Virus record (IMG/VR): IMGVR_UViG_3300044961_000262 | Coordinates: 1-64,000 of that record | Length of the DNA stretch: 64,000 bases | Source: a virus | Reading direction: 5' to 3' (one strand) | Shown here: one piece after another, positions 1 through 64,000 of the stretch | Position numbering within the stretch: position 1 is the stretch's first letter | Layout: each line of letters begins with the position of its first letter | Program-made: the position numbers and the translations under genes | The notes under the pieces: model-generated | The model's input: the letters and a program-made list of their open reading frames with translations, nothing else | What the model was told of the DNA's origin: nothing | Database searches by the model: none

Positions 1-2
1 TG

Positions 3-3000
3 ATTGATGTAAGTAAATTAGATAATAAAAATAAAATAGCAGGTAAAAAATTAAGTATTGTTGCAGAAAGAAGAAAACTTGCAACAATAAAAGATTTAGA
101 AAATTCACAATTAATAAAAAATATTAGAGTTGATAAATCTCAATCTAAAGATATTAAACCTAATCAGGCTGATAAAAATTTGGCATCTATAATGTTATAT
201 GGTCATAGATATGATGACTTATCTAATGTAGATTATATAAATAAAAATTTAAAAACTATTAGTAATCCTTCAGAAATGCAATCTGAAGCAGAAGTATTAG
301 CTTATAGAATATTAAATGATTTATTGTTTAATATTGACGAATTAAATGAATTTTATGAAGAAATAAAAGATAATCCAGAATATGCTTCAGCTTTAACTAC
401 TAATGAAAATCCTATAAAAGAGTTTTTTGAAAATGATATTTTTGAAGAAAGCGATAAAATTAAATTAGAAAACATTCAATCAACAAGAGAACAAATAATT
501 GCAGATTTATTAGCTAATTATAGTTATACTATTGAGATTAATACTGCTAAAGAAAAAGGATTAAAAAATCAAAAAAAGGGGTATGAGTTAGAACAAACTC
601 AAAATGGTATATGGGTTGTTATAAACTACCGAACAGGATTTAATAAATATTTTGCAACTAAAAAAGAAGCTATTGATTATATTAATGGTGAAAATCAAGA
701 AGAAATTAATACTCAAATTTACAAAGATTTATCAGCAAGAAATAACAACAATATTTCTAAATATGAAGGTAATCCTGATTGGGAATATCAAGAATTAAAA
801 ATACAAGTGCCACAAGTTAATTTAACAGGTGAAGTATTAAAACATAATCCTTTTAATGAACCACAAACTATTGCTCACGCAAGAATACAATATAATAATA
901 AAACTAAAACAGTAGAAGTTCAAGAATTTCAATCAGACCCTTTTCAAGATAATAAACAACGAGAGTTTAAGGATGAAAACGCAGCTAAAGATTATGCTGA
1001 ACAATTGAAGGACATTTATAATGATGTAAGTATTAAAAAAATAAATGATGATATTTGGAAAGTTGCTGGTAGAGAAAGAAAGGATTTAATTACAAGTAGA
1101 AATTTAAATAGTTCAAATTTAGAAGGGTTACAAGGGCAAACGACTATAAGAGAATATATAGATGCTTATAGGTACAGTTTAGAAACTTATGATATGCCAG
1201 ATGCTACTAAAGAAGAAATAGATAGATTAGTGGTAATTGAAGAAAAAGAATTACAATCTAAATTTAAACCTATAAATGAAACTATAAATTCAAAAGATAA
1301 TAAATTTCTTCAACTTCTAAATAAAAATGATGTATGGATAACAGTTGGTTTAAAAAGTTTAATACAAGATAGTGCTAAAAAAGGATATGAAAAAGTATTA
1401 TTTCCTGTAGGAGATACTGCTGCTAAGATTGAAGGACATGAAACTGTTGAAGAGTTTGTTAAGAATAAAGAAGAAAGACTAAATGACTTAAATAGAGAAA
1501 AAAATAAACCTTGGAGTGTTTATAATAAAACAAAAAGTGCAAGTTATTTAGGATTTAAAACTAAAGAAGATGCTGAAAAATATATAATAAATAACAATTT
1601 AGTAGGTTGGAATGTAATAAAAGAGAATACGAGTGATAATATAGATAATGAAATCAAACAATTAGAAAAAGAAATAGAAGATGCTAAAGCAGGTAGATTA
1701 AAAATATCTGCTATTTATGATTTTTATGAAACTACTATTAAAAACATTCTTGATAAAAATTATGGTAAAGAGAATGTAAATAGAATTACCGATGAATATG
1801 GTAATGGCTGGTATGAAATCGAAATAAATGAAAAAGCTAAAGATAAAATATTATTTAATAAGCAAGGAAAAAACACTAATAATTTATCAAAATATTTTAC
1901 TTCAGACAATTCATCTTCTCAAAAAATATTAAAACAAATTGCTGAATTAGGTGGTGGATTAGGGACCATTGCTAAAAAATTACTTGAAAATCAATTAGAT
2001 ATTCCTATTAAATTAATTGATGTACCTCATTTTTCTAATGAAACAATGCCTAAAGAATTAAAAGATTTAGGAATTGTCTTAAAAGATGGATTTTCAGCAG
2101 CTGCTTTTTATAATCCTAGTAATCGTACTATTTACGTTGCTAAAAATGTTAAATTTAAAGATAGTACAGAATCTACTTTAGTACATGAAATTCTTCATGC
2201 TTATACTTCTCATTATGTATATAGTAATCCGAATACAGCATCAGTAAAAAAATTACAAGAATTGGTTGATTATTTAAATCAACCTAAAATAAAAGAATTG
2301 TTGAGGGATACTTATCCTATCACAAATATTGATGAATTATTAGTTGGTATTTTTACTAATAAAAAATTCATCGAAGATTTAAAGATGCTTCCTGCTAAAA
2401 ATCGTAATTTTAAAAGTGTTTGGGATGAAATACTTCAAGTATTTAAAGTAATTTTCGGTATATCAGATAAAACTCTATTTGATGAAGTATTTTCTAGTGC
2501 TGCAACAGTACTTGATGAAAGTATGCAACAAATGAAATCATTTGAAGACGCTTTAGATGTTGATTATATATTAGCTGATGAAGCTGCTGATAATACAGGT
2601 AAACAAAAACTTATTAGTAATAAATTAGATGAACTTCAAGCTAAAGTTAATAGAAATCCTGTAGATAATAGTGTAATTATTAGCGGTAAAGAAGAAATTG
2701 AGTGGATTCGTCCTTCATCTGAAGCTAAAGGAGATATTCAAAAGAGAAGTTTTGGATTAATTTCTGAAAGACAAGAAGAATTTAATAAATTAAGTCAAGA
2801 AGTTGGTACTTTAGTTCATGCTATTCAAGCCGATATTATTAAAAAGAATTTTCCGGAATTTAATAAGTATGTTCCTACAATGGAAGTACCTGAAAATTTA
2901 CAGGAATTCTACGCTTCATTAGAAAAAGAGTTACAACCTATTATAGATAATGCTAAGAAAAAAGGATCTATACTAAAAGCTGAAGTTTTTGTAGGAAATA

Positions 3001-6000
3001 TTCGTACTAAAAAAGGAGGTACCATAGATTTACTTGAAATAACCAGAGAAGGAAATTTTATTATTTTTGATACTAAAACTAGATATTCTGAGGATAAAAC
3101 TGCTAAAAGGAGATTAAATAAATTAATTGAATGGACTAAACAAACAGCTATTTATGGTGAAATTCTTAAAACAGGTGATCCAGAATTAGGAGTTGTTTCT
3201 GGTAAAATTGAAGGAGCATATATATTAGAATTTGAATTTGAAAAATTAGGAGAATTTCTAAACATTAAATTTAAACCTACTTCTAATGGTACAACGGCTT
3301 CTAAATTTTTAAGTAGAAGAAATGCTAAATTGAAAATAACTGCTCCTTTATTTTTAAGAACAAAAAATGAAAAACTTAATAAAAATATTGAATTTCTTTT
3401 ACGTCAAATTGATCAATTAAGTAAACAAAAAGGAGGAACGGAAGAACAAAAAAGTCAAAGAAATAAGTTACTTCAAGGTAAGTTAAATCTTCTTCAATCT
3501 CTTCAAATTAAAGCTGATACAGAAGATTTAATTGAAAAAGCTTATGAAGATTTAGGAGATATTAAAACTATGTTAAGTAAAGGAGTTTTAACTGATTCTA
3601 GATTTATAGAAGAACAGTTGAGTTTTTATTCATCTTTAAAATCTCAAATTGAAGATATTGATGTTAATAAAATTCAAAAAATTAAACAAATAATGATTGA
3701 AGCTCAAGAACTTATGGATGAATATCATAAATTACTTGAGAACATAGCTAAAAGTTCAGTTAAAAATACTCAGATTCAAGATGTTTTAGATAGAAGAGGA
3801 ATTAATTTAAATGATCCTATTCAAGATTCAGGAAAAATGTTTTCAATGTTAATGACAACATCATCAATTGATGATCCTTATATAGCTTCAGCTGTAGCTG
3901 AAACAAATTTAGCATTATCTAAATCACGAACTAGATTAAAAGAATTATTTAGTATAATTCAAAAAAAGACTATTGCTTATCAAAAAGCTACTGGATTAAC
4001 TACATATGATAATATGATAGAGGACGGTAAACTTGTCGGAGAATATACTAAAGAATTTTGGAAAAGTTATAATAATGCTAAGTTAGCTAAAGATTTCGAT
4101 TGGGCTAAAGAAAATTTAATATTTGATAAAGAAAAGTATCAAGAAGCTAGAAATAGACAATTAAATTTTTATGAAGCTTATCGTGAAAACTATAGAAACC
4201 AACTTAAATTTAAAAATCCAGAAATTACAGAAATTGAATTGAATAAATTAACTGAAAAATATATAGCTTTAGAAATGTCAAATTGGGAAGAAGCGAATAA
4301 TAATTCATTTACTTATTTTAAAGCTAAACAAAAATGGACTAATCCTAAATATAATGAAATAATGAAAGGTCCTAAAGAAGTTAAAGAACTTTTTGAAACT
4401 TTTAAATCATTAATCGATTACGCTAATCAAATTATGCCAGATAAAGTTAAAAAGAACTTTATACCTTCTTTTCAAAAAAATTACATAGAAAAATTAGCTT
4501 CAATGAATTTAATGTCAGCTATTCCTGATTTTATGTCAGGTTTATTAGATTCGGTTGCGATGGATTATGATGATGAACTATTTGGAAAAAGAAGTGCTCT
4601 TACAGGAGAAAAAATTGGAGAACTTTATGTTCCGGGTACAGGAAATGTAGCCGATAAATCATTAGATTTACCTGTAGTATTTTTTAAATTTATGGAAGGT
4701 ATTTATAGATATCAAGAATTATCTGCTATTGAAGAAACCGTACTTGCATTAAAACATATGGTTAAAACTCGTAATTATTTAAAAGTTGATAGATTGGGTA
4801 GAGTTATACCTGATTCTAAAGCTCCTGCTGCTCCAAATCCAGCCGCAAATAATCTTAAAACTTTTGAAGCATATATAGATTCGACATTTTACGGTATTAA
4901 AAGTAAAGATGATGTAGGATTTGAAGTAACAGGTAACGGATTTACTGAAGTATTAGGAATACTTAAAAAAGGAGATTCTCGTAAAATATCCGTAGCTAAA
5001 ATTGTAGATAAATTAATTAAATATACTAGTATTAGAAACTTAGGTTATAATATATATTCTCCTTTTGTGAACTTAGGTGGAGGTACTGCTAACTATTATA
5101 TGACCGGTTTTAATGGATTATATTATAGTGAAAAAGATTTTACTAAAGCTATGGGTCTAGCTTTATTAGGTAAAACTCCTAATAACGAAACTGGTGAAAA
5201 AGTTAAATTAATAATGGAATGGCTTGAAGCAGATACTGGTGAATTTGTAAAAGAAGAACAAAATAAATTAACTACCGCTAAAGGTTTGCAATTAATTGAA
5301 GAGTTTGGTCCAATGTCATTAATGAGAGAATCAGAAAATGTTATGAGAAACGCAGGTGCAATAGCTATGATATTATCGGGTAAACATCAATTTAAATGGG
5401 ATGATTTTAAAGTTGTAGATGGAAAGTTGGAAGTTAATACTGATATAATGACTAAAGAGAAATTTAGACAAAAAGTTATTAAAATAAATAATAAAAATCT
5501 TGGAGGAATTAACCCTGATGATATGATGATGATGAAACAATACATTGTAGGTAGAATGTTAATGCAACATAGAAGTTGGCTTCCCGCTTTATTTTTTGAA
5601 AGATTTGGTAGAAAAAGATTTGATTATATTTTAGAACAAGACATAGAAGGAAGATATTTAACTGCTTTTAGATTATTTAAATATTATTTTAATCGTTCCA
5701 AATTTAAAGAACTTAATGAATTCGAAAAAGCTAATATGAAATCAGCTGCTGCTGAAATGGCAATGTTAATTGGTACAGGATTACTTTTAGCTTTACTTAA
5801 AGCCGGATTAGACGATGAAGATGAAAAAGAAGTATGGGCTAAATTTACTAAAAAAGTTTCTTCAAGAGTATTTTCTGAATTATTATTTTTTGTGGATCCA
5901 ACATTTGAAAGTCAATATGCTATTTTATTAAATCCAGCTCCTGTTTTAGGAACAAGTGGCGATTTTGGAAAATTTGTAGGTTCGCTATTTAATGATAAAG

Positions 6001-6119
6001 AAGAAGATAAACGTAAAAAAGGACCTGTGGAGAGGGGGATTAAATTAATTCCCGGTGTCAATAAAGTAACTACATTTTTAGAAGATTTAAATGTAATAGA
6101 TTTTGATGATAAAAAGTAG
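3..6119 (+). CDS. Giant virion cargo/ejection (polyvalent-type) protein, 5'-truncated; contains zincin metallopeptidase and PD-(D/E)xK nuclease-like domains
   Basis: Frame is open from position 3, upstream of the listed TTG at 180. HEILH zincin motif at 2184-2198; GTLVH...GTIDLL...FDTKT...QTAIY nuclease-like motifs at ~2800-3155; helical C-terminus with a hydrophobic segment. Position convergent on the replication arm matches crAss-like layout. Confidence 0.7.
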   Translation: MDVSKLDNKNKIAGKKLSIVAERRKLATIKDLENSQLIKNIRVDKSQSKDIKPNQADKNLASIMLYGHRYDDLSNVDYINKNLKTISNPSEMQSEAEVLAYRILNDLLFNIDELNEFYEEIKDNPEYASALTTNENPIKEFFENDIFEESDKIKLENIQSTREQIIADLLANYSYTIEINTAKEKGLKNQKKGYELEQTQNGIWVVINYRTGFNKYFATKKEAIDYINGENQEEINTQIYKDLSARNNNNISKYEGNPDWEYQELKIQVPQVNLTGEVLKHNPFNEPQTIAHARIQYNNKTKTVEVQEFQSDPFQDNKQREFKDENAAKDYAEQLKDIYNDVSIKKINDDIWKVAGRERKDLITSRNLNSSNLEGLQGQTTIREYIDAYRYSLETYDMPDATKEEIDRLVVIEEKELQSKFKPINETINSKDNKFLQLLNKNDVWITVGLKSLIQDSAKKGYEKVLFPVGDTAAKIEGHETVEEFVKNKEERLNDLNREKNKPWSVYNKTKSASYLGFKTKEDAEKYIINNNLVGWNVIKENTSDNIDNEIKQLEKEIEDAKAGRLKISAIYDFYETTIKNILDKNYGKENVNRITDEYGNGWYEIEINEKAKDKILFNKQGKNTNNLSKYFTSDNSSSQKILKQIAELGGGLGTIAKKLLENQLDIPIKLIDVPHFSNETMPKELKDLGIVLKDGFSAAAFYNPSNRTIYVAKNVKFKDSTESTLVHEILHAYTSHYVYSNPNTASVKKLQELVDYLNQPKIKELLRDTYPITNIDELLVGIFTNKKFIEDLKMLPAKNRNFKSVWDEILQVFKVIFGISDKTLFDEVFSSAATVLDESMQQMKSFEDALDVDYILADEAADNTGKQKLISNKLDELQAKVNRNPVDNSVIISGKEEIEWIRPSSEAKGDIQKRSFGLISERQEEFNKLSQEVGTLVHAIQADIIKKNFPEFNKYVPTMEVPENLQEFYASLEKELQPIIDNAKKKGSILKAEVFVGNIRTKKGGTIDLLEITREGNFIIFDTKTRYSEDKTAKRRLNKLIEWTKQTAIYGEILKTGDPELGVVSGKIEGAYILEFEFEKLGEFLNIKFKPTSNGTTASKFLSRRNAKLKITAPLFLRTKNEKLNKNIEFLLRQIDQLSKQKGGTEEQKSQRNKLLQGKLNLLQSLQIKADTEDLIEKAYEDLGDIKTMLSKGVLTDSRFIEEQLSFYSSLKSQIEDIDVNKIQKIKQIMIEAQELMDEYHKLLENIAKSSVKNTQIQDVLDRRGINLNDPIQDSGKMFSMLMTTSSIDDPYIASAVAETNLALSKSRTRLKELFSIIQKKTIAYQKATGLTTYDNMIEDGKLVGEYTKEFWKSYNNAKLAKDFDWAKENLIFDKEKYQEARNRQLNFYEAYRENYRNQLKFKNPEITEIELNKLTEKYIALEMSNWEEANNNSFTYFKAKQKWTNPKYNEIMKGPKEVKELFETFKSLIDYANQIMPDKVKKNFIPSFQKNYIEKLASMNLMSAIPDFMSGLLDSVAMDYDDELFGKRSALTGEKIGELYVPGTGNVADKSLDLPVVFFKFMEGIYRYQELSAIEETVLALKHMVKTRNYLKVDRLGRVIPDSKAPAAPNPAANNLKTFEAYIDSTFYGIKSKDDVGFEVTGNGFTEVLGILKKGDSRKISVAKIVDKLIKYTSIRNLGYNIYSPFVNLGGGTANYYMTGFNGLYYSEKDFTKAMGLALLGKTPNNETGEKVKLIMEWLEADTGEFVKEEQNKLTTAKGLQLIEEFGPMSLMRESENVMRNAGAIAMILSGKHQFKWDDFKVVDGKLEVNTDIMTKEKFRQKVIKINNKNLGGINPDDMMMMKQYIVGRMLMQHRSWLPALFFERFGRKRFDYILEQDIEGRYLTAFRLFKYYFNRSKFKELNEFEKANMKSAAAEMAMLIGTGLLLALLKAGLDDEDEKEVWAKFTKKVSSRVFSELLFFVDPTFESQYAILLNPAPVLGTSGDFGKFVGSLFNDKEEDKRKKGPVERGIKLIPGVNKVTTFLEDLNVIDFDDKK

Positions 6120-6133
6120 GGATTACTCCCTAC
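6111..6133 (-). terminator. Intrinsic terminator at the convergence of the two arms
   Basis: Minus strand GTAGGGA-GTAA-TCCCTAC followed by TTTTT. Confidence 0.75.
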
Positions 6134-6831
6134 CACTTTATCATCGACTTTTCTCCATAATGAAGTTTTAAAAACTCATTAGTTTTACTAAAACAGTTTT
6201 CATGATTCAATTCTCTAGATAATCTACACGCATAAGCAGGATGTTCAACATTTATAATTAAATGATGTTTCTTTAAAGAAGAATTTGTTACTAAGTCTTT
6301 AGCTCCTTGACCAAAAGTAATAATTGCTAAAGGTGAATCATCTATTAATTTTAAAGTTGATTTAATGAAATTTTTCCATCCGTATTCATTATGACTTAAC
6401 GGAGCACTATGTTCAACAGTTAACGCCACATTAAGTAGTAAAACTCCTTGTTCAGCTAAATAAGTTAAATTGTTACGAAATTCAAGTTTAAATCCATTAT
6501 AACAATCGTCTTCAATAGCTCTATGTAATTTAACTAAACTTTTAGGTGTTATATCATTATCATCGGCACTAAAAGCTAAACCATCAGCTACTGGTTTATC
6601 TAAAATCGCAGAATAGGTAGGATATGGATCTTGACCTATTACTACGCAATTCACCGTTTTAGGGTTGGTTAATTCATATGCTTTAAATACTAAATCACTT
6701 TCAGGATATACTCTCGAAACAATTCTTCTTTTAGCAATAATTCCTGCTAGTTTTTTAAAATAATCTTTTTCAAATTCACCTTTTAAATAAGGATACCATT
6801 GACCTAATCTATCTTCAATTGTTCTTTTCAT
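6130..6831 (-). CDS. ung: Uracil-DNA glycosylase, family 1
   Basis: GQDPY, GLAFS, QGVLLLN and HPA motifs. Confidence 0.93.
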   Translation of the reverse strand: MKRTIEDRLGQWYPYLKGEFEKDYFKKLAGIIAKRRIVSRVYPESDLVFKAYELTNPKTVNCVVIGQDPYPTYSAILDKPVADGLAFSADDNDITPKSLVKLHRAIEDDCYNGFKLEFRNNLTYLAEQGVLLLNVALTVEHSAPLSHNEYGWKNFIKSTLKLIDDSPLAIITFGQGAKDLVTNSSLKKHHLIINVEHPAYACRLSRELNHENCFSKTNEFLKLHYGEKSMIKW

Positions 6832-6834
6832 TTA

Positions 6835-7023
6835 TTATAGAATTTGACCGCCACCATTTACCGCATTACTTATTTTTTTAAAATTGAAAATCGCACTTTG
6901 AGGATACATGCTTTTAATTTTTTTAATTATAATATCTCTATTATTTGAATCTACAGTTACAGATTTAAATTCCTTTTTCATAACTCCATCTATAGTAACT
7001 TCAAAAGATACATTATATCTCAT
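6835..7023 (-). CDS. Hypothetical protein
   Basis: ORF tightly packed in operon. Confidence 0.55.
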   Translation of the reverse strand: MRYNVSFEVTIDGVMKKEFKSVTVDSNNRDIIIKKIKSMYPQSAIFNFKKISNAVNGGGQIL

Positions 7024-7415
7024 ATTTCTTCTCTATTATCTCCGGAACCGTGTAAAGTATTTGTTTCACGTCTTTTAATTAATTTGTTATAGTTTGTTTC
7101 CATAATATCTTCAAGAGATATATTTAATTCATTAGATATAGCTGTTAAATACCATAAAACATCTCCTAACTCTTTTTTTATATCTGATTTAAAATCGATT
7201 ACATCAGAATAATAATGAGAATTCTTATCTTTAATTAAAGCTAATAATCTAGGATTATCTCTATAAAGTTTTTTAATTTTTTCTAAAACTTCACCTGTTT
7301 CTCCAGCTAATCCTAATCCGCAATAAGCTAAACCTATTTCTTTAGGATAAACAGATGTTTTTTCGATAATTGTTTGATATTCTTTTATATTCATATTTCT
7401 ATTTTTATTGTACAA
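7020..7415 (-). CDS. MazG-like NTP pyrophosphohydrolase (likely start 7394)
   Basis: GLAGETGEV...KELGDVLWY...GSGDNR motifs. Confidence 0.9.
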   Translation of the reverse strand: MYNKNRNMNIKEYQTIIEKTSVYPKEIGLAYCGLGLAGETGEVLEKIKKLYRDNPRLLALIKDKNSHYYSDVIDFKSDIKKELGDVLWYLTAISNELNISLEDIMETNYNKLIKRRETNTLHGSGDNREEI

Positions 7416-7594
7416 TTTGGAGGATCAATTGTAGATTTTTCTTGAGCATTTATTACGGATATATAAGATTCTTGTAAAGCGACATCGTTTAAATAAGTTA
7501 AATATCTTTTACAGTTATCTCTCATTAAACATACACGCTCTTCAGTTTTTGTTTTTCCTGTACATCTTGACATGTCATTATTTAAATAATTCAT
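7391..7594 (-). CDS. Small Cys-rich phage protein
   Basis: DMSRCTG...C..RDNCKRY pattern. Confidence 0.6.
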   Translation of the reverse strand: MNYLNNDMSRCTGKTKTEERVCLMRDNCKRYLTYLNDVALQESYISVINAQEKSTIDPPNCTIKIEI

Positions 7595-7597
7595 TTT

Positions 7598-8377
7598 TTA
7601 TTCTATTATTGTATTATTCCAAACATTAGTTGTAAATTCAGATACATTTAAATCATCTAATAATTTTAAACATTTATATATTCTAAAATACTCATCCATT
7701 GCTAAATTTATTTCACCATAATGACTTATATATGCAGATAAAACTTTTTCAGGATAATTTGTGGTTCCTTCGAATAATTTTTTTACAAAAGATTCTCCTT
7801 TTCCTTTAAGTCCAGGAATATTATCAGATGTATCTCCAATAATCATTGATGAAAATAAATATTTATATTCATCTTGACTAGTAACATACGTCCATTCATT
7901 TTTTTTAGGATTAAAATGTTTACCTTCAATATTTAATAAATCTTTATCGGGTGATATTATAAATGAAGTATCTTTATTTTGACGATAGTAACTTACTACA
8001 TAATCATCTGTTTCATGTACATTATTTACTATTTTTACGTTTATCCAGTAGAAATTCCATTTATCTTTTAGATAATGTTTCATTTCTATAAGATTTTTTA
8101 AAGGTTCTAAATCTTTACGATTAGCTTTATAGTCAAAATATATATTTTTTCTATATTGAGAAGAACCTCCAAAAAATCCTATATATGAATAAGCATTAGA
8201 TTTATTTAAAATATCAGTAATATAATTATCGGCTACTTTACAACTTTCTTCAAATGTTCTTTCTCGATAAACAAATCTATTATCTACTTTAATGGGTTCA
8301 TTATTTTCATCTAATAGTTTTTCACCAGTTAAACTAAGATAAAAAATGTGATCCGCATCAATTACTGCCGTATTCAT
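7598..8377 (-). CDS. 5'-3' exonuclease/flap endonuclease
   Basis: IDADH, YKANR, ETDD, SPDKDL and GDTSDNIPG (H3TH) motifs. Confidence 0.9.
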   Translation of the reverse strand: MNTAVIDADHIFYLSLTGEKLLDENNEPIKVDNRFVYRERTFEESCKVADNYITDILNKSNAYSYIGFFGGSSQYRKNIYFDYKANRKDLEPLKNLIEMKHYLKDKWNFYWINVKIVNNVHETDDYVVSYYRQNKDTSFIISPDKDLLNIEGKHFNPKKNEWTYVTSQDEYKYLFSSMIIGDTSDNIPGLKGKGESFVKKLFEGTTNYPEKVLSAYISHYGEINLAMDEYFRIYKCLKLLDDLNVSEFTTNVWNNTIIE

Positions 8378-8577
8378 ATTAATCTATCTCTATTATATCT
8401 ATGATTAATCCATTTAGCTTTGTTTGTGAGTTTATTATATTCATTTTCTAAAAACTTTCCTCTATTACCTGACCAAGTAATAGTTATCATAGGAAGTATA
8501 TTTAAACAATATTTATTAAATAGATCTGAATAATGTAATCCTATCCAAAAACTTTTGGGTCTAAATAAAATTTTCAT
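8374..8577 (-). CDS. Hypothetical protein
   Basis: Overlapping start/stop with neighbours. Confidence 0.55.
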   Translation of the reverse strand: MKILFRPKSFWIGLHYSDLFNKYCLNILPMITITWSGNRGKFLENEYNKLTNKAKWINHRYNRDRLI

Positions 8578-8879
8578 AAACTATCAACTAAAGGTTGTAT
8601 TTTTTTAAGAATTTCACTAAATATTTTTAATTCTTCTTTAACCGGTTTAATTTTTTCTTCCAAATCTTCATTATTCATTCCGACAATTTCGGTTTTAGCA
8701 TCTTCTTCATCAAAATGAGCTTTAGTTAAATCAGTTAAATCTTTCATAAAACTTGAAATACTTTTATATTGTTTTAACTTTTCATTACATATTTTTACAT
8801 AATCTACTATAAATTCATACAGATATTTTATTTCTTCAGGAGTTAAACCTTCTAATTGCGTTGTTATTTTTTCGTTCAT
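8574..8879 (-). CDS. Hypothetical helical protein
   Basis: Operon-packed ORF. Confidence 0.6.
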   Translation of the reverse strand: MNEKITTQLEGLTPEEIKYLYEFIVDYVKICNEKLKQYKSISSFMKDLTDLTKAHFDEEDAKTEIVGMNNEDLEEKIKPVKEELKIFSEILKKIQPLVDSL

Positions 8880-8886
8880 GTTTTTA

Positions 8887-10797
8887 TTATAATAATTGTA
8901 TTTGTCCTATCTGTCTTATACTATTAACCCATTCCTTAGCTTTACTTATATAATAACTATAATCAATATCATAATCATTAAAATTATCAGGAAAATAAGC
9001 TTTATTGAAATAAGTAACTTTCCATTCTTTTAATAATTTATTTCCTTTCATTATAGGAGCTTCTACTTGAGCAAAACTATTATCTTCATAAAACTTAATT
9101 AAAGTTGAACCTTTTTTAGAAATAAAGTATCTTACAGTTTTAGATAATTTTTGTTTAATAACTTTACCGTTTTCTACTTTCCATATTTCATAGTGAGAAG
9201 CTCCTTTTTTGTCAGATTTTTTAGATTTAACTCCTGCACAAAAATCAAAAATATTTCTATGATTTTTAATTGTAGTTTCAACGGGTACATTATTTACCCA
9301 ATATTCGTAAAAAGCTAAAGGTATAATAGAATAAGATTTGTTTTTATGTAAAGGAATATCTTTAAATTCACACCTTCCTTTAGTTTTAACTTTACCGTTA
9401 CTATATATTGCAAGATAGTTGTTTACATCAAAAATAACCATTTTAGAATATTCAGCATATTCAAGTTGAAGATGTGTTATTGACATCCAGTTATTGCATA
9501 TTTGATAGTAAGTATTTAATTGAGATCTAGGAATTTTTAAAGTAAGACCATCAGTATTAATTTGAATAAGATTTGATTTAGGTATATTTAATAATTCTTC
9601 TGCTAACATTGTTAACATTAATTGACCATTAATGGTTGTAGCCATAGTATATTGAGGATCATATAACCAAGAATGTATTTGATTAGAATTACCATACACC
9701 GCATTAGCGGCTTCTTTAAATCCTTCAACAATAGCTTTATTACCTAATTCTTTTTTAGCTTTTTCCGCTAATCTTACATCTACAATTTCTTTTTTATAAA
9801 TATCACAAAACTCCTGACCTAAATGTTTAGGATATAAATTATTAACAATCGCAATTGACGGATATAGCGATGCAACGTCAGCATCGATAATTACATATTC
9901 ATCATCACTTTCAACAAGTTTATTATTAACTGAACCGTGAATACCTCCTTTTCCGTAAACAAATTCAAAGTTTTTATACCAAACAGAAATTTCTTCATCT
10001 TTTTTAGTTCTTGAAATTTCCATTAATTCAAATCTTTCTAAAAGAGATTTAAACTCTAAAGATTTAAATGTAATATATGGAAAAATAATATCTTTAACTT
10101 TAATTAATGGTCTAAATGTTCTTAAACTTCTAACATCTGAAACGTATTTACCTGTTTTTTCGCAATAAAGCTTTAAAAGAATTTCGGATCCTAATTTAGT
10201 ATTTGAATAATTCATACAATTAATTTTGTATAATTTTTTCAAATTCCGTCTTATTTCTAATAAAGAGTTGCTATACTTTAAAAGTTTTTTAGTAGCTATA
10301 ACATCATTTAAGTTATAACTAAGAACCGTTTCTTCCCAATTATTTCCTTCACCTTGACTCGGCATATCTTCGATATTTACCATATCGAGCATAAATTCAC
10401 ACCATTTTAAACCGGTTCTTCTATTTTTATTATCAAAATGATTTAATTTATATAAATCTAAATGTTTATGTCTAAGTTTCCATTCAGGAACATCTGGTTT
10501 TCTATCATTATTTGAAGTAATAATTTGAGCATAACTTTTTATCTCAGAAGGTGTACATTCAGGATACCTATACATAAACTCAATTATTTGAGCATCAAAG
10601 TGTAATGAATTATATCCGATTAATCCTGCAACTTCTGTATTTAAAAATTCAAATAATTCTTTTTTTTCATTTTTAGTTTTACTAAAAACAAATGTTCTAG
10701 TATCATCTGAATCTCTATCTACAAAAGTTGCAGTAAAAATATCAAGAGTTTCTAAATCCCATACCCAGAATTTTTTTTCAATCAACGGAGCTTTCAT
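8887..10797 (-). CDS. Family B DNA polymerase with N-terminal 3'-5' exonuclease
   Basis: WDLET, GYNSLHFD and YNLNDV exo motifs; DVASLYPS, K..ANAVYG and NTDG polymerase motifs. Confidence 0.93.
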   Translation of the reverse strand: MKAPLIEKKFWVWDLETLDIFTATFVDRDSDDTRTFVFSKTKNEKKELFEFLNTEVAGLIGYNSLHFDAQIIEFMYRYPECTPSEIKSYAQIITSNNDRKPDVPEWKLRHKHLDLYKLNHFDNKNRRTGLKWCEFMLDMVNIEDMPSQGEGNNWEETVLSYNLNDVIATKKLLKYSNSLLEIRRNLKKLYKINCMNYSNTKLGSEILLKLYCEKTGKYVSDVRSLRTFRPLIKVKDIIFPYITFKSLEFKSLLERFELMEISRTKKDEEISVWYKNFEFVYGKGGIHGSVNNKLVESDDEYVIIDADVASLYPSIAIVNNLYPKHLGQEFCDIYKKEIVDVRLAEKAKKELGNKAIVEGFKEAANAVYGNSNQIHSWLYDPQYTMATTINGQLMLTMLAEELLNIPKSNLIQINTDGLTLKIPRSQLNTYYQICNNWMSITHLQLEYAEYSKMVIFDVNNYLAIYSNGKVKTKGRCEFKDIPLHKNKSYSIIPLAFYEYWVNNVPVETTIKNHRNIFDFCAGVKSKKSDKKGASHYEIWKVENGKVIKQKLSKTVRYFISKKGSTLIKFYEDNSFAQVEAPIMKGNKLLKEWKVTYFNKAYFPDNFNDYDIDYSYYISKAKEWVNSIRQIGQIQLL

Positions 10798-11018
10798 TTT
10801 TTAATATTATTTCTATCTGTAATTTTGTCCATTAAATGTAATTGAATAGAATCTTTATATTGCAAATAATCTTGATTGTTTTTAATAATATCTCTATCTA
10901 CCCAAATAACACCAGCAAAATAAAAATTTAATGCTATACTACAACAAATTAATATTGTAGTTAACCAAGAAAACATAATCTTTACACTTTCCATTAATTT
11001 TTCTAAAAATTCTTTCAT
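10794..11018 (-). CDS. Small membrane protein
   Basis: Single hydrophobic helix. Confidence 0.55.
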   Translation of the reverse strand: MKEFLEKLMESVKIMFSWLTTILICCSIALNFYFAGVIWVDRDIIKNNQDYLQYKDSIQLHLMDKITDRNNIKK

Positions 11019-11347
11019 TTGTTTCTTATTATTCTAAGTCCACTCTGTAAATCTAACATCTTGACTTCATATTCAGCTTGTAATTTACTACAATTAAAAT
11101 ATTTCATTACTAATTTTACAGCTATATTAAACCATTCATCATGCTGTTTTTGAGTAATTGTAAATTCATTGATGAACATGAATTTTTGTTTAGTTAAATA
11201 TTCTTTAGCTGAATACATTTCAGCAGCTTCATCGATAGTCATATTATGACCCGCTAAAAATAATTGAATATCTAATAAATATCTTACTAAATCACTTTTA
11301 GATTTTTTATTGTTAAAATGAGTTTTCATCGTATCTTTTATCTTCAA
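11015..11347 (-). CDS. Hypothetical protein
   Basis: Operon-packed ORF. Confidence 0.55.
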   Translation of the reverse strand: MKIKDTMKTHFNNKKSKSDLVRYLLDIQLFLAGHNMTIDEAAEMYSAKEYLTKQKFMFINEFTITQKQHDEWFNIAVKLVMKYFNCSKLQAEYEVKMLDLQSGLRIIRNK

Positions 11348-11648
11348 TTGATGCTTCTAAAAGTAGTAAATAATTAATTAAATCTCCTATTTTTTCAGAA
11401 GTTAATTCTCTTTTAGGAATTTTTCCTTCATTTACTTCTTTAACTATATCCATTACAGATACTAAATGTTTAAGTGCAAATCCAAAAAGACATTTTTCTC
11501 GAGATTCTCCTGTTATTTCGGCAGCTTTATTAAAGTTATGTAATCTATCTTCATCTCCTTTAGCGTATTCTTTAGCTTTTTCTATAAGAATACGTTTACA
11601 TTCATTTAAACGATAATTAATTACTTCATCAAATTTTTCCGTCGTCAT
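11313..11648 (-). CDS. DUF1599/MazG-like all-alpha nucleotide-associated protein
   Basis: KAKEYA...DRLHNF...K.GDLINY pattern. Confidence 0.6.
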   Translation of the reverse strand: MTTEKFDEVINYRLNECKRILIEKAKEYAKGDEDRLHNFNKAAEITGESREKCLFGFALKHLVSVMDIVKEVNEGKIPKRELTSEKIGDLINYLLLLEASIEDKRYDENSF

Positions 11649-11988
11649 ATTCTTTAACTATTTCATTAATAGTTTTTTCAACGTCAAAAGGCGCGGAAGA
11701 AATATTTTTAATAATTAACATATCTTTTATCTTAGAAGTATTAACTGAATAATAATTTCTTTTTTTAAAAACATTAGGATAAGAAGCTTGAAAAGCTCCT
11801 TTAATTGAAGCTGGAGCTTTTTTATATAAATTCGTTAATATTTTATTACCTTTAATTGCATTTTTAATAAATAAATCTTCAGTTTGAGTTTGTTCAATTG
11901 TTTTTTCAGTATTAATTTTTTGTAATTTATTAACTATTGTATTTACAATTGCATTAATTTCCTGGCTGTTTAATTGTTTCATTTTCAT
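11629..11988 (-). CDS. Hypothetical protein
   Basis: Operon-packed ORF. Confidence 0.55.
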   Translation of the reverse strand: MKMKQLNSQEINAIVNTIVNKLQKINTEKTIEQTQTEDLFIKNAIKGNKILTNLYKKAPASIKGAFQASYPNVFKKRNYYSVNTSKIKDMLIIKNISSAPFDVEKTINEIVKEYDDGKI

Positions 11989-12611
11989 AATAATTTTAAT
12001 TGTTGTATTTCTTTTCTACGATCTTCATAAAAAGTAAATATTAAATTTCTATCTTCATAATTTTGTACAGGTGTAAATAAAGAAAGTCCTCCGCTAATAT
12101 ATCGAACTTCATCGTCAATAATTTTACCCTGTTCCACAAGAGTATCTTCAAATACTTTTACATAAGCAAAACTCATATTAGTATTATCCATAGTTTGATT
12201 ACCATAAGGAAAACACCAATTTAATTGAATTACCGTAGGATAATCTTTAAACACCGGAATATCATCTATATTTTCAGAAAAATATTGGTGTAAAAATTTT
12301 ACTACTTTAGCTCTTGTAAATTTTCCTCCTTTTTGAGAATAAAAAATTTGACCATTAATCGGAGAGTATTTAGGAGTACCTATACTTCTTTTATTTGCGA
12401 TAATTCTTTCATTATTTTCATCTAAACAGAAGCCTAAAGGATCCACATTGTATCCTTTTTTTTCTAACCATTTAGGTATCTTATCGATTCTTTGTTTTCC
12501 TTTTAAAGTAGAGTAGTATTTAGCTCTTCTACTTAAAGATAGAGGAACTTGAGTTGGATATTTAGGAAATTCTTTTACGTAAACATTTTTAAAATATTTA
12601 GGGTCTAGCAT
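11985..12611 (-). CDS. RusA-like Holliday junction resolvase
   Basis: D.tN...K..ED.L.....I.DD acidic catalytic pattern. Confidence 0.65.
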   Translation of the reverse strand: MLDPKYFKNVYVKEFPKYPTQVPLSLSRRAKYYSTLKGKQRIDKIPKWLEKKGYNVDPLGFCLDENNERIIANKRSIGTPKYSPINGQIFYSQKGGKFTRAKVVKFLHQYFSENIDDIPVFKDYPTVIQLNWCFPYGNQTMDNTNMSFAYVKVFEDTLVEQGKIIDDEVRYISGGLSLFTPVQNYEDRNLIFTFYEDRRKEIQQLKLL

Positions 12612-13574
12612 TTATTCTTCAATTAATAATTGGTTAATAAGTAATAAATCCGATTCTGTTATTTCTTCAGAAATAGATTCTTCAATTTTTGGTTTTTCAG
12701 ATTTAGTTGGTAATTCATCTAATAATATATATGTGTCAGCTAAATCTCTACTTCCTTCTTTAATATTAAAAAGTTTTAATAAATCATTACTTACTATTTT
12801 ACTAAATAGTTTATTAATTCTATCATAGTCATCAAGACTTTTAATTTCAATTTTTGAAATAAAATTTTCTTCTATAAAATCAAACTTTTTACTGTATTTA
12901 AAATCTATTGTATTTTTTTCACAGAAAGCTTGAATCTCAGATGTTAATAATATATCACTTTCATTTTCTTTTAAATAAACAGTAATTAAATCTTTCCATT
13001 TAATAACGCTTCTAGTTATAAAATTTAATGTAAATTGATATAATTTTTCTGGATTTACTGTTATTATAGCTAAAACTTCATATTCATTAAAGATAACGCC
13101 ATTACTCATACCATATCCTAAATTCTGAAATGTAAATCCAGAATCTAAACATTTTATAAAATACTCTAAAAAATGTAAGCTACTATATTTAGTATATTTG
13201 TGTATATCTAAATTTATAGCTTCAATATAATTAATTGAATTAACTAAACTTTTTATATACGATAATGATGATGAATGATTATCGTTATAGCGACTATTTT
13301 CAAAATTAATATTTAAATCTTCTAACTTTGATAAAAATAAGTTTTTTTGACTTTTAGACCATTTAGTTTTTGGTACAATTTTGGGTAAATAAGTAATTGA
13401 ACTAAAATCAATAAAACATATAGGAAGAACATCTTTATTTAAAAGATTATTATTGCTATCTAAAAATTTAATATTCGGTAAATTATCTCTATAATGTCTT
13501 TTCCAATTTCTTAAATCAGAAGTTAAATTTTCAATATTGAAATCTGATAACGGAGTAATACTATAAGTTCTCAT
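12612..13574 (-). CDS. Hypothetical protein translationally coupled downstream of E1
   Basis: 320 aa; overlaps the E1 stop by 14 nt; no motif recognised. Confidence 0.7.
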   Translation of the reverse strand: MRTYSITPLSDFNIENLTSDLRNWKRHYRDNLPNIKFLDSNNNLLNKDVLPICFIDFSSITYLPKIVPKTKWSKSQKNLFLSKLEDLNINFENSRYNDNHSSSLSYIKSLVNSINYIEAINLDIHKYTKYSSLHFLEYFIKCLDSGFTFQNLGYGMSNGVIFNEYEVLAIITVNPEKLYQFTLNFITRSVIKWKDLITVYLKENESDILLTSEIQAFCEKNTIDFKYSKKFDFIEENFISKIEIKSLDDYDRINKLFSKIVSNDLLKLFNIKEGSRDLADTYILLDELPTKSEKPKIEESISEEITESDLLLINQLLIEE

Positions 13575-14229
13575 AAGTCATAAATTCAAATAATGGTATA
13601 TCGTAAGTTGTTTTAAAGGGAAGTTCTAATATGAAATCCGGATCTTTTTTCATAGTAATATAATTAGTAAAAGCTCCTGTCATTATGGCGGCAATTAACG
13701 CTCCGCTATGAGTTGTAGCTTTTGCAGAACAAGGTTGATCCTGAACTTCATTATCATTGAATAAAGTGGATTCGTATTTTTTTTCTAGTCCTTTCGTAAC
13801 AATATAAATTTGACCTGACTGTAGTAACATTCTGCCGTCAATAAAAATTTCTCTGTTTTCTAAAGCTGACCACTTTTCAAACATTAATTTTCTTGCTGCC
13901 ATATTATCGAATGCACTAAAACATATTGGAGTTACAAAAGAAGAACTTTGAAATTTACCTAAATTTATCATATTAGTTCCTTTACAGAACATATCGTTAT
14001 TAAATTTAGAAGCTTCAAATTTACTTTTACCTACTTGATTATAAGAATATAATTGACCTCCTATATTAGGTTCGTCTATTATATCGTATTCGTAAGTTAT
14101 CATTTTACATTCTAATCTTGATAGAAAAAGGGATAGGTATGATCCTATTCCCCCAATTCCACCAAGAGTTATTTCTGTTCCCGGACTATAGAACGGGGCT
14201 TCAGAAAATCTAACTGTTGTTTCTTTCAT
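13561..14229 (-). CDS. E1-like (ThiF/MoeB family) Ubl-activating enzyme
   Basis: N-terminal RFS Arg finger, GIGGIGS loop, DIIDEPNIGGQ, FDNMAAR, IDGR, candidate catalytic Cys167 (QPCSAK). Confidence 0.9.
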   Translation of the reverse strand: MKETTVRFSEAPFYSPGTEITLGGIGGIGSYLSLFLSRLECKMITYEYDIIDEPNIGGQLYSYNQVGKSKFEASKFNNDMFCKGTNMINLGKFQSSSFVTPICFSAFDNMAARKLMFEKWSALENREIFIDGRMLLQSGQIYIVTKGLEKKYESTLFNDNEVQDQPCSAKATTHSGALIAAIMTGAFTNYITMKKDPDFILELPFKTTYDIPLFEFMTYENL

Positions 14230-15332
14230 TACATTCTCATGCTATATTGTCTTTCAAAATCTGTTTCAATAAAATCTTCAAAAACACTTTCAAAGCATCC
14301 AGTTATTGTAGGTACTACGCTGAAATTTGAATATTGAGTGCTTTCTGTTAAAATTTTGTATCCTTCTTCACACATCGAAATTAAATCTGATTTTCTATCA
14401 TTAAATGTCAATCCTTTTTGTAAATATTCAGAATAAATCATGTTATATTTATAAGAAAAAGTGAAATCATTTGATAAATCTTCTTCACATTTTTCAATAA
14501 ATTTCCAGTTTTTACTATAATGCGATTCGATTTCAGCTAAATGCGCATATAATGTATCTACTTCTTTACAATTAATAAATTTCTTAAAATATTTACGTAA
14601 TAGAAACTTTATAAAATTAATAGCGTTAGTATCTTTACTTAAAGTTGATAAATTAATTTTAGTATTATTCACGTTTTTTTTACTCAATACTGGTTTATTT
14701 GTAGTCTGAATCCTATTAACTTGATTTACAAAGAATTCATCTATTTCTTCAGAATAAAGTACTTCAATGTCCATATTATAATAAAAGACAACTTCTTCTT
14801 CTGAAGATAGTATTTTTTTCATTTTACCGTTTTTACCTTTAAAAATAAATTCTTTCGGTTTTATTTTTCCCATAAAAGCTACTCTAGCTGTCATTTCCAT
14901 TTTATTATTTACAATTAATGATAAATAATAGTCATAGTTTGGAGCATTTTCTTGTAACTCTTCATTGTCGGTACCTGAAAAAAATACCGACATTAGATTA
15001 TGTGAATGCACATGTGAAATACTGTAATTTAGTAGTTCAGGTTTTTCAGTAATTGCATTTATATAATCTTCATTAAATTCATATGAAGTGTATCCTGAAG
15101 TACCTTTATCCATCGGTAAAATGTATTCGGCTTTTAATTCGAAACTTTCAGGTCTGTCAATGAATCCTTTACTTGAATGAAAAAGTACACCTGACCATTC
15201 TACATCTGGAATTTCCGAACATAAAAGTTTAATTTGTTCGTAAACTTTATTAGATATAAGAAGTTTAGGTTTATTTTCCAGAAGATAGAGCTTCGGCAAC
15301 GATTTTTGTAAATTTGACGTAGTTGAGTTCAT
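14229..15332 (-). CDS. JAB/JAMM metallo-isopeptidase with C-terminal extension
   Basis: E45 (EWSG) ... H109-S-H111-x7-S119-x2-D122, the canonical JAMM motif. Confidence 0.88.
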   Translation of the reverse strand: MNSTTSNLQKSLPKLYLLENKPKLLISNKVYEQIKLLCSEIPDVEWSGVLFHSSKGFIDRPESFELKAEYILPMDKGTSGYTSYEFNEDYINAITEKPELLNYSISHVHSHNLMSVFFSGTDNEELQENAPNYDYYLSLIVNNKMEMTARVAFMGKIKPKEFIFKGKNGKMKKILSSEEEVVFYYNMDIEVLYSEEIDEFFVNQVNRIQTTNKPVLSKKNVNNTKINLSTLSKDTNAINFIKFLLRKYFKKFINCKEVDTLYAHLAEIESHYSKNWKFIEKCEEDLSNDFTFSYKYNMIYSEYLQKGLTFNDRKSDLISMCEEGYKILTESTQYSNFSVVPTITGCFESVFEDFIETDFERQYSMRM

Positions 15333-16533
15333 TTAATTTTGTGTTTATTTGTTTAATAATATAATTTTTAATTTTAGGGTGAGCTATCAAAGTAGAATAA
15401 TCTATTAAAGATTTAGTTTCTTTTTCTTTATCGGAAATTCCTGAATAAATTTTTAAGTCTATATATTTTTCTTTAAACTTTTCTAATAAATTTATTGTGT
15501 TTACACATTTATATTCCTCATATTTTTCATTAGAAAAGATTTCAAAATTTCCTTGAGAAAGTTCTTTACCTATAACTGTTGAAATTTTATTAATTAGAGG
15601 GGTAATTAAATTAACATCTACTTCTAATTTATTTTTTACAAGATTATATGTAAGAAACAATTCATTTTTATATCTTATGAGAAATCTTTTTAAATTTTTT
15701 TTTAAAATTATATTAGATAAGTTTAATCCAGTATTATCACCTATAGATTGAATTCTAATATAAGGCCCTCCTTCTAAAGATTCCCATCTAACATAGGCAT
15801 CTAAAGTTGTAAAAAATGAAAGAATGAGTTCATCCGAATCAAGCTTTATATGTCTAAAATTGCTTATTGGGGTATTTTCACCTAAACAAAAATTATGATA
15901 TGAGGTACTATTTCTTGGACGCAAATGTGAATGCAAATAATTTGAATTATATTCCTTTAAACTAAGATGTCCTCTCAATCCTTTTATATTTGAAATACAA
16001 CCTTCTTCAAGATTTAAATTTACATAAAGTTCTTTTATTAAATGCTTTTTACCATGACTATTTTCAATAATAATTTCAGGATATAATATTGTAAAGTCAA
16101 ATTCATTAAAATCTACAAATTCTTCACCATAATATTCAACGGCTAATCTTTTAATATTATTAAATACTTTTTTTGATTCATTATTTATATGATCTAAATA
16201 GTTTTTTATATCTTTTTCAAGTGATTCTTCTGTATATCCTGAATTTGTATTTTCATTTGTTTTGTAGTCATAATTAATATTGTACAAAACGTTAATATCT
16301 AAAATATTTTTTACAGACAATGTTATATTACCTGAGTTTACATAATATATCGAATTAGATTCATAATTATCAAAAAAATGTATTTTGTCTAAATTATCTT
16401 CTGAATAATTATTTAAAACAAATTCTTTAAATTTTACACAAACAGAAATGTATTCATCATCTTCGTTTTTTTCTGACACTACTATAAATATTTCACTAAA
16501 ATAATTTTCATCAAAACTTCGAAGTAATCTCAT
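15271..16533 (-). CDS. Prokaryotic E2-like (UBC fold) conjugating enzyme
   Basis: YLHSHL (HxH flap) followed by FC216LG, then ESLEGGPY; lies between Ubl and JAB. Confidence 0.72.
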   Translation of the reverse strand: MRLLRSFDENYFSEIFIVVSEKNEDDEYISVCVKFKEFVLNNYSEDNLDKIHFFDNYESNSIYYVNSGNITLSVKNILDINVLYNINYDYKTNENTNSGYTEESLEKDIKNYLDHINNESKKVFNNIKRLAVEYYGEEFVDFNEFDFTILYPEIIIENSHGKKHLIKELYVNLNLEEGCISNIKGLRGHLSLKEYNSNYLHSHLRPRNSTSYHNFCLGENTPISNFRHIKLDSDELILSFFTTLDAYVRWESLEGGPYIRIQSIGDNTGLNLSNIILKKNLKRFLIRYKNELFLTYNLVKNKLEVDVNLITPLINKISTVIGKELSQGNFEIFSNEKYEEYKCVNTINLLEKFKEKYIDLKIYSGISDKEKETKSLIDYSTLIAHPKIKNYIIKQINTKLNELNYVKFTKIVAEALSSGK

Positions 16534-16546
16534 ATTTTTTTTTTAT

Positions 16547-16579
16547 AAAAAAAAAGAGAGAAATTAATCTCTCTTTTTT
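16547..16579 (-). terminator. Terminator-like hairpin between Ubl and E2
   Basis: A9-GAGAGA-AATTAA-TCTCTC-T6; bidirectional. Confidence 0.7.
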
Positions 16580-16591
16580 ATTTTAATTTAA

Positions 16592-16981
16592 TTATTTTAA
16601 TTCATCAGCTAATCTTTTTAATTCAGCAATGCTGATATCATCGGTTTCTTGCGGATCACCGAATTCTCCAGATTCAACTTCATCGATAATTTCATCAAAA
16701 GCATTGTTGATTTTTTCACGTAAAGAAACCATTAAATCTACAATACTTAACGATCCCGATTTAACGCTAATAGGAGTTGCTATAATAGTTAAATCTCCTG
16801 TAAATAATTCCGCAGCAGCAGCTTCTAACGTTACTTTTCCTGGAATCATTGTGTATTTTAAAGTAGACTCTAAAAGTTCTTTATCTCTTAATGTTTCACG
16901 TAATTCTCCCCAAGTAGTAGCTGAAGAATTAAATGTTTCTTTTTTATTCTTTGATTGAATAAATACTGTTATTTTTCTCAT
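16592..16981 (-). CDS. Ubiquitin-like (beta-grasp) protein precursor: 76-aa domain ending VKSG plus a 53-aa acidic tail
   Basis: Beta-beta-alpha pattern (RKITVF, ETFNS, TWGELRETL), terminal strand LTIIATP, Gly at residue 76; first gene of the E2-JAB-E1 cluster. Confidence 0.75.
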   Translation of the reverse strand: MRKITVFIQSKNKKETFNSSATTWGELRETLRDKELLESTLKYTMIPGKVTLEAAAAELFTGDLTIIATPISVKSGSLSIVDLMVSLREKINNAFDEIIDEVESGEFGDPQETDDISIAELKRLADELK

Positions 16982-17951
16982 TGTTAATTAATTTTTTTGT
17001 TAGTTCTTCTCCATGAAGATAATAAAAGTCGGATATATCTTTGGCACCAAGATATCCCTTTTTTCTTGCCCATAATTTTTCAGTTAAAAAAAGAGGTTTA
17101 GTTCCGTAACTTTTTCTCATTTGCCAACCAAAGTGTATTCCTGCATTATCATAATCAGATAAAGTAAAAATGTTCTTGCTTATTTTTTCTAAATCTTTCA
17201 TTTGATTTTCAGTTAATATTACGCTTTCTGCTTGTGGAGCTACAGAAGGTATATTAAACTTATGTAAAGTTCCTACATCTTTGTAAGACTTCGTGATTAC
17301 TAAAAAGTCACATTTTTTAGGTAATAAATGTTTACCCTGTAAAGTTTCCTTAGATACGTTACCTAAAAATCTATACTCTTTTCTTTTAAAAAAATAAAAT
17401 TTCCATTTATTATTGTCAAAATAATATCCAATACAAGGATCTTCGTCACGATAATAATATATTAATCGTCCATTATCATCCCATATTTTGTCAATATAAA
17501 ACCATTTAGCGAGTTTTATAAACTCTGATGTAACACCATAAAATTTACAAAAATTTACACCAATGTTATTAAATTTTTTAACTTTAACTTTAAAACTCTT
17601 ATCGATTTTATTTAAGGATGGTTTTTTAATAATAATATTTTTAGTCGGTATATTTTTAAGATAAAATACTTCATAAATCTTTTGTAAAGCTTTATAATAA
17701 GATAAATTATCTACTTCCATAACTACAGAAACGCAAGTGTAAGTTTTGTTTATTGCAAAATCTTTAAAAAATAAGACTCCCGCATTCCAATAGAAACTAC
17801 ATCCAACTTTATTATCAACTCTTAAAGGATTAGTAAATTTTTCTGTTAAAGAACAGAACCCTAGATATTTCTCATAAACTTCTTCTTGACTGACTCTATC
17901 AAAGAGCCAGTCAAAAGAAATTTCAAGCGGTATTTCGGGGTATCCGTACAT
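16944..17951 (-). CDS. DNA primase (DnaG-like, TOPRIM)
   Basis: NPLRVD..VGC N-terminal region; VITKSYKDV, APQAE, DYDNAG and KDISD motifs typical of crAss-like primases. Confidence 0.85.
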   Translation of the reverse strand: MYGYPEIPLEISFDWLFDRVSQEEVYEKYLGFCSLTEKFTNPLRVDNKVGCSFYWNAGVLFFKDFAINKTYTCVSVVMEVDNLSYYKALQKIYEVFYLKNIPTKNIIIKKPSLNKIDKSFKVKVKKFNNIGVNFCKFYGVTSEFIKLAKWFYIDKIWDDNGRLIYYYRDEDPCIGYYFDNNKWKFYFFKRKEYRFLGNVSKETLQGKHLLPKKCDFLVITKSYKDVGTLHKFNIPSVAPQAESVILTENQMKDLEKISKNIFTLSDYDNAGIHFGWQMRKSYGTKPLFLTEKLWARKKGYLGAKDISDFYYLHGEELTKKLINNEKNNSIYSIKE

Positions 17952-17962
17952 TCTTTTTTTTA

Positions 17963-18499
17963 CTAAAAATCTAAATCAGCATTACTGGCGGTAATTTCAG
18001 CTTCTGACGAAGCATTAACTGATTTAATCAATTTAGGTTCTTCAGATTTACTAATACTTAAAGTAGGTTCTTTCATGTTTTTAACAGTTGGGTCATATTT
18101 AGGCATTTCTAAATATCCTTTATCGTTATAAAGTAATTTGATTTGCAACTTAGTAGTAGCATAATTACCTAATGAACGAATAAATGATGTAGCACAATCT
18201 TCCCAAGAATTAAAATTTGTTTGAAATTCATTTCCTGTAACTTCTTTTACGATGCGTTTAAGACGTTTCATTTGAGAAATAATCTTTTTTTCGTCATTAT
18301 CTGTTACTGGAAATTCAGTATGAGTATAGGTTTGACCCAACTCACCTTCAAATGTAATTCTTATTACGGTTTTGTCGGATGTTCCATCTTTTTTAGCATT
18401 TTCAAATGCTACTGTTTTAATTACTACATTGTTGTTAATACCCACATCAAATAGTGGGGTATCTCTGTTTAACTCAACGTTGTTTGCTCCGTATGACAT
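17963..18499 (-). CDS. Putative single-stranded DNA-binding protein
   Basis: Beta-rich, acidic/aromatic C-terminus (ADLDF); located between primase and AAA ATPase. Confidence 0.6.
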   Translation of the reverse strand: MSYGANNVELNRDTPLFDVGINNNVVIKTVAFENAKKDGTSDKTVIRITFEGELGQTYTHTEFPVTDNDEKKIISQMKRLKRIVKEVTGNEFQTNFNSWEDCATSFIRSLGNYATTKLQIKLLYNDKGYLEMPKYDPTVKNMKEPTLSISKSEEPKLIKSVNASSEAEITASNADLDF

Positions 18500-18508
18500 A
18501 TTCTAAAA

Positions 18509-18751
18509 TTAAATCGATGATTCTTGAACAGGTTGGTCATTAAAGATTTCTTCATTACTAGTGTTAGTAATTACTTCATCTACAATAGAATAACGTTTTT
18601 CACGTTTCTTCTTAATTGTAAGATTAAGCTGTTTAGCTATATCTCTAATTTCTCTTTCACTCAATTGCCATTTTTCGGCAAGTTCTTTAGAACTTAATTC
18701 GTTGTTTACGTCAGCAGTAAACGCTGCTTTTGTTACGATAATTTTACTCAT
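18509..18751 (-). CDS. Small HTH-like protein
   Basis: SSKELAEKWQLSEREIRDIAKQL helix-turn-helix pattern. Confidence 0.55.
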   Translation of the reverse strand: MSKIIVTKAAFTADVNNELSSKELAEKWQLSEREIRDIAKQLNLTIKKKREKRYSIVDEVITNTSNEEIFNDQPVQESSI

Positions 18752-18757
18752 ATTTAT

Positions 18758-19414
18758 TTATTTATTAAATTCTATTATTTTTTGAAAAACTTCATTTGTA
18801 TCATTAGGAATTTTCATTACACTTTCTCCAAATAAATCCGGAGGACATTTAGCTGAATTAGTTCCGTCATTTACTAACGTAAAAAAATATTCAGGTTTAC
18901 CGTCAGGTTGAGGTTTTGCTTCTGTGAAAAGTACAATGGTATAATCTTTTTCGAACATTCCTTCCCACTCTTTACCTTTGCATTTTACACGTCTTTCTCT
19001 ACTTCCTGATAATTCATCCTGAATGATTTCATAATGAGCTGTAACAAAAACTTCTTTTTTAGTTTTTTTCACGGCATCATTGAATTTAGCTATACCTTCA
19101 TTATAATGTACAAAAATATCATATCCTCTTTTAGTTGCTCTAGCTTCAGCCATTAATAAATCTGTATAAGCAGAAAATGAATCTATCACTATAGATTCTA
19201 TTTCTGGATTTTTGCTTCCAGAAGCTAAAGCGGAAAGCACCTCTATTGGAGAATTTGGAACAATTGTGTTTTTAAAATTACCTTTAAATGGTAAAGGTTT
19301 GTTTTCTACATTTACAAATAAAGTTTTATCTCTATTCATATTACGCATAGAGTAAGTTTTACCTCTACCCGAAGTTCCTACTAATAGAACTTTATAATAC
19401 GCTCTTTCATTCAT
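18758..19414 (-). CDS. AAA ATPase (Sak4/AAA_24-like)
   Basis: GTSGRGKT Walker A, IVIDS Walker B, SAKCP C-terminal motif. Confidence 0.85.
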   Translation of the reverse strand: MNERAYYKVLLVGTSGRGKTYSMRNMNRDKTLFVNVENKPLPFKGNFKNTIVPNSPIEVLSALASGSKNPEIESIVIDSFSAYTDLLMAEARATKRGYDIFVHYNEGIAKFNDAVKKTKKEVFVTAHYEIIQDELSGSRERRVKCKGKEWEGMFEKDYTIVLFTEAKPQPDGKPEYFFTLVNDGTNSAKCPPDLFGESVMKIPNDTNEVFQKIIEFNK

Positions 19415-19420
19415 ATTTTT

Positions 19421-20491
19421 TTAAATTTGATTGTAATTAATTTCTGATGGTTTCGGCAATTCTGAAAAATAATTAATTGCACCGTTAAACTTTAAATGTA
19501 CATATTTATTTGCGCAACCGTAATGTCGATCTTTTAACACCTTTAAGGCTCGATATTTATCGCCAAGTTTAGATATATCATAACCTCTATAATATTGAAT
19601 ATTATATCTTGCTGGTGCAAAAAGACCTAATACTACATCCGCATCTCTTTGACACTCTTTGTTGTTAGCCAAACCATCTAATGAAGGTTCTAACTTTTCT
19701 TCAATGGTTTCTCCACGGTAAAATTCTTGTTTTTCTTTTGCCGACTCTTGTTGCTGAATGTTAATTGTAATACAATGGTATTTTTTGCAAAATTTCTTTA
19801 AACAGTATTGCTTAGAAAACATTCCCATTGTTTCATGTAAACTTAGACGTGAACCTTCTATGTTTTCTTGTGATAGTAAACTTATATGGTCAGTTATAAC
19901 GAATACCCACAAGTTTTCATCAGTATATTCATATCCCTTAGCTTCAGTATTATCTGAATCATGTATTTCTTTTCCTGTTTCAGGATTATCGAAATATCGT
20001 TTTACATGTTTATAAATACCTGTTGGATTTGAAACGTGGTCTATTACTTCTATGTAATTTTCCATATCTGTTACAATATTTTCACATTCAGCTATTTTTT
20101 CTATTACTGATTCTTCTAAATTAAAGTTACCTAATGATTTTAATTGGCTTGGTGATATATTAATTTGATATTTTTCGTATAAAATCGTAGATATGATACC
20201 TAACCAAAAATCCTCTTTAGTTTCTTCTAAAGCAAAATAAAATATTTTGTATTTTAGGTGAGGATTAGATTTAATGAATTCGTAAACTGTTGTAATTGAT
20301 AGAAATTTAGCCAATTTAGTTTTACCAATACCGGAATTTGCAGTAAGTAAATAATACTTACCTTTCTCCCATCCAGGAAAACTTTCAGAAAATCTTTTAA
20401 AGGGAAAAACAATACTATTTTGTTTACCTTCATCTTTATTTTTCTTATTAGTTTTGATTTTTTGATAAAGACTATTAAAAATCTTCTCCAT
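19421..20491 (-). CDS. DnaB-like (SF4) replicative helicase
   Basis: ANSGIGKT, FALEE, ITDHISL, IQQQ, DADVVLGL and KDRH motifs. Confidence 0.85.
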   Translation of the reverse strand: MEKIFNSLYQKIKTNKKNKDEGKQNSIVFPFKRFSESFPGWEKGKYYLLTANSGIGKTKLAKFLSITTVYEFIKSNPHLKYKIFYFALEETKEDFWLGIISTILYEKYQINISPSQLKSLGNFNLEESVIEKIAECENIVTDMENYIEVIDHVSNPTGIYKHVKRYFDNPETGKEIHDSDNTEAKGYEYTDENLWVFVITDHISLLSQENIEGSRLSLHETMGMFSKQYCLKKFCKKYHCITINIQQQESAKEKQEFYRGETIEEKLEPSLDGLANNKECQRDADVVLGLFAPARYNIQYYRGYDISKLGDKYRALKVLKDRHYGCANKYVHLKFNGAINYFSELPKPSEINYNQI

Positions 20492-21059
20492 TGACAGCTT
20501 CTCCTTTCATTCTTCTAATTGAATCTAACATCGGTTTAGTTAAAAACTTATCTAATTTGCAATTAATTAGATTTTTCTGTCGAGCAAATTTAATTAATTC
20601 TATTACTTCTTCATGCTTTTTTTGAGAATTTTTTATAATCTTTTTATAATCACTAGATAATTTATCTAAATCTCCAGTTTTTGTAAAAAAAGCTGAACCT
20701 TGAACAGTTATTGTATCGGGATAAGCATCTAAAACTTCCTCAAAAGCAATGTCAGAATTAATAAAAAATAATTCAGAAAATTTAGGAGTAATTATAAGCT
20801 GATCAATAGAATAATTACTTTTATTGATAGGTATCAGGTACCCTTTACTTTCTAAATCTTCGACCTCATTAATTGTCCATCCGCTACCTTCATTTTGCCA
20901 TTTATATATTGATCCTGAAGAACTATACTTTAAACTACCTTGCGAATCTCTCACCATTTGCTCAGTAGATAGAAGATATAGTAATAGAAATTGATTACAA
21001 GTTAACTTATTTTTTGTTAAAAAGTTAACATACTCTGTTACATTGTCTAATATTCCCAT
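20475..21059 (-). CDS. Hypothetical protein, possible winged-helix helicase loader/initiator
   Basis: Coupled directly upstream of the helicase; wHTH-like LESKGYL segment. Confidence 0.45.
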   Translation of the reverse strand: MGILDNVTEYVNFLTKNKLTCNQFLLLYLLSTEQMVRDSQGSLKYSSSGSIYKWQNEGSGWTINEVEDLESKGYLIPINKSNYSIDQLIITPKFSELFFINSDIAFEEVLDAYPDTITVQGSAFFTKTGDLDKLSSDYKKIIKNSQKKHEEVIELIKFARQKNLINCKLDKFLTKPMLDSIRRMKGEAVNGEDF

Positions 21060-21080
21060 AATATTTATATTTGTGAATTG

Positions 21081-21268
21081 TCAACCAATCACATCTTTAA
21101 CAGAGTATTCATATGAACTACTTGATAGTTTTTTCTTTAAATTTTCTTTTATAGCTTTTGATTTTTTTTTTAATATTGTATTTTTTTTTCAAAATGAATA
21201 TCTTCACATTCACCTAAAATAGAACGACAATACGTAGGATCTTTACATTCCTTACATGGTATTTTCAT
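21081..21268 (-). pseudogene. Small Cys4 protein split at an A9 run
   Basis: MKIPCKECKDPTYCRSILGEC...; one extra A in the A9 tract (21181-21189) extends the frame to TGA at 21081. Confidence 0.45.
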
Positions 21269-21330
21269 AAAAATCTTCTTCTATTTCAATTACACTTTCG
21301 TGTTTAATAAAATGAAGAGCTTCTTCTATC

Positions 21331-21858
21331 TCATTCTGAGATAGAGGAAGTTCCATTAATGGTTTTTTCAGTTTCAATTGAAGACTCACTAAACTTATGT
21401 TGTAATTCAGATTGTTGTCTAACGAATTCTCTTTCGATTTCATCCGATAATTTTTTATGTTCTTTATCTGTATCATTAAGATCTAAATGCTGTAGGAAAG
21501 AGTGCATAATCGTAGTATGATCTCTATTTCCTAAATATCTTCCTATTTCTGAATATGAAATTTTAGGTATATGTTTTTTTGATAAAAAACAAAATATATG
21601 TCTATATTCTGAGATTTCTCTAGATACCCTAGCGTTAAGTCTTAAAGTAGATACAGGAACATTTGTTTTTTCGGAAACTATTTTAATTAAAAGTTCTAAA
21701 TCCGGATTTTCGTGCCTTTCTTCAAGTTTAACTTTTTTTTCTAATCTAACTTTTTCAAGTTTATTTACTTTAGATTTTAAAACTCGAATTGTTGTTTCAA
21801 GTTTTTTAATTTGACTTTCATATTCTTTCTGAGATAGTTTTCTTTTTTTCAATGTCAT
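21331..21858 (-). CDS. Coiled coil plus DnaA C-terminal (domain IV) HTH protein
   Basis: R..S..R......SYSEIGRYLGNRDHTTIMHS is the DnaA domain IV signature. Confidence 0.85.
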   Translation of the reverse strand: MTLKKRKLSQKEYESQIKKLETTIRVLKSKVNKLEKVRLEKKVKLEERHENPDLELLIKIVSEKTNVPVSTLRLNARVSREISEYRHIFCFLSKKHIPKISYSEIGRYLGNRDHTTIMHSFLQHLDLNDTDKEHKKLSDEIEREFVRQQSELQHKFSESSIETEKTINGTSSISE

Positions 21859-23113
21859 ATTGTATCAAATTATAAATGTCTTCTATTCTTTTTAACCAAA
21901 AGACATTAGATTGTTTTTTAAGAGATTCTTTTAACCATCTTTCATCTTGAGTATCAGGAACGTATAATTCAATAAAGTATGCGGTTTTACCTTCTACGAA
22001 TCTACAAATTCTACCTAAAGTTTGAGTAGCTCTTAACGATTTTGATGTTCTGGACCAACATATTCCTAATTCTAAACCTTCAACGTTAAATCCTTCTTCT
22101 AAAGCTTTACATGAAGAAATATATTTGACTTTAGTTCTTCCGTCAGTAAGTTTTTTAATAGCATCTTTTTTTTGAGAAGATTTTAATTTAGAATGATAAA
22201 GAACACATTCATTTCCTAACATTTCAGCTATTTGATCGGCTCCTTTTTGAGATTGACCAAATAAAATAGTTTGAAGTTTTAAATGATTAGCTATTTGAGC
22301 AGCAGCTACAATCTTACTCTCAACATGATAAAGAAAATCTTTTCTCATTCTCATGTTCCTGTTCCAATTAAAAGTAGCTGCGTTAACTCTTTCAATTTTC
22401 CAACCTAGTTCGTTAGCTAATCTATTTCTTTCTGAAGAATCAGTAACACATTTCATAGCCAATTGGAAATCAAAGTTAAACATTGCAAAATGCTTATTGA
22501 ATTCAGAGTGCATTTTATCATAAACTTCTCTATCGTATTCAGATAAATGAATGGGAACACATAAAACTTTATATTCGCTAATCCATCCGTTATTCATTGC
22601 TTCTTTAGCTGTAACTTTTCCGCAAGAACTGAAACCTCTTTCTTCTAAAAATTGTTTATGTTTAAATTCTAATGTCGCAGATAACGCTAATGCCCAATTA
22701 AACTTTGTTCTTTGAATAACTGTTTTAAAAGTGTCTGAACTTTCATTAGAGTATCTATGACATTCATCCATTATTAATAATGCACATTCATGTAATGATG
22801 TTACATATGTATTAACGACATAAACTCTTACATTTTTTAAATTATGAATTTCAATATGTCCTTTAACCCATTTTTTAGATTTTCCTTTACCTGTCCAATA
22901 ACCAGTCCAATCTTCAAGTAATTTAGTAGTTGGAACAATTACGTTAATATAAGCTTCAGAGTGTCGGGAATTACATTCTTTAATTGCTAAAATTGCAATG
23001 TAACTTTTCCCGACACCCGTAGCTGCTTCAATATATCCTTTAGCTTTAACTTGTTTCCAATTTTCAATAACTGATTTTTGCCATAAAGTTCTGCTGCTAT
23101 TAGGATTTATCAT
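21818..23113 (-). CDS. Superfamily 2 helicase
   Basis: ATGVGKS, DECH, LSAT, EGFNV and QTLGRICR motifs. Confidence 0.92.
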   Translation of the reverse strand: MINPNSSRTLWQKSVIENWKQVKAKGYIEAATGVGKSYIAILAIKECNSRHSEAYINVIVPTTKLLEDWTGYWTGKGKSKKWVKGHIEIHNLKNVRVYVVNTYVTSLHECALLIMDECHRYSNESSDTFKTVIQRTKFNWALALSATLEFKHKQFLEERGFSSCGKVTAKEAMNNGWISEYKVLCVPIHLSEYDREVYDKMHSEFNKHFAMFNFDFQLAMKCVTDSSERNRLANELGWKIERVNAATFNWNRNMRMRKDFLYHVESKIVAAAQIANHLKLQTILFGQSQKGADQIAEMLGNECVLYHSKLKSSQKKDAIKKLTDGRTKVKYISSCKALEEGFNVEGLELGICWSRTSKSLRATQTLGRICRFVEGKTAYFIELYVPDTQDERWLKESLKKQSNVFWLKRIEDIYNLIQYDIEKKKTISERI

Positions 23114-23115
23114 TT

Positions 23116-23553
23116 TTATTTAACTAAAAGTTTTTCAATTTTAGCCATTGTTAAAGCTTTCTGATCTTCAACTGATAAGAATCCACGAACTTCAGAAATT
23201 AAAGCTTCAAGTTCTTTTTTACGAGTTTCATGAGTAATGATTTTAATTCTTAAACTGATATCTTCTTTCCAATCGTTTTTAGATCCTCCGCTTAATACAA
23301 AAGCAGGTACTTCATCAAGACCTAATTCATTAGTTGCATCAAAATAAGCTTTTTCTCTTACTATTACTGAAGCATAAGCTTTAACTAAAGAACTTAAATC
23401 CGTCATAATTTTAATATCACCAACACCCTCTAATATACCAGATGTTCTATAATTCGATTCAGTTACTTCCTTAATACTTTTAAGTTCATTTTCTAATAAA
23501 ACTATTAATGAAGGAACATCGTTTGTTTTTGCAATTTGTTTATTGTTTACCAT
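23116..23553 (-). CDS. Hypothetical protein
   Basis: Operon-packed ORF. Confidence 0.65.
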   Translation of the reverse strand: MVNNKQIAKTNDVPSLIVLLENELKSIKEVTESNYRTSGILEGVGDIKIMTDLSSLVKAYASVIVREKAYFDATNELGLDEVPAFVLSGGSKNDWKEDISLRIKIITHETRKKELEALISEVRGFLSVEDQKALTMAKIEKLLVK

Positions 23554-23750
23554 ATTGTTTGTTTTTTTAATTTTTCTATTTCGGTTTTTAAATTTTCTAT
23601 TTTTTCTTCATAATCTGATACTTCACATTTTAAATCATTTACTTTTTTTGTAAGGTTATATATTTCATCAGATTTATTAGAATTTTCATATTCTAAAGTT
23701 TCTACATAATTTTGTAAATTAGTTATTAATTTATCAAATTCTTTACTCAT
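23547..23750 (-). CDS. Coiled-coil hypothetical protein
   Basis: Heptad pattern. Confidence 0.55.
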   Translation of the reverse strand: MSKEFDKLITNLQNYVETLEYENSNKSDEIYNLTKKVNDLKCEVSDYEEKIENLKTEIEKLKKQTIW

Positions 23751-23752
23751 AA

Positions 23753-24040
23753 TTAATAAATTGGAAATGAATTAACTATTACATCTTTCGGCATATTTTC
23801 AATTAATATATTATTTATAGGATCTTTCAAATGCCAATTTACTTCTTCTGGAATAGCCTGTCGCCAATCAGATTGATTAGCTTTACTTGTACCTCCTACT
23901 TCACTATAATATAAAGTATCGGAGCTATATTTACGTATTTTATAAATTTTTCCTATTGTTCTATTTGTAGATCCTTTTAAACCTATACATACAGCGTATC
24001 CGGGATATTCTATTCTTCCCCATATTAATTGTTTTTCCAT
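23753..24040 (-). CDS. Hypothetical protein
   Basis: Operon-packed ORF. Confidence 0.6.
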   Translation of the reverse strand: MEKQLIWGRIEYPGYAVCIGLKGSTNRTIGKIYKIRKYSSDTLYYSEVGGTSKANQSDWRQAIPEEVNWHLKDPINNILIENMPKDVIVNSFPIY

Positions 24041-24042
24041 AA

Positions 24043-24525
24043 TTATTTCCAGTTAATTTTAGGACAGTAATTTTTATACCAAGATTTACAATAATTTACA
24101 ATTATATTATTAGATATTTTATCTTCTAAAGTATATTTTACATTTTTTTTAATCCATATTTCTCTAATAATTAAAATACATATTATAATTGATATTATTC
24201 CTCCTAATGTAGCAAGAGTTGAATTGTAATTATCGAAATTCAATGCCCATAAAATATAATGATATATTCCTATAATATAAAATATAATTATAGTTACAAT
24301 TGTATATATTATTATACCTATACCAGTTCTTCCATCTCCTTTATGAAAACCGTCTTTAGTAATCATATTTACAATACTTACAGGTAATCTTAAAATAAGA
24401 TTAGGAATGAATAATATTATTGCCGTTACTAATTTCCAAAAAAAAGGGCATAAGTTTTCAGGTAATTTTGAATTGTATGTATAGTTATATAACCATACAT
24501 ACCATGATTTCGTTTTTAATTCCAT
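24043..24525 (-). CDS. Membrane protein
   Basis: Three hydrophobic segments; LCPFFW and YCPKI motifs. Confidence 0.65.
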   Translation of the reverse strand: MELKTKSWYVWLYNYTYNSKLPENLCPFFWKLVTAIILFIPNLILRLPVSIVNMITKDGFHKGDGRTGIGIIIYTIVTIIIFYIIGIYHYILWALNFDNYNSTLATLGGIISIIICILIIREIWIKKNVKYTLEDKISNNIIVNYCKSWYKNYCPKINWK

Positions 24526-24534
24526 GTTTATTTT

Positions 24535-25032
24535 TTATTTAATTAAGTTTTCTAAGCAATAGATTATTGCTGCTTCTTTAGCTTCTTCTGGTGTGTCAAA
24601 GTTATACCCAACATCTATAATGTCTGATGGGTTATTAGGGTTAAGTTTACAAATATTATAATTATATCTTATTGTATCTTTTTCATAATTCCATTTAATT
24701 ATTTTTGATGTAATATAAATATCAAAATTTACAAATACCCAGTCAATAGCTAATTGTTGTGTCGGTGCTAAAAACACATTTTTACGGTTTAACGCAACAT
24801 ATTCTCCAATAACGTACAGTTTATTTTTTACATTTTTTATTAGATAATTTCTACCATGTTCATCAATACCAAATACTTTACTATTTGGTTTCATGTAAAA
24901 GAAAGAACAGTAAGCATCAAATCCTTTTCCTTTTAACAGCTTAGCTGCTTCAAAAGATACTAATTTTTCTTCTATATTATTATTCATAATTTTAATCTTA
25001 ATTGATATTATAAAGTATTTAAAATAAACCAT
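24535..25032 (-). CDS. Hypothetical phage protein (likely start near 24987)
   Basis: VSFEAAKLLK.KGF...APT...F.TPEEA.EAAI pattern. Confidence 0.65.
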   Translation of the reverse strand: MVYFKYFIISIKIKIMNNNIEEKLVSFEAAKLLKGKGFDAYCSFFYMKPNSKVFGIDEHGRNYLIKNVKNKLYVIGEYVALNRKNVFLAPTQQLAIDWVFVNFDIYITSKIIKWNYEKDTIRYNYNICKLNPNNPSDIIDVGYNFDTPEEAKEAAIIYCLENLIK

Positions 25033-25259
25033 TCAAGCCATATTTTAACCTTATATGTTTTTCCAAAACCACCTTTTAATTCTAAAATTTTAGAATATTC
25101 TATATTTGGATTTTCAGTATTAACGTTATTTATTACTTTATAATCTCCGTAATATTTTTTAATAATTTCTTCAGCATTTTCAATTGAATCAGCAACACCT
25201 ATTATGATATGTTCATCATCATCAAAGTCTTTCTCATGTATTACTATTACTTTTTTCAT
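25008..25259 (-). CDS. Hypothetical protein
   Basis: ORF with AT-rich leader. Confidence 0.55.
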   Translation of the reverse strand: MKKVIVIHEKDFDDDEHIIIGVADSIENAEEIIKKYYGDYKVINNVNTENPNIEYSKILELKGGFGKTYKVKIWLEWFILNTL

Positions 25260-25281
25260 TTTTTATACCTTATTAATATTT

Positions 25282-25557
25282 TCATTTTATAATTCTTTTA
25301 ATCGGTATAAAATATGCACTATCACCTGTTTTATCTTCACTACCTAATGCAAGAATAGCTTCTTCATGAAACCAATCTTCTTCCATATATTCTTGTGATT
25401 CAGGCCATTGTATTAAACAATATCCATTTTCAGTATGATCTAATATATCATTTATAATTTTTACTTTTTCATTATTTTCATTATTTTCAGGATTTAATAT
25501 ATCAGATGTTGATTCTCTTATAAATCTTATTGCTGCTTCAAATTTTGTTTTTATCAT
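25282..25557 (-). CDS. Hypothetical protein
   Basis: WPESQEYMEEDWF...SAYFIP motif. Confidence 0.6.
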   Translation of the reverse strand: MIKTKFEAAIRFIRESTSDILNPENNENNEKVKIINDILDHTENGYCLIQWPESQEYMEEDWFHEEAILALGSEDKTGDSAYFIPIKRIIK

Positions 25558-25595
25558 AAATGTTTATTTATTATTAATATTATTTAGTAATAATT

Positions 25596-26369
25596 TTAAA
25601 TTTTAATTTCAATTACTTCTCCTTCTGAAGTTAATGTTGTTTTGATTATTAAACAGTTAGGATAAAAGCAATTATTGTTTAATGAACAACTTGAACCTTC
25701 TTCTTTGATACCATTTTTAGTACATTCCATCTGCAAATTAATTACGTCAGGTAGTTTAGGTTGGTTTTTCAGTTTTTCAGTTAATTCTTCAAAAGTTATT
25801 GAATTACCTGATGTTTTCCAATATTCTTGACCGCCTTTCCATATTATTTTAGCTTCTTCTTCTGTATATTTCTTATCAGAAGATTTAGCTTGGTTGTAAA
25901 GCATTGTTGCTAATTTTGTTCTACCATAAAAACAATTGTCACAACCGCAATCTAATTTTGAAAATTCACCATAAGAAGCTATTTCTTCTTTGTCATACCC
26001 AAATTCTTCTGATAAAGTTTCTTTTATTCCATCAGGATTTCTTAAATCATAATAACAAAGGTTAGTTAAAATTTCTTTTTCAACACTCTGTTCTACAAAT
26101 TTGATTATAGGTATTGATTTATCAATCAATTTTCCGATTGATGCTATAATTTTAATAGCTCCAAAATTATTCTTTTTAAGAGGATTATATATCTGAACTG
26201 CTTTATTTCCAATAGGGTCAAAAACCCAATTCAGATGTTGTAATTTAGCTTTTGTATCAACAACTACCCAATAATCATCTACTTTAATAGGTTTTAAATT
26301 ATCTGATATTTTGCCATTTACAGATACCGCTGCAAATATGTGTTCATTTGGTATTTCTATTACTTTCAT
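25596..26369 (-). CDS. Mosaic hypothetical protein, partly similar to 33290-34027
   Basis: Shared W..D/KIIA(S/T) segments; inserted CGCDNC module. Confidence 0.6.
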   Translation of the reverse strand: MKVIEIPNEHIFAAVSVNGKISDNLKPIKVDDYWVVVDTKAKLQHLNWVFDPIGNKAVQIYNPLKKNNFGAIKIIASIGKLIDKSIPIIKFVEQSVEKEILTNLCYYDLRNPDGIKETLSEEFGYDKEEIASYGEFSKLDCGCDNCFYGRTKLATMLYNQAKSSDKKYTEEEAKIIWKGGQEYWKTSGNSITFEELTEKLKNQPKLPDVINLQMECTKNGIKEEGSSCSLNNNCFYPNCLIIKTTLTSEGEVIEIKI

Positions 26370-26579
26370 AGTTTTATTTTAAAGTTTATTTTAAAGAATT
26401 TAAATACTCGTACATTTCTTTTGTTTGGGCAAATTTGCAATTTGTAATTAGAAAATATACATCATCATAGCTTGGGTTTAATGATTTGTAATAATCTAAC
26501 ATATCCCGTGTCTGTGCTTTTGGATAATTTACTATTAATCAGCGTAAATTATTTTTTACGTCTATTGTTATGTGAAATT

Positions 26580-26891
26580 TCAGAACCACCCACAAGAAAT
26601 CAATTCTACAATAGTTTTTTCACTATTAACGGTATCATATCGCAATATTTTCCATTTTTTTCCTAATGGTTTAGGTAATGGGAATTTTAATGTTTTCCAA
26701 TCTGCACTATTATTACTATTTGCAATGAAATTATTACAAACAGTAACATCACAATTATAAAAATTTTTTGGTATCTCTATCTTAATTATTTTGCTTGGCT
26801 TCCTAAAGAAACTTCGCACAACATTGGTTTGTGGCAAGTGCGGCTGACGTGGTTTAACCAGATTTAGTAATTCTAATAATCTTCTGTACAT
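26580..26891 (-). CDS. Hypothetical protein starting inside an attC-like hairpin
   Basis: Frame reads ...LPQTNVVRSF... across the AAC core at 26816-26822. Confidence 0.6.
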   Translation of the reverse strand: MYRRLLELLNLVKPRQPHLPQTNVVRSFFRKPSKIIKIEIPKNFYNCDVTVCNNFIANSNNSADWKTLKFPLPKPLGKKWKILRYDTVNSEKTIVELISCGWF

Positions 26892-26949
26892 ATTTTCAAA
26901 ATTTGTGTTTCAAAATCTGCACCTGACCACAAGTTAAGTGCCGTTAGTG
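26816..26949. repeat. attC-like imperfect inverted repeat
   Basis: GCACAAC ... GTTAGTG cores; arms TTTGTGGCAAGTGCGG / CTGCACCTGACCACAAG with one extrahelical base. Confidence 0.55.
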
Positions 26950-26950
26950 A

Positions 26951-27232
26951 TCATTTCTTTTTACGTTCTAACCATTCTATAAAATATTTCATCGCTGCCC
27001 ATCCTTCTGCATCGTAATGAAAAGGTGTGTTCCAATCAGACATTTCTTCATCTCTGTATTGTTCTAACAAAGATTTAATTTCCGCAAGCAACGAACCGCT
27101 AACAGGTTGTTGGCGTAATGTTACTTCCATCTGTCCAATTAAGGTTAGTAAATCATCGTGCTGCCTACCTCTTGCAGTTTTTACTTGCCCAGTTGCTACC
27201 CATTTTCTAAGTATTTCCAAATGTTCTTTCAT
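26951..27232 (-). CDS. Hypothetical protein starting inside an attC-like hairpin
   Basis: Frame reads ...LRQQPVSGSL... across the core at 27097-27103. Confidence 0.6.
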   Translation of the reverse strand: MKEHLEILRKWVATGQVKTARGRQHDDLLTLIGQMEVTLRQQPVSGSLLAEIKSLLEQYRDEEMSDWNTPFHYDAEGWAAMKYFIEWLERKKK

Positions 27233-27289
27233 TCTATTGTAATTTATCGTTAATAATTCACACTACTCCAACCACCAACACATTAGGTG
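27097..27289. repeat. attC-like imperfect inverted repeat
   Basis: CGCTAAC ... ATTAGGT cores; arms 27105-27120 and 27261-27276 are complementary at 13/16 positions. Confidence 0.55.
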
Positions 27290-27306
27290 TAAGTGCTATG
27301 ACACTG

Positions 27307-27528
27307 CTACCAAGCATCATCTGTAATTCTAACATTTAATTTTATTTTACCATCAGACCATCCAATATCGTGATTTTCTTTTTTAACCTCACATCTTTGA
27401 GTATCTATTGGGTAAGGGTATGCACGTTGCATAAGTTCATTTTTTGGAACTTCTTTTTCCACTTCAATTTCAAAAATAAAATCATCAGGAATAGATGAAA
27501 TTAAATCTTTTAATTCTTTGATTGTCAT
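27307..27528 (-). CDS. Hypothetical protein
   Basis: MTIKELK..I..IPDD N-terminus, common in small phage proteins. Confidence 0.6.
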   Translation of the reverse strand: MTIKELKDLISSIPDDFIFEIEVEKEVPKNELMQRAYPYPIDTQRCEVKKENHDIGWSDGKIKLNVRITDDAW

Positions 27529-27728
27529 TTTCGTTTAATTTACCGCACCAGCCACTAACAGCGGTTTGGTGCTATTATTTTACCTAACTTTCTTCTTGCG
27601 GATAAGAACTAATATCGGCAAAAATTCTTTTACCATCAGTGCTTACTCTTAATCTTTCTTCGCTTGGAATATGTATTTCCATTTTCTTATTTATTTAAGT
27701 TGTTAAAAATTCATTTAAAAAGGGCGGC

Positions 27729-27823
27729 GTATAACGGTGGCTAAAATAAATTGTAGCATTTGTTTTTAGATTGAAGTTTTAGATCTCCAAAACCCTAACT
27801 TCTTTAGCCGTAAAAAATTAGCG
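27729..27823. repeat. Degenerate attC-like inverted repeat
   Basis: GTATAAC ... ATTAGCG; arms GGCTAAA / TTTAGCC. Confidence 0.4.
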
Positions 27824-27854
27824 ACAAAGCTATACAACCTTCCAACTATCAATT

Positions 27855-28094
27855 CTAACTAAATATTTCCTTTATATAAATTTTCCATAAATCTTCAATT
27901 CCACCATCATTATCTCTACCTCTTTCAACACGTCTATCCATAAAATACATTTTACCTTTATATAACCTCACATTAGATTGAATTGAAGATGTATTCTTCG
28001 TAATCTATATAATGAAATTAACTGTATCATTATTAACATCAGATATATTCAAGTTTTCTTGGTTTTCTTTGAAACTTTTTATTTTATTTTTCAT
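27855..28094 (-). pseudogene. 80-codon ORF with one internal TAG (codon 30)
   Basis: MKNKIKSFKENQENLNISDVNNDTVNFII*ITKNTSS...WKIYIKEIFS*. Confidence 0.4.
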
Positions 28095-28117
28095 TTTTAA
28101 TTTTATTTACTAATAAT

Positions 28118-28149
28118 AAAAAAAAGAAGTATCCGAAGATACTTCTTTT
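28118..28149 (-). terminator. Intrinsic terminator downstream of tmRNA
   Basis: Minus strand GAAGTATC-TTCG-GATACTTC followed by a T-run. Confidence 0.85.
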
Positions 28150-28191
28150 CCACCTTTTAATCTAATCAAGCATATGACAAAATTTGATTTG

Positions 28192-28569
28192 TGGAGATGT
28201 GGGGAATTGAACCCCAGTCCAGATAACTGCTATATAACAACTTTTATTACATGCTTAAATCTAATATTTCTATTTGATTAGTATTAAGCTTAACTGAAAT
28301 TAAGCTTCACCAGTTAATCTTTAATATTATTATACTCCTAATAGATTAACAAACTTGGGAGTGAAAATTAAGCAGCTAAAACTACTTCTTTTTCTGCAAC
28401 AGGAGCAAAAGCAATTACCATTGCTTCTACTTTATCAGCAAAAGTCCTAGACTCGTCTGATATATTGTTATTGTTTGCATTTGTTTTTTGATAGTAATTT
28501 AGATGTAATCTATCATCCATCGCATGATTGTTATAAGGCTAAACGTTACTGTCAAATCCTGTCATCCCC
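28192..28569 (-). ncRNA. ssrA: tmRNA
   Basis: 5' GGGGATGACAGGATTTGAC; 3' GGTTCAATTCCCCACATCTCCA; acceptor stem with G3.U70; internal tag frame 28478-28368 ending LAA-stop. Confidence 0.93.
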
Positions 28570-28576
28570 TAAATAG

Positions 28577-28843
28577 CTAATCTTTATCAGCTATTTCTAA
28601 TTTCTGCAAAGCTAATTTTTTTTCTTCAATTCTTTGTTTTAAAACTTCATCAAATTGTTCTACAAAATTTGTAAATTTTTCATACAAATAGTAGTGCATT
28701 TCGTTTTTTTTTAAACAAATTTTACGAAATTTAATTAACTCGTCATCTGTTAATTCCGATATTGGTTTTAACGAACCGTCTTTCATTTTCCAAATGAGTT
28801 CTTTTTCATCTGTTTTGAGCATTATTTTGTTAACTGGTGTCAT
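28577..28843 (-). CDS. Hypothetical protein (WKMxxG family)
   Basis: LIWKMKDG..KPISEL.D; paralogous to 34400-34675. Confidence 0.6.
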   Translation of the reverse strand: MTPVNKIMLKTDEKELIWKMKDGSLKPISELTDDELIKFRKICLKKNEMHYYLYEKFTNFVEQFDEVLKQRIEEKKLALQKLEIADKD

Positions 28844-28867
28844 ATGTTTATTTATTAAAAAATGAAT

Positions 28868-28897
28868 AAAAAGAAGAGTCTTTCGACTCTTCTCTTT
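28868..28897 (-). terminator. Intrinsic terminator
   Basis: Minus strand GAAGAGTC-GAAA-GACTCTTC-TTTTT. Confidence 0.85.
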
Positions 28898-28912
28898 AAA
28901 TTAAACTAAAAA

Positions 28913-29383
28913 TTAAAATACAGGAGCTTCTTCTACTTGAGATACTACAGTTGTATTTACTGGTTCTACAACTTCGTGTCCACGTGATTTAAATGCAGAT
29001 TTAACTGTAGATTCCCAAGCTGGAGAAGCTGTATCTCCGAACACAACCGTAGTATAAGTATTTACAGCGCGAATTCCGCCATCTTTAGATTCGATGTCGT
29101 ACTCTCTTACATTACGATTTTCAATTTTACCTTCAAAATAACCTCCCGCTTGAGGATTTCTTTCATTGAAAATAGGTGCTGAATAACCTGGATCTGGTTG
29201 ACCAAGATAATTTAGTTCATACTGATTTACAGATGTTGAACGGCATTGGCTCAATGGTTTAGGCATTGGTCCAAATTGAGTGTTTAACATAGTACGTTCA
29301 GTAAATGTAACTGTTTTGTAGTTACGTCCGTTTTTGTCTTGTTTGATAGCTGATTCAGCTGTTTTTACGATAATGTGATTCAT
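28913..29383 (-). CDS. Putative OB-fold nucleic-acid-binding protein (SSB-like)
   Basis: Beta-rich, DKNGRNYKTV motif, acidic/aromatic tail (EEAPVF), own terminator. Confidence 0.5.
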   Translation of the reverse strand: MNHIIVKTAESAIKQDKNGRNYKTVTFTERTMLNTQFGPMPKPLSQCRSTSVNQYELNYLGQPDPGYSAPIFNERNPQAGGYFEGKIENRNVREYDIESKDGGIRAVNTYTTVVFGDTASPAWESTVKSAFKSRGHEVVEPVNTTVVSQVEEAPVF

Positions 29384-29477
29384 TTTGTTTTAAATTATTT
29401 AAAGCGATACTAAAATGCGTAATCTTGTCGTTGAAACGCTTCACGCCCACATAGGTTATACTGATTGGGTCCAGTTA

Positions 29478-29527
29478 AAAAAGAAAAAGTTACAGTAAAA
29501 CTTGGCAAATGCTGTAACTTTTCTTTT
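29478..29527 (-). terminator. Long palindromic terminator-like hairpin
   Basis: AAAAGAAAAAGTTACAG ... CTGTAACTTTTTCTTTT. Confidence 0.7.
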
Positions 29528-29547
29528 AAAAATAATACAAAGAACGA

Positions 29548-29865
29548 TTAGAATAATTCTGCTTGAAGAGCTATTAGATTGTTATAATCTACTTCTGCAT
29601 TTTCCAAATTGTATTTTGCTGCCAAAATAACTGAAGAATTAAAATTTAAATCAGATTTAGCACGGTCTAATACTGCTTTAGCTAAACTTACAGCTTTTTT
29701 AGCTTGAAGAATATCGTGTTGAATTTGAATACGAGCTTCTTCTACTTTTTCAAGAACTAATTCTTGATTTTTAGTTTCGTTAGATTTTGAAAGAAGTGAT
29801 TGATACAAACACGTTTTTGTTGATTCAGTTTCTTCAGAAACTACTGTTTTTTTTGAAGTTGTCAT
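29548..29865 (-). CDS. Coiled-coil hypothetical protein
   Basis: Ala/Glu/Lys-rich helices. Confidence 0.65.
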   Translation of the reverse strand: MTTSKKTVVSEETESTKTCLYQSLLSKSNETKNQELVLEKVEEARIQIQHDILQAKKAVSLAKAVLDRAKSDLNFNSSVILAAKYNLENAEVDYNNLIALQAELF

Positions 29866-30068
29866 TGTTTTGATTTAACTTTAATTACTTGATAACCCGG
29901 TACTGTTCTTTTAAATCCACTTCGTACCGGTTCAAAAGTAGATCTTGTTGTTTGGTGAGAGATTGTTTTTTTTTGAATAATTTTTTCCTTATTATCTTTT
30001 TTAAAATTAAGTGTTATCGGAACTTTTTTCATTGCATCTTTGATGTCTTTTGCTATTTGCGATTTCAT
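29862..30068 (-). CDS. Basic hypothetical protein
   Basis: Overlaps the next start. Confidence 0.5.
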   Translation of the reverse strand: MKSQIAKDIKDAMKKVPITLNFKKDNKEKIIQKKTISHQTTRSTFEPVRSGFKRTVPGYQVIKVKSKQ

Positions 30069-30330
30069 TTTGATATAATAATAAAAATGTAATAAATAAA
30101 ATAAAAAATAATAACGATACTATCCATGCTATAATTTCTTTTAAATTTATATTAATATACACTAATAATAGTGCTATTATAAAAAATATTATAGAAATAG
30201 ATAAATAAAATAATTTTACCATTAAAATATTATATTTATTGCAAATGGACCAATGAAAATAAATAAAGTGTTTTCATCAAGATCAATAGCTGCTCCTAAA
30301 ACAAACATTGCTGCAATGTCTATTTTAACT

Positions 30331-30624
30331 TTAGGAATTAGATTTTTTTTGTTCATTTTGATTAAGAGTTACATGTTGTGGTTTAAATGCAGATAAATCT
30401 TCTATTTTTTTAGAAAGTTCTGTCATTTGTCCTGATTTAAGTGAAATAAAGTAAACATTTTTAGATTTGAAAAGTAGATAACCGTATTCTATTAATTTAT
30501 TAATTAAAACTTTAGATTCTTTACTGAAATTTTCAATATTTACGGTATTTCCGTAATTCATTTTAAGAAATTCAGCTGCGGATTTCATACTAGTCATTTT
30601 ACAAAAAGATTCTTCGTTTATCAT
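30331..30624 (-). CDS. Hypothetical protein
   Basis: Coupled to the upstream ORF. Confidence 0.55.
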   Translation of the reverse strand: MINEESFCKMTSMKSAAEFLKMNYGNTVNIENFSKESKVLINKLIEYGYLLFKSKNVYFISLKSGQMTELSKKIEDLSAFKPQHVTLNQNEQKKSNS

Positions 30625-30887
30625 AATGGTCTATGAATTATTTCTTTATTTATTAATTCTCCAGTATGCTTATCAATACATGTAATATATTGAATGTAGA
30701 ATTTGTACCCGTTACTTCTAGACTTTTTAATTCTAGTTTTAACGTGTGTAAATTTAGGATTAGAATTTTTTTCTTTCTTAGGTTTAACTATAGGTTTTTG
30801 TTCAACGTCTTCTATAACGCTAAGAGTTACTTTATAATCTCCATTTTGATTTTTTTTGGTAAGTAATCTATGAATTGTTTTTAACAT
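30621..30887 (-). CDS. Basic hypothetical protein
   Basis: ORF in early arm. Confidence 0.55.
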   Translation of the reverse strand: MLKTIHRLLTKKNQNGDYKVTLSVIEDVEQKPIVKPKKEKNSNPKFTHVKTRIKKSRSNGYKFYIQYITCIDKHTGELINKEIIHRPL

Positions 30888-31013
30888 AATTATGATATTA
30901 ATAAAATTTCGATAATATTTTTTTTTTGACGATCTAATTTTCTAATAACTGAAATTACAATATTGCATTTATCATCATTTGATAAAGTATTTTTATTCTA
31001 TCTAACTGTATTT

Positions 31014-31394
31014 TCATTTATATGTAACTAAAATTGTCCAACATTTAAATTCTTTAGAGTATTGTAAAAACAGTTTTCTTTCTTCATGTTCGTAAATATT
31101 TTTAGATACATATTTCCATCTAGTTTCTTCAATAATAGAAATTGCTTCATTTTCAGTTATATCTAAAGTAAATAAAATACCTATACAATAATTTTGTTTA
31201 CTCATATAATAAACATGAAGTACGGAGTTTTTAAATGTAGTTAAACACTTAGTTCCATCATCTAATTTAATTACTTCTACAGAATATCCGTTAGATTCTA
31301 GTTCTTTCCTAACTTCACTTGCGCTCATACCTAAGTCTTGAGCATTTAACAATCCTCCAAAGAGAATTGATACGATTAATAATAATTTTTTCAT
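31014..31394 (-). CDS. Secreted/periplasmic protein
   Basis: Sec signal peptide MKKLLLIVSILFGGLLNA-Q. Confidence 0.65.
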   Translation of the reverse strand: MKKLLLIVSILFGGLLNAQDLGMSASEVRKELESNGYSVEVIKLDDGTKCLTTFKNSVLHVYYMSKQNYCIGILFTLDITENEAISIIEETRWKYVSKNIYEHEERKLFLQYSKEFKCWTILVTYK

Positions 31395-31754
31395 GATTTA
31401 ATTTTTTAATTCTTGTAAAACAGCTACAATAACCAATGCCAATATTGCTAATACCGAAAATGATACTAATAATATTTCTTTAATTTTTCTTTTCATTTTT
31501 TATTTAAAGATTAATAATTTAAAAATAATAAACTTGACCCATCTATTGTGAGAAAATTGTCGAAACATTTTTCAGGGAAGCAGTAACAATATTTCTTAAA
31601 ATCCTATTTGTTTTAAAAAAGTATTATTAGCTGTTACAATAACTATACTCTTAATTATTTTGTAAGTAAAGCTTTGATAATGTAATTTTGCAATTTTGCA
31701 AAAATTAATAAACTCACCGGTTGTCATTTTTACATTTTCCATGTTTTTAATTGA

Positions 31755-31940
31755 TTAAAGGTAATAAATTTGATTTCTTTTTTTCTTTTTTTTAGTTTTA
31801 ATTAATACTACACTAATTATAGCTATTAAAGCAGTTAGATAACAAACTGATGATACGATTATTTCTGTTTTTAAAAAAAGTGGAACGAATCCAAAAAATA
31901 ATCCGCAGATTAAAATTAGTAGTTTTTCTTTTCTAGTCAT
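31755..31940 (-). CDS. Small two-TM membrane protein
   Basis: Two hydrophobic helices and a basic tail. Confidence 0.55.
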   Translation of the reverse strand: MTRKEKLLILICGLFFGFVPLFLKTEIIVSSVCYLTALIAIISVVLIKTKKKKKRNQIYYL

Positions 31941-32165
31941 ATTATTGTTGATTAAAATTAGGTTTTAGATTTCTTTATTTTTAATAAAAAGCAAGAGGTA
32001 GTTCTCTTGCTAGTTTGTAAATACTTTACATATTGTAATAGTATTTACATTTTTTAACACAAACACCATCAACATTTGCAACTGTTGATATATAAATTTA
32101 TTCTCCACTTACCTTTAAAAGTTTCGTAGTTTCTAAAACTATTTTATATTCGTATTTGTGTTGTA

Positions 32166-32484
32166 GTAAGTAAATAGCTGACAGTGCAGTTCATTTAAAC
32201 CAATTTGTCCTATTAATAAGGATGGTCACTTTTACTTACCAAAACCTAAAATCTACTTAGGTAAGGATAAAATTGTGTTGTCAAGTCATTAATTAAAAGG
32301 ATATACCAAGCATCATACTTAACTTGCTATTTGATACGTCAGCCGTTTAATTACTAATTCCTTTCGGAACAACACAATTTTAAATTGTTAGGTAAACTGT
32401 TTGTAGTCACGAATACTACCAGCTCAAGTATGTAGGGTTGAATACCTACTATGCCCAGTTAATTTTTTTCATCCTAACAATTTA
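32166..32484 (-). ncRNA. Candidate array of three stem-enclosed structured RNAs
   Basis: Perfect closing stems of 9, 13 and 12 bp (32166/32239, 32269/32381, 32381/32484) with internal hairpins. Confidence 0.5.
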
Positions 32485-32508
32485 TTACAACTCCTTAATT
32501 GTAATTTT

Positions 32509-32781
32509 TTATTCAATTTCACTAGCTTTTTCAACAGCCAATTCTAATTCATCTACTGTTTCTTTAAACCATTTTGAATATTTTAAAATTTCTTTAAAAT
32601 AATCATCATCTTTTAAAGATTTAATTTTTGTAATAGTACTTGCATAATCTATAGCGGGTATTTTTTGACCTATTTGTATTTCTTTAGGTTTATTTCCCGT
32701 TACTGCATTAACTATTTCTTTAATTTCATTTTCGGTAGCTTTAATTAAAAAGCCTTCATTTGTTTTTGCTATTACTTCCAT
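32509..32781 (-). CDS. Hypothetical protein
   Basis: ORF in early arm. Confidence 0.6.
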   Translation of the reverse strand: MEVIAKTNEGFLIKATENEIKEIVNAVTGNKPKEIQIGQKIPAIDYASTITKIKSLKDDDYFKEILKYSKWFKETVDELELAVEKASEIE

Positions 32782-32789
32782 AATTTTAA

Positions 32790-33284
32790 TTAGTTTTTAA
32801 ATATTTCTTTAATTTTTTTATTACTCACTGAATTAGACAAAGGTAACACATTTTTATCCGGTTTAATTTCTATCCATTGAGATTTTTCTAATCTGCTAAA
32901 TTCAGATAAACAATATCTTACAGCAGCTTCATTTATATCCCATTCAGGAAATACTTCATCTTTTTTTGGATTTATCCAACCATTTTGATTAGTATAATAT
33001 CCATATTTCCAACAATTGTGTGGTTTGATTGCTTCAAAAAAATCAGTAATAGTTCTTGCGTTACCTGTTAATGGTATTCTACTCATTTGACTAACTAATA
33101 AATAAGCTATTCTGTTTTTCTTTTGTTCTAAAGAATCACTTTCTAAACAACCTAAATAACCATCAGCTTGAATAAGTATTTCTAAATCATCCCAAATAGT
33201 TTTTCTTTTAGTAGATTTAGGATTGTATTTTTTATACCATCCTTTACTGTAAAGCACAATGTGTTGTAATGTGAATTTTTCCAT
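32790..33284 (-). CDS. Hypothetical protein
   Basis: ORF in early arm. Confidence 0.65.
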   Translation of the reverse strand: MEKFTLQHIVLYSKGWYKKYNPKSTKRKTIWDDLEILIQADGYLGCLESDSLEQKKNRIAYLLVSQMSRIPLTGNARTITDFFEAIKPHNCWKYGYYTNQNGWINPKKDEVFPEWDINEAAVRYCLSEFSRLEKSQWIEIKPDKNVLPLSNSVSNKKIKEIFKN

Positions 33285-33289
33285 AATTA

Positions 33290-34027
33290 TTATTTTAAAT
33301 TATTTTCGATCCATTCTTTTGGTATATTAACACTGTTATAATAACCATCTCTACCATAATATAAAGTGTCTTTTTCATATTGATAAATTAATTCAATAAC
33401 TTCATCTCTACTCCAACTCTCTTTTACACTTGAAATATTAATAGTGTTATCTGGATTTATTTTTAATCTTATATCAATAGTAGATTCACCATCAGATAAT
33501 CCATAATTACCAACTGCATATTCTTCATATTCAACCATTACATCAGTAATAATATTACCTTTGTTATATTCATAAATATAATAGGCAATAAATAATTGTG
33601 GTATTTGAGGTAACTTAAACAATTTTGGTAGTTTTATATTTTCTGATTTACTACCAAACATATTTGTATCAAAACTATCAATACCATAAATTGAATTCGT
33701 AGTTAAAGAACTATCAGTTGTAGCTATTACTTTTTTGCAAAAATCTTTTTGTGTTGCTAAACCATTTAAAGAATCCGCTAACCAAATATCATCACCTGTA
33801 ACATCATTATCATAAGAAGATTTTACTTGCATTATATTATCTTCATTATATAATACCCAATCTCCTTCTTTAATTTCATCATCAGATAAAATGTAAAGAT
33901 GTTGATTAGTCCATGTATTACTTGGTGAATTTTGATTTTGTAATCCTCCTATTTCAAAACTTGTGTCCAAACAAATATTACTTGATTTATCAGTAGGTAA
34001 CATAATTATTTTACAGTGTTTTTTCAT
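33290..34027 (-). CDS. Hypothetical phage protein
   Basis: QHLYILSDDEIKEGDW...CKKVIATTD...LPQIP pattern. Confidence 0.7.
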   Translation of the reverse strand: MKKHCKIIMLPTDKSSNICLDTSFEIGGLQNQNSPSNTWTNQHLYILSDDEIKEGDWVLYNEDNIMQVKSSYDNDVTGDDIWLADSLNGLATQKDFCKKVIATTDSSLTTNSIYGIDSFDTNMFGSKSENIKLPKLFKLPQIPQLFIAYYIYEYNKGNIITDVMVEYEEYAVGNYGLSDGESTIDIRLKINPDNTINISSVKESWSRDEVIELIYQYEKDTLYYGRDGYYNSVNIPKEWIENNLK

Positions 34028-34060
34028 AATTGTTTTTTTTTTGAGTTAATTAGTAAATTT

Positions 34061-34397
34061 TACCCATCTGCATTTATAGAGGCTTTGGACTCTCAATGAT
34101 TAATCATTGGCTGCATTAATAAATCAGTAAACAATGGCGCAATCTTCGTCAAGACCGCTTATTTTCATTGTTTACCTACCTGTTTGTAGATGGTTCTGCC
34201 ATCGCAACATTAACTTTCATTAAGGAGCTACCTTAATTACTCGAAGGTCTTCTTCAAGTTTACTCGTAGAGCTGTTTTCCTTGCGCTAGGTTTTACAGAT
34301 ACTTGGATTACATGAAAATGCCATGTAGCAGGAACAATTAAATCCATACCCTATTCCTACTTTAAGGTATTTAAGACGGTTTAACTCACCGACAGCT
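34061..34397 (-). ncRNA. Candidate structured RNA tract
   Basis: GC-richer non-coding stretch made of consecutive hairpins and multibranch units (10-bp stem 34127/34175; AGCTGT/ACAGCT 34270/34397). Confidence 0.45.
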
Positions 34398-34399
34398 TT

Positions 34400-34675
34400 T
34401 TAATAAATATCTATTTCACAAGCATCAAATCCACAACAATATTCTCCTAAATGCTCTTCACCACAATTAGGACAAGTTTGTGAATTATTAAAATCTTGTG
34501 CAATATCACCTTTCAGTTTAAATTTAGTTACAGACTTACTATTATTCTGTTGTAACTTTTGGATATTGCGTAATAGCATCTTAAAAGCATTTCTAACATG
34601 GTTATTATCCATATCATCAACATTTATAAGATTGCCATTACGCATTTTCCAATAGACAGGCGAATTATCCTTCAT
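34400..34675 (-). CDS. Hypothetical protein (WKMxxG family) with C-terminal Cys cluster
   Basis: YWKMRNG..INVDDMDNNHVRN; CPNCG...CC...C. Confidence 0.6.
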   Translation of the reverse strand: MKDNSPVYWKMRNGNLINVDDMDNNHVRNAFKMLLRNIQKLQQNNSKSVTKFKLKGDIAQDFNNSQTCPNCGEEHLGEYCCGFDACEIDIY

Positions 34676-34958
34676 AAGATTGATTTTTTAATGAATTTAA
34701 TTTAGATTCGTTTTTTAAATCAAGATATTTCTGATATTTAAGACAATCTAATTCATCAGTTAGTTCTGAAATTGCATAATTCCATTCTAAACGATATTGA
34801 TAATTATCTGAAACATCTTCAATATCTTCTAAAGATAATCTATTTTTACTTTTTAAATCTTTCAGTTCTTGCAATTCTTTTTCAACCTGTCTAATTCTTT
34901 CTTCTATATCAGAAGGAAAATAAGGTTGCATTTCATCGAAATACTTAGGCTTTTTCAT
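34665..34958 (-). CDS. Coiled-coil hypothetical protein
   Basis: ORF in early arm. Confidence 0.55.
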   Translation of the reverse strand: MKKPKYFDEMQPYFPSDIEERIRQVEKELQELKDLKSKNRLSLEDIEDVSDNYQYRLEWNYAISELTDELDCLKYQKYLDLKNESKLNSLKNQSYEG

Positions 34959-35277
34959 TTTGTTTATTATTTAAGTTTTACAACTAACTCTCAGCATAGT
35001 TGAACTCTGAATTTGAATAGTTTATTCTATTTTTCTGTTTCGATGCTCAATTACATCATCATCAGTATGAACAATAGTCCATAGACAGATATTATAAAAA
35101 TAACTCTCAACCATTAGGCTTTATGATTGAGAGTTATAGTTGCGAGTTCTCGCTGCAATTTACTGAGTTTACATGATCGTAGTTTTAAATTAACAAAATA
35201 AAGAAACAGTGTATCTATAAAGGTAGAGGTTAATTACTCCTTTTTTGGTTCACCTTGTGGATTTTTACCACAGTAGC

Positions 35278-35673
35278 CTACACTATTTCTTTAACAATAG
35301 GAGCAACATTCATATACCTAATTTTAGGTCTACGATTGTTATTCCTTGCTACAGCTTCAATTTCCTTATTACTAAGGTTATTATCGCCATAGCTTCTTTC
35401 TAATTCATACTGATATACATCTTCAAGATAGCCTTTTTCTTGTTGATTCATATAGTTAATGAATTTTTCAGCATCAGAATCACGAATTAGATATAGAAAT
35501 TTATTTTCTCCATCTTCTTCGTAAACTGTTCTTCCTTCATTTAATCCCCAAAATGAACACATAATATATGGAGGTTCATCATTAGGAAATGTATGTTTGT
35601 GGATAATAGTATATCCTTTTACTTTTTGTCCAACATACGGAAATAACAAAAAGAGTTCTCTTGATTTGTTCAT
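35278..35673 (-). CDS. Hypothetical protein
   Basis: ORF in early arm. Confidence 0.6.
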   Translation of the reverse strand: MNKSRELFLLFPYVGQKVKGYTIIHKHTFPNDEPPYIMCSFWGLNEGRTVYEEDGENKFLYLIRDSDAEKFINYMNQQEKGYLEDVYQYELERSYGDNNLSNKEIEAVARNNNRRPKIRYMNVAPIVKEIV

Positions 35674-35882
35674 TTTAATATTTTTTTTGAGTTTGAGCTA
35701 CCATTTATTTTAATTCTTTGGGAACATTAAGAATTTGTTTAAGTGTAAAAACAAAAAACCTTACTAAGTACGAAACTTTTCAGGTTTTATGACAAATCCG
35801 CGTGATTTGTTCAGACACGCTCATAATCAACAAGTTACATTGTTGAATTTAAAGTTTTACTTTAATTTTTATATTAAACCAG

Positions 35883-35979
35883 TTAGCAAGTTTAGCAAAT
35901 TTAGCAATATTAGTAAGTACGAATAGTTAGCAACATTATCTGAAGACAATGTGCTAACTATGCTAACAATGCTAAACAA
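35883..35979. repeat. Inverted array of 9-nt TTAGCA-core repeats
   Basis: TTAGCAAGT TTAGCAAAT TTAGCAATA TTAGTAAGT ... TTAGCAACA, then TGCTAACTA TGCTAACAA TGCTAAACA. Confidence 0.75.
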
Positions 35980-35989
35980 CCTATTGTCC

Positions 35990-36379
35990 TTACATTTGGA
36001 CAATAAGTTGTGTGCCGAATACAGAAGCGGCTTTCGCAAATTCAGTTGCTGAACCTGCACCGTCAAACGATTTGAATTCCATAGATTGTTTCAAACGTGT
36101 AACAGTTTCGCCTTTAAGAAACAACGGTTTACCGTCTTTTAACGTTTTAGAGTCGTTTTGGGCTATAAATTTGTCGCCAACTTCGTTGATAACGATAGAC
36201 ACGATACGTGCTCCATTATTTGAAGTGTCGCCATTAGCCCAAACGGTTCCGTTAGGTGTTTCGATAGCGGTTTTGCCCAATTTTTCGATAAAACGTTGGG
36301 CAATAATTGGTTGATTTTCAAATTTCATAATGATAGAATTAAAAGGTTGAAGAATAAGATACGGGTAACATCCCCGCAA
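35990..36379 (-). CDS. First gene of the leftward arm, hypothetical (probable start ~36328, MKFENQ)
   Basis: Open frame; visibly GC-richer than its neighbours. Confidence 0.6.
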   Translation of the reverse strand: MRGCYPYLILQPFNSIIMKFENQPIIAQRFIEKLGKTAIETPNGTVWANGDTSNNGARIVSIVINEVGDKFIAQNDSKTLKDGKPLFLKGETVTRLKQSMEFKSFDGAGSATEFAKAASVFGTQLIVQM

Positions 36380-36419
36380 AATTGGAGAGGGGGATCTTTG
36401 TATGACCTAGAACACATTC

Positions 36420-36650
36420 ACATATTTTTCTCAAAAAAAAAATTCCAAAAAAAAATTTTTAAAAAATAAGCATGTTCAAAACGCAAACATCTAACTCTCT
36501 GATAATCATTCAGAAACGTAACGAAAATTTGCTATATATATTCTCTATAATTTGACAAGATTTCTCTCTGAATATCAACAACTTAACACTTTCCTTTTTG
36601 AACATTGTTCATTTTATTAAATTTGTTCATATATTTGAACCGCAATAAAA
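36420..36650. promoter_or_regulatory. Divergent control region / candidate origin
   Basis: A/T tracts, repeated TGTTCA/TGAACA boxes, two CTCTCTGA-N-ATCA motifs, TAnnTTTG at 36618 and 36630. Confidence 0.5.
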
Positions 36651-36653
36651 CAA

Positions 36654-37184
36654 ATGAGTAAACAAGTACCAGATTCCATTAAACAAGCTAAATCTCCTTT
36701 TATTCAGGAGCTTAAAATACCTGTATTTAATAAACAGGTATCTGAAGATTTAGCCGTTATGGATAGATTAAGTGTTGAAAATGATGTAGTTATCTCTTTA
36801 GGAGCAACTCATACTATCAAAAGAGGATACGTTATTGAAAAGGATAGAAAAGTAAATCTTTATTATGAAAATGATGGTGAAGATCTTAGACCCGCATATT
36901 CTTCTTTATCTAAAGAAGGTAGAATGTTATTAGAGTATATACTATTATATTGTCTTAGGGAAAATAAATTGTACTGTTACATTGATTTTAAAGACTTTAT
37001 GGAAAAGTATAATGTGTTTTCTAGAACTACGGTGTGGTCATCTAAAAAAAATCTTATAGATCATATATTTATTGCTCCAACTTCTCATAACGGATGGTAT
37101 TGGATTAATCCTAAATATATGTTTAAAGGATATAGAACTAAGGTTTACGAATTACAAGATAACCTTAAAATTAAAGAAGTGTAA
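36654..37184 (+). CDS. RepL-like winged-helix protein
   Basis: C-terminal YWINPKYMFKG motif; RepL-like genes head the capsid module in crAss-like phages. Confidence 0.65.
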   Translation: MSKQVPDSIKQAKSPFIQELKIPVFNKQVSEDLAVMDRLSVENDVVISLGATHTIKRGYVIEKDRKVNLYYENDGEDLRPAYSSLSKEGRMLLEYILLYCLRENKLYCYIDFKDFMEKYNVFSRTTVWSSKKNLIDHIFIAPTSHNGWYWINPKYMFKGYRTKVYELQDNLKIKEV

Positions 37185-37202
37185 ATTATAATAAGAAAAA
37201 AT

Positions 37203-37613
37203 ATGAAAGAAAGAGAAAAATTAGCAGTAGACAAAGAAGGAAATTTAATTCCTACCGGTCAAAAACAAATATCAATTGATGACATTAATGAATTACAAGA
37301 ATGTAATTACGTTCCTTATGGACATGAAACACTATTACAAATGTTATCGACTAAAGAACAGGTAACTCAATCGGGTATTATTTTACCTAAAACTGAAAGA
37401 GGTGAAATTAAAGCGATTGTAGCTGCAACCAATGAACATTCTGGATTAACTAGAGGTCAAGTAGTTAGATTAGACGGAATGATGTTTGGACAAACGGGTG
37501 TTTGGATTGATTATATTGAAGGTAAACCTTTTACTCAGGTACCTAATCATTTCATTAAAGGAGTTTATCAAGGAATTAATTTAAGTAATTGGAAAAACAA
37601 TGAACATAACTGA
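37203..37613 (+). CDS. GroES-like co-chaperonin
   Basis: P.G...L....EQVTQSGIILP mobile-loop motif, G..V. Confidence 0.65.
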   Translation: MKEREKLAVDKEGNLIPTGQKQISIDDINELQECNYVPYGHETLLQMLSTKEQVTQSGIILPKTERGEIKAIVAATNEHSGLTRGQVVRLDGMMFGQTGVWIDYIEGKPFTQVPNHFIKGVYQGINLSNWKNNEHN

Positions 37614-37857
37614 AGAATCTAAAGAGTTTGAAACTCCTCAAGTAGAAAGTATTCAAGAAGCAATTGAAGCTCTTAAACAAACAGGTAATGTTTTTAAAAC
37701 AATTAATGTTGGAAATGAAGAAGTTAGATTGTTTCAATCTTATTCAAATCAAAGATTACCTGAAGAATCTTATTATGAATATAAAATTAGACAGTATATT
37801 ATGAAAGAAAGCCTTAAATCTCATAAACGCAATGGGTACTCTGGTAGTAACGTATGA
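37600..37857 (+). CDS. Hypothetical protein
   Basis: RLPEESYYEYKIR motif. Confidence 0.55.
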   Translation: MNITEESKEFETPQVESIQEAIEALKQTGNVFKTINVGNEEVRLFQSYSNQRLPEESYYEYKIRQYIMKESLKSHKRNGYSGSNV

Positions 37858-37986
37858 GTTTAATGAATTAAGTGAGTTATTAGTAGGTACAGAGAGATAT
37901 AAATCTTTGTACCGAACTAATAATTTAACTTTCAATTATCAAATGTTTATTGGTAATAATAAATTTATAAGTATTTTTGTACTGAA

Positions 37987-38241
37987 ATGAATCAAAGGAA
38001 TATACTATTTACAACAAACTATGCTGTATATTATGATAGTTGGGTTAAAGTTCCTTCTGAAGGAAGACCTAAAGGTTTTTTCGATACTTACACAAGAAAA
38101 GATTATACAATTAATGTTACTTCTGGCGAATTCTATCTATTATTAGAAATAATAGATTCTAAAAATAAAGTTGTTTTTAAAGGAACAGTTAGAACGATTC
38201 CGGATTACATAAAGTTAAAAAGAAAATTAAAATGGATTTAA
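37987..38241 (+). CDS. Hypothetical protein
   Basis: Preceded by TTG-N19-TATTTTTG promoter. Confidence 0.55.
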   Translation: MNQRNILFTTNYAVYYDSWVKVPSEGRPKGFFDTYTRKDYTINVTSGEFYLLLEIIDSKNKVVFKGTVRTIPDYIKLKRKLKWI

Positions 38242-38525
38242 AACAATTAAATAGTGAATTTGTTAAGTTAGCTCGTAAACATGAATTAACTGTAAGTCAA
38301 ATTAAATTAATTTATAATCACCAGTTTAAGCTTATTATGAATAAAATTCATGAAGATTTTGAAAAACCGATTAACGAAAGAGATTCTATTAAATTGAGAG
38401 GATTGGGTACTTTAAAATTTAATCCATATCTTGCGAAACGAATAACAGAAAAAAAAGATAATTATGAACAAAAAATTTTATTTAAAGGCTCTTCCGAAAA
38501 TGGAAACGGAGCTGAATCTAATTAA
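38232..38525 (+). CDS. IHF/HU-like DNA-binding protein
   Basis: Two helices followed by IKLRGLGTLKF. Confidence 0.65.
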   Translation: MDLKQLNSEFVKLARKHELTVSQIKLIYNHQFKLIMNKIHEDFEKPINERDSIKLRGLGTLKFNPYLAKRITEKKDNYEQKILFKGSSENGNGAESN

Positions 38526-38700
38526 AACAATGATTGATGTTTTAATTTATGAAAAGAATGTAGCGGAAAATCCTAACATTGAAGTAATTAACATTGCTCA
38601 AAATACTATGAGAGAAACCGTTTTAAATATTAAAAAGGTTTTGTCTAATCCTAGTAAATATGATAATAGATTAACTCCCGAAGACGATTTATTATCTTAA
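38464..38700 (+). CDS. Hypothetical protein
   Basis: Operon-packed ORF. Confidence 0.45.
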   Translation: MNKKFYLKALPKMETELNLIKTMIDVLIYEKNVAENPNIEVINIAQNTMRETVLNIKKVLSNPSKYDNRLTPEDDLLS

Positions 38701-38702
38701 TT

Positions 38703-39473
38703 ATGAAACAAAAAATTAAACGTCTATATTTCGATATAGAAATAAGTCCGAATGTTGTATATTCTTGGAATACAGGATACAACATAAAAATTGATCCTGA
38801 AAATATAGTAACTGAAAGAGCTATTATATGTATATGTTATAAATGGGAAGATGAAAAAAAAGTACACTACTTAACTTGGGATAAAGGGAATGATAAAAAG
38901 CTATTAAAAGAATTTATAGAAATAATAAATTCAGCGGATGAAGTTGTAGGTCATAATTCCGATAAATTCAATATTAAATGGGTAAGAACAAGATGTTTAT
39001 ATCATAGAATTCCGGCAATGCCTAAGTATAAATCTATTGACACATTAAAGCTTTCTAAAAGTCAATTTAAATTTAATTCTAATAAATTAGATTATATATC
39101 TAAATATTTAGGTTTCGGAGGTAAGATTAAAACGTCTTATGATTTATGGAAAAGAATAATGAATAATGATCAGAAAGCTTTAGATCAAATGGTTAGGTAT
39201 TGTAAAAAAGATGTTTTAATTTTAGAAGAAGTATATAAATCAATACAGCTATATTCTCCACATAAGACTCATGTAGGAGTTCATTTCGGAGGATATAAAT
39301 CGGATTGTCCTAAATGTGGCTCCGAAAAAGTTCATTCTAGAGGTTATTCTACAACAGCTGCCGGTACTATTAGCAGAAGATGTAATTGTAAAGATTGTAA
39401 TACTTGGTTTAGTGTACCCTTAACAACATTCAATAAAGAAAATAGAATTAAAAATAATGTCGCAAAAATATGA
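38703..39473 (+). CDS. RNase H-fold (DEDD) exonuclease with C-terminal Zn ribbon
   Basis: FDIE, GHNSDKFN, IDTL, YCKKDV; CPKCG...CKDC. Confidence 0.8.
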   Translation: MKQKIKRLYFDIEISPNVVYSWNTGYNIKIDPENIVTERAIICICYKWEDEKKVHYLTWDKGNDKKLLKEFIEIINSADEVVGHNSDKFNIKWVRTRCLYHRIPAMPKYKSIDTLKLSKSQFKFNSNKLDYISKYLGFGGKIKTSYDLWKRIMNNDQKALDQMVRYCKKDVLILEEVYKSIQLYSPHKTHVGVHFGGYKSDCPKCGSEKVHSRGYSTTAAGTISRRCNCKDCNTWFSVPLTTFNKENRIKNNVAKI

Positions 39474-39754
39474 AATTTATTAAATTAGAAGTTCTTTATT
39501 CGTCAGTTAATGATGATGAAACGGATTCATATAAAAATGTATTAAAAGAAATAGGTGTAGATTCGGAAGAAGATGCTGTTTTTAAAACTACATATTTTAA
39601 TAATGAAAACTTTAAAGAAGAAATATTTTGTATAGCAGCAAGAAAGGATAATCCTGATAATTCAGTTATTGAATTTTTTGACGGTAAAAGTATAATTGTA
39701 AATGAAAAGCTTGAAAATTTAATTTTAAAATTAAATGATACCGAAACAGTTTAA
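39470..39754 (+). CDS. Hypothetical protein
   Basis: Operon-packed ORF. Confidence 0.6.
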   Translation: MKFIKLEVLYSSVNDDETDSYKNVLKEIGVDSEEDAVFKTTYFNNENFKEEIFCIAARKDNPDNSVIEFFDGKSIIVNEKLENLILKLNDTETV

Positions 39755-40058
39755 AATATTAAACCATACAATTGATGTAATATTCGACAATGAATATTGT
39801 TATCAGAAAAATGCTTTCGGTATATTTTTAGCAAATGAAAATAAAATAATATTAGCTGATAGCTATAGAACAAAGAAGCAATGGAGAAAATATAAACCTG
39901 AAATTGTAGAACATGTCTTTCATCATGAAATGGTTCACGTAATATTGTATTATATGAATCATTCTCTTTTTGAAAATGAAGAATTTGTAGATAATTTTGC
40001 AGGATTATTAGCTCAAATAGAACAAACGAAAAAATATGAAATTAATGAAAGTAACTGA
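39735..40058 (+). CDS. Small zincin-like metallopeptidase
   Basis: HEMVH followed by E..VD. Confidence 0.7.
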   Translation: MIPKQFKILNHTIDVIFDNEYCYQKNAFGIFLANENKIILADSYRTKKQWRKYKPEIVEHVFHHEMVHVILYYMNHSLFENEEFVDNFAGLLAQIEQTKKYEINESN

Positions 40059-40635
40059 AGATCTTCAACTTGAAGTTCTTCCCGAAACAGTTTTAATACC
40101 GGAATTTAAAGATATAATTAAAAAAAATAAAACAGTCGATGGAGCTAAAAAAGATTTTGCTTATATTTATCATATGGCTAATCATGATGGTCCTTATTCA
40201 AGTTATCCAATTCAAGAACGACAACAAAGATTAGCTAATGATTTATATTTAGATCACACTTGGGTTCCTGACGAATACATTAATAAAGCCATTGAAAAAT
40301 ATAAAGAGTTAAATAATAGTCCTTCAACTAAAGCTTTGACTACTATTATTAATGCCATGTATAAAACTAATAAAATAGTAGATACGCTTATTAATGAGAT
40401 AGAACAGAACTTAGCAGATAATAAACATAAAGTTGGTATTAATAACAAAAGAGGTCAAGTTGTTTCAGGTATTGAATTAATGCTCAACGACTTAACGGCT
40501 TTAATGAAAGCTTCTAAAGAAGTTCCGAATCTTATAGATCAATATGAAAAGTTACAAGATAAATTAATGAAAGAAAAAATGGAAGCCGCTTCCAAATTTA
40601 GAGGAGGAGCTTCGATAAGTGAATTTGAAAGATAA
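40036..40635 (+). CDS. Conserved crAss-like protein upstream of TerL (possible small terminase subunit)
   Basis: Coupled to TerL; C-terminal RGG. Confidence 0.5.
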   Translation: MKLMKVTEDLQLEVLPETVLIPEFKDIIKKNKTVDGAKKDFAYIYHMANHDGPYSSYPIQERQQRLANDLYLDHTWVPDEYINKAIEKYKELNNSPSTKALTTIINAMYKTNKIVDTLINEIEQNLADNKHKVGINNKRGQVVSGIELMLNDLTALMKASKEVPNLIDQYEKLQDKLMKEKMEAASKFRGGASISEFER

Positions 40636-42713
40636 TGTTTAATTTAGATATATCACATATAAACGTAAATGAATTTAGAAGACCAGCTCTCGACTTTTTA
40701 GAAAATGAAAAAAAGTACGGAAGAGGAAAAGGATTTTATATTGAAGCACCTAAAGGTTCAATCGAATATAAAAACTATTGGCAATTACAAGAACATTACT
40801 GCCGTAATGGATTTTCTGTAGGAGGAATTAAAATTACAGGAGAACATTATTTCTATCTTAACTTTTGTCAAATATCTCTAAAGTTATCCGCAAAAGCAGA
40901 TTCAGTTGAAGAATTAGTTGGTAAAAAGAAAAAAGTATTAACGTCAGTTACTTTTCCTGATTTCTGGGATAGTGACTGGTATTACTTCAATGAATGTAAA
41001 AGAGCTGAAGAACTAGGTCTTCATATGATCGTTTTAAAACCTAGACGTAGAGGTTATTCTTATAAAAATGCAGCTAAATGCGCATGGACATATACATTTA
41101 GTAAAACAATGTCCAACTCTTTAATATTAGCTGAAGATAAAAAATATTCTGAAGAAACTATGAGAATGGCTGTAAGTTATTTAGATTTTTTAATTAAATA
41201 TACAGCTTTTGGTAGACAAAGACAGCATATTAATAAACCTAGAGAAATGGTTCAAGCTTCTTATGAAGAAATAACTGCTGACGGAAGAAAGATACCGGGA
41301 GGATCAATGTCAAGAATAATGCAATATTCTACTTTAAATAATCCAGATGTTGTTCGTGGTAAAGATGCTAGAGTAATTTTATTTGAAGAAGCCGGTTCAA
41401 TGTCGAACTTAAAAGCTACCTATACTGTAACGAGACCAACTGTTGAAAGCGGTACTTCGGTTTCAGGACAAATATTTGTTTATGGAACCGGTGGTGACTT
41501 TAGTGGAGGTATGGTAGATTTTGAAGAAATGTTTTATGATCCAAATAGTTACGGGTTTTTAGCTTATGATAATATGTATGATGAAGGAAGTACTCAACAA
41601 ATAGGATACTTTCTTCCAGATTCGTATTCAAAAGAAGGATATATTTCAAGTCAAGGTAAATCTTGGCATAAAGAAGCTGAAGTTGCAATATTAGCTGAAA
41701 GAGAGCGTCTTAGAAGAACTACTAAAGATATAAATTTAGTAGATAAAATGATTTGCGAAAATCCTCTTAAACCTTCTGAAGCAATGTTAAAAATGGGTAC
41801 TAACATTTACCCTAAAGCTGAAATTAATAGACAAATATCCCGCATTAAATCTGACGGAATGATTCGTAATCTAGGTATTACTGGTTATTTTGAAACAAAT
41901 GAAATGGGAGAAGTTAAGTTTAATCCATCTACTGATGTTAAACCTATACTTAACTTTCCATATAAACAAGATACTGATGGAGAAGGCTGTGTAATAATTT
42001 ATCAGCATCCATTTAAAATGGGAAATATTATTCCAAATGAACTTTACTACATCTGTACAGACCCTTACGCAATGGATAAAGATAAATCTAAAGAATTAAC
42101 TAAAAGAGATTCATTAGGAGCAGCTTATGTAATAAAGAGAATTAATAATTTTTCTAAACCTTTCGATATAATTGTAGCCGAATATGTGGCTAGACCTAAA
42201 TTTCAAGATGATTTTAATAGAACTCTTTTTCAATTAGCTGAATACTATAATGCTAAAATTGTATTTGAAAATGATAGAGACGGTAATATAATATCTTATG
42301 CTAGAACTCATAAATTACTTAATCGTCTTGAAGAAGAGTTAACAGTTTACGATTCTAATGACCAACCTAGAAGAAAGTTAGGTAGAAGTTATGGAGTTTC
42401 AATGTCTAATATTGAAGTTAAAAAACAAGCAGTTCAGTATTTTAGAGATTGGTTATTAGCTCCTAGAGAAAAAAATGCTGAGGGAATTCAAGAACTTAAT
42501 TTACATAAAATTTATTCCGTACCGTTACTTGAAGAAATTCTTAAATTTAGTTATGACGGTAACTTTGATAGACATTCGGCTATGTTAGTTGCAATGTTAT
42601 ATAAAAAAGAATTGTTAATGAAACCTGAAGTTAAAAAAACGGAAGAATCTCCGTTTAAAAGTGAGTTTTTTCAAAACTTAGATAACTCTCTTGGAATTAG
42701 GCAAAACATATGA
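40635..42713 (+). CDS. terL: Terminase large subunit
   Basis: KPRRRGYSY Walker A, LFEEAG Walker B, GTGG, DPY..D, GNFDR nuclease motifs. Confidence 0.93.
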   Translation: MFNLDISHINVNEFRRPALDFLENEKKYGRGKGFYIEAPKGSIEYKNYWQLQEHYCRNGFSVGGIKITGEHYFYLNFCQISLKLSAKADSVEELVGKKKKVLTSVTFPDFWDSDWYYFNECKRAEELGLHMIVLKPRRRGYSYKNAAKCAWTYTFSKTMSNSLILAEDKKYSEETMRMAVSYLDFLIKYTAFGRQRQHINKPREMVQASYEEITADGRKIPGGSMSRIMQYSTLNNPDVVRGKDARVILFEEAGSMSNLKATYTVTRPTVESGTSVSGQIFVYGTGGDFSGGMVDFEEMFYDPNSYGFLAYDNMYDEGSTQQIGYFLPDSYSKEGYISSQGKSWHKEAEVAILAERERLRRTTKDINLVDKMICENPLKPSEAMLKMGTNIYPKAEINRQISRIKSDGMIRNLGITGYFETNEMGEVKFNPSTDVKPILNFPYKQDTDGEGCVIIYQHPFKMGNIIPNELYYICTDPYAMDKDKSKELTKRDSLGAAYVIKRINNFSKPFDIIVAEYVARPKFQDDFNRTLFQLAEYYNAKIVFENDRDGNIISYARTHKLLNRLEEELTVYDSNDQPRRKLGRSYGVSMSNIEVKKQAVQYFRDWLLAPREKNAEGIQELNLHKIYSVPLLEEILKFSYDGNFDRHSAMLVAMLYKKELLMKPEVKKTEESPFKSEFFQNLDNSLGIRQNI

Positions 42714-42721
42714 TAAATTTG
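42691..42721 (+). promoter_or_regulatory. Bacteroidota-type sigma promoter before the portal gene
   Basis: TTG-N20-TAAATTTG. Confidence 0.55.
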
Positions 42722-42734
42722 TAATAAAAAAACA

Positions 42735-45059
42735 ATGTCTGAAGATATAAAAGTTTCCGGTAATTTACTTCCTGTACAAACAGTAAGTTATGATGAAAAG
42801 ATTAAAGACAATTTTGCGTGGGCAAAACAAACTATGCAATCTTTAATTGGACGTTCATATTTTGCTACAACTCAACATAAATTAGCTATAAAAAAATTAT
42901 ATGACTACTATAATGGTCATGTTGACATTAAAGATTATAAAATGATCACCGAACCTTTCGGTATTAAAATGGAAGGAGATTGGTCAGATGTAGTTAACTA
43001 TCCTATCATTAAACCTAAAATAGATTTACTTAGAGGTGAATTTGCTAAAAGACCGAATCAGTTTGAGGTATATATAACTAATTCTGATGTAGTTAATCAA
43101 CAGTTACAAGCTAAAAATCAAATGATTTTACAATCACTTGAGCAGATTTTTGTTAATACTTTAAACGAGCAAGGTTTAAATACAGGAGTTCCTACAGAGC
43201 AACCTCCGCTTCCGGAAGAAATAGAAAAGGAATTCGCTTCTAGTTATCGAGATAAAAGAGCAATTAATGGTCAAAATCTTTTAGAATATATTCGCCAATA
43301 TAATAAAATAGATGAAAAATGGAGATTAGCTTGGTTTCATTGGTTAATTGCAGGAGAAGTTTATACTTGTCATGGAATCGAAAACAATGAACCTTATGAA
43401 GAAATAGTTAATCCTTTAGATATTGATTATGATAAAGATCCGGATATAGAATTTATTGAAGATGCTGAATGGGTAGTTAGACGTAAGTTTATGAATCCAT
43501 CAAGTATTGTTGAGTTTTTTTATGAAGATTTAGGAAAAACAGATGAAGAAATTAAAGATGCAATTCAGAAAATAGAAAATATGGCGACAAATACTACAAT
43601 GTTTTCGTCAACAACTCCTCATATATCGGATCGTACAGGACCTCAACAAGTATATAATAGATTAGTTGAAGTAAAACATGTAGTTTGGATAAGTAAAAAA
43701 AGAACTGGAATTTGCACATTTACTGACGAATATGGTCAAATTCAATCAATGGAAGTTGATGAAAATTTTAAACCGTTAACTGAAATAGGTCAGGAAGTAG
43801 AATGGTTTTGGGTAAATGAAATATGGGAAGGATATTTAATTGGAGTGGATATGTATTTAAAAATACGTCCTGTTCCTGTACAAAGAACCGCTTTAGATAA
43901 TATATCTAAATGTAAACTTCCGTATAATGGTAGAATTTTACAAGCAATTAATTCTCAAAACATATCTTTAGTAATGTTAGGAGTACCTTATCAGATACTT
44001 TATAACGCTACTTTTCATCGTCTTAAATTAGCTATGGCTAAAATGAAAGATGATATGATACAACTTGATATTAATCTTAAACCTAAAGACATGTCTCTCG
44101 AGAAGTGGTTACTTTATGGAGATATGACTTCCATTTTATTTGTCGATTATACTAAAGACGGATATAGGGGTTCTTCAACTCACCAGTCAGTTCTTAAAAT
44201 GGCATCTACAACTGTAGCAAGCTATATTGAACTTTTAAGATTTATTAAACAAGAATGGGAAGAAGTTTGCGGAATATCTAGGCAGCGTGAAGGACAAATA
44301 GCAAATTCAGAAACAGTAGGAGGAGTTGAAAGAGCGGTAGTTCAATCATCTTTAATTACTGAAATTTATTTCGATTTATTCGATCAATTTAAAGAACGTG
44401 AACTTCAAGCTTTATTAGATTATTCTAAATTTGCTTGGGCTGATGGTAAAAAAACATCGTTTATATTACCTGATTCCGGTAAAATTGTATATTTAGATGT
44501 GGATCCAATTGAACATACTGAAGCTGAATATGGAATTTTTGTAGCAATGTCAGGTAAACAATTAGAAAAACGTAAACAGCTTGAAGCTCAATTACAAAAC
44601 TTTATTCAAAATAATAGTAAACCATCTACTATAATTGACATTATAGATTCGGATAACTTCGCTGATATTAAAGCTAAAGTACTTTATGCTGAACAAAAAG
44701 CTGATGAATATAATCAACAAATAGAGCAGATGAAAGGTGAACAGCAAAAACAAATTTTAGCGATGCAAGATGAAATGGCTCAAAAACAACATCAATATAA
44801 ACTTGAAGAAATAGATAGAAAAGGTGAATGGGATTTACGTAAAGCTGAAATAGTAGCTTATGGTTTCGATGAAGGTGATGATAATGATTTGATTAAAAAT
44901 GCTACGAATGAAGCTCTTAAACGTGAAGAACTTAACATTAAACGTCAAGAACTTAGTCAGAAAGAAATAGATTCTCAACGTAAAGCGAATACTGAAAAAT
45001 ATAAAATCGATAAACAAGTTGAAATAGCAAAAACTAACAAAAATAAACATGATAAATAG
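42735..45059 (+). CDS. Portal protein
   Basis: Follows TerL; YPII.PKIDLL.GE, GISRQREG and long C-terminal coiled coil as in crAss-like portals. Confidence 0.88.
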   Translation: MSEDIKVSGNLLPVQTVSYDEKIKDNFAWAKQTMQSLIGRSYFATTQHKLAIKKLYDYYNGHVDIKDYKMITEPFGIKMEGDWSDVVNYPIIKPKIDLLRGEFAKRPNQFEVYITNSDVVNQQLQAKNQMILQSLEQIFVNTLNEQGLNTGVPTEQPPLPEEIEKEFASSYRDKRAINGQNLLEYIRQYNKIDEKWRLAWFHWLIAGEVYTCHGIENNEPYEEIVNPLDIDYDKDPDIEFIEDAEWVVRRKFMNPSSIVEFFYEDLGKTDEEIKDAIQKIENMATNTTMFSSTTPHISDRTGPQQVYNRLVEVKHVVWISKKRTGICTFTDEYGQIQSMEVDENFKPLTEIGQEVEWFWVNEIWEGYLIGVDMYLKIRPVPVQRTALDNISKCKLPYNGRILQAINSQNISLVMLGVPYQILYNATFHRLKLAMAKMKDDMIQLDINLKPKDMSLEKWLLYGDMTSILFVDYTKDGYRGSSTHQSVLKMASTTVASYIELLRFIKQEWEEVCGISRQREGQIANSETVGGVERAVVQSSLITEIYFDLFDQFKERELQALLDYSKFAWADGKKTSFILPDSGKIVYLDVDPIEHTEAEYGIFVAMSGKQLEKRKQLEAQLQNFIQNNSKPSTIIDIIDSDNFADIKAKVLYAEQKADEYNQQIEQMKGEQQKQILAMQDEMAQKQHQYKLEEIDRKGEWDLRKAEIVAYGFDEGDDNDLIKNATNEALKREELNIKRQELSQKEIDSQRKANTEKYKIDKQVEIAKTNKNKHDK

Positions 45060-45142
45060 TGTATAATATAATAAGGAGAGATTAAAAAACTTTTCATAAC
45101 TAATTGACAAATAAATAAACATATATTAATTTTACAACAGAA

Positions 45143-46243
45143 ATGGCAGAAGAACTAGAATTTGATGATTTCGGTCTGGAAGACCCAATCTCAACAGATG
45201 AAAATTTAGAAACCGATAATGGATCGGCAACTAATGACACTACAGCTGATTCTCAAACAGACCCTGAGAATCAACCTGAACCTAAAAAGAAGGGTCGACC
45301 TAAAAAAGATGTACAAAACAAGGGAGTTTCAACTAACGATGGAGCAGAAGAAACGTCTGGAAAAGACGATTTTACTGATCCAAAAAAGAAAGAAATTAAT
45401 GAAGAACTCTCGGAAGAAAGTATCATCAAATCAATGGCTCAAAAATTGGGTATTGAACTTGAAGATGAAATTGAAGATAGTGAAGAAGGTCTTGAGCAAT
45501 TTGTTCAGTTAGCAGCAGATAATATTGCTGATGCTAAACTTAACGAATGGTTACAAAGTCTTCCTCCTGTGGCTTCAGATTTTTTTGATTATCTTCAGTT
45601 ACTTGGAGAAGATGCAAATGAAGATAACATAAAACAGTTCTTTTCAACAGTTAAACCCGAAATAGATTATAAATCTATTGACATTAACAACGAGGACGTT
45701 CAAAAATCTGTAATGAGAAGTTTCTTTAAAAAAATGGATTATACCGATGAAGAAATTAAAGAAGCTATCGAAGATATGGAAATAAGTAACACTCTCAGAA
45801 AACAAGCTGAAATTGCTTCTAAAAAATTAGCGGCAATGCAGGAAAAAGAAAGAGCTAAACTTATTGAACAAGAAAAAGAACAAGAAAATTTACGCAGACA
45901 AAATACTCAAAGGTTTTTTAGTAACGTAAAACAGATTTTGGATCAAGGAAAAGTAAATAACTTTACTATACCTGTAACAGAACGTAAAGCAATTTTTGAT
46001 TACGATACTAAAGGTCAATTTATGGAAGACCTTAATGCTGCTTTGAAAGATCCAGCTAAACGTGTTGAATTAGCGATTGCTTTAAAAAATAAATTTAATC
46101 TCAGTAAATATGTAGCTGTAGCGGCAACAACTGCAAAAGCTAATACTTTAAAAGAGAAACTGTTAGCATCACAAGGTAAAACTAAAAATGGTGCAAACAC
46201 TTCTCAAAGTATTAACAGCGATATTGATTGGGATACATTATAA
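45143..46243 (+). CDS. Capsid scaffolding-like protein
   Basis: Acidic low-complexity N-terminus and coiled coil; between portal and capsid genes. Confidence 0.7.
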   Translation: MAEELEFDDFGLEDPISTDENLETDNGSATNDTTADSQTDPENQPEPKKKGRPKKDVQNKGVSTNDGAEETSGKDDFTDPKKKEINEELSEESIIKSMAQKLGIELEDEIEDSEEGLEQFVQLAADNIADAKLNEWLQSLPPVASDFFDYLQLLGEDANEDNIKQFFSTVKPEIDYKSIDINNEDVQKSVMRSFFKKMDYTDEEIKEAIEDMEISNTLRKQAEIASKKLAAMQEKERAKLIEQEKEQENLRRQNTQRFFSNVKQILDQGKVNNFTIPVTERKAIFDYDTKGQFMEDLNAALKDPAKRVELAIALKNKFNLSKYVAVAATTAKANTLKEKLLASQGKTKNGANTSQSINSDIDWDTL

Positions 46244-46273
46244 GTAAATTTCTAAAAAACCAATAAAATAAAA

Positions 46274-47704
46274 ATGGCAAGAATTATCACAAGTCAAACT
46301 TGGAATGAGGAAATGAAGACTAATGATGCTAATCTTAGCAACATGCTTCTTTTACAACCAGAGAAAATATCTCCGGTCCTCACCTATTTAATGGGTAGCG
46401 AAGACTCACGTTTTCCGCTACATTATTTATCAGAAGGTATGCGTTCAACCGAAGAAATCGTAGGTGACGAATACGAATACGACATTATGGGTCGTCTATT
46501 TAAAGCTGTTCCTCTTGCTGAAGCAGTTAACATTACTGAAGCAGGTAAAGGATATAGCGAATTTATTATGAAGTTTAATGAAGGTATTTTCCCTGAAAAG
46601 TACACTATCATTTCTCCTCGTCAATACCAATTGACAATTGTTAGTCGTAAGAGCATTAGCGGTCAATGGCATTACAAGGTAAGATTAGCTTCACCTAAAT
46701 CCGCTAATGAATCAATTCCCGCAAGTGAATTACAAGCTGGTAGTTTGTATACACTAGGATGGTACGCAGCTTCAAGCTTTGGATCACGTGGTTCTGAATC
46801 AACTTCAACTGCTCCATTTAAAGTACGTGGACACGTTTCAACTATTCGTAAATCTTACAAATGGGAAGGTAACGTAAAACATCGTAAAGCAATGGGTATT
46901 GAACTTGGAACTAAAGGTGGAGGTTCGAAACAATTATGGTGGTCATTTGAAGAATGGCAACATAACCTAAGTTTCCGTAGAGAATGCGAAACTAACTTCT
47001 GGTATTCAAAATCTAACGTTGACGCTAATGGTCAAACTCACGAATTTGATGAAGAAGGAAATCCAATTTATCGTGGTTCAGGATTGCTAGAACAAGTTAT
47101 TAATAAAGATACTTACTCTGAATTAACAGCTGAAAAACTTAAACAAGTTGTTCGTGATGCTTTCTTTGGAATGAGCGATGCCCAAAACAAATCAATTACT
47201 TTATTTACCGGTACAGGTGGACGTGATATGTTCGATACCGCAATGAAGAATGAATTGTTAGGTGCTGGTTATATTAAACTTTCTGATAACAAATTTGTTA
47301 CAGGCGGTGGATATAGCCTTAAATTAGGTGGATACTTCGATACTTACCAACATGTTGACGGTTACACAATTAATATTGTAACTAATCGTCTTTATGATGA
47401 TGGTCCTGCTGCTAAAGGTTTATTTCATCCTAAAACCACTTTACCTCTCGAATCATATCGTATGACTTTTGTTGACACTTCAGTTTATGACGGTCAATCT
47501 AATTTAACGATGATTACTAAAAAAGGACGTTCTATGGTACGTGCTATGGTAAAAGGTATCAATGAAGTAAGTCAGAATCTTCAAGGTAACGATTTAGTTG
47601 CTACCGATAAAGATGCTAGTTCACTTCACATGTTAAAAACCGGACAAGTTGTACTTCGTAGGTTCAATACTTCTATTGACCTTCAATGTGTCGCTGGTTT
47701 GTAG
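46274..47704 (+). CDS. Major capsid protein
   Basis: 476 aa, synteny, G.GLLEQ and LFTG.GG motifs, high-expression codon usage, strong terminator. Confidence 0.88.
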   Translation: MARIITSQTWNEEMKTNDANLSNMLLLQPEKISPVLTYLMGSEDSRFPLHYLSEGMRSTEEIVGDEYEYDIMGRLFKAVPLAEAVNITEAGKGYSEFIMKFNEGIFPEKYTIISPRQYQLTIVSRKSISGQWHYKVRLASPKSANESIPASELQAGSLYTLGWYAASSFGSRGSESTSTAPFKVRGHVSTIRKSYKWEGNVKHRKAMGIELGTKGGGSKQLWWSFEEWQHNLSFRRECETNFWYSKSNVDANGQTHEFDEEGNPIYRGSGLLEQVINKDTYSELTAEKLKQVVRDAFFGMSDAQNKSITLFTGTGGRDMFDTAMKNELLGAGYIKLSDNKFVTGGGYSLKLGGYFDTYQHVDGYTINIVTNRLYDDGPAAKGLFHPKTTLPLESYRMTFVDTSVYDGQSNLTMITKKGRSMVRAMVKGINEVSQNLQGNDLVATDKDASSLHMLKTGQVVLRRFNTSIDLQCVAGL

Positions 47705-47710
47705 AAATAT

Positions 47711-47733
47711 AAGGGAGGGTAAAACCTCCCTTT
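47711..47733 (+). terminator. Terminator after the capsid gene
   Basis: AAGGGAGG-GTAAAA-CCTCCCTTT. Confidence 0.8.
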
Positions 47734-47738
47734 AATAT

Positions 47739-47812
47739 CGGGTTGTAGTGTTAATGGCAGCACAATAATTACGAGAATTATTAGATGGGGTTCGATTCCC
47801 TGCCCCCGACCA
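47739..47812 (+). tRNA. Degenerate tRNA-like element (irregular anticodon arm and acceptor stem)
   Basis: TAGTGTTAATGGCAGCAC D-arm, GGGGTTCGATTCCC T-arm and 3' ACCA; acceptor stem has mismatches; anticodon loop lacks U33 in the 7-nt register. Confidence 0.55.
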
Positions 47813-47832
47813 CTTTAAAATAAAAAAGAAAA

Positions 47833-48699
47833 ATGAGTAGAAAAATCAGATTAGTAAGAAAAGAAGCCGTTAGATACGGGCTTCCTAAAAACTTAGCTGC
47901 CGAAAGAGTTTTAAACATCGGTAGTTCATTAGACAAAAACGGTAATCCTGTTAGAGGATTAAGTCATGAAGAAGAAGATAAACTATTGCCTTCGGTAGTA
48001 AGTTTACAATCAAGTGATCCGGGATTTAGAGTTTCGGTAACAAATCTTTACAAAAACATTAGAATCCCTTTGGATTCAGCAGGTAAAGAACTGGAAATCG
48101 GTTTAGATGATTACGGTAATCCTCTTAATATTGAAGATTACATTAAATATAAAATTGCAATAAAACACCCGTGGTTTGCAAAAAGTGAAGAGGAAGCTTA
48201 TAAAAATGACCATCTTCAGTTTTGGGTAGTTGATCCTGAAATTGAAAAAAATCAAGAATCTGATAAACTTCAATTCGCTAAAAAAGCTTACGTTGAGTTT
48301 GCTAAAGTATCTGAAGATTCAGAAAAAATGGATTGGATTTTACGTAACTTAATTGCTAAATATCCGGAAATAGGTTCTATTTCAGATTTAGTTAAATTAA
48401 AACCTAAAGATAAAGAATTAACTTTAAGTAAAATTGTAAAAGATGATCCTGAATATTTCATTAAAGTAGTTGAAGATAAGGATATGTTCTATAAAGCTGA
48501 AATCGCTTCTTTCGTGGAAGCCGGAGTTTTGGTACTTGAAGGTAAGAAATATATTAATGGAACCGAAACTTTAGGAGCTTTAGATTCTACAATTGCTTGG
48601 ATGAAAGATCCTAACAATGCTGAATCGTATGAAATCTTAAAAGCGAGGTTATCTGAATATGGACAACCTTTAACTAAGTCAGTAAAAAAAGGTAAATAA
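47833..48699 (+). CDS. Conserved crAss-like protein downstream of the capsid gene
   Basis: Synteny; NP..IEDYIKY...HP motif. Confidence 0.65.
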   Translation: MSRKIRLVRKEAVRYGLPKNLAAERVLNIGSSLDKNGNPVRGLSHEEEDKLLPSVVSLQSSDPGFRVSVTNLYKNIRIPLDSAGKELEIGLDDYGNPLNIEDYIKYKIAIKHPWFAKSEEEAYKNDHLQFWVVDPEIEKNQESDKLQFAKKAYVEFAKVSEDSEKMDWILRNLIAKYPEIGSISDLVKLKPKDKELTLSKIVKDDPEYFIKVVEDKDMFYKAEIASFVEAGVLVLEGKKYINGTETLGALDSTIAWMKDPNNAESYEILKARLSEYGQPLTKSVKKGK

Positions 48700-49766
48700 T
48701 GATTATACAAGATATGCACATAGCTATAGATTTGGAGTTAAATAAAGTTAACTCCAATCTATACGATATCGTTCTTCCTGAAGAGAAAGATTATTTTCTT
48801 AATCGTGCTCAAGAAAGGTTTATAAAACAACGATATGGCGCAAAATCTAATAATAAAGGAGAAGGTTTTGAAATGAGTCAAAAGAGAATCGATGATTTAC
48901 AAAATCTTCTCGTTCCTAACTATTACGATAAAGCTTATAGATTACCTCAATCTGATTTTGATTATGAAAGTAAAGTTAGATTTTTTCTTCCGAATGACTA
49001 TATGTTTCTTACGTCTCAACGCAGTAAAGTAATGCTGAATGAATGCGGAAACATTGTTCCTAAAGAAAACGTTAAGAATGAAAAATATTATATATTAGAT
49101 ATAAATCTTTTAAATAACGTTACTAATGGTTACTCTACTTTTAAAATTAAAAGAAATTCTGATAACTTAATTTATATTGAAAATTTAAATTACCAAATTG
49201 AAGATAGAAGTTTATTTGTAACTGATTTAATTAATACGTGGAACTCTTTAACTAATAATCCCGGATATGATATTTACTATGAAAGATATAGAGATATAGT
49301 TAGTTCGGGTAATTTAATATTTGTAGCTAAAGATAATAATTTTCCTATTAGTTGGCAATATGGAGAAATAACTGTTCCTATGGATTTAATTATTAAACCT
49401 TACACTTATTTTACGGCAACTTGCGCTGAAGAAAAAATTGTAACAAACGTATTTGCTCAACAAGATGATATTTATAAAATGCAAATGGATCCTTTTAATA
49501 ATACTAATATGTGGGGCCCATTAACAATTATAAATAATCAATTTATTGATGTTTTTATAAACTTAAATAATTTTGTTGTAAAAGAAGTTTCAATATCCTA
49601 TATTCGTAAACCGAAATTAATATCATTAAAATTAAATCAGTCTTGTGAACTTGCAGAAGAAACTCACGCTGAAATAATTAGAGATGCTGTTAATTTAATG
49701 CTTGAAAATTTTGAAGCAAGTAATAGATTACAAACTTCATTACAAGTAGAGCAAACTAATGAATAA
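48699..49766 (+). CDS. Head-tail ring/connector protein
   Basis: E.DYFLNRAQ..FIK, FE.SQKR.DDL, YIRKP, CEL....H.EI motifs. Confidence 0.7.
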   Translation: MIIQDMHIAIDLELNKVNSNLYDIVLPEEKDYFLNRAQERFIKQRYGAKSNNKGEGFEMSQKRIDDLQNLLVPNYYDKAYRLPQSDFDYESKVRFFLPNDYMFLTSQRSKVMLNECGNIVPKENVKNEKYYILDINLLNNVTNGYSTFKIKRNSDNLIYIENLNYQIEDRSLFVTDLINTWNSLTNNPGYDIYYERYRDIVSSGNLIFVAKDNNFPISWQYGEITVPMDLIIKPYTYFTATCAEEKIVTNVFAQQDDIYKMQMDPFNNTNMWGPLTIINNQFIDVFINLNNFVVKEVSISYIRKPKLISLKLNQSCELAEETHAEIIRDAVNLMLENFEASNRLQTSLQVEQTNE

Positions 49767-49805
49767 TTTTTTTAATTTTTAACAAATAAATAAAACAAAA
49801 CAAAA

Positions 49806-51110
49806 ATGGCTAAATCCGTTTTAATTAGTAACTTGACTGGAACAGTCAATTACACTTCCGCTGTTTCTCCAAATGCTTTAACCGCAGGACAAATTGGCGT
49901 TTATTCTATTGCTGAATCAGGTGCTTATACTCTGATTACAACTACTCCATCAGCAGCTCAACTTAAACTACCTATTTTGGTAGCAGTAGGTTTAGGTTCA
50001 GGTGAATTTAAAGCTGTAACAGTAAAACCTGGTCAAAAAATAGCTTATGCTCAAACAAATTATGTTGCTCCAATACCTCACGTAGCTATTGCGGGGTTTG
50101 ACGGAACAACTTATGATCTTGTAAGTGGTGCAGCCGGAACTTATGGTTATAAGTTGCAAAACTTAACTTTAGGTAATCCTCCTTTCCCAACTTACAGTTC
50201 AACTCCTTATTTTGCTGTAGCTAATCAAGCAACTTCAACTGCAATTGCTCAAGCTATCGTTAAAGATATTAATGCTCAAGTACTTAATAGCGTTAACGAA
50301 GTAATGCCGGAACAATTCTTTGCATTTGTGGAAATGCTATCTAATGCGAATTCGGTACAATTAGTTACTTCGGCTCCTGCTAACGTAACCGGTACATTTA
50401 CTGTAGGTTCAACTTCAGTTACTTTATCTGGTTCAACTGTCGGTGGTTCAACTCCACTTGTTGCGGGCGATTATCTTCGTGTTGGTCACGCAACAACTAA
50501 AACACTTGCTGTATATAAAGTAGCTTCTGTATCAGGTACATCTGTAGTTTTAGAAACACCTTACGTTAATCCTTCTTTAGCTCTTGGAGCTTCAGTATCG
50601 GGAGTAGCTTTAGGTTATATTGCTGCTGCGACAATCGTTTCTACAGCTGCTGGAATTAGAGCTACTGAAATTGGAAACGTATTTAACGGATCTAGAGTTC
50701 AAGCTCCTCAAACCAATAAGTTAATTAACGTTTCATGTAATGTTAACTTGGAAGGAACTCCTGTTCAAGACAATAAAATAGTAAGTAGGGCTTTTACAGG
50801 TGCTAACGGAACTATTACTTCAGGTGTTTATACTGAAGGTAACGGTACTTACGCTCAAATTTTCAAACAAGAATTAGAAGCTGCCGGATATAGAGGATTT
50901 AATAACAGAAGTTTCTTACCTGATAATTTTCCACTTTATTCTGTAAGCGATAATACTTATGCTACAACTGCATTTACTTTTATGCAACCGGCAAAAGATT
51001 ACACAGGAATGGGTTTTCAAACAGGTACTGAATCAACTGTGATTATTGCTACAGCTACATCTACAGGTACTCAATATTCTGTACTAAATACTATTCTCTC
51101 AGCTTACTAG
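49806..51110 (+). CDS. Structural protein (auxiliary capsid/decoration-like)
   Basis: Ala/Thr/Gly-rich beta protein, EG.GTY..I...E motif, own terminator. Confidence 0.55.
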   Translation: MAKSVLISNLTGTVNYTSAVSPNALTAGQIGVYSIAESGAYTLITTTPSAAQLKLPILVAVGLGSGEFKAVTVKPGQKIAYAQTNYVAPIPHVAIAGFDGTTYDLVSGAAGTYGYKLQNLTLGNPPFPTYSSTPYFAVANQATSTAIAQAIVKDINAQVLNSVNEVMPEQFFAFVEMLSNANSVQLVTSAPANVTGTFTVGSTSVTLSGSTVGGSTPLVAGDYLRVGHATTKTLAVYKVASVSGTSVVLETPYVNPSLALGASVSGVALGYIAAATIVSTAAGIRATEIGNVFNGSRVQAPQTNKLINVSCNVNLEGTPVQDNKIVSRAFTGANGTITSGVYTEGNGTYAQIFKQELEAAGYRGFNNRSFLPDNFPLYSVSDNTYATTAFTFMQPAKDYTGMGFQTGTESTVIIATATSTGTQYSVLNTILSAY

Positions 51111-51135
51111 TAATTAACATTAATCGTAACTACTT

Positions 51136-51168
51136 AGGGGAAAAGAAATTTTCCCCTTTGTTTTTTTT
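51136..51168 (+). terminator. Intrinsic terminator
   Basis: AGGGGAAAA-GAAA-TTTTCCCCT followed by a T-run. Confidence 0.85.
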
Positions 51169-51192
51169 ATTTAATTACATTAAATTTGAACC

Positions 51193-52005
51193 ATGACAAT
51201 ACCTAAATTTAAATTTCAAGGTTTATTTAACCAATTAAAAACGTATGTTAAATTATATGTTCAGAACAAAGAATATGATGTTCCGTTAAAAGATTTGTTT
51301 GCTTCAATAGATAGTACAGACATAGACATAAATGAACTATTGCCGTATAAAACTTATACAGCTAAATTAACTCAAACTGGTTCACCTGAAGTATTAAGTT
51401 CACCTACTTCTTTAGTTATAGGAAGAAAATATACTATTGACAATTATATTTCTCAAAAAACTTTTGTTTCAGGTACTTTAACTGTAGGTTATACTTACAT
51501 TATAAATAATCTTAATATGACTGATAATTTTTTTAACGTAGGATTTGTATCATTAGGTACACCTTTCGTTGCTACTGGTACTACTCCTACCGTTTGGACT
51601 GGAGGAACTGAAGTTCTTACTGCTATACCTGATGATTTTACAAACGTTGGTGCGCCATCTAATGCAACCGGAGTAACTTTTATAGCTACGGGAACTACTC
51701 CCGCTTCTTGGGAAAATAACTCACAACTAGTATATAATGCAGATCCAGTAATTGAAGTTTTTGAAAATACAATTGGAAATTTATCTGTAACATATTCTGG
51801 AGAAGGAAACGCTAAAATTCAAAGTTTATTACCTTTATTTGAATTTAATAAAACATTTGTTCAAATTACATCAGGTACAAACGGAGTTTCTCAAAATTTA
51901 TCAGCTGAAAGAATTAACGCTAATGAAATAGGTATAGTCGCTAAAAATAATAATGTAGCTGAAAATAATTGGACTGCTTATTTACAAATTAAGTTATATA
52001 AATAA
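51193..52005 (+). CDS. Fibre-like structural protein with nested internal repeat
   Basis: Two copies of a DF.NVG...F.ATGTTP..W module. Confidence 0.6.
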   Translation: MTIPKFKFQGLFNQLKTYVKLYVQNKEYDVPLKDLFASIDSTDIDINELLPYKTYTAKLTQTGSPEVLSSPTSLVIGRKYTIDNYISQKTFVSGTLTVGYTYIINNLNMTDNFFNVGFVSLGTPFVATGTTPTVWTGGTEVLTAIPDDFTNVGAPSNATGVTFIATGTTPASWENNSQLVYNADPVIEVFENTIGNLSVTYSGEGNAKIQSLLPLFEFNKTFVQITSGTNGVSQNLSAERINANEIGIVAKNNNVAENNWTAYLQIKLYK

Positions 52006-52742
52006 TGTTAAAATTAATTCCTAAATTAGTAGATACACTTAAATGTTCTGAAATTATATTTTCAGATACAACCGGAAACGATCTTACCGGATATCAAGAA
52101 CTATTTTCTTCGGAGAATATACATTCGTCTAAACTAATAATTTCATTATTAAACTGTAGTGAAGAAAACATTTATAATTTTAATCAAGCTAAAGCTATTG
52201 ATTTAGCTAATCAAAATGATACGTTTACTATATCTGACTATGAAGACAGTAATGTAATTAAATCTGAATATATAGTTTTTTTTGAAGCACCTAATGAAAC
52301 ATTGTTTTCGATAGTAAATGGAAGTAAGAATTTAATTATTACAGGTAGTGAGTTTGATGATTATTTGAATTTCAATTATGTTCTTCTTGATAATCAACCT
52401 TATAAAGTAGCTTCAATAATAGTTGATACGGATATAACTGTGGTATTAGAAACCGAATATACAGGACCAACGTTAATTGATTATCAAGGAATTTTTGGTT
52501 ATGCTAAAAATTTTTATCATGCTCATATATGTACAATTAATAAATGTCTTCATGGTAAAATTGCTACATTAAGTACCGAATCCTGTTCATGTAAAGATAA
52601 ATCAATAGATAAAGTTTCAAGATATTTATTTATGTTTTTTGGAATTGAAGTGCTAATTGAAGCAATGAATTATAAAAAAGCTCAGGAAGTAATCGATTCT
52701 TTAAAATTAATATGTCAATCTGATAAAACTTGTGGTTGCTAA
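52005..52742 (+). CDS. Putative tail hub/structural protein
   Basis: Cys-rich C-terminus (CSC...CGC); synteny. Confidence 0.5.
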   Translation: MLKLIPKLVDTLKCSEIIFSDTTGNDLTGYQELFSSENIHSSKLIISLLNCSEENIYNFNQAKAIDLANQNDTFTISDYEDSNVIKSEYIVFFEAPNETLFSIVNGSKNLIITGSEFDDYLNFNYVLLDNQPYKVASIIVDTDITVVLETEYTGPTLIDYQGIFGYAKNFYHAHICTINKCLHGKIATLSTESCSCKDKSIDKVSRYLFMFFGIEVLIEAMNYKKAQEVIDSLKLICQSDKTCGC

Positions 52743-53017
52743 TGAGTTGTGTAGTATATACAAGAGAAGAATATAATAGAGTATTCGGTCAATTAAAAGA
52801 ATGCTTTGGAAAAAGTGTATCTATTAATGCTAAAGAAATTTTATATAAAACTAAATGTAAAGAAGATAATTTGAAAGAATTATTTTTATACATTTGGGCT
52901 TTAAATGATTGGACAATGATAAATAATACAATACCATCTGAAGATAATTTTTTAACTATAGAAGAGTTTGATAATATTGTAACTAGAGTTTTATCTATTT
53001 GTAATTGTAATGTTTAA
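52730..53017 (+). CDS. Small Cys-containing structural protein
   Basis: Synteny. Confidence 0.5.
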   Translation: MWLLMSCVVYTREEYNRVFGQLKECFGKSVSINAKEILYKTKCKEDNLKELFLYIWALNDWTMINNTIPSEDNFLTIEEFDNIVTRVLSICNCNV

Positions 53018-53483
53018 ATTAAAACCTACTGAAGAAACTTGTAATTTATCAAATAAATTATCATTTGAAATAAATGATGTTAATTCTGAGTGCGGTGATG
53101 CAAGTAAATTTAATTTTGATATTAAAGACGGTAAATGTTGCGATAATCAATCAAATATTGTTTGTGATGACGTGGAAATTGAAATAAATGGTAATTTATT
53201 TTTGGAAGTACCTTCAGGAAATACTATAAATGTTACTCTTATAGATAAAGATAATAATATTTACAATCCTTATGTAACAAATACTGTTTTAAGAATAGCA
53301 AAAGAACGAAGAAGTGACTTTGTTTCTCCTTATAGTTATGTAGGATACTCTCAATACTTGTCAGATGAAAGCGCAAATGTATGGAGAGTAGCTAGGATAA
53401 CCGTACTTGCAGATGGAACTACGACAGTAGGGGTAGCAACTAACGTAAATTGGACTGACAGATATACTCACACTTATACATAA
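53010..53483 (+). CDS. Putative tail fibre-associated protein
   Basis: C-terminal Y.G....S...WR..RIT...W.DR....Y module. Confidence 0.5.
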   Translation: MFKLKPTEETCNLSNKLSFEINDVNSECGDASKFNFDIKDGKCCDNQSNIVCDDVEIEINGNLFLEVPSGNTINVTLIDKDNNIYNPYVTNTVLRIAKERRSDFVSPYSYVGYSQYLSDESANVWRVARITVLADGTTTVGVATNVNWTDRYTHTYT

Positions 53484-53488
53484 AAATT

Positions 53489-53770
53489 ATGAAACTACAA
53501 TTAAAAACACCGATTCAACACGAAGATAGCACGTATCCCTACGCTAATCTTCGACTAAGCGTAAGCACACAGTACGGAAACCCTGATGGCTACTCATTTG
53601 CAATGACAGTAACACCTTATAGAATTACCGATTCAAACGAGGTAGAGTTATTGAACTCACACGCAATGAACTTTAATTCATTGAACGCTTTAGAAGATGC
53701 GAACTTGTTGCTAAAAGATTGTTCTACCAACGTAATTACAGAGATTCAAAACCTTTTAAACAATCTATAA
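53489..53770 (+). CDS. Hypothetical protein (possible fibre chaperone)
   Basis: Coupled to the fibre gene. Confidence 0.5.
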   Translation: MKLQLKTPIQHEDSTYPYANLRLSVSTQYGNPDGYSFAMTVTPYRITDSNEVELLNSHAMNFNSLNALEDANLLLKDCSTNVITEIQNLLNNL

Positions 53771-53771
53771 T

Positions 53772-55166
53772 ATGGCACAATATAGAAGAAACGCAACGGG
53801 TAATTGGAGTACCGTTTCAGAATGGAGTACGTGGAATGGTTCAACATGGGTAACTGCAAGTGTTGTACCGGGAGCTGCGGATGATGTGTTTGCAAATAAC
53901 TTCACTACAACCATTGACCAAGATATTATGGTTCTAACATTGCGAAATACAAATACAGGTGCATTGGGAACAGGTACAAATAACGGTGGTGTTTATTTAA
54001 TTAGTACAGGGGGCTATACTATTAGTTGTACGGGTGTAGGTACAAATATATTAATTGGGGCTGTCAGTATAATAAACGTAACTGCTGCATCAGGTGTTAC
54101 TACAATTAATGGGAATATTGTTGGGAGTACCACAGCAAATATAAACGCTATTACAAAATCAGGGGCAGGTACTTTAAGTTTTATTGGCAATGTTAGTTTA
54201 TCTGCAACAAATAGCGGCAATGCTACTATCAATATTTCAGATGGTACATTAAATGTTGTTGGCAATATAATCTCAAACTTAGGGGCTGCGCAATCGGGTG
54301 TGATAAGAGTTACAGGTAATTGTACAGTAAACATTACTGGGGATTTAGTATCGGGCGCAGGTACAAACTGTCATGCCATTTGGGTTAGTAGCGGTATTTC
54401 TACAATTACGGTGACAGGCAATGCCACAAGTGGGCATATCCAAATACTTGTCAATTTAGCTTCACAAACAACATTTACATTGACTGGAATAGTATCTTAT
54501 TCAGCAGCATCTAGTGGTGCAATTATATCTTCATCTAATGCAAACTCTGCAATTTATATTAACGGGAACATCTTGGGCAACCTTTCTGGTGGCACTGGTA
54601 TAAATATAAATTGTACTGCTCCTAATTATGTAAAAATAGTCGGCAGCATAACCGCAGGTGTAACAGTTACAAGTGTTTCAAATATTGCAGCAGCTAGCGC
54701 TATAACAATATGGGGTGGCGGGAAACTAACATCTTCTAGTTACGGTATATTGCCAATTGCTGCAACCAGATTATTTATAATAAATTCCTCTACAGTTGAA
54801 TATGAATTTGCATCTGACCAATACAACGGTGCGACAACTCCTCCAATACCCGCAAGATATTCGCTATATTCAGCCAATACACTTGCAGACGCACCAATAG
54901 CAGCCGATGTAAGAGAGGGTACTGTATATGCTTTAGGTTCACAAACAGGTACGTTAATCGTACCAAGTCCTGCAAATGTAGCATTGAATGTACCTACAGA
55001 TAATACGGTAGGTACTGCCGTTATAACTAAAGAAGCAGTAAAAGAAGCTGTATGGGATGCTTTATTAAACGACATAACAGAGCCTAATAGTATTGGAGTG
55101 CGACTTAAAAACGCAGCAACGGTAGAATCTACTGGTGCTCAATTAGCTAATTTGATAAATACTTAA
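53772..55166 (+). CDS. Tail fibre/spike-like beta-helix protein
   Basis: GNWS...W...VPGAADDV N-terminus; Gly/Thr/Asn/Ile repeats; ADVR.GT.Y C-terminal motif. Confidence 0.65.
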   Translation: MAQYRRNATGNWSTVSEWSTWNGSTWVTASVVPGAADDVFANNFTTTIDQDIMVLTLRNTNTGALGTGTNNGGVYLISTGGYTISCTGVGTNILIGAVSIINVTAASGVTTINGNIVGSTTANINAITKSGAGTLSFIGNVSLSATNSGNATINISDGTLNVVGNIISNLGAAQSGVIRVTGNCTVNITGDLVSGAGTNCHAIWVSSGISTITVTGNATSGHIQILVNLASQTTFTLTGIVSYSAASSGAIISSSNANSAIYINGNILGNLSGGTGININCTAPNYVKIVGSITAGVTVTSVSNIAAASAITIWGGGKLTSSSYGILPIAATRLFIINSSTVEYEFASDQYNGATTPPIPARYSLYSANTLADAPIAADVREGTVYALGSQTGTLIVPSPANVALNVPTDNTVGTAVITKEAVKEAVWDALLNDITEPNSIGVRLKNAATVESTGAQLANLINT

Positions 55167-55186
55167 TTTTTAATTATATTTGCCAC

Positions 55187-56464
55187 ATGTGCAATTGTCC
55201 AGAAAATAATACCAATCCTTGTCCTGATGGTTCAACTAATAAAATAGTAGTTAAATGGTCAGATATTATAAATAAACCTGATTGTTTTACTCCATGTTTA
55301 AATGATTTAAATTTAGTTTTACAGTCTAGAACTTTAAGTATTAATGGAATAACTTATGACTTATCTCAAAATAGAAGTTGGACAATAAATTCAGGAGTTT
55401 CTAATTTAAGCGAATTAGATGACGTTAACGTAAATACTCCTATGTCAGGTAATGTACTTATATTTAACGGAAGTGTTTGGGTAAATGAAACTCTCGAAGG
55501 TTCTAAATGGACAGCTACAGGAAGTAATATTTTTAGAAATAGTAATGTTGCGATAGGAACTACGGAAATTAGCGGTAGATTACATGTATCTGGAAACCTT
55601 CATTTATCTGGAGGAAACGTAAATGTATTTAATGTTACTAATAATAATTTATCTTTAGGTACAAATAACTTAGAAAGAATTAGAATTGAAAATACAGGAA
55701 TTGTAGGAATAGGTATTAATTATAACCATATTGGGTCAAATTCTACAACCGATAGATTATTATTGGGAGTAAATACAGTTGCTCCTAATAATGTTAATTA
55801 TGATATTTTAAGATTAATTACTAATCCTCTTTCAGCTCAACCTAAATATGTAGGTATTAATTTTGAGGTAGCTACTTCAAGTTCAATTTTTGGTTTAGCC
55901 GCAATAAGAGCTTTTGATATGGGAGTATTTAAAGGAGATTTAACTTTTTGGACGGATCCCGGAATTAATAACATATCTTATGTTGAAAGAATGAGAATTA
56001 CATCTGAAGGTATAGTCGGTATTGGAACTTCTAGTCCATCTTTAGCTTCTCGACTTCATGTAATTGGATCAGGAATATTTAGTGAAAATTTAACTGTATC
56101 AAATTCACTTCTTGTTGGGTCTTCGATTAATGTTAATGGAGGTTTAACTGTTTCTGGACCAACAACTTTAAACAACTCTTTTAAATTAATTACAAACAAT
56201 ACTACAGTACTTGACGTTAATTATGTAACTACAGCAACTGATAATATTTTGTATTTTTCAACTACAGCTGTTAGAACATTAGATTTACCTGATCCTTCCA
56301 CAAATGTTGGTAGAATTATATATGTTTATAATAACGGTAGTCATAACATAATTACATCAACTCCAACGGGAAGTATCGTAGGTATACCTAACGTAAATGC
56401 CGGAAAAGGAAAAGTATTTATATGCTTTAGTACAACAGTATGGTTAGCTTTAACTACAGAATAA
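55187..56464 (+). CDS. Tail fibre protein
   Basis: ERMRITS.G.VGIGT..P...LHV repeats; L.ELDDV......G.VL..NGS.W.N motif. Confidence 0.75.
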   Translation: MCNCPENNTNPCPDGSTNKIVVKWSDIINKPDCFTPCLNDLNLVLQSRTLSINGITYDLSQNRSWTINSGVSNLSELDDVNVNTPMSGNVLIFNGSVWVNETLEGSKWTATGSNIFRNSNVAIGTTEISGRLHVSGNLHLSGGNVNVFNVTNNNLSLGTNNLERIRIENTGIVGIGINYNHIGSNSTTDRLLLGVNTVAPNNVNYDILRLITNPLSAQPKYVGINFEVATSSSIFGLAAIRAFDMGVFKGDLTFWTDPGINNISYVERMRITSEGIVGIGTSSPSLASRLHVIGSGIFSENLTVSNSLLVGSSINVNGGLTVSGPTTLNNSFKLITNNTTVLDVNYVTTATDNILYFSTTAVRTLDLPDPSTNVGRIIYVYNNGSHNIITSTPTGSIVGIPNVNAGKGKVFICFSTTVWLALTTE

Positions 56465-56465
56465 T

Positions 56466-56885
56466 ATGAAAATAACATTTAAAGAATTAAACGAAAAAAG
56501 AAAAATTTTATTACATTTAATTGCTAATGAAGAAGAAATGTCTAAAATTAAATATGCTGTCCTTAAATGGGATAAAGAGGTTTCTAAAATCTTATCTGAA
56601 ATTCAAGCTGAATATACCGATAAGTTTGCTGAACTTAAAGAAGAGAAAGAAATTTTTTACGCAATAGAAAAAGATGGAATTTTACTTAAAAAAGATGATA
56701 AATATCAATACAATAAAGAAAATTCCATACTTTTGTCAAAAGAACTTTTTTCTATTAAAAAACAAATAGAAAATGAATTAGCTAATCACATAATTGATTT
56801 TGAACCTTACATTTTAAAAGATGAAGCTGTAATAAATCAATTAGATGTTTTCGCAAAAGAAGAGTTAAAAAATATATTTATATGA
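56466..56885 (+). CDS. Hypothetical helical protein
   Basis: Operon-packed ORF. Confidence 0.6.
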   Translation: MKITFKELNEKRKILLHLIANEEEMSKIKYAVLKWDKEVSKILSEIQAEYTDKFAELKEEKEIFYAIEKDGILLKKDDKYQYNKENSILLSKELFSIKKQIENELANHIIDFEPYILKDEAVINQLDVFAKEELKNIFI

Positions 56886-57142
56886 CAACATTAGAATCAT
56901 TAGTACAAACAATATTTAGAAGTTTTATTACTAAATCTATAATTCGACCTATAGTGTCTAATACAAAATTCGGAAACGAAAATGTAGTTAAAGAACTAAC
57001 TGTAGTTTTACAGGTTGACGGTCAACTTTTTATTGAAAATGTCGCTTTTGAATGTTTAAAAGGAATACCTTATACTTTTAAATATGTAAATCTAAATAAT
57101 TGTAGTGCTAATCAGAATGGAGCAATAGCAATTTATTTATGA
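56882..57142 (+). CDS. Hypothetical protein
   Basis: Operon-packed ORF. Confidence 0.55.
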   Translation: MTTLESLVQTIFRSFITKSIIRPIVSNTKFGNENVVKELTVVLQVDGQLFIENVAFECLKGIPYTFKYVNLNNCSANQNGAIAIYL

Positions 57143-57579
57143 GAAGGATTGATCACATAGTAGTTCATACAACCTATACTTCTCAAAAAGCTACATTAGA
57201 GGATTTAAAGAAAGGATGGAAAAGTTTAGGATGGAAAAATAATGGTTATCATTATATAATTCATTCTAATGGAGATATTGAAAACATTACTCCTGAAGAG
57301 AATATAGCTAACGGTGTAGCAGGATTTAATTCTAATTCTATACATGTAGCTTATATTGGAGGAAGAGTTAATAATAGACCAAAAGATAATCGAACCGAAC
57401 TTCAAAAAGCTGCTTTAATTGTAATTTTAACAGAATTAAAAATTAAATATCCAAAAGCTAGAATATTAGGTCATAGAGATTTTAGTCCTGATACGAATAA
57501 AAACGGTAAAATAGATACTTGGGAATTTATAAAAGAATGTCCTTGTTTTAACGCAATAACAGAATATCAAAACATATGA
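57139..57579 (+). CDS. N-acetylmuramoyl-L-alanine amidase endolysin (T7 lysozyme-like)
   Basis: IVVHT, GYHYII, SIHVAYIGG, GHRD and CPCF motifs. Confidence 0.9.
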   Translation: MRRIDHIVVHTTYTSQKATLEDLKKGWKSLGWKNNGYHYIIHSNGDIENITPEENIANGVAGFNSNSIHVAYIGGRVNNRPKDNRTELQKAALIVILTELKIKYPKARILGHRDFSPDTNKNGKIDTWEFIKECPCFNAITEYQNI

Positions 57580-58040
57580 AATATATAATTATTTTAATCG
57601 CTTTATTATCAAGTTGTTCAGCTGAATGGCATTTAAAAAGAGCTGTAAAAAAGAATCCTAAGTACGGAGATTCAACTAAAGTTTACATTCCGTATATAAA
57701 AGATACTACGATTTATGTGCAGTTACCGGGAGATACTAACGAAACTTCTTTAAAGTTTAGAGATTGGTATAATAGAGCTAAAGATAGTACCGCTACTTTA
57801 TATAAAGATAGTATGTTACATATCTATCAAAAACTAGATTCGTTAGGTAACGTAAAGACAAAAATAATTAGAACTCCTTACATTTTAGAAGTTCCTATAA
57901 CCATTCATGATACAATACCTGTAAATTGTCCGCCAACTATATCAGTTGAAGATAATAAATGGTCAACTTTTGATTGGATACTATTATTTGTATCTATTGT
58001 ATTATTTTTACTATTAATTATTCAATATAAATTAAAATGA
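57576..58040 (+). CDS. Spanin, unimolecular architecture
   Basis: Lipobox LLSSC plus C-terminal TM helix; between endolysin and holin. Confidence 0.7.
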   Translation: MKYIIILIALLSSCSAEWHLKRAVKKNPKYGDSTKVYIPYIKDTTIYVQLPGDTNETSLKFRDWYNRAKDSTATLYKDSMLHIYQKLDSLGNVKTKIIRTPYILEVPITIHDTIPVNCPPTISVEDNKWSTFDWILLFVSIVLFLLLIIQYKLK

Positions 58041-58429
58041 AAGAAGTTTATAGTAAATTATTTACAATTGTTTCCGTAACCTTAATTACTTTTTTTACTC
58101 CCATCAGTAAAGATCTTTTTTTTGTAGGAAGTTTAGTAATAGCTGATTGGATCACTGGAATGGCAAAAGGAGTAAAAGAAAGTAATTTTAAAAGTTCTAT
58201 AGCTATTAGAAAATTTTGGGTATCTGTAGGTTACTTTATCGGCATTATAATTTCTGTAATTGTTCAGAATTACTTCGGAGGAGAAATACCGTTACTTAAA
58301 GCCGTTATAACTATTATTGCTGTATCTGAATTACAATCTTTACGGGAAAATATAATATCTTTGAATGGAGTAGACATTCTTAAACCGATAATTAATTTAG
58401 TTCGAAAAATTAAAAAAAATGGCAACTAA
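58037..58429 (+). CDS. Holin
   Basis: TM helices; DWITG and E..SL.EN....G motifs. Confidence 0.8.
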   Translation: MKEVYSKLFTIVSVTLITFFTPISKDLFFVGSLVIADWITGMAKGVKESNFKSSIAIRKFWVSVGYFIGIIISVIVQNYFGGEIPLLKAVITIIAVSELQSLRENIISLNGVDILKPIINLVRKIKKNGN

Positions 58430-59078
58430 AAAAGAAATAATTTATAACATTCTCAATTTAATTGAAGGAGGTAGATTATCAGATGATGTTATTCCTTCCT
58501 ATCGTCAAATCGGTTTTATACTCGATTATAAAAGAGCACAATATCTTCGTCAAGATCAAACTAAAAACTGGTTTGATATGGATACAATTTATCAGGATTT
58601 AGGTGTTCTTAAAATGATACCTGTAGATTCATCTGAATGTTGCGCTTTTGAAACAGGATGTACAGTTTATCGTACATCAAATAAAATACCTGAAGTTTTA
58701 AGATTTAATTTAAGAAACGCTATAAAAGTTAATGCTATTGATAAACGTAAAAGATTTGAAATAGTTTTACCCGAAAGATTTGATTTTGTAAGTTATACTA
58801 AATTCGGAAGATTAACTGAACCTGTATATTATTTAAACGGATACATTTATTCTAAAGAAATTTACGCATTAAATGTTAGAGCCGCTCTAATTAATCCTGA
58901 AGAAGCTAAAGGATTTATATGTGGAGACGGACCGTGTTTTACGGATAATAGTCAATATCCATTACCCGCAGATATTATTGATTTAGTAACTAAAGATATA
59001 ATATCTACTGAAATGAACGTACTTCTTCAAACAATAAATGATTTAGAAAATAATGCTAAAGACAATAACGGTAGGTAG
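58419..59078 (+). CDS. Tail ring (tubular) protein
   Basis: SDD...S.RQI......RA; YY.NGYIY; YPLP..I motifs. Confidence 0.65.
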   Translation: MATKKEIIYNILNLIEGGRLSDDVIPSYRQIGFILDYKRAQYLRQDQTKNWFDMDTIYQDLGVLKMIPVDSSECCAFETGCTVYRTSNKIPEVLRFNLRNAIKVNAIDKRKRFEIVLPERFDFVSYTKFGRLTEPVYYLNGYIYSKEIYALNVRAALINPEEAKGFICGDGPCFTDNSQYPLPADIIDLVTKDIISTEMNVLLQTINDLENNAKDNNGR

Positions 59079-59529
59079 TTTATTATCGGATGAATTACCG
59101 GTAAATGTTTCTACTAAAATATATCAAGATGTTTGGTACATTATTAATCAAAAAATAGCAGACTCTTTAGTATATGATGGAGGTAAGAAATTTTACATTA
59201 ATAGATACTTCGGAGCATTGTCTATCATTAGATATAAAAAGAAAATTAAAATAAATAAATTTGGTAAACCTAATACCCCCGTCAATTGGGGAAAAACTTT
59301 AAAATATAGAAAAGAGGGTCTAATAGGAGAAAATAAATTTATATATTCTTCTTCGCAATACGGTTACAGATTTGTTTGGTATAGATATGACGGAATAAAA
59401 GGTTCTTCTCCTTATAAATTTATTCCTTCAAGAACTAACGGAAAAAATTCTAAATCCGGTTTAGCAAATAAGTTATATTCTTTTTTAGCTGAAAACGATA
59501 CTAATTATCTTAAATTTGAACTTAAATAG
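59053..59529 (+). CDS. IHF-like protein of the crAss-like tail module
   Basis: FG.LSI...VNWGKT...YRF.W...YKF.P.R motifs. Confidence 0.6.
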   Translation: MLKTITVGSLLSDELPVNVSTKIYQDVWYIINQKIADSLVYDGGKKFYINRYFGALSIIRYKKKIKINKFGKPNTPVNWGKTLKYRKEGLIGENKFIYSSSQYGYRFVWYRYDGIKGSSPYKFIPSRTNGKNSKSGLANKLYSFLAENDTNYLKFELK

Positions 59530-59541
59530 TATATTTGCTAT

Positions 59542-60276
59542 ATGAATTATAGAACTATATCTTCTAAACATATTGTTGAAAGGGTCTTTGGATTATTAGG
59601 TAATACTATATCTCAAGATTCGGATAGATTTTTAGGTAACATTATTGAATGGATTGGTGGAGGATTAGAATTAATTGGTATTCTTCCTGCTATGAAGAAA
59701 GAATCTGTTATTTATAAAGTAAACGGAGGAAGAATTCCTCTTCCTTGTAACTTATATTTAATTGAATCTGTAGCTTACGATAGTCAATGGCTTCCTTACG
59801 GATCTCAAACTTTTAATTACGATTTGCATTGCGAAGAATGTGTAAATGCTACTCAAGCTTCAAGTTTACCTTTTTCTTATACGGTAAATGATAATTATTT
59901 AATGACAAATGTAGAAGACGGTGAAGAAATATGTATAACATTTTTTTCATTTGCCGTAGATGAAGAAGGATTTCCTGAAATTCCAGATAAAGAAACTGTC
60001 AAACAAGCTTTATTTTGGTTTGTATTAAGATCGTTAATGTTAGGAGGATTTGAACATCCTAATAAACAAATTACATTTAGTACAGTAGATGAAATGTGGA
60101 CAAGATACTGTGGTCAAGCTAATGTTGATTTAAATATGATGGACACACCTAGACTTGAAACATTTAAAAGAATGTGGGTTCGTCTTATACCTGAAGTTAA
60201 TTGGGCTGATAATTTTTTTGCTACCGGTACCGAAAAAGAAATCGTAAAACAACATTATAATATAAGAACTAGATAA
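59542..60276 (+). CDS. Tail tubular/ring protein
   Basis: IEW...LE.IG, LPC.L..I, DEEG.P.IPD motifs. Confidence 0.7.
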   Translation: MNYRTISSKHIVERVFGLLGNTISQDSDRFLGNIIEWIGGGLELIGILPAMKKESVIYKVNGGRIPLPCNLYLIESVAYDSQWLPYGSQTFNYDLHCEECVNATQASSLPFSYTVNDNYLMTNVEDGEEICITFFSFAVDEEGFPEIPDKETVKQALFWFVLRSLMLGGFEHPNKQITFSTVDEMWTRYCGQANVDLNMMDTPRLETFKRMWVRLIPEVNWADNFFATGTEKEIVKQHYNIRTR

Positions 60277-63200
60277 TGGCAATTCCTAATATAATGTGGA
60301 CAGATGCGGATGTTTCTAGAAATCCTCAAGGAACTACTCGTATTGTGTTTAATGCTAACATGGATGTTAAGAAAGGAACCTTAACTCAAGAAGAAGCTTT
60401 TGAATTAATTCATGAATTAAATAGTAATTTATTACCTATAGGATTTATTTCTTTACCTGATCAAACATGTTTAATATTATCTTCTTTAAAAGAATTTTCA
60501 GATTATAAAAACGAAATAGGAGCATTAAATATATCGTCTGGTAATTATCAAGTTGTACTTAGAGATAACTTGAATATAGATGTAAATTTTAATTTTAGCA
60601 AAGAACACTTAATAAAAGGAGTGTCTAAACAAAACGTTAACGGAGATATTATAGCTTACTGGGTTGACGGTTTTAATTTTGACAAATATTTAAATATTAC
60701 AAATCCCATAATAAGTAGAGATAATGATTTAAAAATAAATTCTAAAGAAGATTTTATCTTGTTAAGTCAATTTAGGACAGCATCTTCGATAAATATAGAT
60801 TTTGAAGAAGTATCCTCTGGAGGAAACTTAACTTCCGGAGTTTATTACATTGGTGTACAACAATTAGATAGAGATGAAAACTCTACTCAAACTGTAAATT
60901 TAAGTAATCCGATATCAATAACCAATGGTACTAGCGGAAGTTTCAATAATAATTATGACGGTTGTCCTGCGGGAACACCTACATCTTCTGCTATAAAAAT
61001 TAGAATAAATAATTCTGAGTTAAATCTTTCTTTTCCTTTTTTAAGATTTATTGTAATAAAAAAAGAAAATCAATCTTTATCGGCTCATTTATTACCTAAA
61101 TTTAATTTAAGTTTAAGTTCTGAATATGTAATTTCTACTTTAAATAACTCTACTCCAGTAGCTATTGATTCCATCATCAATGATTCTAATTACATTACAT
61201 CTAAGTCAATTACTCAATTAGATAACGTTTTATATAAAGCTAATTTAAAATCAAATGATAATTACGATCTACAACCTTACGTTAATAATATAAGAGTAAA
61301 CTATATAACAGATACTAAAAACATTCTAGATACAAATGATAATTACAGAAATCCTTATGTAATTTTCGAAGATAAGTCTTTTATGTGGGATGAAATTTAC
61401 GCACTATACGTTTCGTTTGATATGGAAACAGAACACGGAATTGTTGAAACAAAAGCATTTCATTTACCGGGTAGACCTTGTTCTGATATTTTTATTGATG
61501 GAAATTTTTATTCTGAAAGAGATTCTTTAGAGTCGATAAATACAGTAATACCTAATTTTTTTGACAAAAACGATAATTCAGGACTAAAAAAATATTGGCC
61601 GGGAAATCAAATGTATAATGTTAATCCTAACGCTAAATTACACCACGCTATAGATACTTCAGATAATCCTTTAGCTTCAACTAATATGGGATTTTGGGAA
61701 AATGTTTCTGAAACTTATTCTAACGAAGATAAATGGCTTATAAAAAATTCTAATGATACCGTTATAGGTAGTTTAAAAGGAGAACGTGTAAGACATCATA
61801 GATTTCCTGAATCTATAATTAATAGAGGATTATATCATCCTACAAAATCTAATTTAGTAAACGTTTTAGGTATACAACTTACAAATGTTTTATTACCCGA
61901 AAAGTATAAAATTAAAAACGTTAAAATATACTACGCTAAAAGAGATATATCTAACAGAACAATATTAGGACAAAGTTTAGGATTAAATTGTTTAGGTTAT
62001 TATAAACAATCATTTCCGAGTTCTAATGTAACTCCCGAAAAAGAAAATGTATATTCTTCAATCGGTAATATAAATTTAAACAATCTAAAAATACAAGATA
62101 CGGGTCCACAAATTGAAGCGAATTTAATAACTTTAGGTGTAAGACTTGATAATTTTTTTTATTATCAACATAGCTTTGACGCAGCTAAATCTGATAGTGG
62201 TTATATAAAATGTAAACCTTTCGATTTATTATCGCAAAATGTTTCAATAAACGGAGCAACGCATGTAAAAAACGTGTATAGAATAAAGCATCGTTACGAT
62301 GCTGGATTATCTAACGGACCTATCGCAATAGATAAGAATTTAGATTTAAAATTTATATTCGATATTACTCAAAGAGATAATAACGCTAATCAAACTTTTA
62401 TATCCGATAGTTCTACAAATATTCCGGGAATAAATAGAATTAGAAAAATTAAAAACATTGATTATGTAAATAATAATTCAGGAGATTCGAAAGCGGGAGT
62501 TTCTTCAGATTCATATTCTTTTTCTCAATTTGTAAATAATCCTGAAGGGGATAGAGCTATTTGGATTGAAATGGACGGAATGTTACAAGGACTTCAAGCT
62601 AATCCTTTTAAATTGTATGAACAAGATGATTTAGCTTTTTTTCCTCTATCCGGACAATTTCCTGCTCCTGGTTTTACTAAAGATACTGCTGCACCGTATT
62701 TAACTAATATATGTGCATTTAAAGAAGATTTGTTTTTAGGATTTGATAATTATACTTTATGTTATACCGGAAAAGCTTTTCTTTACGGTCAAGATGCTAC
62801 TCAACCATATGAAGTTTTTGGTGGAGATACTTTTAGTTCGTATTATGGAGAAAGAAGTACTTTGACATTAGAAGGAAATATGGTAGGTAATCAGTATCAG
62901 AGTCCTGTTAGAACAATAGGTGTGTTTAGAAGTTTACATTATTATATTTGTCAATCAACATCTAATATTAATTATAGACATGAAGGTCCTAATAATATAG
63001 AAAAATATTTTCCTAAAAGTGCAAATTTTGAAATTTTAAATTTACCCAATTTTGTAGATAACTGGTATGGATATAATACTGATTACTCTTCGGTAAATGA
63101 TATAATTCAACCATTAATAGAACAAAACGGCATTTCAGATTTTATAAATACTTTTAAAAATAGAATAATTCGTTCAGCTAATAATAATCCTGAATTAAAA

Positions 63201-64000
63201 AGTGATAATTACAGAATATGGGAACCGGGTAACGAATATGATGTAGGGATCGATAAAGGAGAAATTTGGGATATTAATGGTTTTACTAATAAACTTTTTA
63301 TTCAAACAGAAAGAAGTATATTTCAAACCATTGGTCGACAAATACTTAAAACTGAAAATTCAGAATCATTTATAGGTTCAGGAAATATATTTGAAGTTTT
63401 ACCTCAAGAACTCGTGTCTACAAGCGGAGTTTATGGAGGAACTCAATCTAGATTTACGACAGCCATTAGTCAATACGGATTAATGTTTGCTGATTCAAAT
63501 TCAGGAATCGTATTTAATGTAGTAGACAATAGATTAGATGAAATAAGTAAAAACGGTCAGGAAATATTTTTTAGAGATAATTTAAGATTTAGTTTACCGG
63601 AATATGTTGATAACTTAACTTATAATAATGCTTCTAATTGGCAATTTACGGAATATTTTAAAGGTCAAATAGTAAAATATAACGGAACTATATATGAATG
63701 TATAGCAGACTCTTCATTTAATGTTCCGACATCTTCTGATTGGAAAGAAGTTAAATGGAAATTTTCAAAAAAAGAATCTATTTTAGATGAACAATCTGTG
63801 GGAATAGAATGCGTATTTGATTATAAGTATAGAAGATATATTCTTACTAAAAAAGATTACGATACTGATACTCAAAATAATGAATTTTATCTATTATATA
63901 AGGGGTATTTAGATATAAATAATATTTCAGAAAACAATATTTATTTGTATAAAGGTGATTATATAACTGTTCAAATGCTATTCAATCCCGAAAAATATGA
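60276..64000 (+). CDS. Tail stabilisation (muzzle, P22 gp10-like) protein, 3'-truncated
   Basis: ATG at 60276 (MAIPNIMWTDADVSRNPQG..); frame runs off the window end; VRHHRFP, FGGDTF and YGYNTDYS motifs. Confidence 0.75.
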   Translation, partial: MAIPNIMWTDADVSRNPQGTTRIVFNANMDVKKGTLTQEEAFELIHELNSNLLPIGFISLPDQTCLILSSLKEFSDYKNEIGALNISSGNYQVVLRDNLNIDVNFNFSKEHLIKGVSKQNVNGDIIAYWVDGFNFDKYLNITNPIISRDNDLKINSKEDFILLSQFRTASSINIDFEEVSSGGNLTSGVYYIGVQQLDRDENSTQTVNLSNPISITNGTSGSFNNNYDGCPAGTPTSSAIKIRINNSELNLSFPFLRFIVIKKENQSLSAHLLPKFNLSLSSEYVISTLNNSTPVAIDSIINDSNYITSKSITQLDNVLYKANLKSNDNYDLQPYVNNIRVNYITDTKNILDTNDNYRNPYVIFEDKSFMWDEIYALYVSFDMETEHGIVETKAFHLPGRPCSDIFIDGNFYSERDSLESINTVIPNFFDKNDNSGLKKYWPGNQMYNVNPNAKLHHAIDTSDNPLASTNMGFWENVSETYSNEDKWLIKNSNDTVIGSLKGERVRHHRFPESIINRGLYHPTKSNLVNVLGIQLTNVLLPEKYKIKNVKIYYAKRDISNRTILGQSLGLNCLGYYKQSFPSSNVTPEKENVYSSIGNINLNNLKIQDTGPQIEANLITLGVRLDNFFYYQHSFDAAKSDSGYIKCKPFDLLSQNVSINGATHVKNVYRIKHRYDAGLSNGPIAIDKNLDLKFIFDITQRDNNANQTFISDSSTNIPGINRIRKIKNIDYVNNNSGDSKAGVSSDSYSFSQFVNNPEGDRAIWIEMDGMLQGLQANPFKLYEQDDLAFFPLSGQFPAPGFTKDTAAPYLTNICAFKEDLFLGFDNYTLCYTGKAFLYGQDATQPYEVFGGDTFSSYYGERSTLTLEGNMVGNQYQSPVRTIGVFRSLHYYICQSTSNINYRHEGPNNIEKYFPKSANFEILNLPNFVDNWYGYNTDYSSVNDIIQPLIEQNGISDFINTFKNRIIRSANNNPELKSDNYRIWEPGNEYDVGIDKGEIWDINGFTNKLFIQTERSIFQTIGRQILKTENSESFIGSGNIFEVLPQELVSTSGVYGGTQSRFTTAISQYGLMFADSNSGIVFNVVDNRLDEISKNGQEIFFRDNLRFSLPEYVDNLTYNNASNWQFTEYFKGQIVKYNGTIYECIADSSFNVPTSSDWKEVKWKFSKKESILDEQSVGIECVFDYKYRRYILTKKDYDTDTQNNEFYLLYKGYLDINNISENNIYLYKGDYITVQMLFNPEKY

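What the first reader, a model, noticed from the sequence alone, without database searches (positions are those of the whole stretch)
13561..16981. Complete phage-encoded ubiquitin-like conjugation cassette (Ubl-E2-JAB-E1) inside the replication operon
Seen in sequence: four contiguous minus-strand genes directly after primase. They encode a beta-grasp-like protein with Gly76, an E2-like protein (H201-S-H203...C216), a JAB protease with an intact E45/H109/H111/S119/D122 JAMM motif, and an E1 with GxGxxG loop, Arg finger and Cys167. Established: this quartet is the minimal activation-conjugation-deconjugation set of prokaryotic ubiquitin-like systems (PRTRC-type loci, Bil, CBASS Cap2/Cap3), which I know mainly as bacterial or defence-associated. 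Inference: a lytic crAss-like phage runs its own protein-tagging pathway during replication, to modify host or phage proteins or to jam host Ubl-based immunity. I cannot confirm how novel this is without a search.
Basis: partly seen in the sequence, partly recalled or inferred. Interest (0 to 1): 0.95.

Follow-up and report, generated by a model that had tools for sequence, protein, structure and literature searches.

The report
Ubiquitin-like tagging genes in crAss-like phage
A crAss-like phage from a hot-spring microbial mat keeps, next to its DNA primase gene, its own ubiquitin-like protein (made with a removable tail), a trimming protease, an activating enzyme and a probable carrier enzyme; such kits have so far been studied only in cells and in bacterial anti-phage defence, and tagging by the phage kit has not yet been shown.

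Summary
The four minus-strand ORFs exist exactly as described, and all cited residues are invariant or nearly so in their families.

- **E1:** passes Pfam ThiF, and its profile matches UBA5, MccB, ThiF and MoeB.
- **Protease:** has an invariant HxH...S..D motif, and 50 of 58 relatives hit Prok-JAB.
- **129-aa protein:** models as a ubiquitin-type beta-grasp. Gly76 is its only invariant residue, and 13 short relatives end 1-4 residues after it.
- **420-aa protein:** has a confident core whose best structural matches are about 45/50 UBC-superfold proteins at only middling Z (5-6.5). No Pfam or NCBIfam E2 model recognises it, so Cys216 as the active site is inferred.

The order Ubl-E2-JAB-E1 holds in all 80 related viral loci, including crAss001 and Flavobacterium Fpv phages. 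The E2-like family has about 3,300 representatives, yet its signature occurs once in 185,579 cellular genomes. A conserved hairpin separates the Ubl gene from the overlapping enzyme genes.

The cassette is not a member of PRTRC, Bil, Bub or CBASS. "ThiF thiamine biosynthesis" annotations are probably misnomers. Conjugation, targets and purpose are untested.

This scan has already noted the same cassette on other DNA (135 notes, at least 103 genomes). The searched literature holds only one passing mention of a phage E1-like fold.

The parts
16592..16981 (-). Ubl precursor gene (129 aa). The mature beta-grasp domain is residues 1-76 (16754-16981) and ends K-S-G76. The acidic helical tail is residues 77-129 (16595-16753).
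   Evidence: AF2 model has pLDDT about 90 for residues 1-70 with a b-b-a-b-b-b layout. Foldseek top hits are BfUbb, ubiquitin and SUMO at prob 1.00, TM 0.6-0.69, rmsd 2.2-3.3 A. G76 is the only invariant column of 73 sequences. 13 homologs of 75-95 aa stop 1-4 residues after the Gly.
16550..16579 (.). Perfect 12-bp hairpin with flanking A/T runs in the 58-nt spacer between the Ubl stop and the E2 start. Terminator- or attenuator-like.
   Evidence: The spacer is conserved: median 66 nt, at least 25 nt in 72/79 loci. 54/59 distinct spacers fold at z <= -2 against mononucleotide shuffles (median z -5.0). 38/59 have a hairpin followed by a T-run.
15271..16533 (-). E2-like protein (420 aa). UBC-like core at about residues 100-270 with Y199-x-H201-S202-H203, F-C216-L-G218 and W-E251-S-L-E-G255-G-P-Y. 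It also has a poorly modelled N-terminal region and an extra C-terminal domain (F353-K354 conserved).
   Evidence: AF2 pLDDT is above 90 over 100-270, pTM 0.70. In VIA-align wide, about 45 of the top 50 are E2/UEV/RWD/Atg3 folds, Z 5.0-6.5, 110-130 aligned residues. The Atlas structure search finds UQ_con (TM 0.50) and RWD. Invariant residues. No Pfam/NCBIfam/PDB sequence match.
14229..15332 (-). JAB/JAMM metalloprotease (367 aa). The MPN domain is about residues 20-190 with E45, H109-x-H111, S119 and D122. The C-terminal half is helical. It overlaps the E2 gene by 62 nt.
   Evidence: Invariant motif. 50/58 family members hit Pfam Prok-JAB, best 1e-5. The window protein alone scores only E 0.06. 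Atlas features score 0.95 to Prok-JAB clusters, with structural TM 0.78-0.87 to viral JAB clusters.
13561..14229 (-). Minimal E1/ThiF-type adenylating enzyme (222 aa, single adenylation domain, no CxxC zinc site). Features: GxGxxG (G24-G29), D49, K70, D108-N-x-x-x-R113, Y152 and C167. Its start shares base 14229 with the JAB stop codon.
   Evidence: Pfam ThiF E 2.2e-10, 40.5 bits against a cut-off of 28.1. The family profile against PDB gives UBA5 2e-14, then MccB, ThiF, MoeB, NAE/SAE/UBA1 and Cap2. Invariant residues.
12612..13574 (-). Orphan 320-aa gene overlapping the E1 stop by 14 nt. It occupies the positionally conserved, hypervariable 'fifth gene' slot.
   Evidence: No homolog among 5.8 billion proteins. 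A co-directional gene follows E1 in 68/69 loci. An HMM built from some of these genes covers 38-40 of 70 and hits nothing else in the loci. Three clusters link at 90-93% by hhalign, while ORF320 links only at 25% to one small cluster.
16944..17951 (-). DNA primase (context). Its 3' end overlaps the Ubl start by 38 nt.
   Evidence: PHROG 12622 DNA primase, E 2.8e-25. A primase homolog lies within the fetched flanks in 78 loci and is the immediate upstream gene in 30 of 79.

Best explanation
This is a phage-encoded ubiquitin-like protein conjugation operon, a distinct and essentially phage-restricted lineage of the E1/E2/Ubl/JAB kind.

Proposed mechanism; the parts are shown, the chemistry is inferred:
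1. The Ubl is translated as a precursor. It is transcribed in excess because a leaky terminator hairpin follows its gene.
2. The JAB metalloprotease cuts after Gly76, releasing the 53-residue acidic tail and exposing the K-S-G carboxylate.
3. The minimal E1, probably a homodimer like ThiF, MoeB or UBA5, adenylates Gly76 with ATP and takes the Ubl onto Cys167 in its crossover region.
4. The Ubl passes to Cys216 of the UBC-like protein. Its H-S-H motif stands where classical E2s carry HPN.
5. Without an E3, the extra domains of the E2-like protein, possibly together with the fast-evolving downstream gene product, select the lysines of the target proteins.
6. JAB may also reverse the modification.

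The cassette lies inside the replication module next to primase across very divergent phages. My best guess is therefore that the targets are phage or host proteins handled during the replication phase. A role against host Ubl-based immunity is equally untested.
For: - E1 identity.
- JAB identity.
- Ubl fold, invariant terminal Gly and precursor-type tails.
- UBC-like fold with invariant Cys, HSH and ESLEGGPY.
- Strict synteny Ubl-E2-JAB-E1 in 80/80 viral loci, and in cultured crAss001 (gp79-gp76) and Fpv1.
- Translational-coupling layout: E2/JAB overlap has a median of -50 nt and JAB/E1 a median of -4 nt, while a structured spacer follows the Ubl gene.
- Size and restriction of the family: 3,303 E2-like representatives, yet a single hit in 185,579 cellular species genomes.
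- Group I introns sit in the JAB gene just upstream of the HxH-coding stretch.
- Established knowledge: the same four activities make a working conjugation pathway in bacterial Bil operons, where JAB matures pre-Ubl and removes conjugates. Bub operons are a related working pathway built from E1, E2, Ubl and peptidase activities (PMC11601596).
Against: - No biochemical or expression data exist. No RNA run was found, which is not evidence either way.
- The UBC assignment rests on a predicted model with Z of only 5-6.5, a range the tool warns can reflect a common arrangement. Foldseek E-values were above 0.1.
- No sequence profile links the protein to any known E2.
- The position of Cys216 in the fold could not be checked residue by residue.
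- Ser202/His203 in the E2-like protein and Tyr152 in the E1 are also invariant, so Bub-type oxyester chemistry is not excluded.
- The Ubl ends in a single Gly, not Gly-Gly.
- The E1 profile aligned to solved E1s only over its N-terminal half, so equating Cys167 with the ThiF/MoeB crossover cysteine is inference from spacing.
- The targets are unknown.
Confidence: 0.65

Rival explanations
1. The same parts work through oxyester rather than thioester chemistry, as in bacterial Bub pathways. The Ubl would be carried on Tyr152 of the E1 and Ser202 (with His203) of the E2-like protein. The invariant cysteines would be structural or regulatory.
For: Y152 in the E1 and S202/H203 in the E2-like protein are invariant. 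Bub E1 uses a crossover-loop Tyr and Bub E2 a Ser/His pair (PMC11601596). The E1 is a single-domain type, like BubD.
Against: Bub proteins characteristically lack the cysteines, whereas here C167 and C216 are invariant. The H-S-H...C spacing mimics HPN...Cys of classical E2s. No DUF6527/BubE protease was detected. The genes are separate, not fused.
Confidence: 0.1
2. The main job of the cassette is counter-defence. The phage JAB strips host Ubl (Bil-type) or cGAS conjugates from phage or host proteins, and/or the phage Ubl/E1/E2 floods or mis-tags host Ubl-based immune machinery.
For: Bacteroidota hosts do carry Ubl-type cassettes: Prok-E2_D/PRTRC occurs in 8 of 301 sampled genomes and in B. 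thetaiotaomicron. The hypervariable fifth gene suggests an arms race. Established knowledge: Bil tags phage tail proteins.
Against: Anti-defence genes are usually small, early and patchy. This cassette is four large genes fixed in the replication module across very divergent phages from gut, marine, freshwater and hot-spring settings. A deconjugase alone would suffice to strip tags. It is not exclusive with the best explanation, which concerns mechanism.
Confidence: 0.15
3. The Ubl is a ThiS/MoaD-like sulfur or acyl carrier activated by the E1 for small-molecule, nucleoside or DNA modification, or for MccB-like peptide chemistry. The 420-aa protein would be a non-catalytic UBC/RWD-like adaptor and JAB only matures the carrier.
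For: The best NCBIfam hits of the E1 are ThiF-type. MccB and PaaA rank high in the PDB profile search. GenBank records call the gene 'thiamine biosynthesis protein ThiF'. JAB plus a sulfur carrier is a known pairing (PMC1779556).
Against: All ThiF/MoeB model scores are far below the curated cut-offs (33.8 against 159 bits). There is no rhodanese, thiazole-synthase or other pathway gene nearby. The terminus is K-S-G, not G-G. The listed top 50 structural matches of the Ubl are ubiquitin/SUMO/ISG15-type, not ThiS/MoaD. An invariant Cys, HSH and ESLEGGPY in the UBC-like protein argue for an enzyme.
Confidence: 0.08

Closest known systems
Bil operons (BilA Ubl, BilB E2, BilC JAB, BilD E1), bacterial anti-phage ubiquitination systems (as summarised in PMC11601596; Iyer et al. 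2006 class 6d, PMC1779556)
   Same: Same four activities on four separate genes. No E3. JAB is expected to mature the pre-Ubl and remove conjugates. Cysteine-based E1 and E2 are expected.
   Different: The phage E1 is a 222-aa single adenylation domain, not the tandem inactive/active domains plus Cys domain of BilD. The phage E2-like protein is 420 aa with extra domains and is unrecognisable to any E2 profile. The Ubl is a single beta-grasp with a cleavable tail. The cassette lies in a phage replication module, not a bacterial defence locus. Direct comparison with Bil sequences was not made here.
PRTRC cassettes of plasmids and integrative elements (PRTRC_C, PRTRC_B = Pfam Prok-E2_D, PRTRC_A, PRTRC_ThiF)
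   Same: A mobile-element-borne set: a roughly 72-aa protein ending in Gly (all ten seen end GTKG), a Cys-bearing E2-like protein (VCMG against the phage FCLG) and a small single-domain E1 directly after the E2. The phage E1 HMM finds PRTRC ThiF at 1e-9 to 6e-17. 27/58 phage JABs hit PRTRC_A weakly.
   Different: All scores are far below the curated cut-offs. hhalign gives 0.3% for E2 against PRTRC_B and 0.1% for Ubl against PRTRC_C. PRTRC_C has no tail. Gene order and partners (PRTRC_E, a 408-aa protein) differ.
Type I Bub operons (BubAB, BubCD, BubE; formerly 6E.1), PMC11601596
   Same: Single-domain homodimer-type E1. JAB cleaves a Ubl precursor after a conserved Gly. Invariant Ser/His in the E2 and Tyr in the E1 crossover region also exist in the phage proteins.
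   Different: Bub has Ubl-E2 and JAB-E1 fusions, a DUF6527 serine protease and no catalytic cysteines. The phage has separate genes, invariant Cys167 and Cys216, and no DUF6527 hit.
Type II CBASS Cap2/Cap3
   Same: E1 and E2 chemistry plus a JAB deconjugase. Cap2 chains are matched by the phage E1 profile (3e-7; PADLOC E1-E2 1e-4).
   Different: Cap2 is an E2-E1 fusion that conjugates the CD-NTase itself. There is no separate Ubl, and no CD-NTase or effector is present here.
Lambdoid/T1 tail-assembly TAPI (Ubl) plus TAPK (JAB) (PMC1779556)
   Same: A phage-encoded Ubl with a C-terminal extension, processed by a JAB protease.
   Different: That pair has no E1 or E2 and sits in the tail module. 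Here E1 and E2 are present and the cassette sits in the replication module.

Membership tests
Generic Ubl conjugation system (E1 + E2 + Ubl + JAB) | Beta-grasp modifier ending in an exposed or exposable C-terminal Gly | tested here: met
   AF2 plus Foldseek to ubiquitin/BfUbb/SUMO. G76 is the sole invariant column. Short homologs end 1-4 aa after it.
Generic Ubl conjugation system (E1 + E2 + Ubl + JAB) | E1 adenylation domain with a nucleotide-binding loop and catalytic Asp/Arg | tested here: met
   Pfam ThiF above the gathering score. PDB profile hits to UBA5, ThiF and MoeB. G24, G26, D49, K70, D108 and R113 are invariant.
Generic Ubl conjugation system (E1 + E2 + Ubl + JAB) | E1 catalytic cysteine in the crossover loop | tested here: inconclusive
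   C167 is invariant and lies 59 residues after D108, about the ThiF/MoeB spacing as I recall it. The HMM alignments to solved E1s stop at profile position 130.
Generic Ubl conjugation system (E1 + E2 + Ubl + JAB) | UBC-fold E2 with an active-site Cys | tested here: inconclusive
   Fold: about 45/50 top VIA matches are the UBC superfold, but Z is 5-6.5, Foldseek is weak, and the Atlas gives UQ_con TM 0.50. C216 is invariant, but its place in the fold was not verified residue by residue.
Generic Ubl conjugation system (E1 + E2 + Ubl + JAB) | JAMM motif E...HxH...S..D in an MPN fold | tested here: met
   The profile against PDB sequences did not reach MPN chains.
Generic Ubl conjugation system (E1 + E2 + Ubl + JAB) | ATP-dependent covalent intermediates and isopeptide conjugates | not testable with these tools
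   Needs biochemistry or mass spectrometry.
PRTRC system | PRTRC_ThiF (TIGR03736) at or above 144.75 bits | tested here: not met
   25.1 bits for the window E1. The family best is E 7.6e-12, still below the cut-off. A true PRTRC ThiF scores 237.6 bits.
PRTRC system | PRTRC_B / Prok-E2_D type E2 | tested here: not met
   0 of 100 members hit it. hhalign probability is 0.3%.
PRTRC system | PRTRC_A and PRTRC_C | tested here: not met
   PRTRC_A scores 13.6 bits against a cut-off of 101.8. The window Ubl gave no PRTRC_C hit, and hhalign of the phage Ubl against PRTRC_C gives 0.1%.
Bil (BilABCD) | Four separate genes: Ubl, E2, JAB, E1 | tested here: met
Bil (BilABCD) | [quoted passage not shown] | tested here: not met
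   The E1 is 222 aa with one ThiF domain spanning residues 20-193. The architecture requirement is taken from PMC11601596.
Bil (BilABCD) | Sequence membership of E2, JAB and Ubl in the Bil families | not tested
   No Bil sequences were fetched. PADLOC gave no hit for E2, JAB or Ubl, but I did not verify that this PADLOC release contains Bil models.
Bub type I | Ubl-E2 and JAB-E1 fusions plus a DUF6527 protease | tested here: not met
   The genes are separate. No DUF6527 hit appears among the cassette or the neighbours scanned.
Bub type I | No catalytic Cys; Tyr/Ser oxyester chemistry | tested here: inconclusive
   C167 and C216 are invariant, but so are Y152 and S202/H203.
ThiF/ThiS thiamine sulfur-carrier pair | ThiF equivalog score; Gly-Gly carrier; thiamine pathway neighbours | tested here: not met
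   33.8 bits against a cut-off of 159. The terminus is K-S-G. The neighbours are replication genes.
Type II CBASS Cap2/Cap3 | E2-E1 fusion with a CD-NTase substrate | tested here: not met
   E2 and E1 are separate genes with JAB between them. The only PADLOC matches are weak hits of the E1 to the E1 part of E1-E2 models.

The most novel reading that the evidence does not exclude
Bacteriophages of the crAss-like assemblage, including cultured gut phages crAss001 and DAC15 and fish-pathogen phages Fpv, run their own complete ubiquitin-like conjugation pathway during infection. It would be built around a UBC-like enzyme family found essentially only in phages, and would covalently tag phage or host proteins to control replication or defeat host immunity. 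This would be the first virus-of-bacteria-encoded E1-E2-Ubl-DUB cascade, and an independent, very large branch of the ubiquitin world.
Probability: 0.55. Interest if true: 0.9.

Novelty: new variant of a known kind. Interest (0 to 1): 0.8.

Why it matters
Ubiquitin-type conjugation in prokaryotes is currently understood as sulfur metabolism plus a handful of bacterial anti-phage systems (CBASS type II, Bil, Bub). Here the same logic appears on the virus side, fixed in the replication module of a huge phage assemblage. That assemblage includes members of the most abundant phage group of the human gut.

If active, the cassette would be:
- a new layer of phage control over the infected cell, or a mirror-image weapon against Ubl-based immunity;
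- a new, minimal and experimentally tractable E1/E2/Ubl/DUB set, since cultured carriers exist in crAss001/B. intestinalis, DAC15/B. thetaiotaomicron and Fpv/F. psychrophilum;
- a UBC-like family that no profile library recognises.

It would also correct a widespread misannotation ("thiamine biosynthesis protein ThiF", "metalloprotease", "hypothetical protein").

Tried and rejected
- **Sequence links for the E2-like protein:** Pfam and NCBIfam scans of 100 family members gave no UQ_con, Prok-E2_* or PRTRC_B hit. A 150-sequence profile against all PDB sequences gave nothing at E <= 10. hhalign against ten real Prok-E2_D/PRTRC_B proteins gave probability 0.3% and aligned only FCLG on VCMG. The ESM Atlas feature hits to Prok-E2_D clusters (0.86-0.88) are below the tool's trust level and were not confirmed.
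- **JAB profile against PDB sequences:** this found only helical noise on the C-terminal half. The JAB assignment rests on the motif, Pfam hits of relatives and the Atlas.
- **Ubl profile against PDB sequences:** nothing meaningful. hhalign against PRTRC_C gave 0.1%.
- **PADLOC:** only weak CBASS E1-E2 hits for the E1 and none for the other three.
- **ORF320:** no homolog in 5.8 billion proteins, not significant against the fifth-gene HMM (E 0.35), and only 25% by hhalign to one small cluster. I do not claim it is a member of a conserved fifth family.
- **RNA evidence:** no RNA holder was listed for this DNA, and read laying was not used. Rfam found no RNA family in 10000-20000.
- **Promoter scan:** uninformative, with 57 sites against 53.8 expected.
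- **Literature:** eight searches found no description of the cassette. The only trace is one sentence in a 2026 gut-virome preprint noting a phage protein family with a UBA5-like fold (10.64898/2026.03.05.709809). Subscription journals and supplementary tables were not searched.
- **Not attempted:** an E1 phylogeny against ThiF, MoeB, Cap2, Bil and Bub.

Full report
**1. Observation**

The window is the first 64 kb of an 83.8-kb IMG/VR virus record judged 93% complete. It is AT-rich (about 25-30% GC). Its DNA occurs in hot-spring and microbial-mat metagenomes.

The large terminase is 32-34% identical to those of crAss-like phages and Flavobacterium Fpv phages. Portal and major head proteins fall in the matching PHROGs. 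It is therefore a distant crAss-like phage. Whether it is strictly lytic was not tested.

They sit inside a replication module:
- upstream: DnaB-like helicase, Sak4-like annealing protein and primase;
- downstream: a RusA-like resolvase and a DNA polymerase.

**2. What each gene is**

*E1 (13561-14229).*
- It passes Pfam ThiF above the gathering score (E 2.2e-10).
- A profile of 61 phage relatives matches solved UBA5 (2e-14), then MccB, ThiF, MoeB, the NEDD8, SUMO and ubiquitin E1s, and Cap2.
- G24, G26, D49, N55, Q59, K70, D108, R113, R133, Y152, C167 and K170 are invariant, and R7 is above 90%.
- It is a minimal single-domain enzyme of 222 aa without CxxC zinc motifs, as the sequence shows directly.
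- It reaches no curated NCBIfam cut-off for ThiF, MoeB or PRTRC_ThiF. The GenBank label "thiamine biosynthesis protein ThiF" on its relatives is probably a misnomer.

*JAB (14229-15332).*
- On its own the window protein hits Prok-JAB only at E 0.06.
- In 58 relatives, H109, H111, S119 and D122 are invariant and E45 is above 90%.
- 50 of the 58 relatives hit Prok-JAB, best 1e-5.
- The ESM Atlas places the N-terminal 200 residues with viral Prok-JAB clusters (score 0.95, structural TM 0.78-0.87).
- The C-terminal half is helical and unassigned.

*Ubl (16592-16981).*
- No profile library recognises it.
- An AlphaFold2 model built on 73 relatives has pLDDT about 90 over residues 1-70 and a b-b-a-b-b-b layout.
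- Its Foldseek matches are BfUbb, ubiquitin, SUMO and ISG15, at probability 1.00, TM 0.6-0.69 and rmsd 2.2-3.3 A over about 75 columns.
- Gly76 is the only invariant column; K74 is above 90%.
- Thirteen relatives of 75-95 aa end one to four residues after this Gly (KSGK, KSGF, KAGK, KSGTSI and others).
- The other relatives carry unrelated tails of 50-210 residues.
- This is the signature of a modifier made as a precursor and matured by cleavage after the Gly.

*E2-like (15271-16533).*
- No Pfam, NCBIfam, PADLOC or PDB sequence hit exists for this protein, or for 100-150 diverse relatives.
- The family is very large: 3,303 representatives at 50% identity.
- Invariant residues are N158, S202, H203, C216, G218, E251, S252 and G255. 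P152, R187, Y199, H201, P257, F353 and K354 are above 90%.
- The AlphaFold2 model (pTM 0.70) is confident (pLDDT above 90) over residues 100-270. It runs as a long helix, a four-strand meander, a loop carrying H-S-H, a short strand ending at Cys216, then helices.
- Foldseek against the PDB is weak, with E2 enzymes at probability 0.4-0.6.
- The exhaustive VIA-align search returns about 45 UBC-superfold proteins (E2, UEV, RWD, Atg3) among its top 50, at Z 5.0-6.5 with 110-130 aligned residues.
- The Atlas structural search also finds UQ_con (TM 0.50) and RWD clusters.
- I read this as a UBC-like fold with moderate confidence. The Z values are in the range the tool calls middling, and the argument is the homogeneity of the list.
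- I could not obtain a residue-level superposition, so "Cys216 at the active site" remains inferred. The inference rests on its invariance, its place after the meander, the HPN-like H-S-H 13 residues upstream, and a non-significant hhalign match that lays FCLG on the catalytic VCMG of Prok-E2_D.

**3. The cassette is a conserved unit**

Eighty viral contigs were retrieved using only the E2-like signature. With the two annotated phage records (crAss001, Fpv1) that makes 82 loci, which iterative HMMs scored for all four families. The order Ubl-E2-JAB-E1 on one strand holds in every locus:
- 62 loci are intact;
- the rest are truncated by contig ends or have JAB or E1 split by an insertion of about 1 kb.

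Two of these insertions are group I introns by Rfam. One, in Fpv1, carries an endonuclease gene.

The cassette is present in cultured crAss001 (gp79-gp76, annotated hypothetical / hypothetical / metalloprotease / ThiF) and in Fpv1. It is absent from crAss002 of the Intestiviridae. Seventy-four annotated phage records carry the E1 and 70 carry the E2-like core.

In 185,579 cellular species genomes the E2-like signature occurs once, on a 54-kb contig of a Flavobacteriales MAG. In BFVD the relatives are all "uncharacterized protein" of crAss-like phages.

**4. Operon anatomy**

- E2 and JAB overlap (62 nt here; median -50 nt across loci).
- JAB and E1 abut or overlap (median -4 nt).
- E1 overlaps the next gene by 14 nt here.
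- By contrast, the Ubl gene is separated from E2 by a spacer: 58 nt here, median 66 nt, and at least 25 nt in 72 of 79 loci.
- In the window, that spacer holds a perfect 12-bp hairpin flanked by A and T runs.
- 54 of 59 distinct spacers fold with z <= -2 against mononucleotide shuffles (median -5.0), and 38 have a hairpin followed by a T-run.

I infer a leaky terminator or stabilising hairpin that gives more Ubl message than enzyme message. This would fit a substrate-over-enzyme stoichiometry. It is an inference from structure, not from RNA data.

**5. A fifth gene?**

A co-directional gene follows E1 in 68 of 69 loci. These genes diverge very fast:
- BLAST splits them into many clusters.
- An iterated HMM unites 38-40 of 70 and hits nothing else in the loci.
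- hhalign links three clusters at 90-93%.

The window's ORF320 has no homolog among 5.8 billion proteins. It links only weakly (25%) to one small cluster. The slot is conserved, but homology of this particular gene is not shown.

**6. Comparison with known systems**

The activities and gene set equal those of bacterial Bil operons. However, the phage E1 lacks the tandem-domain and Cys-domain architecture, and the E2-like protein is much larger and unrecognisable by sequence.

I fetched real Prok-E2_D loci from Bacteroidota. They are PRTRC cassettes with the order PRTRC_E, PRTRC_C, a 408-aa protein, PRTRC_B (= Prok-E2_D), PRTRC_ThiF.
- PRTRC_C is a 72-aa protein that always ends GTKG.
- PRTRC_ThiF is a small E1 that my phage E1 HMM detects at 1e-9 to 6e-17.
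- PRTRC is thus the nearest analogue on mobile elements.
- All membership scores fail, and profile-profile comparisons of E2 and Ubl are null.

Bub type I shares the single-domain E1 and precursor processing. It differs in its fusions, its serine protease and its Cys-free chemistry. Because Tyr152 and Ser202/His203 are invariant alongside Cys167 and Cys216, Bub-like oxyester chemistry is kept as a rival.

**7. Novelty and verdict**

Eight full-text searches found no description of this cassette. One 2026 virome preprint mentions in a single sentence a gut-phage protein family with a UBA5-like fold.

Within this scan the cassette has been noted many times on other DNA (135 notes in at least 103 genomes). 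Earlier follow-ups reached similar conclusions. My conclusions rest on the tests above, which were made before I read those notes.

I class it as a new, phage-borne variant of a known kind of system, containing an uncatalogued UBC-like family. The identities of the E1, JAB and Ubl are firm. The E2 assignment is probable. Conjugation, chemistry, targets and biological purpose are untested.

Noticed in passing
window 16550-16579: A perfect 12-bp palindromic hairpin with A/T runs lies between the Ubl stop and the E2 start. A structured spacer at this junction is conserved in most related loci (54/59 at z <= -2).
   Followed up: yes
L032 7274-7529; L061 7395-7848; also L002 6713-7708, L008, L017, L025, L030, L060: The JAB gene is split just upstream of the HxH-coding stretch by insertions of about 0.4-1.1 kb. 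Two are group I introns by Rfam (82.8 and 79.5 bits). In Fpv1 the insert carries an annotated endonuclease on the opposite strand. E1 is likewise split in L017, L019 and L025.
   Followed up: partly
window 12612-13574: This 320-aa ORF overlaps the E1 stop and has no detectable homolog in 5.8 billion proteins. It sits in a positionally conserved but hypervariable slot after E1. Its weak Pfam hit to Latrotoxin_C (E 5e-4, below cut-off) was not pursued.
   Followed up: partly
L101-L110 (Bacteroidota genomes): Pfam Prok-E2_D genes in Bacteroidota are PRTRC_B. PRTRC_C proteins (72 aa) all end exactly in GTKG, consistent with a ready-made Ubl-like modifier. The cassettes lie next to a TIGR03299 phage/plasmid-like protein.
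   Followed up: partly
L084/L085 (Flavobacteriales MAG contig, 54.5 kb): This is the only cellular-genome hit to the E2-like signature. The open frame is 710 aa. It is probably a phage contig binned into the MAG, or a prophage.
   Followed up: no
L008 4703-5149 and 5221-5694: Two tandem Ubl genes precede the E2-like gene in one 114-kb viral contig.
   Followed up: no
L031, L049, L074-L080 (E2-like of 662-698 aa); L001, L035, L048, L050, L052, L059 (E1 of 381-486 aa): Some lineages have large N-terminal additions on the E2-like protein or C-terminal additions on the E1 (crAss001 gp76 is 383-385 aa). The domain content was not examined.
   Followed up: no
window 26567-35089 (earlier first-reader notes): Other first-stage notes on this genome report a possible tmRNA with a long tag, hammerhead and twister ribozymes, an attC-like array and a DnaA domain IV protein. 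None was examined here.
   Followed up: no

Follow-up and report, generated by a model that had tools for sequence, protein, structure and literature searches.

The 129-aa protein encoded next to the primase gene of a crAss-like phage is probably the pro-form of a phage-encoded ubiquitin-like modifier (Ubl), whose C-terminal tail would block the carboxylate until a JAB protease trims it at G76. Its gene occupies 16592..16981 (minus strand, ATG start) of the window, that is, of the whole 64,000-nt stretch of DNA that was analysed. The Gly at the proposed cleavage site is conserved throughout the family, the tail is acidic and dispensable to the cassette, and the genes for a JAB protease, a minimal E1 and an E2-like protein follow the Ubl gene wherever enough flanking DNA was available.

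Results

The Ubl gene and the fold of its product

The codons gtt aaa tcg gga tcg specify V73, K74, S75, G76 and S77, and the codon of G76 lies at 16754-16756. The first-pass annotation therefore gave correct positions for the mature part that it proposed (16754-16981) and for the 53-aa tail, in agreement with both the list of open reading frames and the codons. Residues 1-76 (16754..16981, minus strand) form a beta-grasp, or ubiquitin-fold, domain according to AF2, Foldseek and VIA. K74-S75-G76 (16754..16762, minus strand), the proposed mature C-terminus and putative JAB cleavage site (G76/S77), was assigned from conservation and from a complex model. The acidic tail (residues 77-129) runs from 16595 to 16753 on the same strand, and the stop codon lies at 16592-16594.

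AF2, run with a 94-sequence alignment, predicted residues 1-70 at a pLDDT of 94-96, falling to 61 over residues 71-80. The best Foldseek matches in the PDB were ubiquitin and Ubls (probability 1.00; TM by target 0.56-0.69), for example 8hm1_A (E 8.6e-4, TM by target 0.63). VIA gave Z scores of 7.9-9.2 for the same model, and ubiquitin itself (1ubq) aligned at Z 7.9 and rmsd 2.8 over 70 residues, with residues 2-75 of the model matching residues 1-76 of the chain. The matches from both programs were ubiquitin-fold domains with their ends where ubiquitin ends.

The sequence searches with the Ubl were largely silent. Pfam matched no family in the window Ubl and none in more than two of 94 homologues, and ThiS was not among the 25 families listed for the search of those homologues. 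The NCBIfam search gave a chance-level match only, and the best E-value of a sequence profile search of the PDB was 0.17.

The fold alone does not prove a modifier role, since non-conjugated ubiquitin-fold domains tie with ubiquitin in VIA Z; FERM (Z 9.2), DIX (Z 8.9) and UBX (Z 8.6) domains stand in the top rows. These matches are in keeping with a different explanation, in which the protein is never cut. It would then be a ubiquitin-fold adaptor, like UBX, UBL and DIX domains, with a conserved K-S/A-G hinge and an acidic helical effector tail, and the JAB, E1 and E2-like proteins would have other substrates or do no more than bind it.

Conservation of the K-S/A-G terminus

The family was analysed as two sets: 153 members aligned with hmmalign and 94 homologues aligned with MAFFT. 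A word-index search lacked the sensitivity to detect longer Ubl relatives, many of which were found by exhaustive search. As a single query the window Ubl found no relative in IMG/VR, where the Ubl loci were gathered with a 16-sequence sub-alignment.

The Gly equivalent to G76 occurs without exception in the 153 members; among the 94 homologues it forms the sole invariant column, and K74 is at least 90% conserved. Lys occupies position -2 to the Gly in 146 of the 153 members. A single-Gly terminus, KSG and not Gly-Gly, had been read from the window sequence, and the family confirms it, since the residue at position -1 is Ser in 125 members, Ala in 24 and Gly in just 1. Comparison of homologues had been expected to show a conserved K-x-G with a variable tail behind it, and it does: K-[S/A]-G hardly varies, and the sequence beyond it ranges in length from 1 to 232 aa.

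The residue that follows the Gly has 18 different identities across the 153 members. A sole invariant column next to so variable a position is characteristic of a Gly that is scissile or terminal, and it argues against a protein that is never cut. None of the 153 members ends at the Gly itself; an internal hinge would also give this result, which counts in favour of the uncut adaptor.

The acidic tail

The tail of the window Ubl contains 15 Asp and Glu and 5 Lys and Arg residues, giving a net charge of -10. AF2 predicted two amphipathic helices in it: helix 1 at residues 80-103 (16673..16744, minus strand; pLDDT 82-88) and helix 2 at residues 118-128, at the extreme C-terminus (16598..16630, minus strand). 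The hydrophobic moment of helix 1 was 0.48, against 0.21±0.10 in shuffled sequences (1.1% of which reach 0.48), and that of helix 2 was 0.64, against 0.35±0.16 (3.5% reach 0.64). The description of the tail as acidic, helical and amphipathic is thus borne out.

Tail length has a median of 66 aa among the 153 members, and 85.5% of the 145 tails of at least 20 aa are net negative. Of the idea that the tail is variable, the part concerning length holds; the tail is not simply variable, however, because both of its ends are recognizably conserved: among 135 held-out long tails, 79 score above the 99th percentile of shuffled sequences over their first 25 residues, and 75 do so over their last 25. 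Conservation of both ends in more than half of the long tails favours the uncut adaptor, as such ends could belong to a protein that works intact. No stand-alone tail gene was found outside the Ubl genes when 28 tails were compared by phmmer with all locus ORFs of at least 30 aa, which also favours that explanation.

Seven of the 153 members have tails of only 1-5 aa. The short-tailed library proteins (P0065, P0081, P0083, P0087, P0094, P0095 and P0151) could be truncated sequences, and locus L024 holds the only short-tailed Ubl gene verified on DNA. On this phage contig, a 77-aa Ubl ending in K-T-K-S-G-K-stop is followed by a hairpin and then by the E2-like, JAB and E1 genes. Because such tails occur in seven members and at L024, the cassette can do without a long tail. 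A 1-aa tail beside a complete cassette means that an effector tail would be dispensable, contrary to what the uncut adaptor suggests. The first-pass annotation had offered two roles for the released tail, a safety cap or a second functional product. From the sequences, its dispensability appears to fit a cap or an accessory role better, while an indispensable second product fits worse.

A SAP/HeH DNA-binding motif in the tail was considered and rejected. SAP was the commonest Pfam match, found in 4 of 57 long-tailed members; 9 of 10 Ubl proteins scanned individually gave no SAP match, and the one located match (P0050, E 0.088) falls at residues 25-43, inside the beta-grasp helix.

Gene order

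The Ubl gene sits in the replication module, between the primase gene and the E2-like, JAB and E1 genes. The DNA primase gene (16944..17951, minus strand) was identified by a match to phrog_12622 at 2.8e-25, and its 3' end overlaps the start of the Ubl gene by 38 nt. The genomic context of the family was followed in 28 IMG/VR loci and in the phages FpV4 and crAss001. All 28 IMG/VR loci have a primase homologue upstream of the Ubl gene, and the E2-like, JAB and E1 genes lie downstream in all 18 loci whose flank extends to 3.6 kb or more (17 detected by BLASTP and L025 by profile). The cassette has the same order in FpV4 (gp53-50) and crAss001 (gp79-76).

A 12-bp palindromic hairpin with T runs (16550..16579) directly follows the Ubl stop codon and precedes the E2-like gene; it is the only terminator-like site found within 13000-18600. 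A comparable hairpin follows the 77-aa Ubl gene of L024. A scan of genome contigs with one narrow pattern, which is no measure of the family's range, returned one locus; its contig is labelled as a Nitrososphaerota MAG and is probably phage DNA. Our literature search, outside which subscription journals and supplementary files lay, found no paper describing the cassette in FpV4-like or crAss-like phages; a 2026 preprint notes briefly that one gut-phage family has a structural match to UBA5.

The JAB protease and a model of its complex with the Ubl

The JAB/JAMM metalloprotease (14229..15332, minus strand) has 367 aa, including a C-terminal extension, and was assigned by its JAMM residues. The motif E ... 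H-x-H-x(7)-S-x(2)-D is present, and E45, H109, S110, H111, S119 and D122 are invariant in 20 sequences. The window JAB scored 13.7 bits against Pfam Prok-JAB (PF14464), below the gathering score of 25. This model matched 18 of 20 JAB members at E <= 0.1 (best 7.9e-4), all of them weakly and below the curated cut-off, and a JAB profile search of PDB sequences returned nothing relevant.

A model of JAB residues 1-200 in complex with the Ubl and Zn gave an ipSAE of 0.76, against 0.02 for the best control. In the model, Ubl residues 69-78 contact JAB residues 45, 109, 111, 119 and 122; at least 90% of the contacts recur between runs, and the partner has a pLDDT of 80 or more. Of 80 solved complexes 58 attain the ipSAE mark, as do 2 of 110 mismatched pairs, a calibration that holds only roughly here because custom alignments and a zinc ion were used. 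JAB-ubiquitin complexes have already been solved, so that the pass may reflect likeness to known structures and not this particular pair.

Placement of residues 69-78 in the JAB active site argues against a protein that is never cut, as does the invariable linkage of the Ubl gene to an adjacent E1 and a catalytically intact JAB. Taking both sides together, we consider the uncut adaptor unlikely. A maturation role of the JAB protein, proposed from the window sequence, is supported by the invariant JAMM residues, the linkage in 18 of 18 loci, the complex model and the precedent of the Bil system. From sequence, model and analogy, we infer that the cassette JAB quite likely cleaves the Ubl precursor after G76.

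The E1 and E2-like proteins

The 222-aa minimal E1 (13561..14229, minus strand), a ThiF-type adenylating enzyme, matched Pfam ThiF with 40.5 bits (cut-off 28.1) in a single match at residues 20-193. The G23-G29 loop, D49, D108, N109, R113, D131, R133 and C167 are invariant in 18 sequences. Its nearest solved relatives by sequence are MccB (2.7e-9) and UBA5 (3.3e-9), followed by PaaA (6.1e-8). The position and conservation of this protein suggest that it is the cognate E1 of the Ubl.

The 420-aa E2-like protein (15271..16533, minus strand) was recognized by a match to phrog_15310 and by its invariant Cys; H201, S202, H203, F215, C216, G218, E251, S252 and G255 are invariant in 19 sequences. Pfam gave an E2 family match in none of the 19 members, and no PDB sequence matched. 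Across residues 115-285, the three best named Atlas clusters (0.90, 0.88 and 0.88) contain Prok-E2_D in 11-27% of their members, and a UQ_con Atlas cluster aligns with the same residues at TM 0.53/0.49. An E2 fold of this neighbour is thus only a lead.

JAB-processed sulfur carriers are represented by CysO/Mec+ and QbsE/QbsD, and ThiS and MoaD end in Gly-Gly. The Ubl could likewise be cut and then carry a ThiS/MoaD-like thiocarboxylate on G76 for thio-modification, not as a protein tag. The E1 has the minimal size of ThiF/MoeB, with ThiF models as its best family matches, and MoaD is among the fold matches of the Ubl (5mpo_A, Z 8.0); JAB, E1 and ThiS/MoaD neighbourhoods in sulfur assimilation are also described by Iyer et al. 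2006 (PMC1779556). However, the residue at position -1 is Ser or Ala in 149 of 153 members, unlike the Gly-Gly of ThiS/MoaD, and Pfam detected neither a rhodanese nor a desulfurase domain in any cassette protein. The third cassette protein, moreover, is always there, with its invariant Cys and E2-family leads. We therefore regard a sulfur carrier as improbable. This explanation disputes the steps after cleavage only and leaves the precursor claim untouched.

That the E1-like enzyme works on the C-terminus of the tail by MccB/PaaA-type peptide chemistry, with G76 not its substrate, is highly improbable: MccB and PaaA are among its best solved matches and the last 25 residues of many long tails are conserved, but UBA5 matches equally well, tails of 1-5 aa exist, and the final residue of the 145 tails of at least 20 aa takes 18 identities (L 27, R 15, F 14, others), so that there is no fixed terminal residue.

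Discussion

Proposed processing of the Ubl precursor

E1 enzymes require a free C-terminal carboxylate. Since tagging would need a free Gly, the neighbouring protease most likely trims the tail first, much as happens in the ubiquitin systems of cells. In the pathway that we propose, the JAMM protease of the cassette (14229-15332) would bind the beta-grasp domain, thread residues 69-78 through its zinc site and cut between G76 and S77. The 222-aa E1 would then adenylate G76. The Ubl would next be handed to C167 of the E1 or to C216 of the E2-like protein, the two candidate cysteines, before its attachment to targets. The same JAB protein could also strip the Ubl from those targets. The main role of the tail would be that of a cap, which the protease has to remove before activation can take place.

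The conserved amphipathic ends of the tail suggest, at the level of sequence, that it also helps in docking or regulation, a role since given up by some phages. A more specific form of this idea, which we consider doubtful, is that the tail is a targeting and timing module and more than a cap: its conserved ends would dock the inert pro-Ubl on a partner, and the JAB cut would release the Ubl at the site of conjugation. The docking partner would be a replisome protein, a host protein, or the extra domains of the JAB or E2-like protein. If so, the propeptide would stand in for an E3, which is absent from the cassette, and phages with tails of 1-5 aa would have lost or outsourced targeting.

Comparison with known systems

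Trimming of a pro-Ubl by its cognate protease is already known from BilA/BilC and BubAB/BubCD. BilC cuts BilA between Gly97 and Ala98 and also cuts a BilA-GFP fusion, according to the experiments reported in Chambers et al. (PMC10557695). As outlined in that report, the BilABCD operon resembles the phage cassette in having Ubl, E2, JAB and E1 genes side by side and a reactive Gly that is non-terminal. Bil, however, belongs to a bacterial anti-phage defence island, whereas the phage cassette lies in a replication module. The Bil E1 is described in a passage of PMC11601596 as having an IAD-AAD-CYS arrangement; the phage E1, a single 222-aa adenylation domain, does not have this architecture. The phage tails also differ from Bil in being long (up to 232 aa) with conserved ends. 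No sequence-level link between the two was found, as the Ubl, E2-like and JAB proteins had no match in PADLOC-DB 2.0.0, a release that may not hold Bil models.

In the type I Bub system, as portrayed in parts of Ye et al. (PMC11601596), BubCD cuts the BubAB fusion and releases a working Ubl; here too the Ubl is made fused to a C-terminal partner, a large one, and freed by the operon's own peptidase. Bub joins the Ubl to the E2-like BubB and the peptidase to the E1, whereas the phage has a short acidic helical tail and separate genes for the E2-like protein, JAB and E1. A phage precedent is TAPI of lambda and T1, for which a section of Iyer, Burroughs and Aravind 2006 (PMC1779556) gives an N-terminal ubiquitin-like domain, a conserved Gly, a linker and a C-terminal part, with a predicted cut by the neighbouring JAB protein TAPK. 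Both are phage Ubl domains in which a conserved Gly precedes an extra C-terminal part, with a JAB protein nearby. TAPI, however, belongs to a tail-assembly module with TAPK (JAB plus NlpC/P60) and TAPJ and without E1 or E2, in contrast to the window Ubl, which follows the primase and is linked to an E1 and an E2-like protein.

The PRTRC systems of plasmids and integrative elements (TIGR03735, TIGR03736) likewise combine JAB, a ThiF-type E1, an E2-like protein and a small Ubl in one cassette. The weak best NCBIfam matches of the phage JAB and E1 include PRTRC_A and PRTRC_ThiF, but both fall far short of the cut-offs (13.6 vs 101.8 bits for PRTRC_A and 25.1 vs 144.75 bits for PRTRC_ThiF), and the Ubl had no match among the PRTRC models of NCBIfam.

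In eukaryotes, UFM1 has a single-Gly terminus that is uncovered when a short C-terminal extension is cut off, and its E1, UBA5, is a minimal homodimer. UfSP proteases and UFC1 complete the pathway, and these proteases are of the cysteine type and not JAMM enzymes. The phage system shares the single-Gly end and the minimal E1 with this pathway, and UBA5 is among the best solved matches of the phage E1, as given above. Pfam searches with 94 homologues and a PDB sequence profile found no sequence relation between the Ubl and UFM1.

Implications for phage biology

To our knowledge, ubiquitin-like tagging in prokaryotes is understood so far from work on cells and on the anti-phage defences of bacteria (Bil, Bub and type II CBASS). 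The family described here is large, unannotated and apparently virus-borne, and its members in cultured phages include gp79 of crAss001 and gp53 of FpV4. An obligate C-terminal cap would mean that the timing of tag activation is set by a protease of the phage itself. The K-S-G end further predicts, from residue masses, that lysines carrying the tag would keep a Ser-Gly remnant of about 144.05 Da after digestion with trypsin. Such a remnant would let proteomics search for the targets of the tag in crAss001-infected Bacteroides.

The Ubl gene and the fold of its product

The 129-aa ubiquitin-like protein (Ubl; 16592-16981, minus strand) is probably made as a precursor, pro-Ubl, that the JAB protease of its cassette would cut after G76, leaving the Gly open to the E1 only thereafter. 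Reading of the DNA gave V73-K74-S75-G76-S77, with the G76 codon at 16754-16756; the first-pass annotation had therefore correctly divided the protein into a 76-aa domain (16754-16981) and a 53-aa tail. The AlphaFold2 pLDDT rose from 63 with 4 sequences to 84.7 with 94 sequences. In the latter model, a beta-beta-alpha-beta-beta core (residues 2-70, pLDDT 94-96) is followed by a flexible stretch (residues 71-80, pLDDT 61) and two tail helices (80-103 and 118-128). With 15 acidic and 5 basic residues, and with both modelled helices amphipathic when compared with shuffles, the tail agrees with its earlier description as acidic, amphipathic and helical.

The Ubl matched no Pfam family, and NCBIfam and PADLOC gave no meaningful match; in PHROGs it matched the unnamed family phrog_15560, over positions 9-86 only of a 289-position profile. 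Foldseek ranked a ubiquitin of Bacteroides fragilis among the best PDB matches of the model (8hm1_A; E 8.6e-4, TM by target 0.63), together with SUMO and ubiquitin itself; these alignments spanned 73-81 columns. VIA-align Z values ranged from 7.9 to 9.2, and 1ubq residues 1-76 matched model residues 2-75 (Z 7.9, rmsd 2.8, 70 aligned). Based on these matches, the modelled fold is ubiquitin-like and ends where ubiquitin ends. FERM, DIX and UBX, which are non-conjugated ubiquitin-fold domains, scored equal to or slightly above ubiquitin in VIA-align, and a modifier role does not follow from the fold alone. Among viral structure models, those closest to the Ubl belong to unnamed proteins from Flavobacterium phage Fpv3 and from the uncultured crAss-like gut phages cr106_1, cr111_1 and cr126_1, followed by giant-virus and baculovirus ubiquitins.

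The cassette

The genes lie on the minus strand in the order primase (16944-17951), Ubl, E2-like protein (15271-16533), JAB/JAMM protease (14229-15332) and E1 (13561-14229). The primase was upstream of the Ubl in 28/28 IMG/VR loci, and the E2-like, JAB and E1 genes were all downstream in 18/18 loci whose flank reaches 3.6 kb or more (17 by BLASTP, L025 by profile); the remaining 10 loci end early at contig ends. Flavobacterium phage FpV4 (gp53 to gp50) and Bacteroides phage crAss001 (gp79 to gp76) have the same order, and in crAss001 the JAB is annotated as “metalloprotease domain” and the E1 as “thiamine biosynthesis protein”. The 74 phage records with E1 homologues include 29 Flavobacterium phages, 29 Bacteroides crAss-like phages and 12 listed as “uncultured”.

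The 367-aa JAMM protease has invariant E45, H109, S110, H111, S119 and D122 (20 sequences). The 222-aa ThiF-type E1 passes the Pfam cut-off, and its nucleotide loop, D108-N109, R113, D131-x-R133 and C167 are invariant (18 sequences). The 420-aa E2-like protein had no match in Pfam or PDB sequence searches; its invariants are H201-S-H203, F215-C216-x-G218 and E251-S252 (19 sequences). ESM Atlas neighbours of its residues 115-285 are viral clusters with Prok-E2_D in 11-27% of members, and the Atlas model of this region aligns with a UQ_con cluster (TM 0.53/0.49); the E2 identity is a lead only.

Alignments give the E2-like protein flanks of ~115 and ~135 aa, and extend the JAB by ~170 aa at its C-terminus (residues about 200-367; 14229-14730); this extension is of low complexity in the middle and ends in a conserved helical part. 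The extension or the flanks could each bind substrates or the tail of the Ubl. Within 13000-18600, a single terminator-like site was detected, a 12-bp palindromic hairpin (16550-16579) with A and T runs on its sides. It separates the Ubl stop codon from the start of the E2-like gene, and might keep Ubl transcripts in excess of enzyme transcripts. Adjacent genes overlap: primase/Ubl by 38 nt (16944-16981), E2-like/JAB by 62 nt (15271-15332, longest-ORF starts; also overlapping in the FpV4 annotation), JAB stop/E1 start by 1 nt (14229), and E1/next ORF by 14 nt (13561-13574). This suggests translational coupling, though some overlaps may be start-codon miscalls. That next ORF (320 aa, 12612-13574) has a single, sub-threshold Pfam match, Latrotoxin_C (E 5e-4, 20.3 bits vs 25), and BLASTP (E <= 1e-3) found it no relative in FpV4 or any of the 28 IMG/VR loci; the slot following E1 seems variable.

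In the IMG/VR locus L022 (10428-11419), the E1 gene is split right behind the invariant D131-G132-R133 by an insert of ~1 kb, probably an intron, encoding a 271-aa ORF that by eye resembles a LAGLIDADG-type homing endonuclease. The crAss001 E1, gp76 (5560-6711 of its locus), has 383 aa rather than 222, with an N-terminal extension of ~147 aa, because the match to the window E1 covers only 6001-6675.

The proposed Gly terminus and the tail

An exhaustive profile search (E <= 0.001) returned 194 proteins, from the best 150 of which the family set was drawn. The 153 sequences are the listed matches minus P0137, a 946-aa library protein with eight short matching stretches and no Gly column, plus the window Ubl, its close relatives and FpV4 gp53. 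In this set from the best 150 of 194 matches, Gly occupied the G76 column in 153/153 members and Lys the position two before it in 146/153; the residue directly before was Ser in 125, Ala in 24 and Gly in 1, which upholds a single-Gly rather than a Gly-Gly end among the matches listed. G76 was also the sole invariant column when 94 members were aligned independently with MAFFT. Among the same listed matches, 18 residue identities were seen right after the Gly, 0/153 members stopped at it, 7/153 had tails of 1-5 aa, and tail lengths were 1-232 aa (median 66), with net negative charge in 85.5% of the 145 tails of at least 20 aa (mean charge -8.7). The one short-tailed gene verified on DNA, that of the IMG/VR locus L024, encodes a 77-aa Ubl ending K-T-K-S-G-K-stop; a hairpin similar to that of the window follows, and the E2-like gene begins 57 nt on. 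Among 185,579 species genomes, the one pattern used gave a single match, the 41.6-kb contig CAZEMX010000008.1. This contig is assigned to the MAG of an uncultured Nitrososphaerota archaeon, encodes a Ubl tail near-identical to that of L022 (phmmer 5.5e-60) and probably represents phage DNA that was mis-binned.

Among the four close relatives, which are 68-79% identical, 52/76 positions are invariant in the domain and 20/53 in the tail. When the 135 tails with 45 aa or more were halved and an HMM built on one half was scored on the other, the first, middle and last 25 residues exceeded the 99th percentile of shuffles in 79/135, 44/135 and 75/135 tails, respectively, counts somewhat inflated by relatedness. 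In the alignment, long-tailed members have motifs in common behind the Gly and again at the very C-terminus, a layout shared by crAss001 gp79. Judged by its sequence, the tail is not random. The expected pattern of a conserved K-x-G before a variable tail held for the motif and for tail length, with the two tail ends recognisably conserved in over half of the long tails. A SAP motif, at first suspected in the tail, failed on closer look, and no stand-alone tail-like ORF was found in the loci.

The conserved tail ends, together with the UBX/DIX-like fold matches, would also suit a two-module protein that is never cut. We consider this improbable, as tails of 1 aa are hard to fit, the residue after the Gly is variable and the linkage to E1 is fixed. 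Slightly less probable still is a sulfur-carrier role following cleavage, which keeps the precursor and changes only the chemistry after the cut; it is disfavoured by the S/A-G end, by the extra Cys protein in the cassette and by the lack of sulfur-transfer domains. That E1 acts on the tail's own end is very unlikely, given 18 different terminal residues.

Predicted JAB-Ubl complex and proposed maturation

A complex predicted from residues 1-200 of the JAB, the full-length Ubl and a zinc ion had an ipSAE of 0.76 (three runs, 0.75-0.77), whereas the highest of three controls reached 0.02; the ipSAE mark was attained by 58/80 solved complexes and 2/110 mismatched pairs, an approximate calibration because our own alignments and a metal ion were used. 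At least 90% of contacts agreed between runs, and partner pLDDT was at least 80. Confident contacts joined JAB residues 45, 109, 111, 119 and 122 to Ubl residues 69-78, and the list held no tail residue past 78. The PDB holds JAB-ubiquitin complexes, so the high score may partly reflect likeness to these known structures. The model supports JAB binding the Ubl in the expected pose, and speaks to that pose only, not to cleavage. Comparative and modelling evidence favours the first-pass proposal of a JAB-matured precursor, in which the JAB would cut after G76 and the E1 would adenylate the Gly once the cut is made, not before.

Comparison with known systems

Experiments have shown in Bil and in Bub that a protease of the same operon trims a capped Ubl: BilC cleaves BilA between Gly97 and Ala98, and also a BilA-GFP fusion (PMC10557695), and BubCD cleaves a BubAB fusion (PMC11601596). 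The same trimming was predicted in 2006 for phage lambda TAPI (PMC1779556); here we infer it. By sequence, the window Ubl is not a member of the PRTRC, ThiS/MoaD or TAPI families, nor apparently of Bil. Our searches of the open-access literature, in main texts, turned up no account of this cassette for crAss-like or FpV4-like phages. What seems new is the Ubl family itself, apparently virus-borne and unannotated, with its K-S/A-G single-Gly end, its capping without exception in the 153 members examined (a set from the best 150 of 194 matches), and its long acidic tails with conserved ends.
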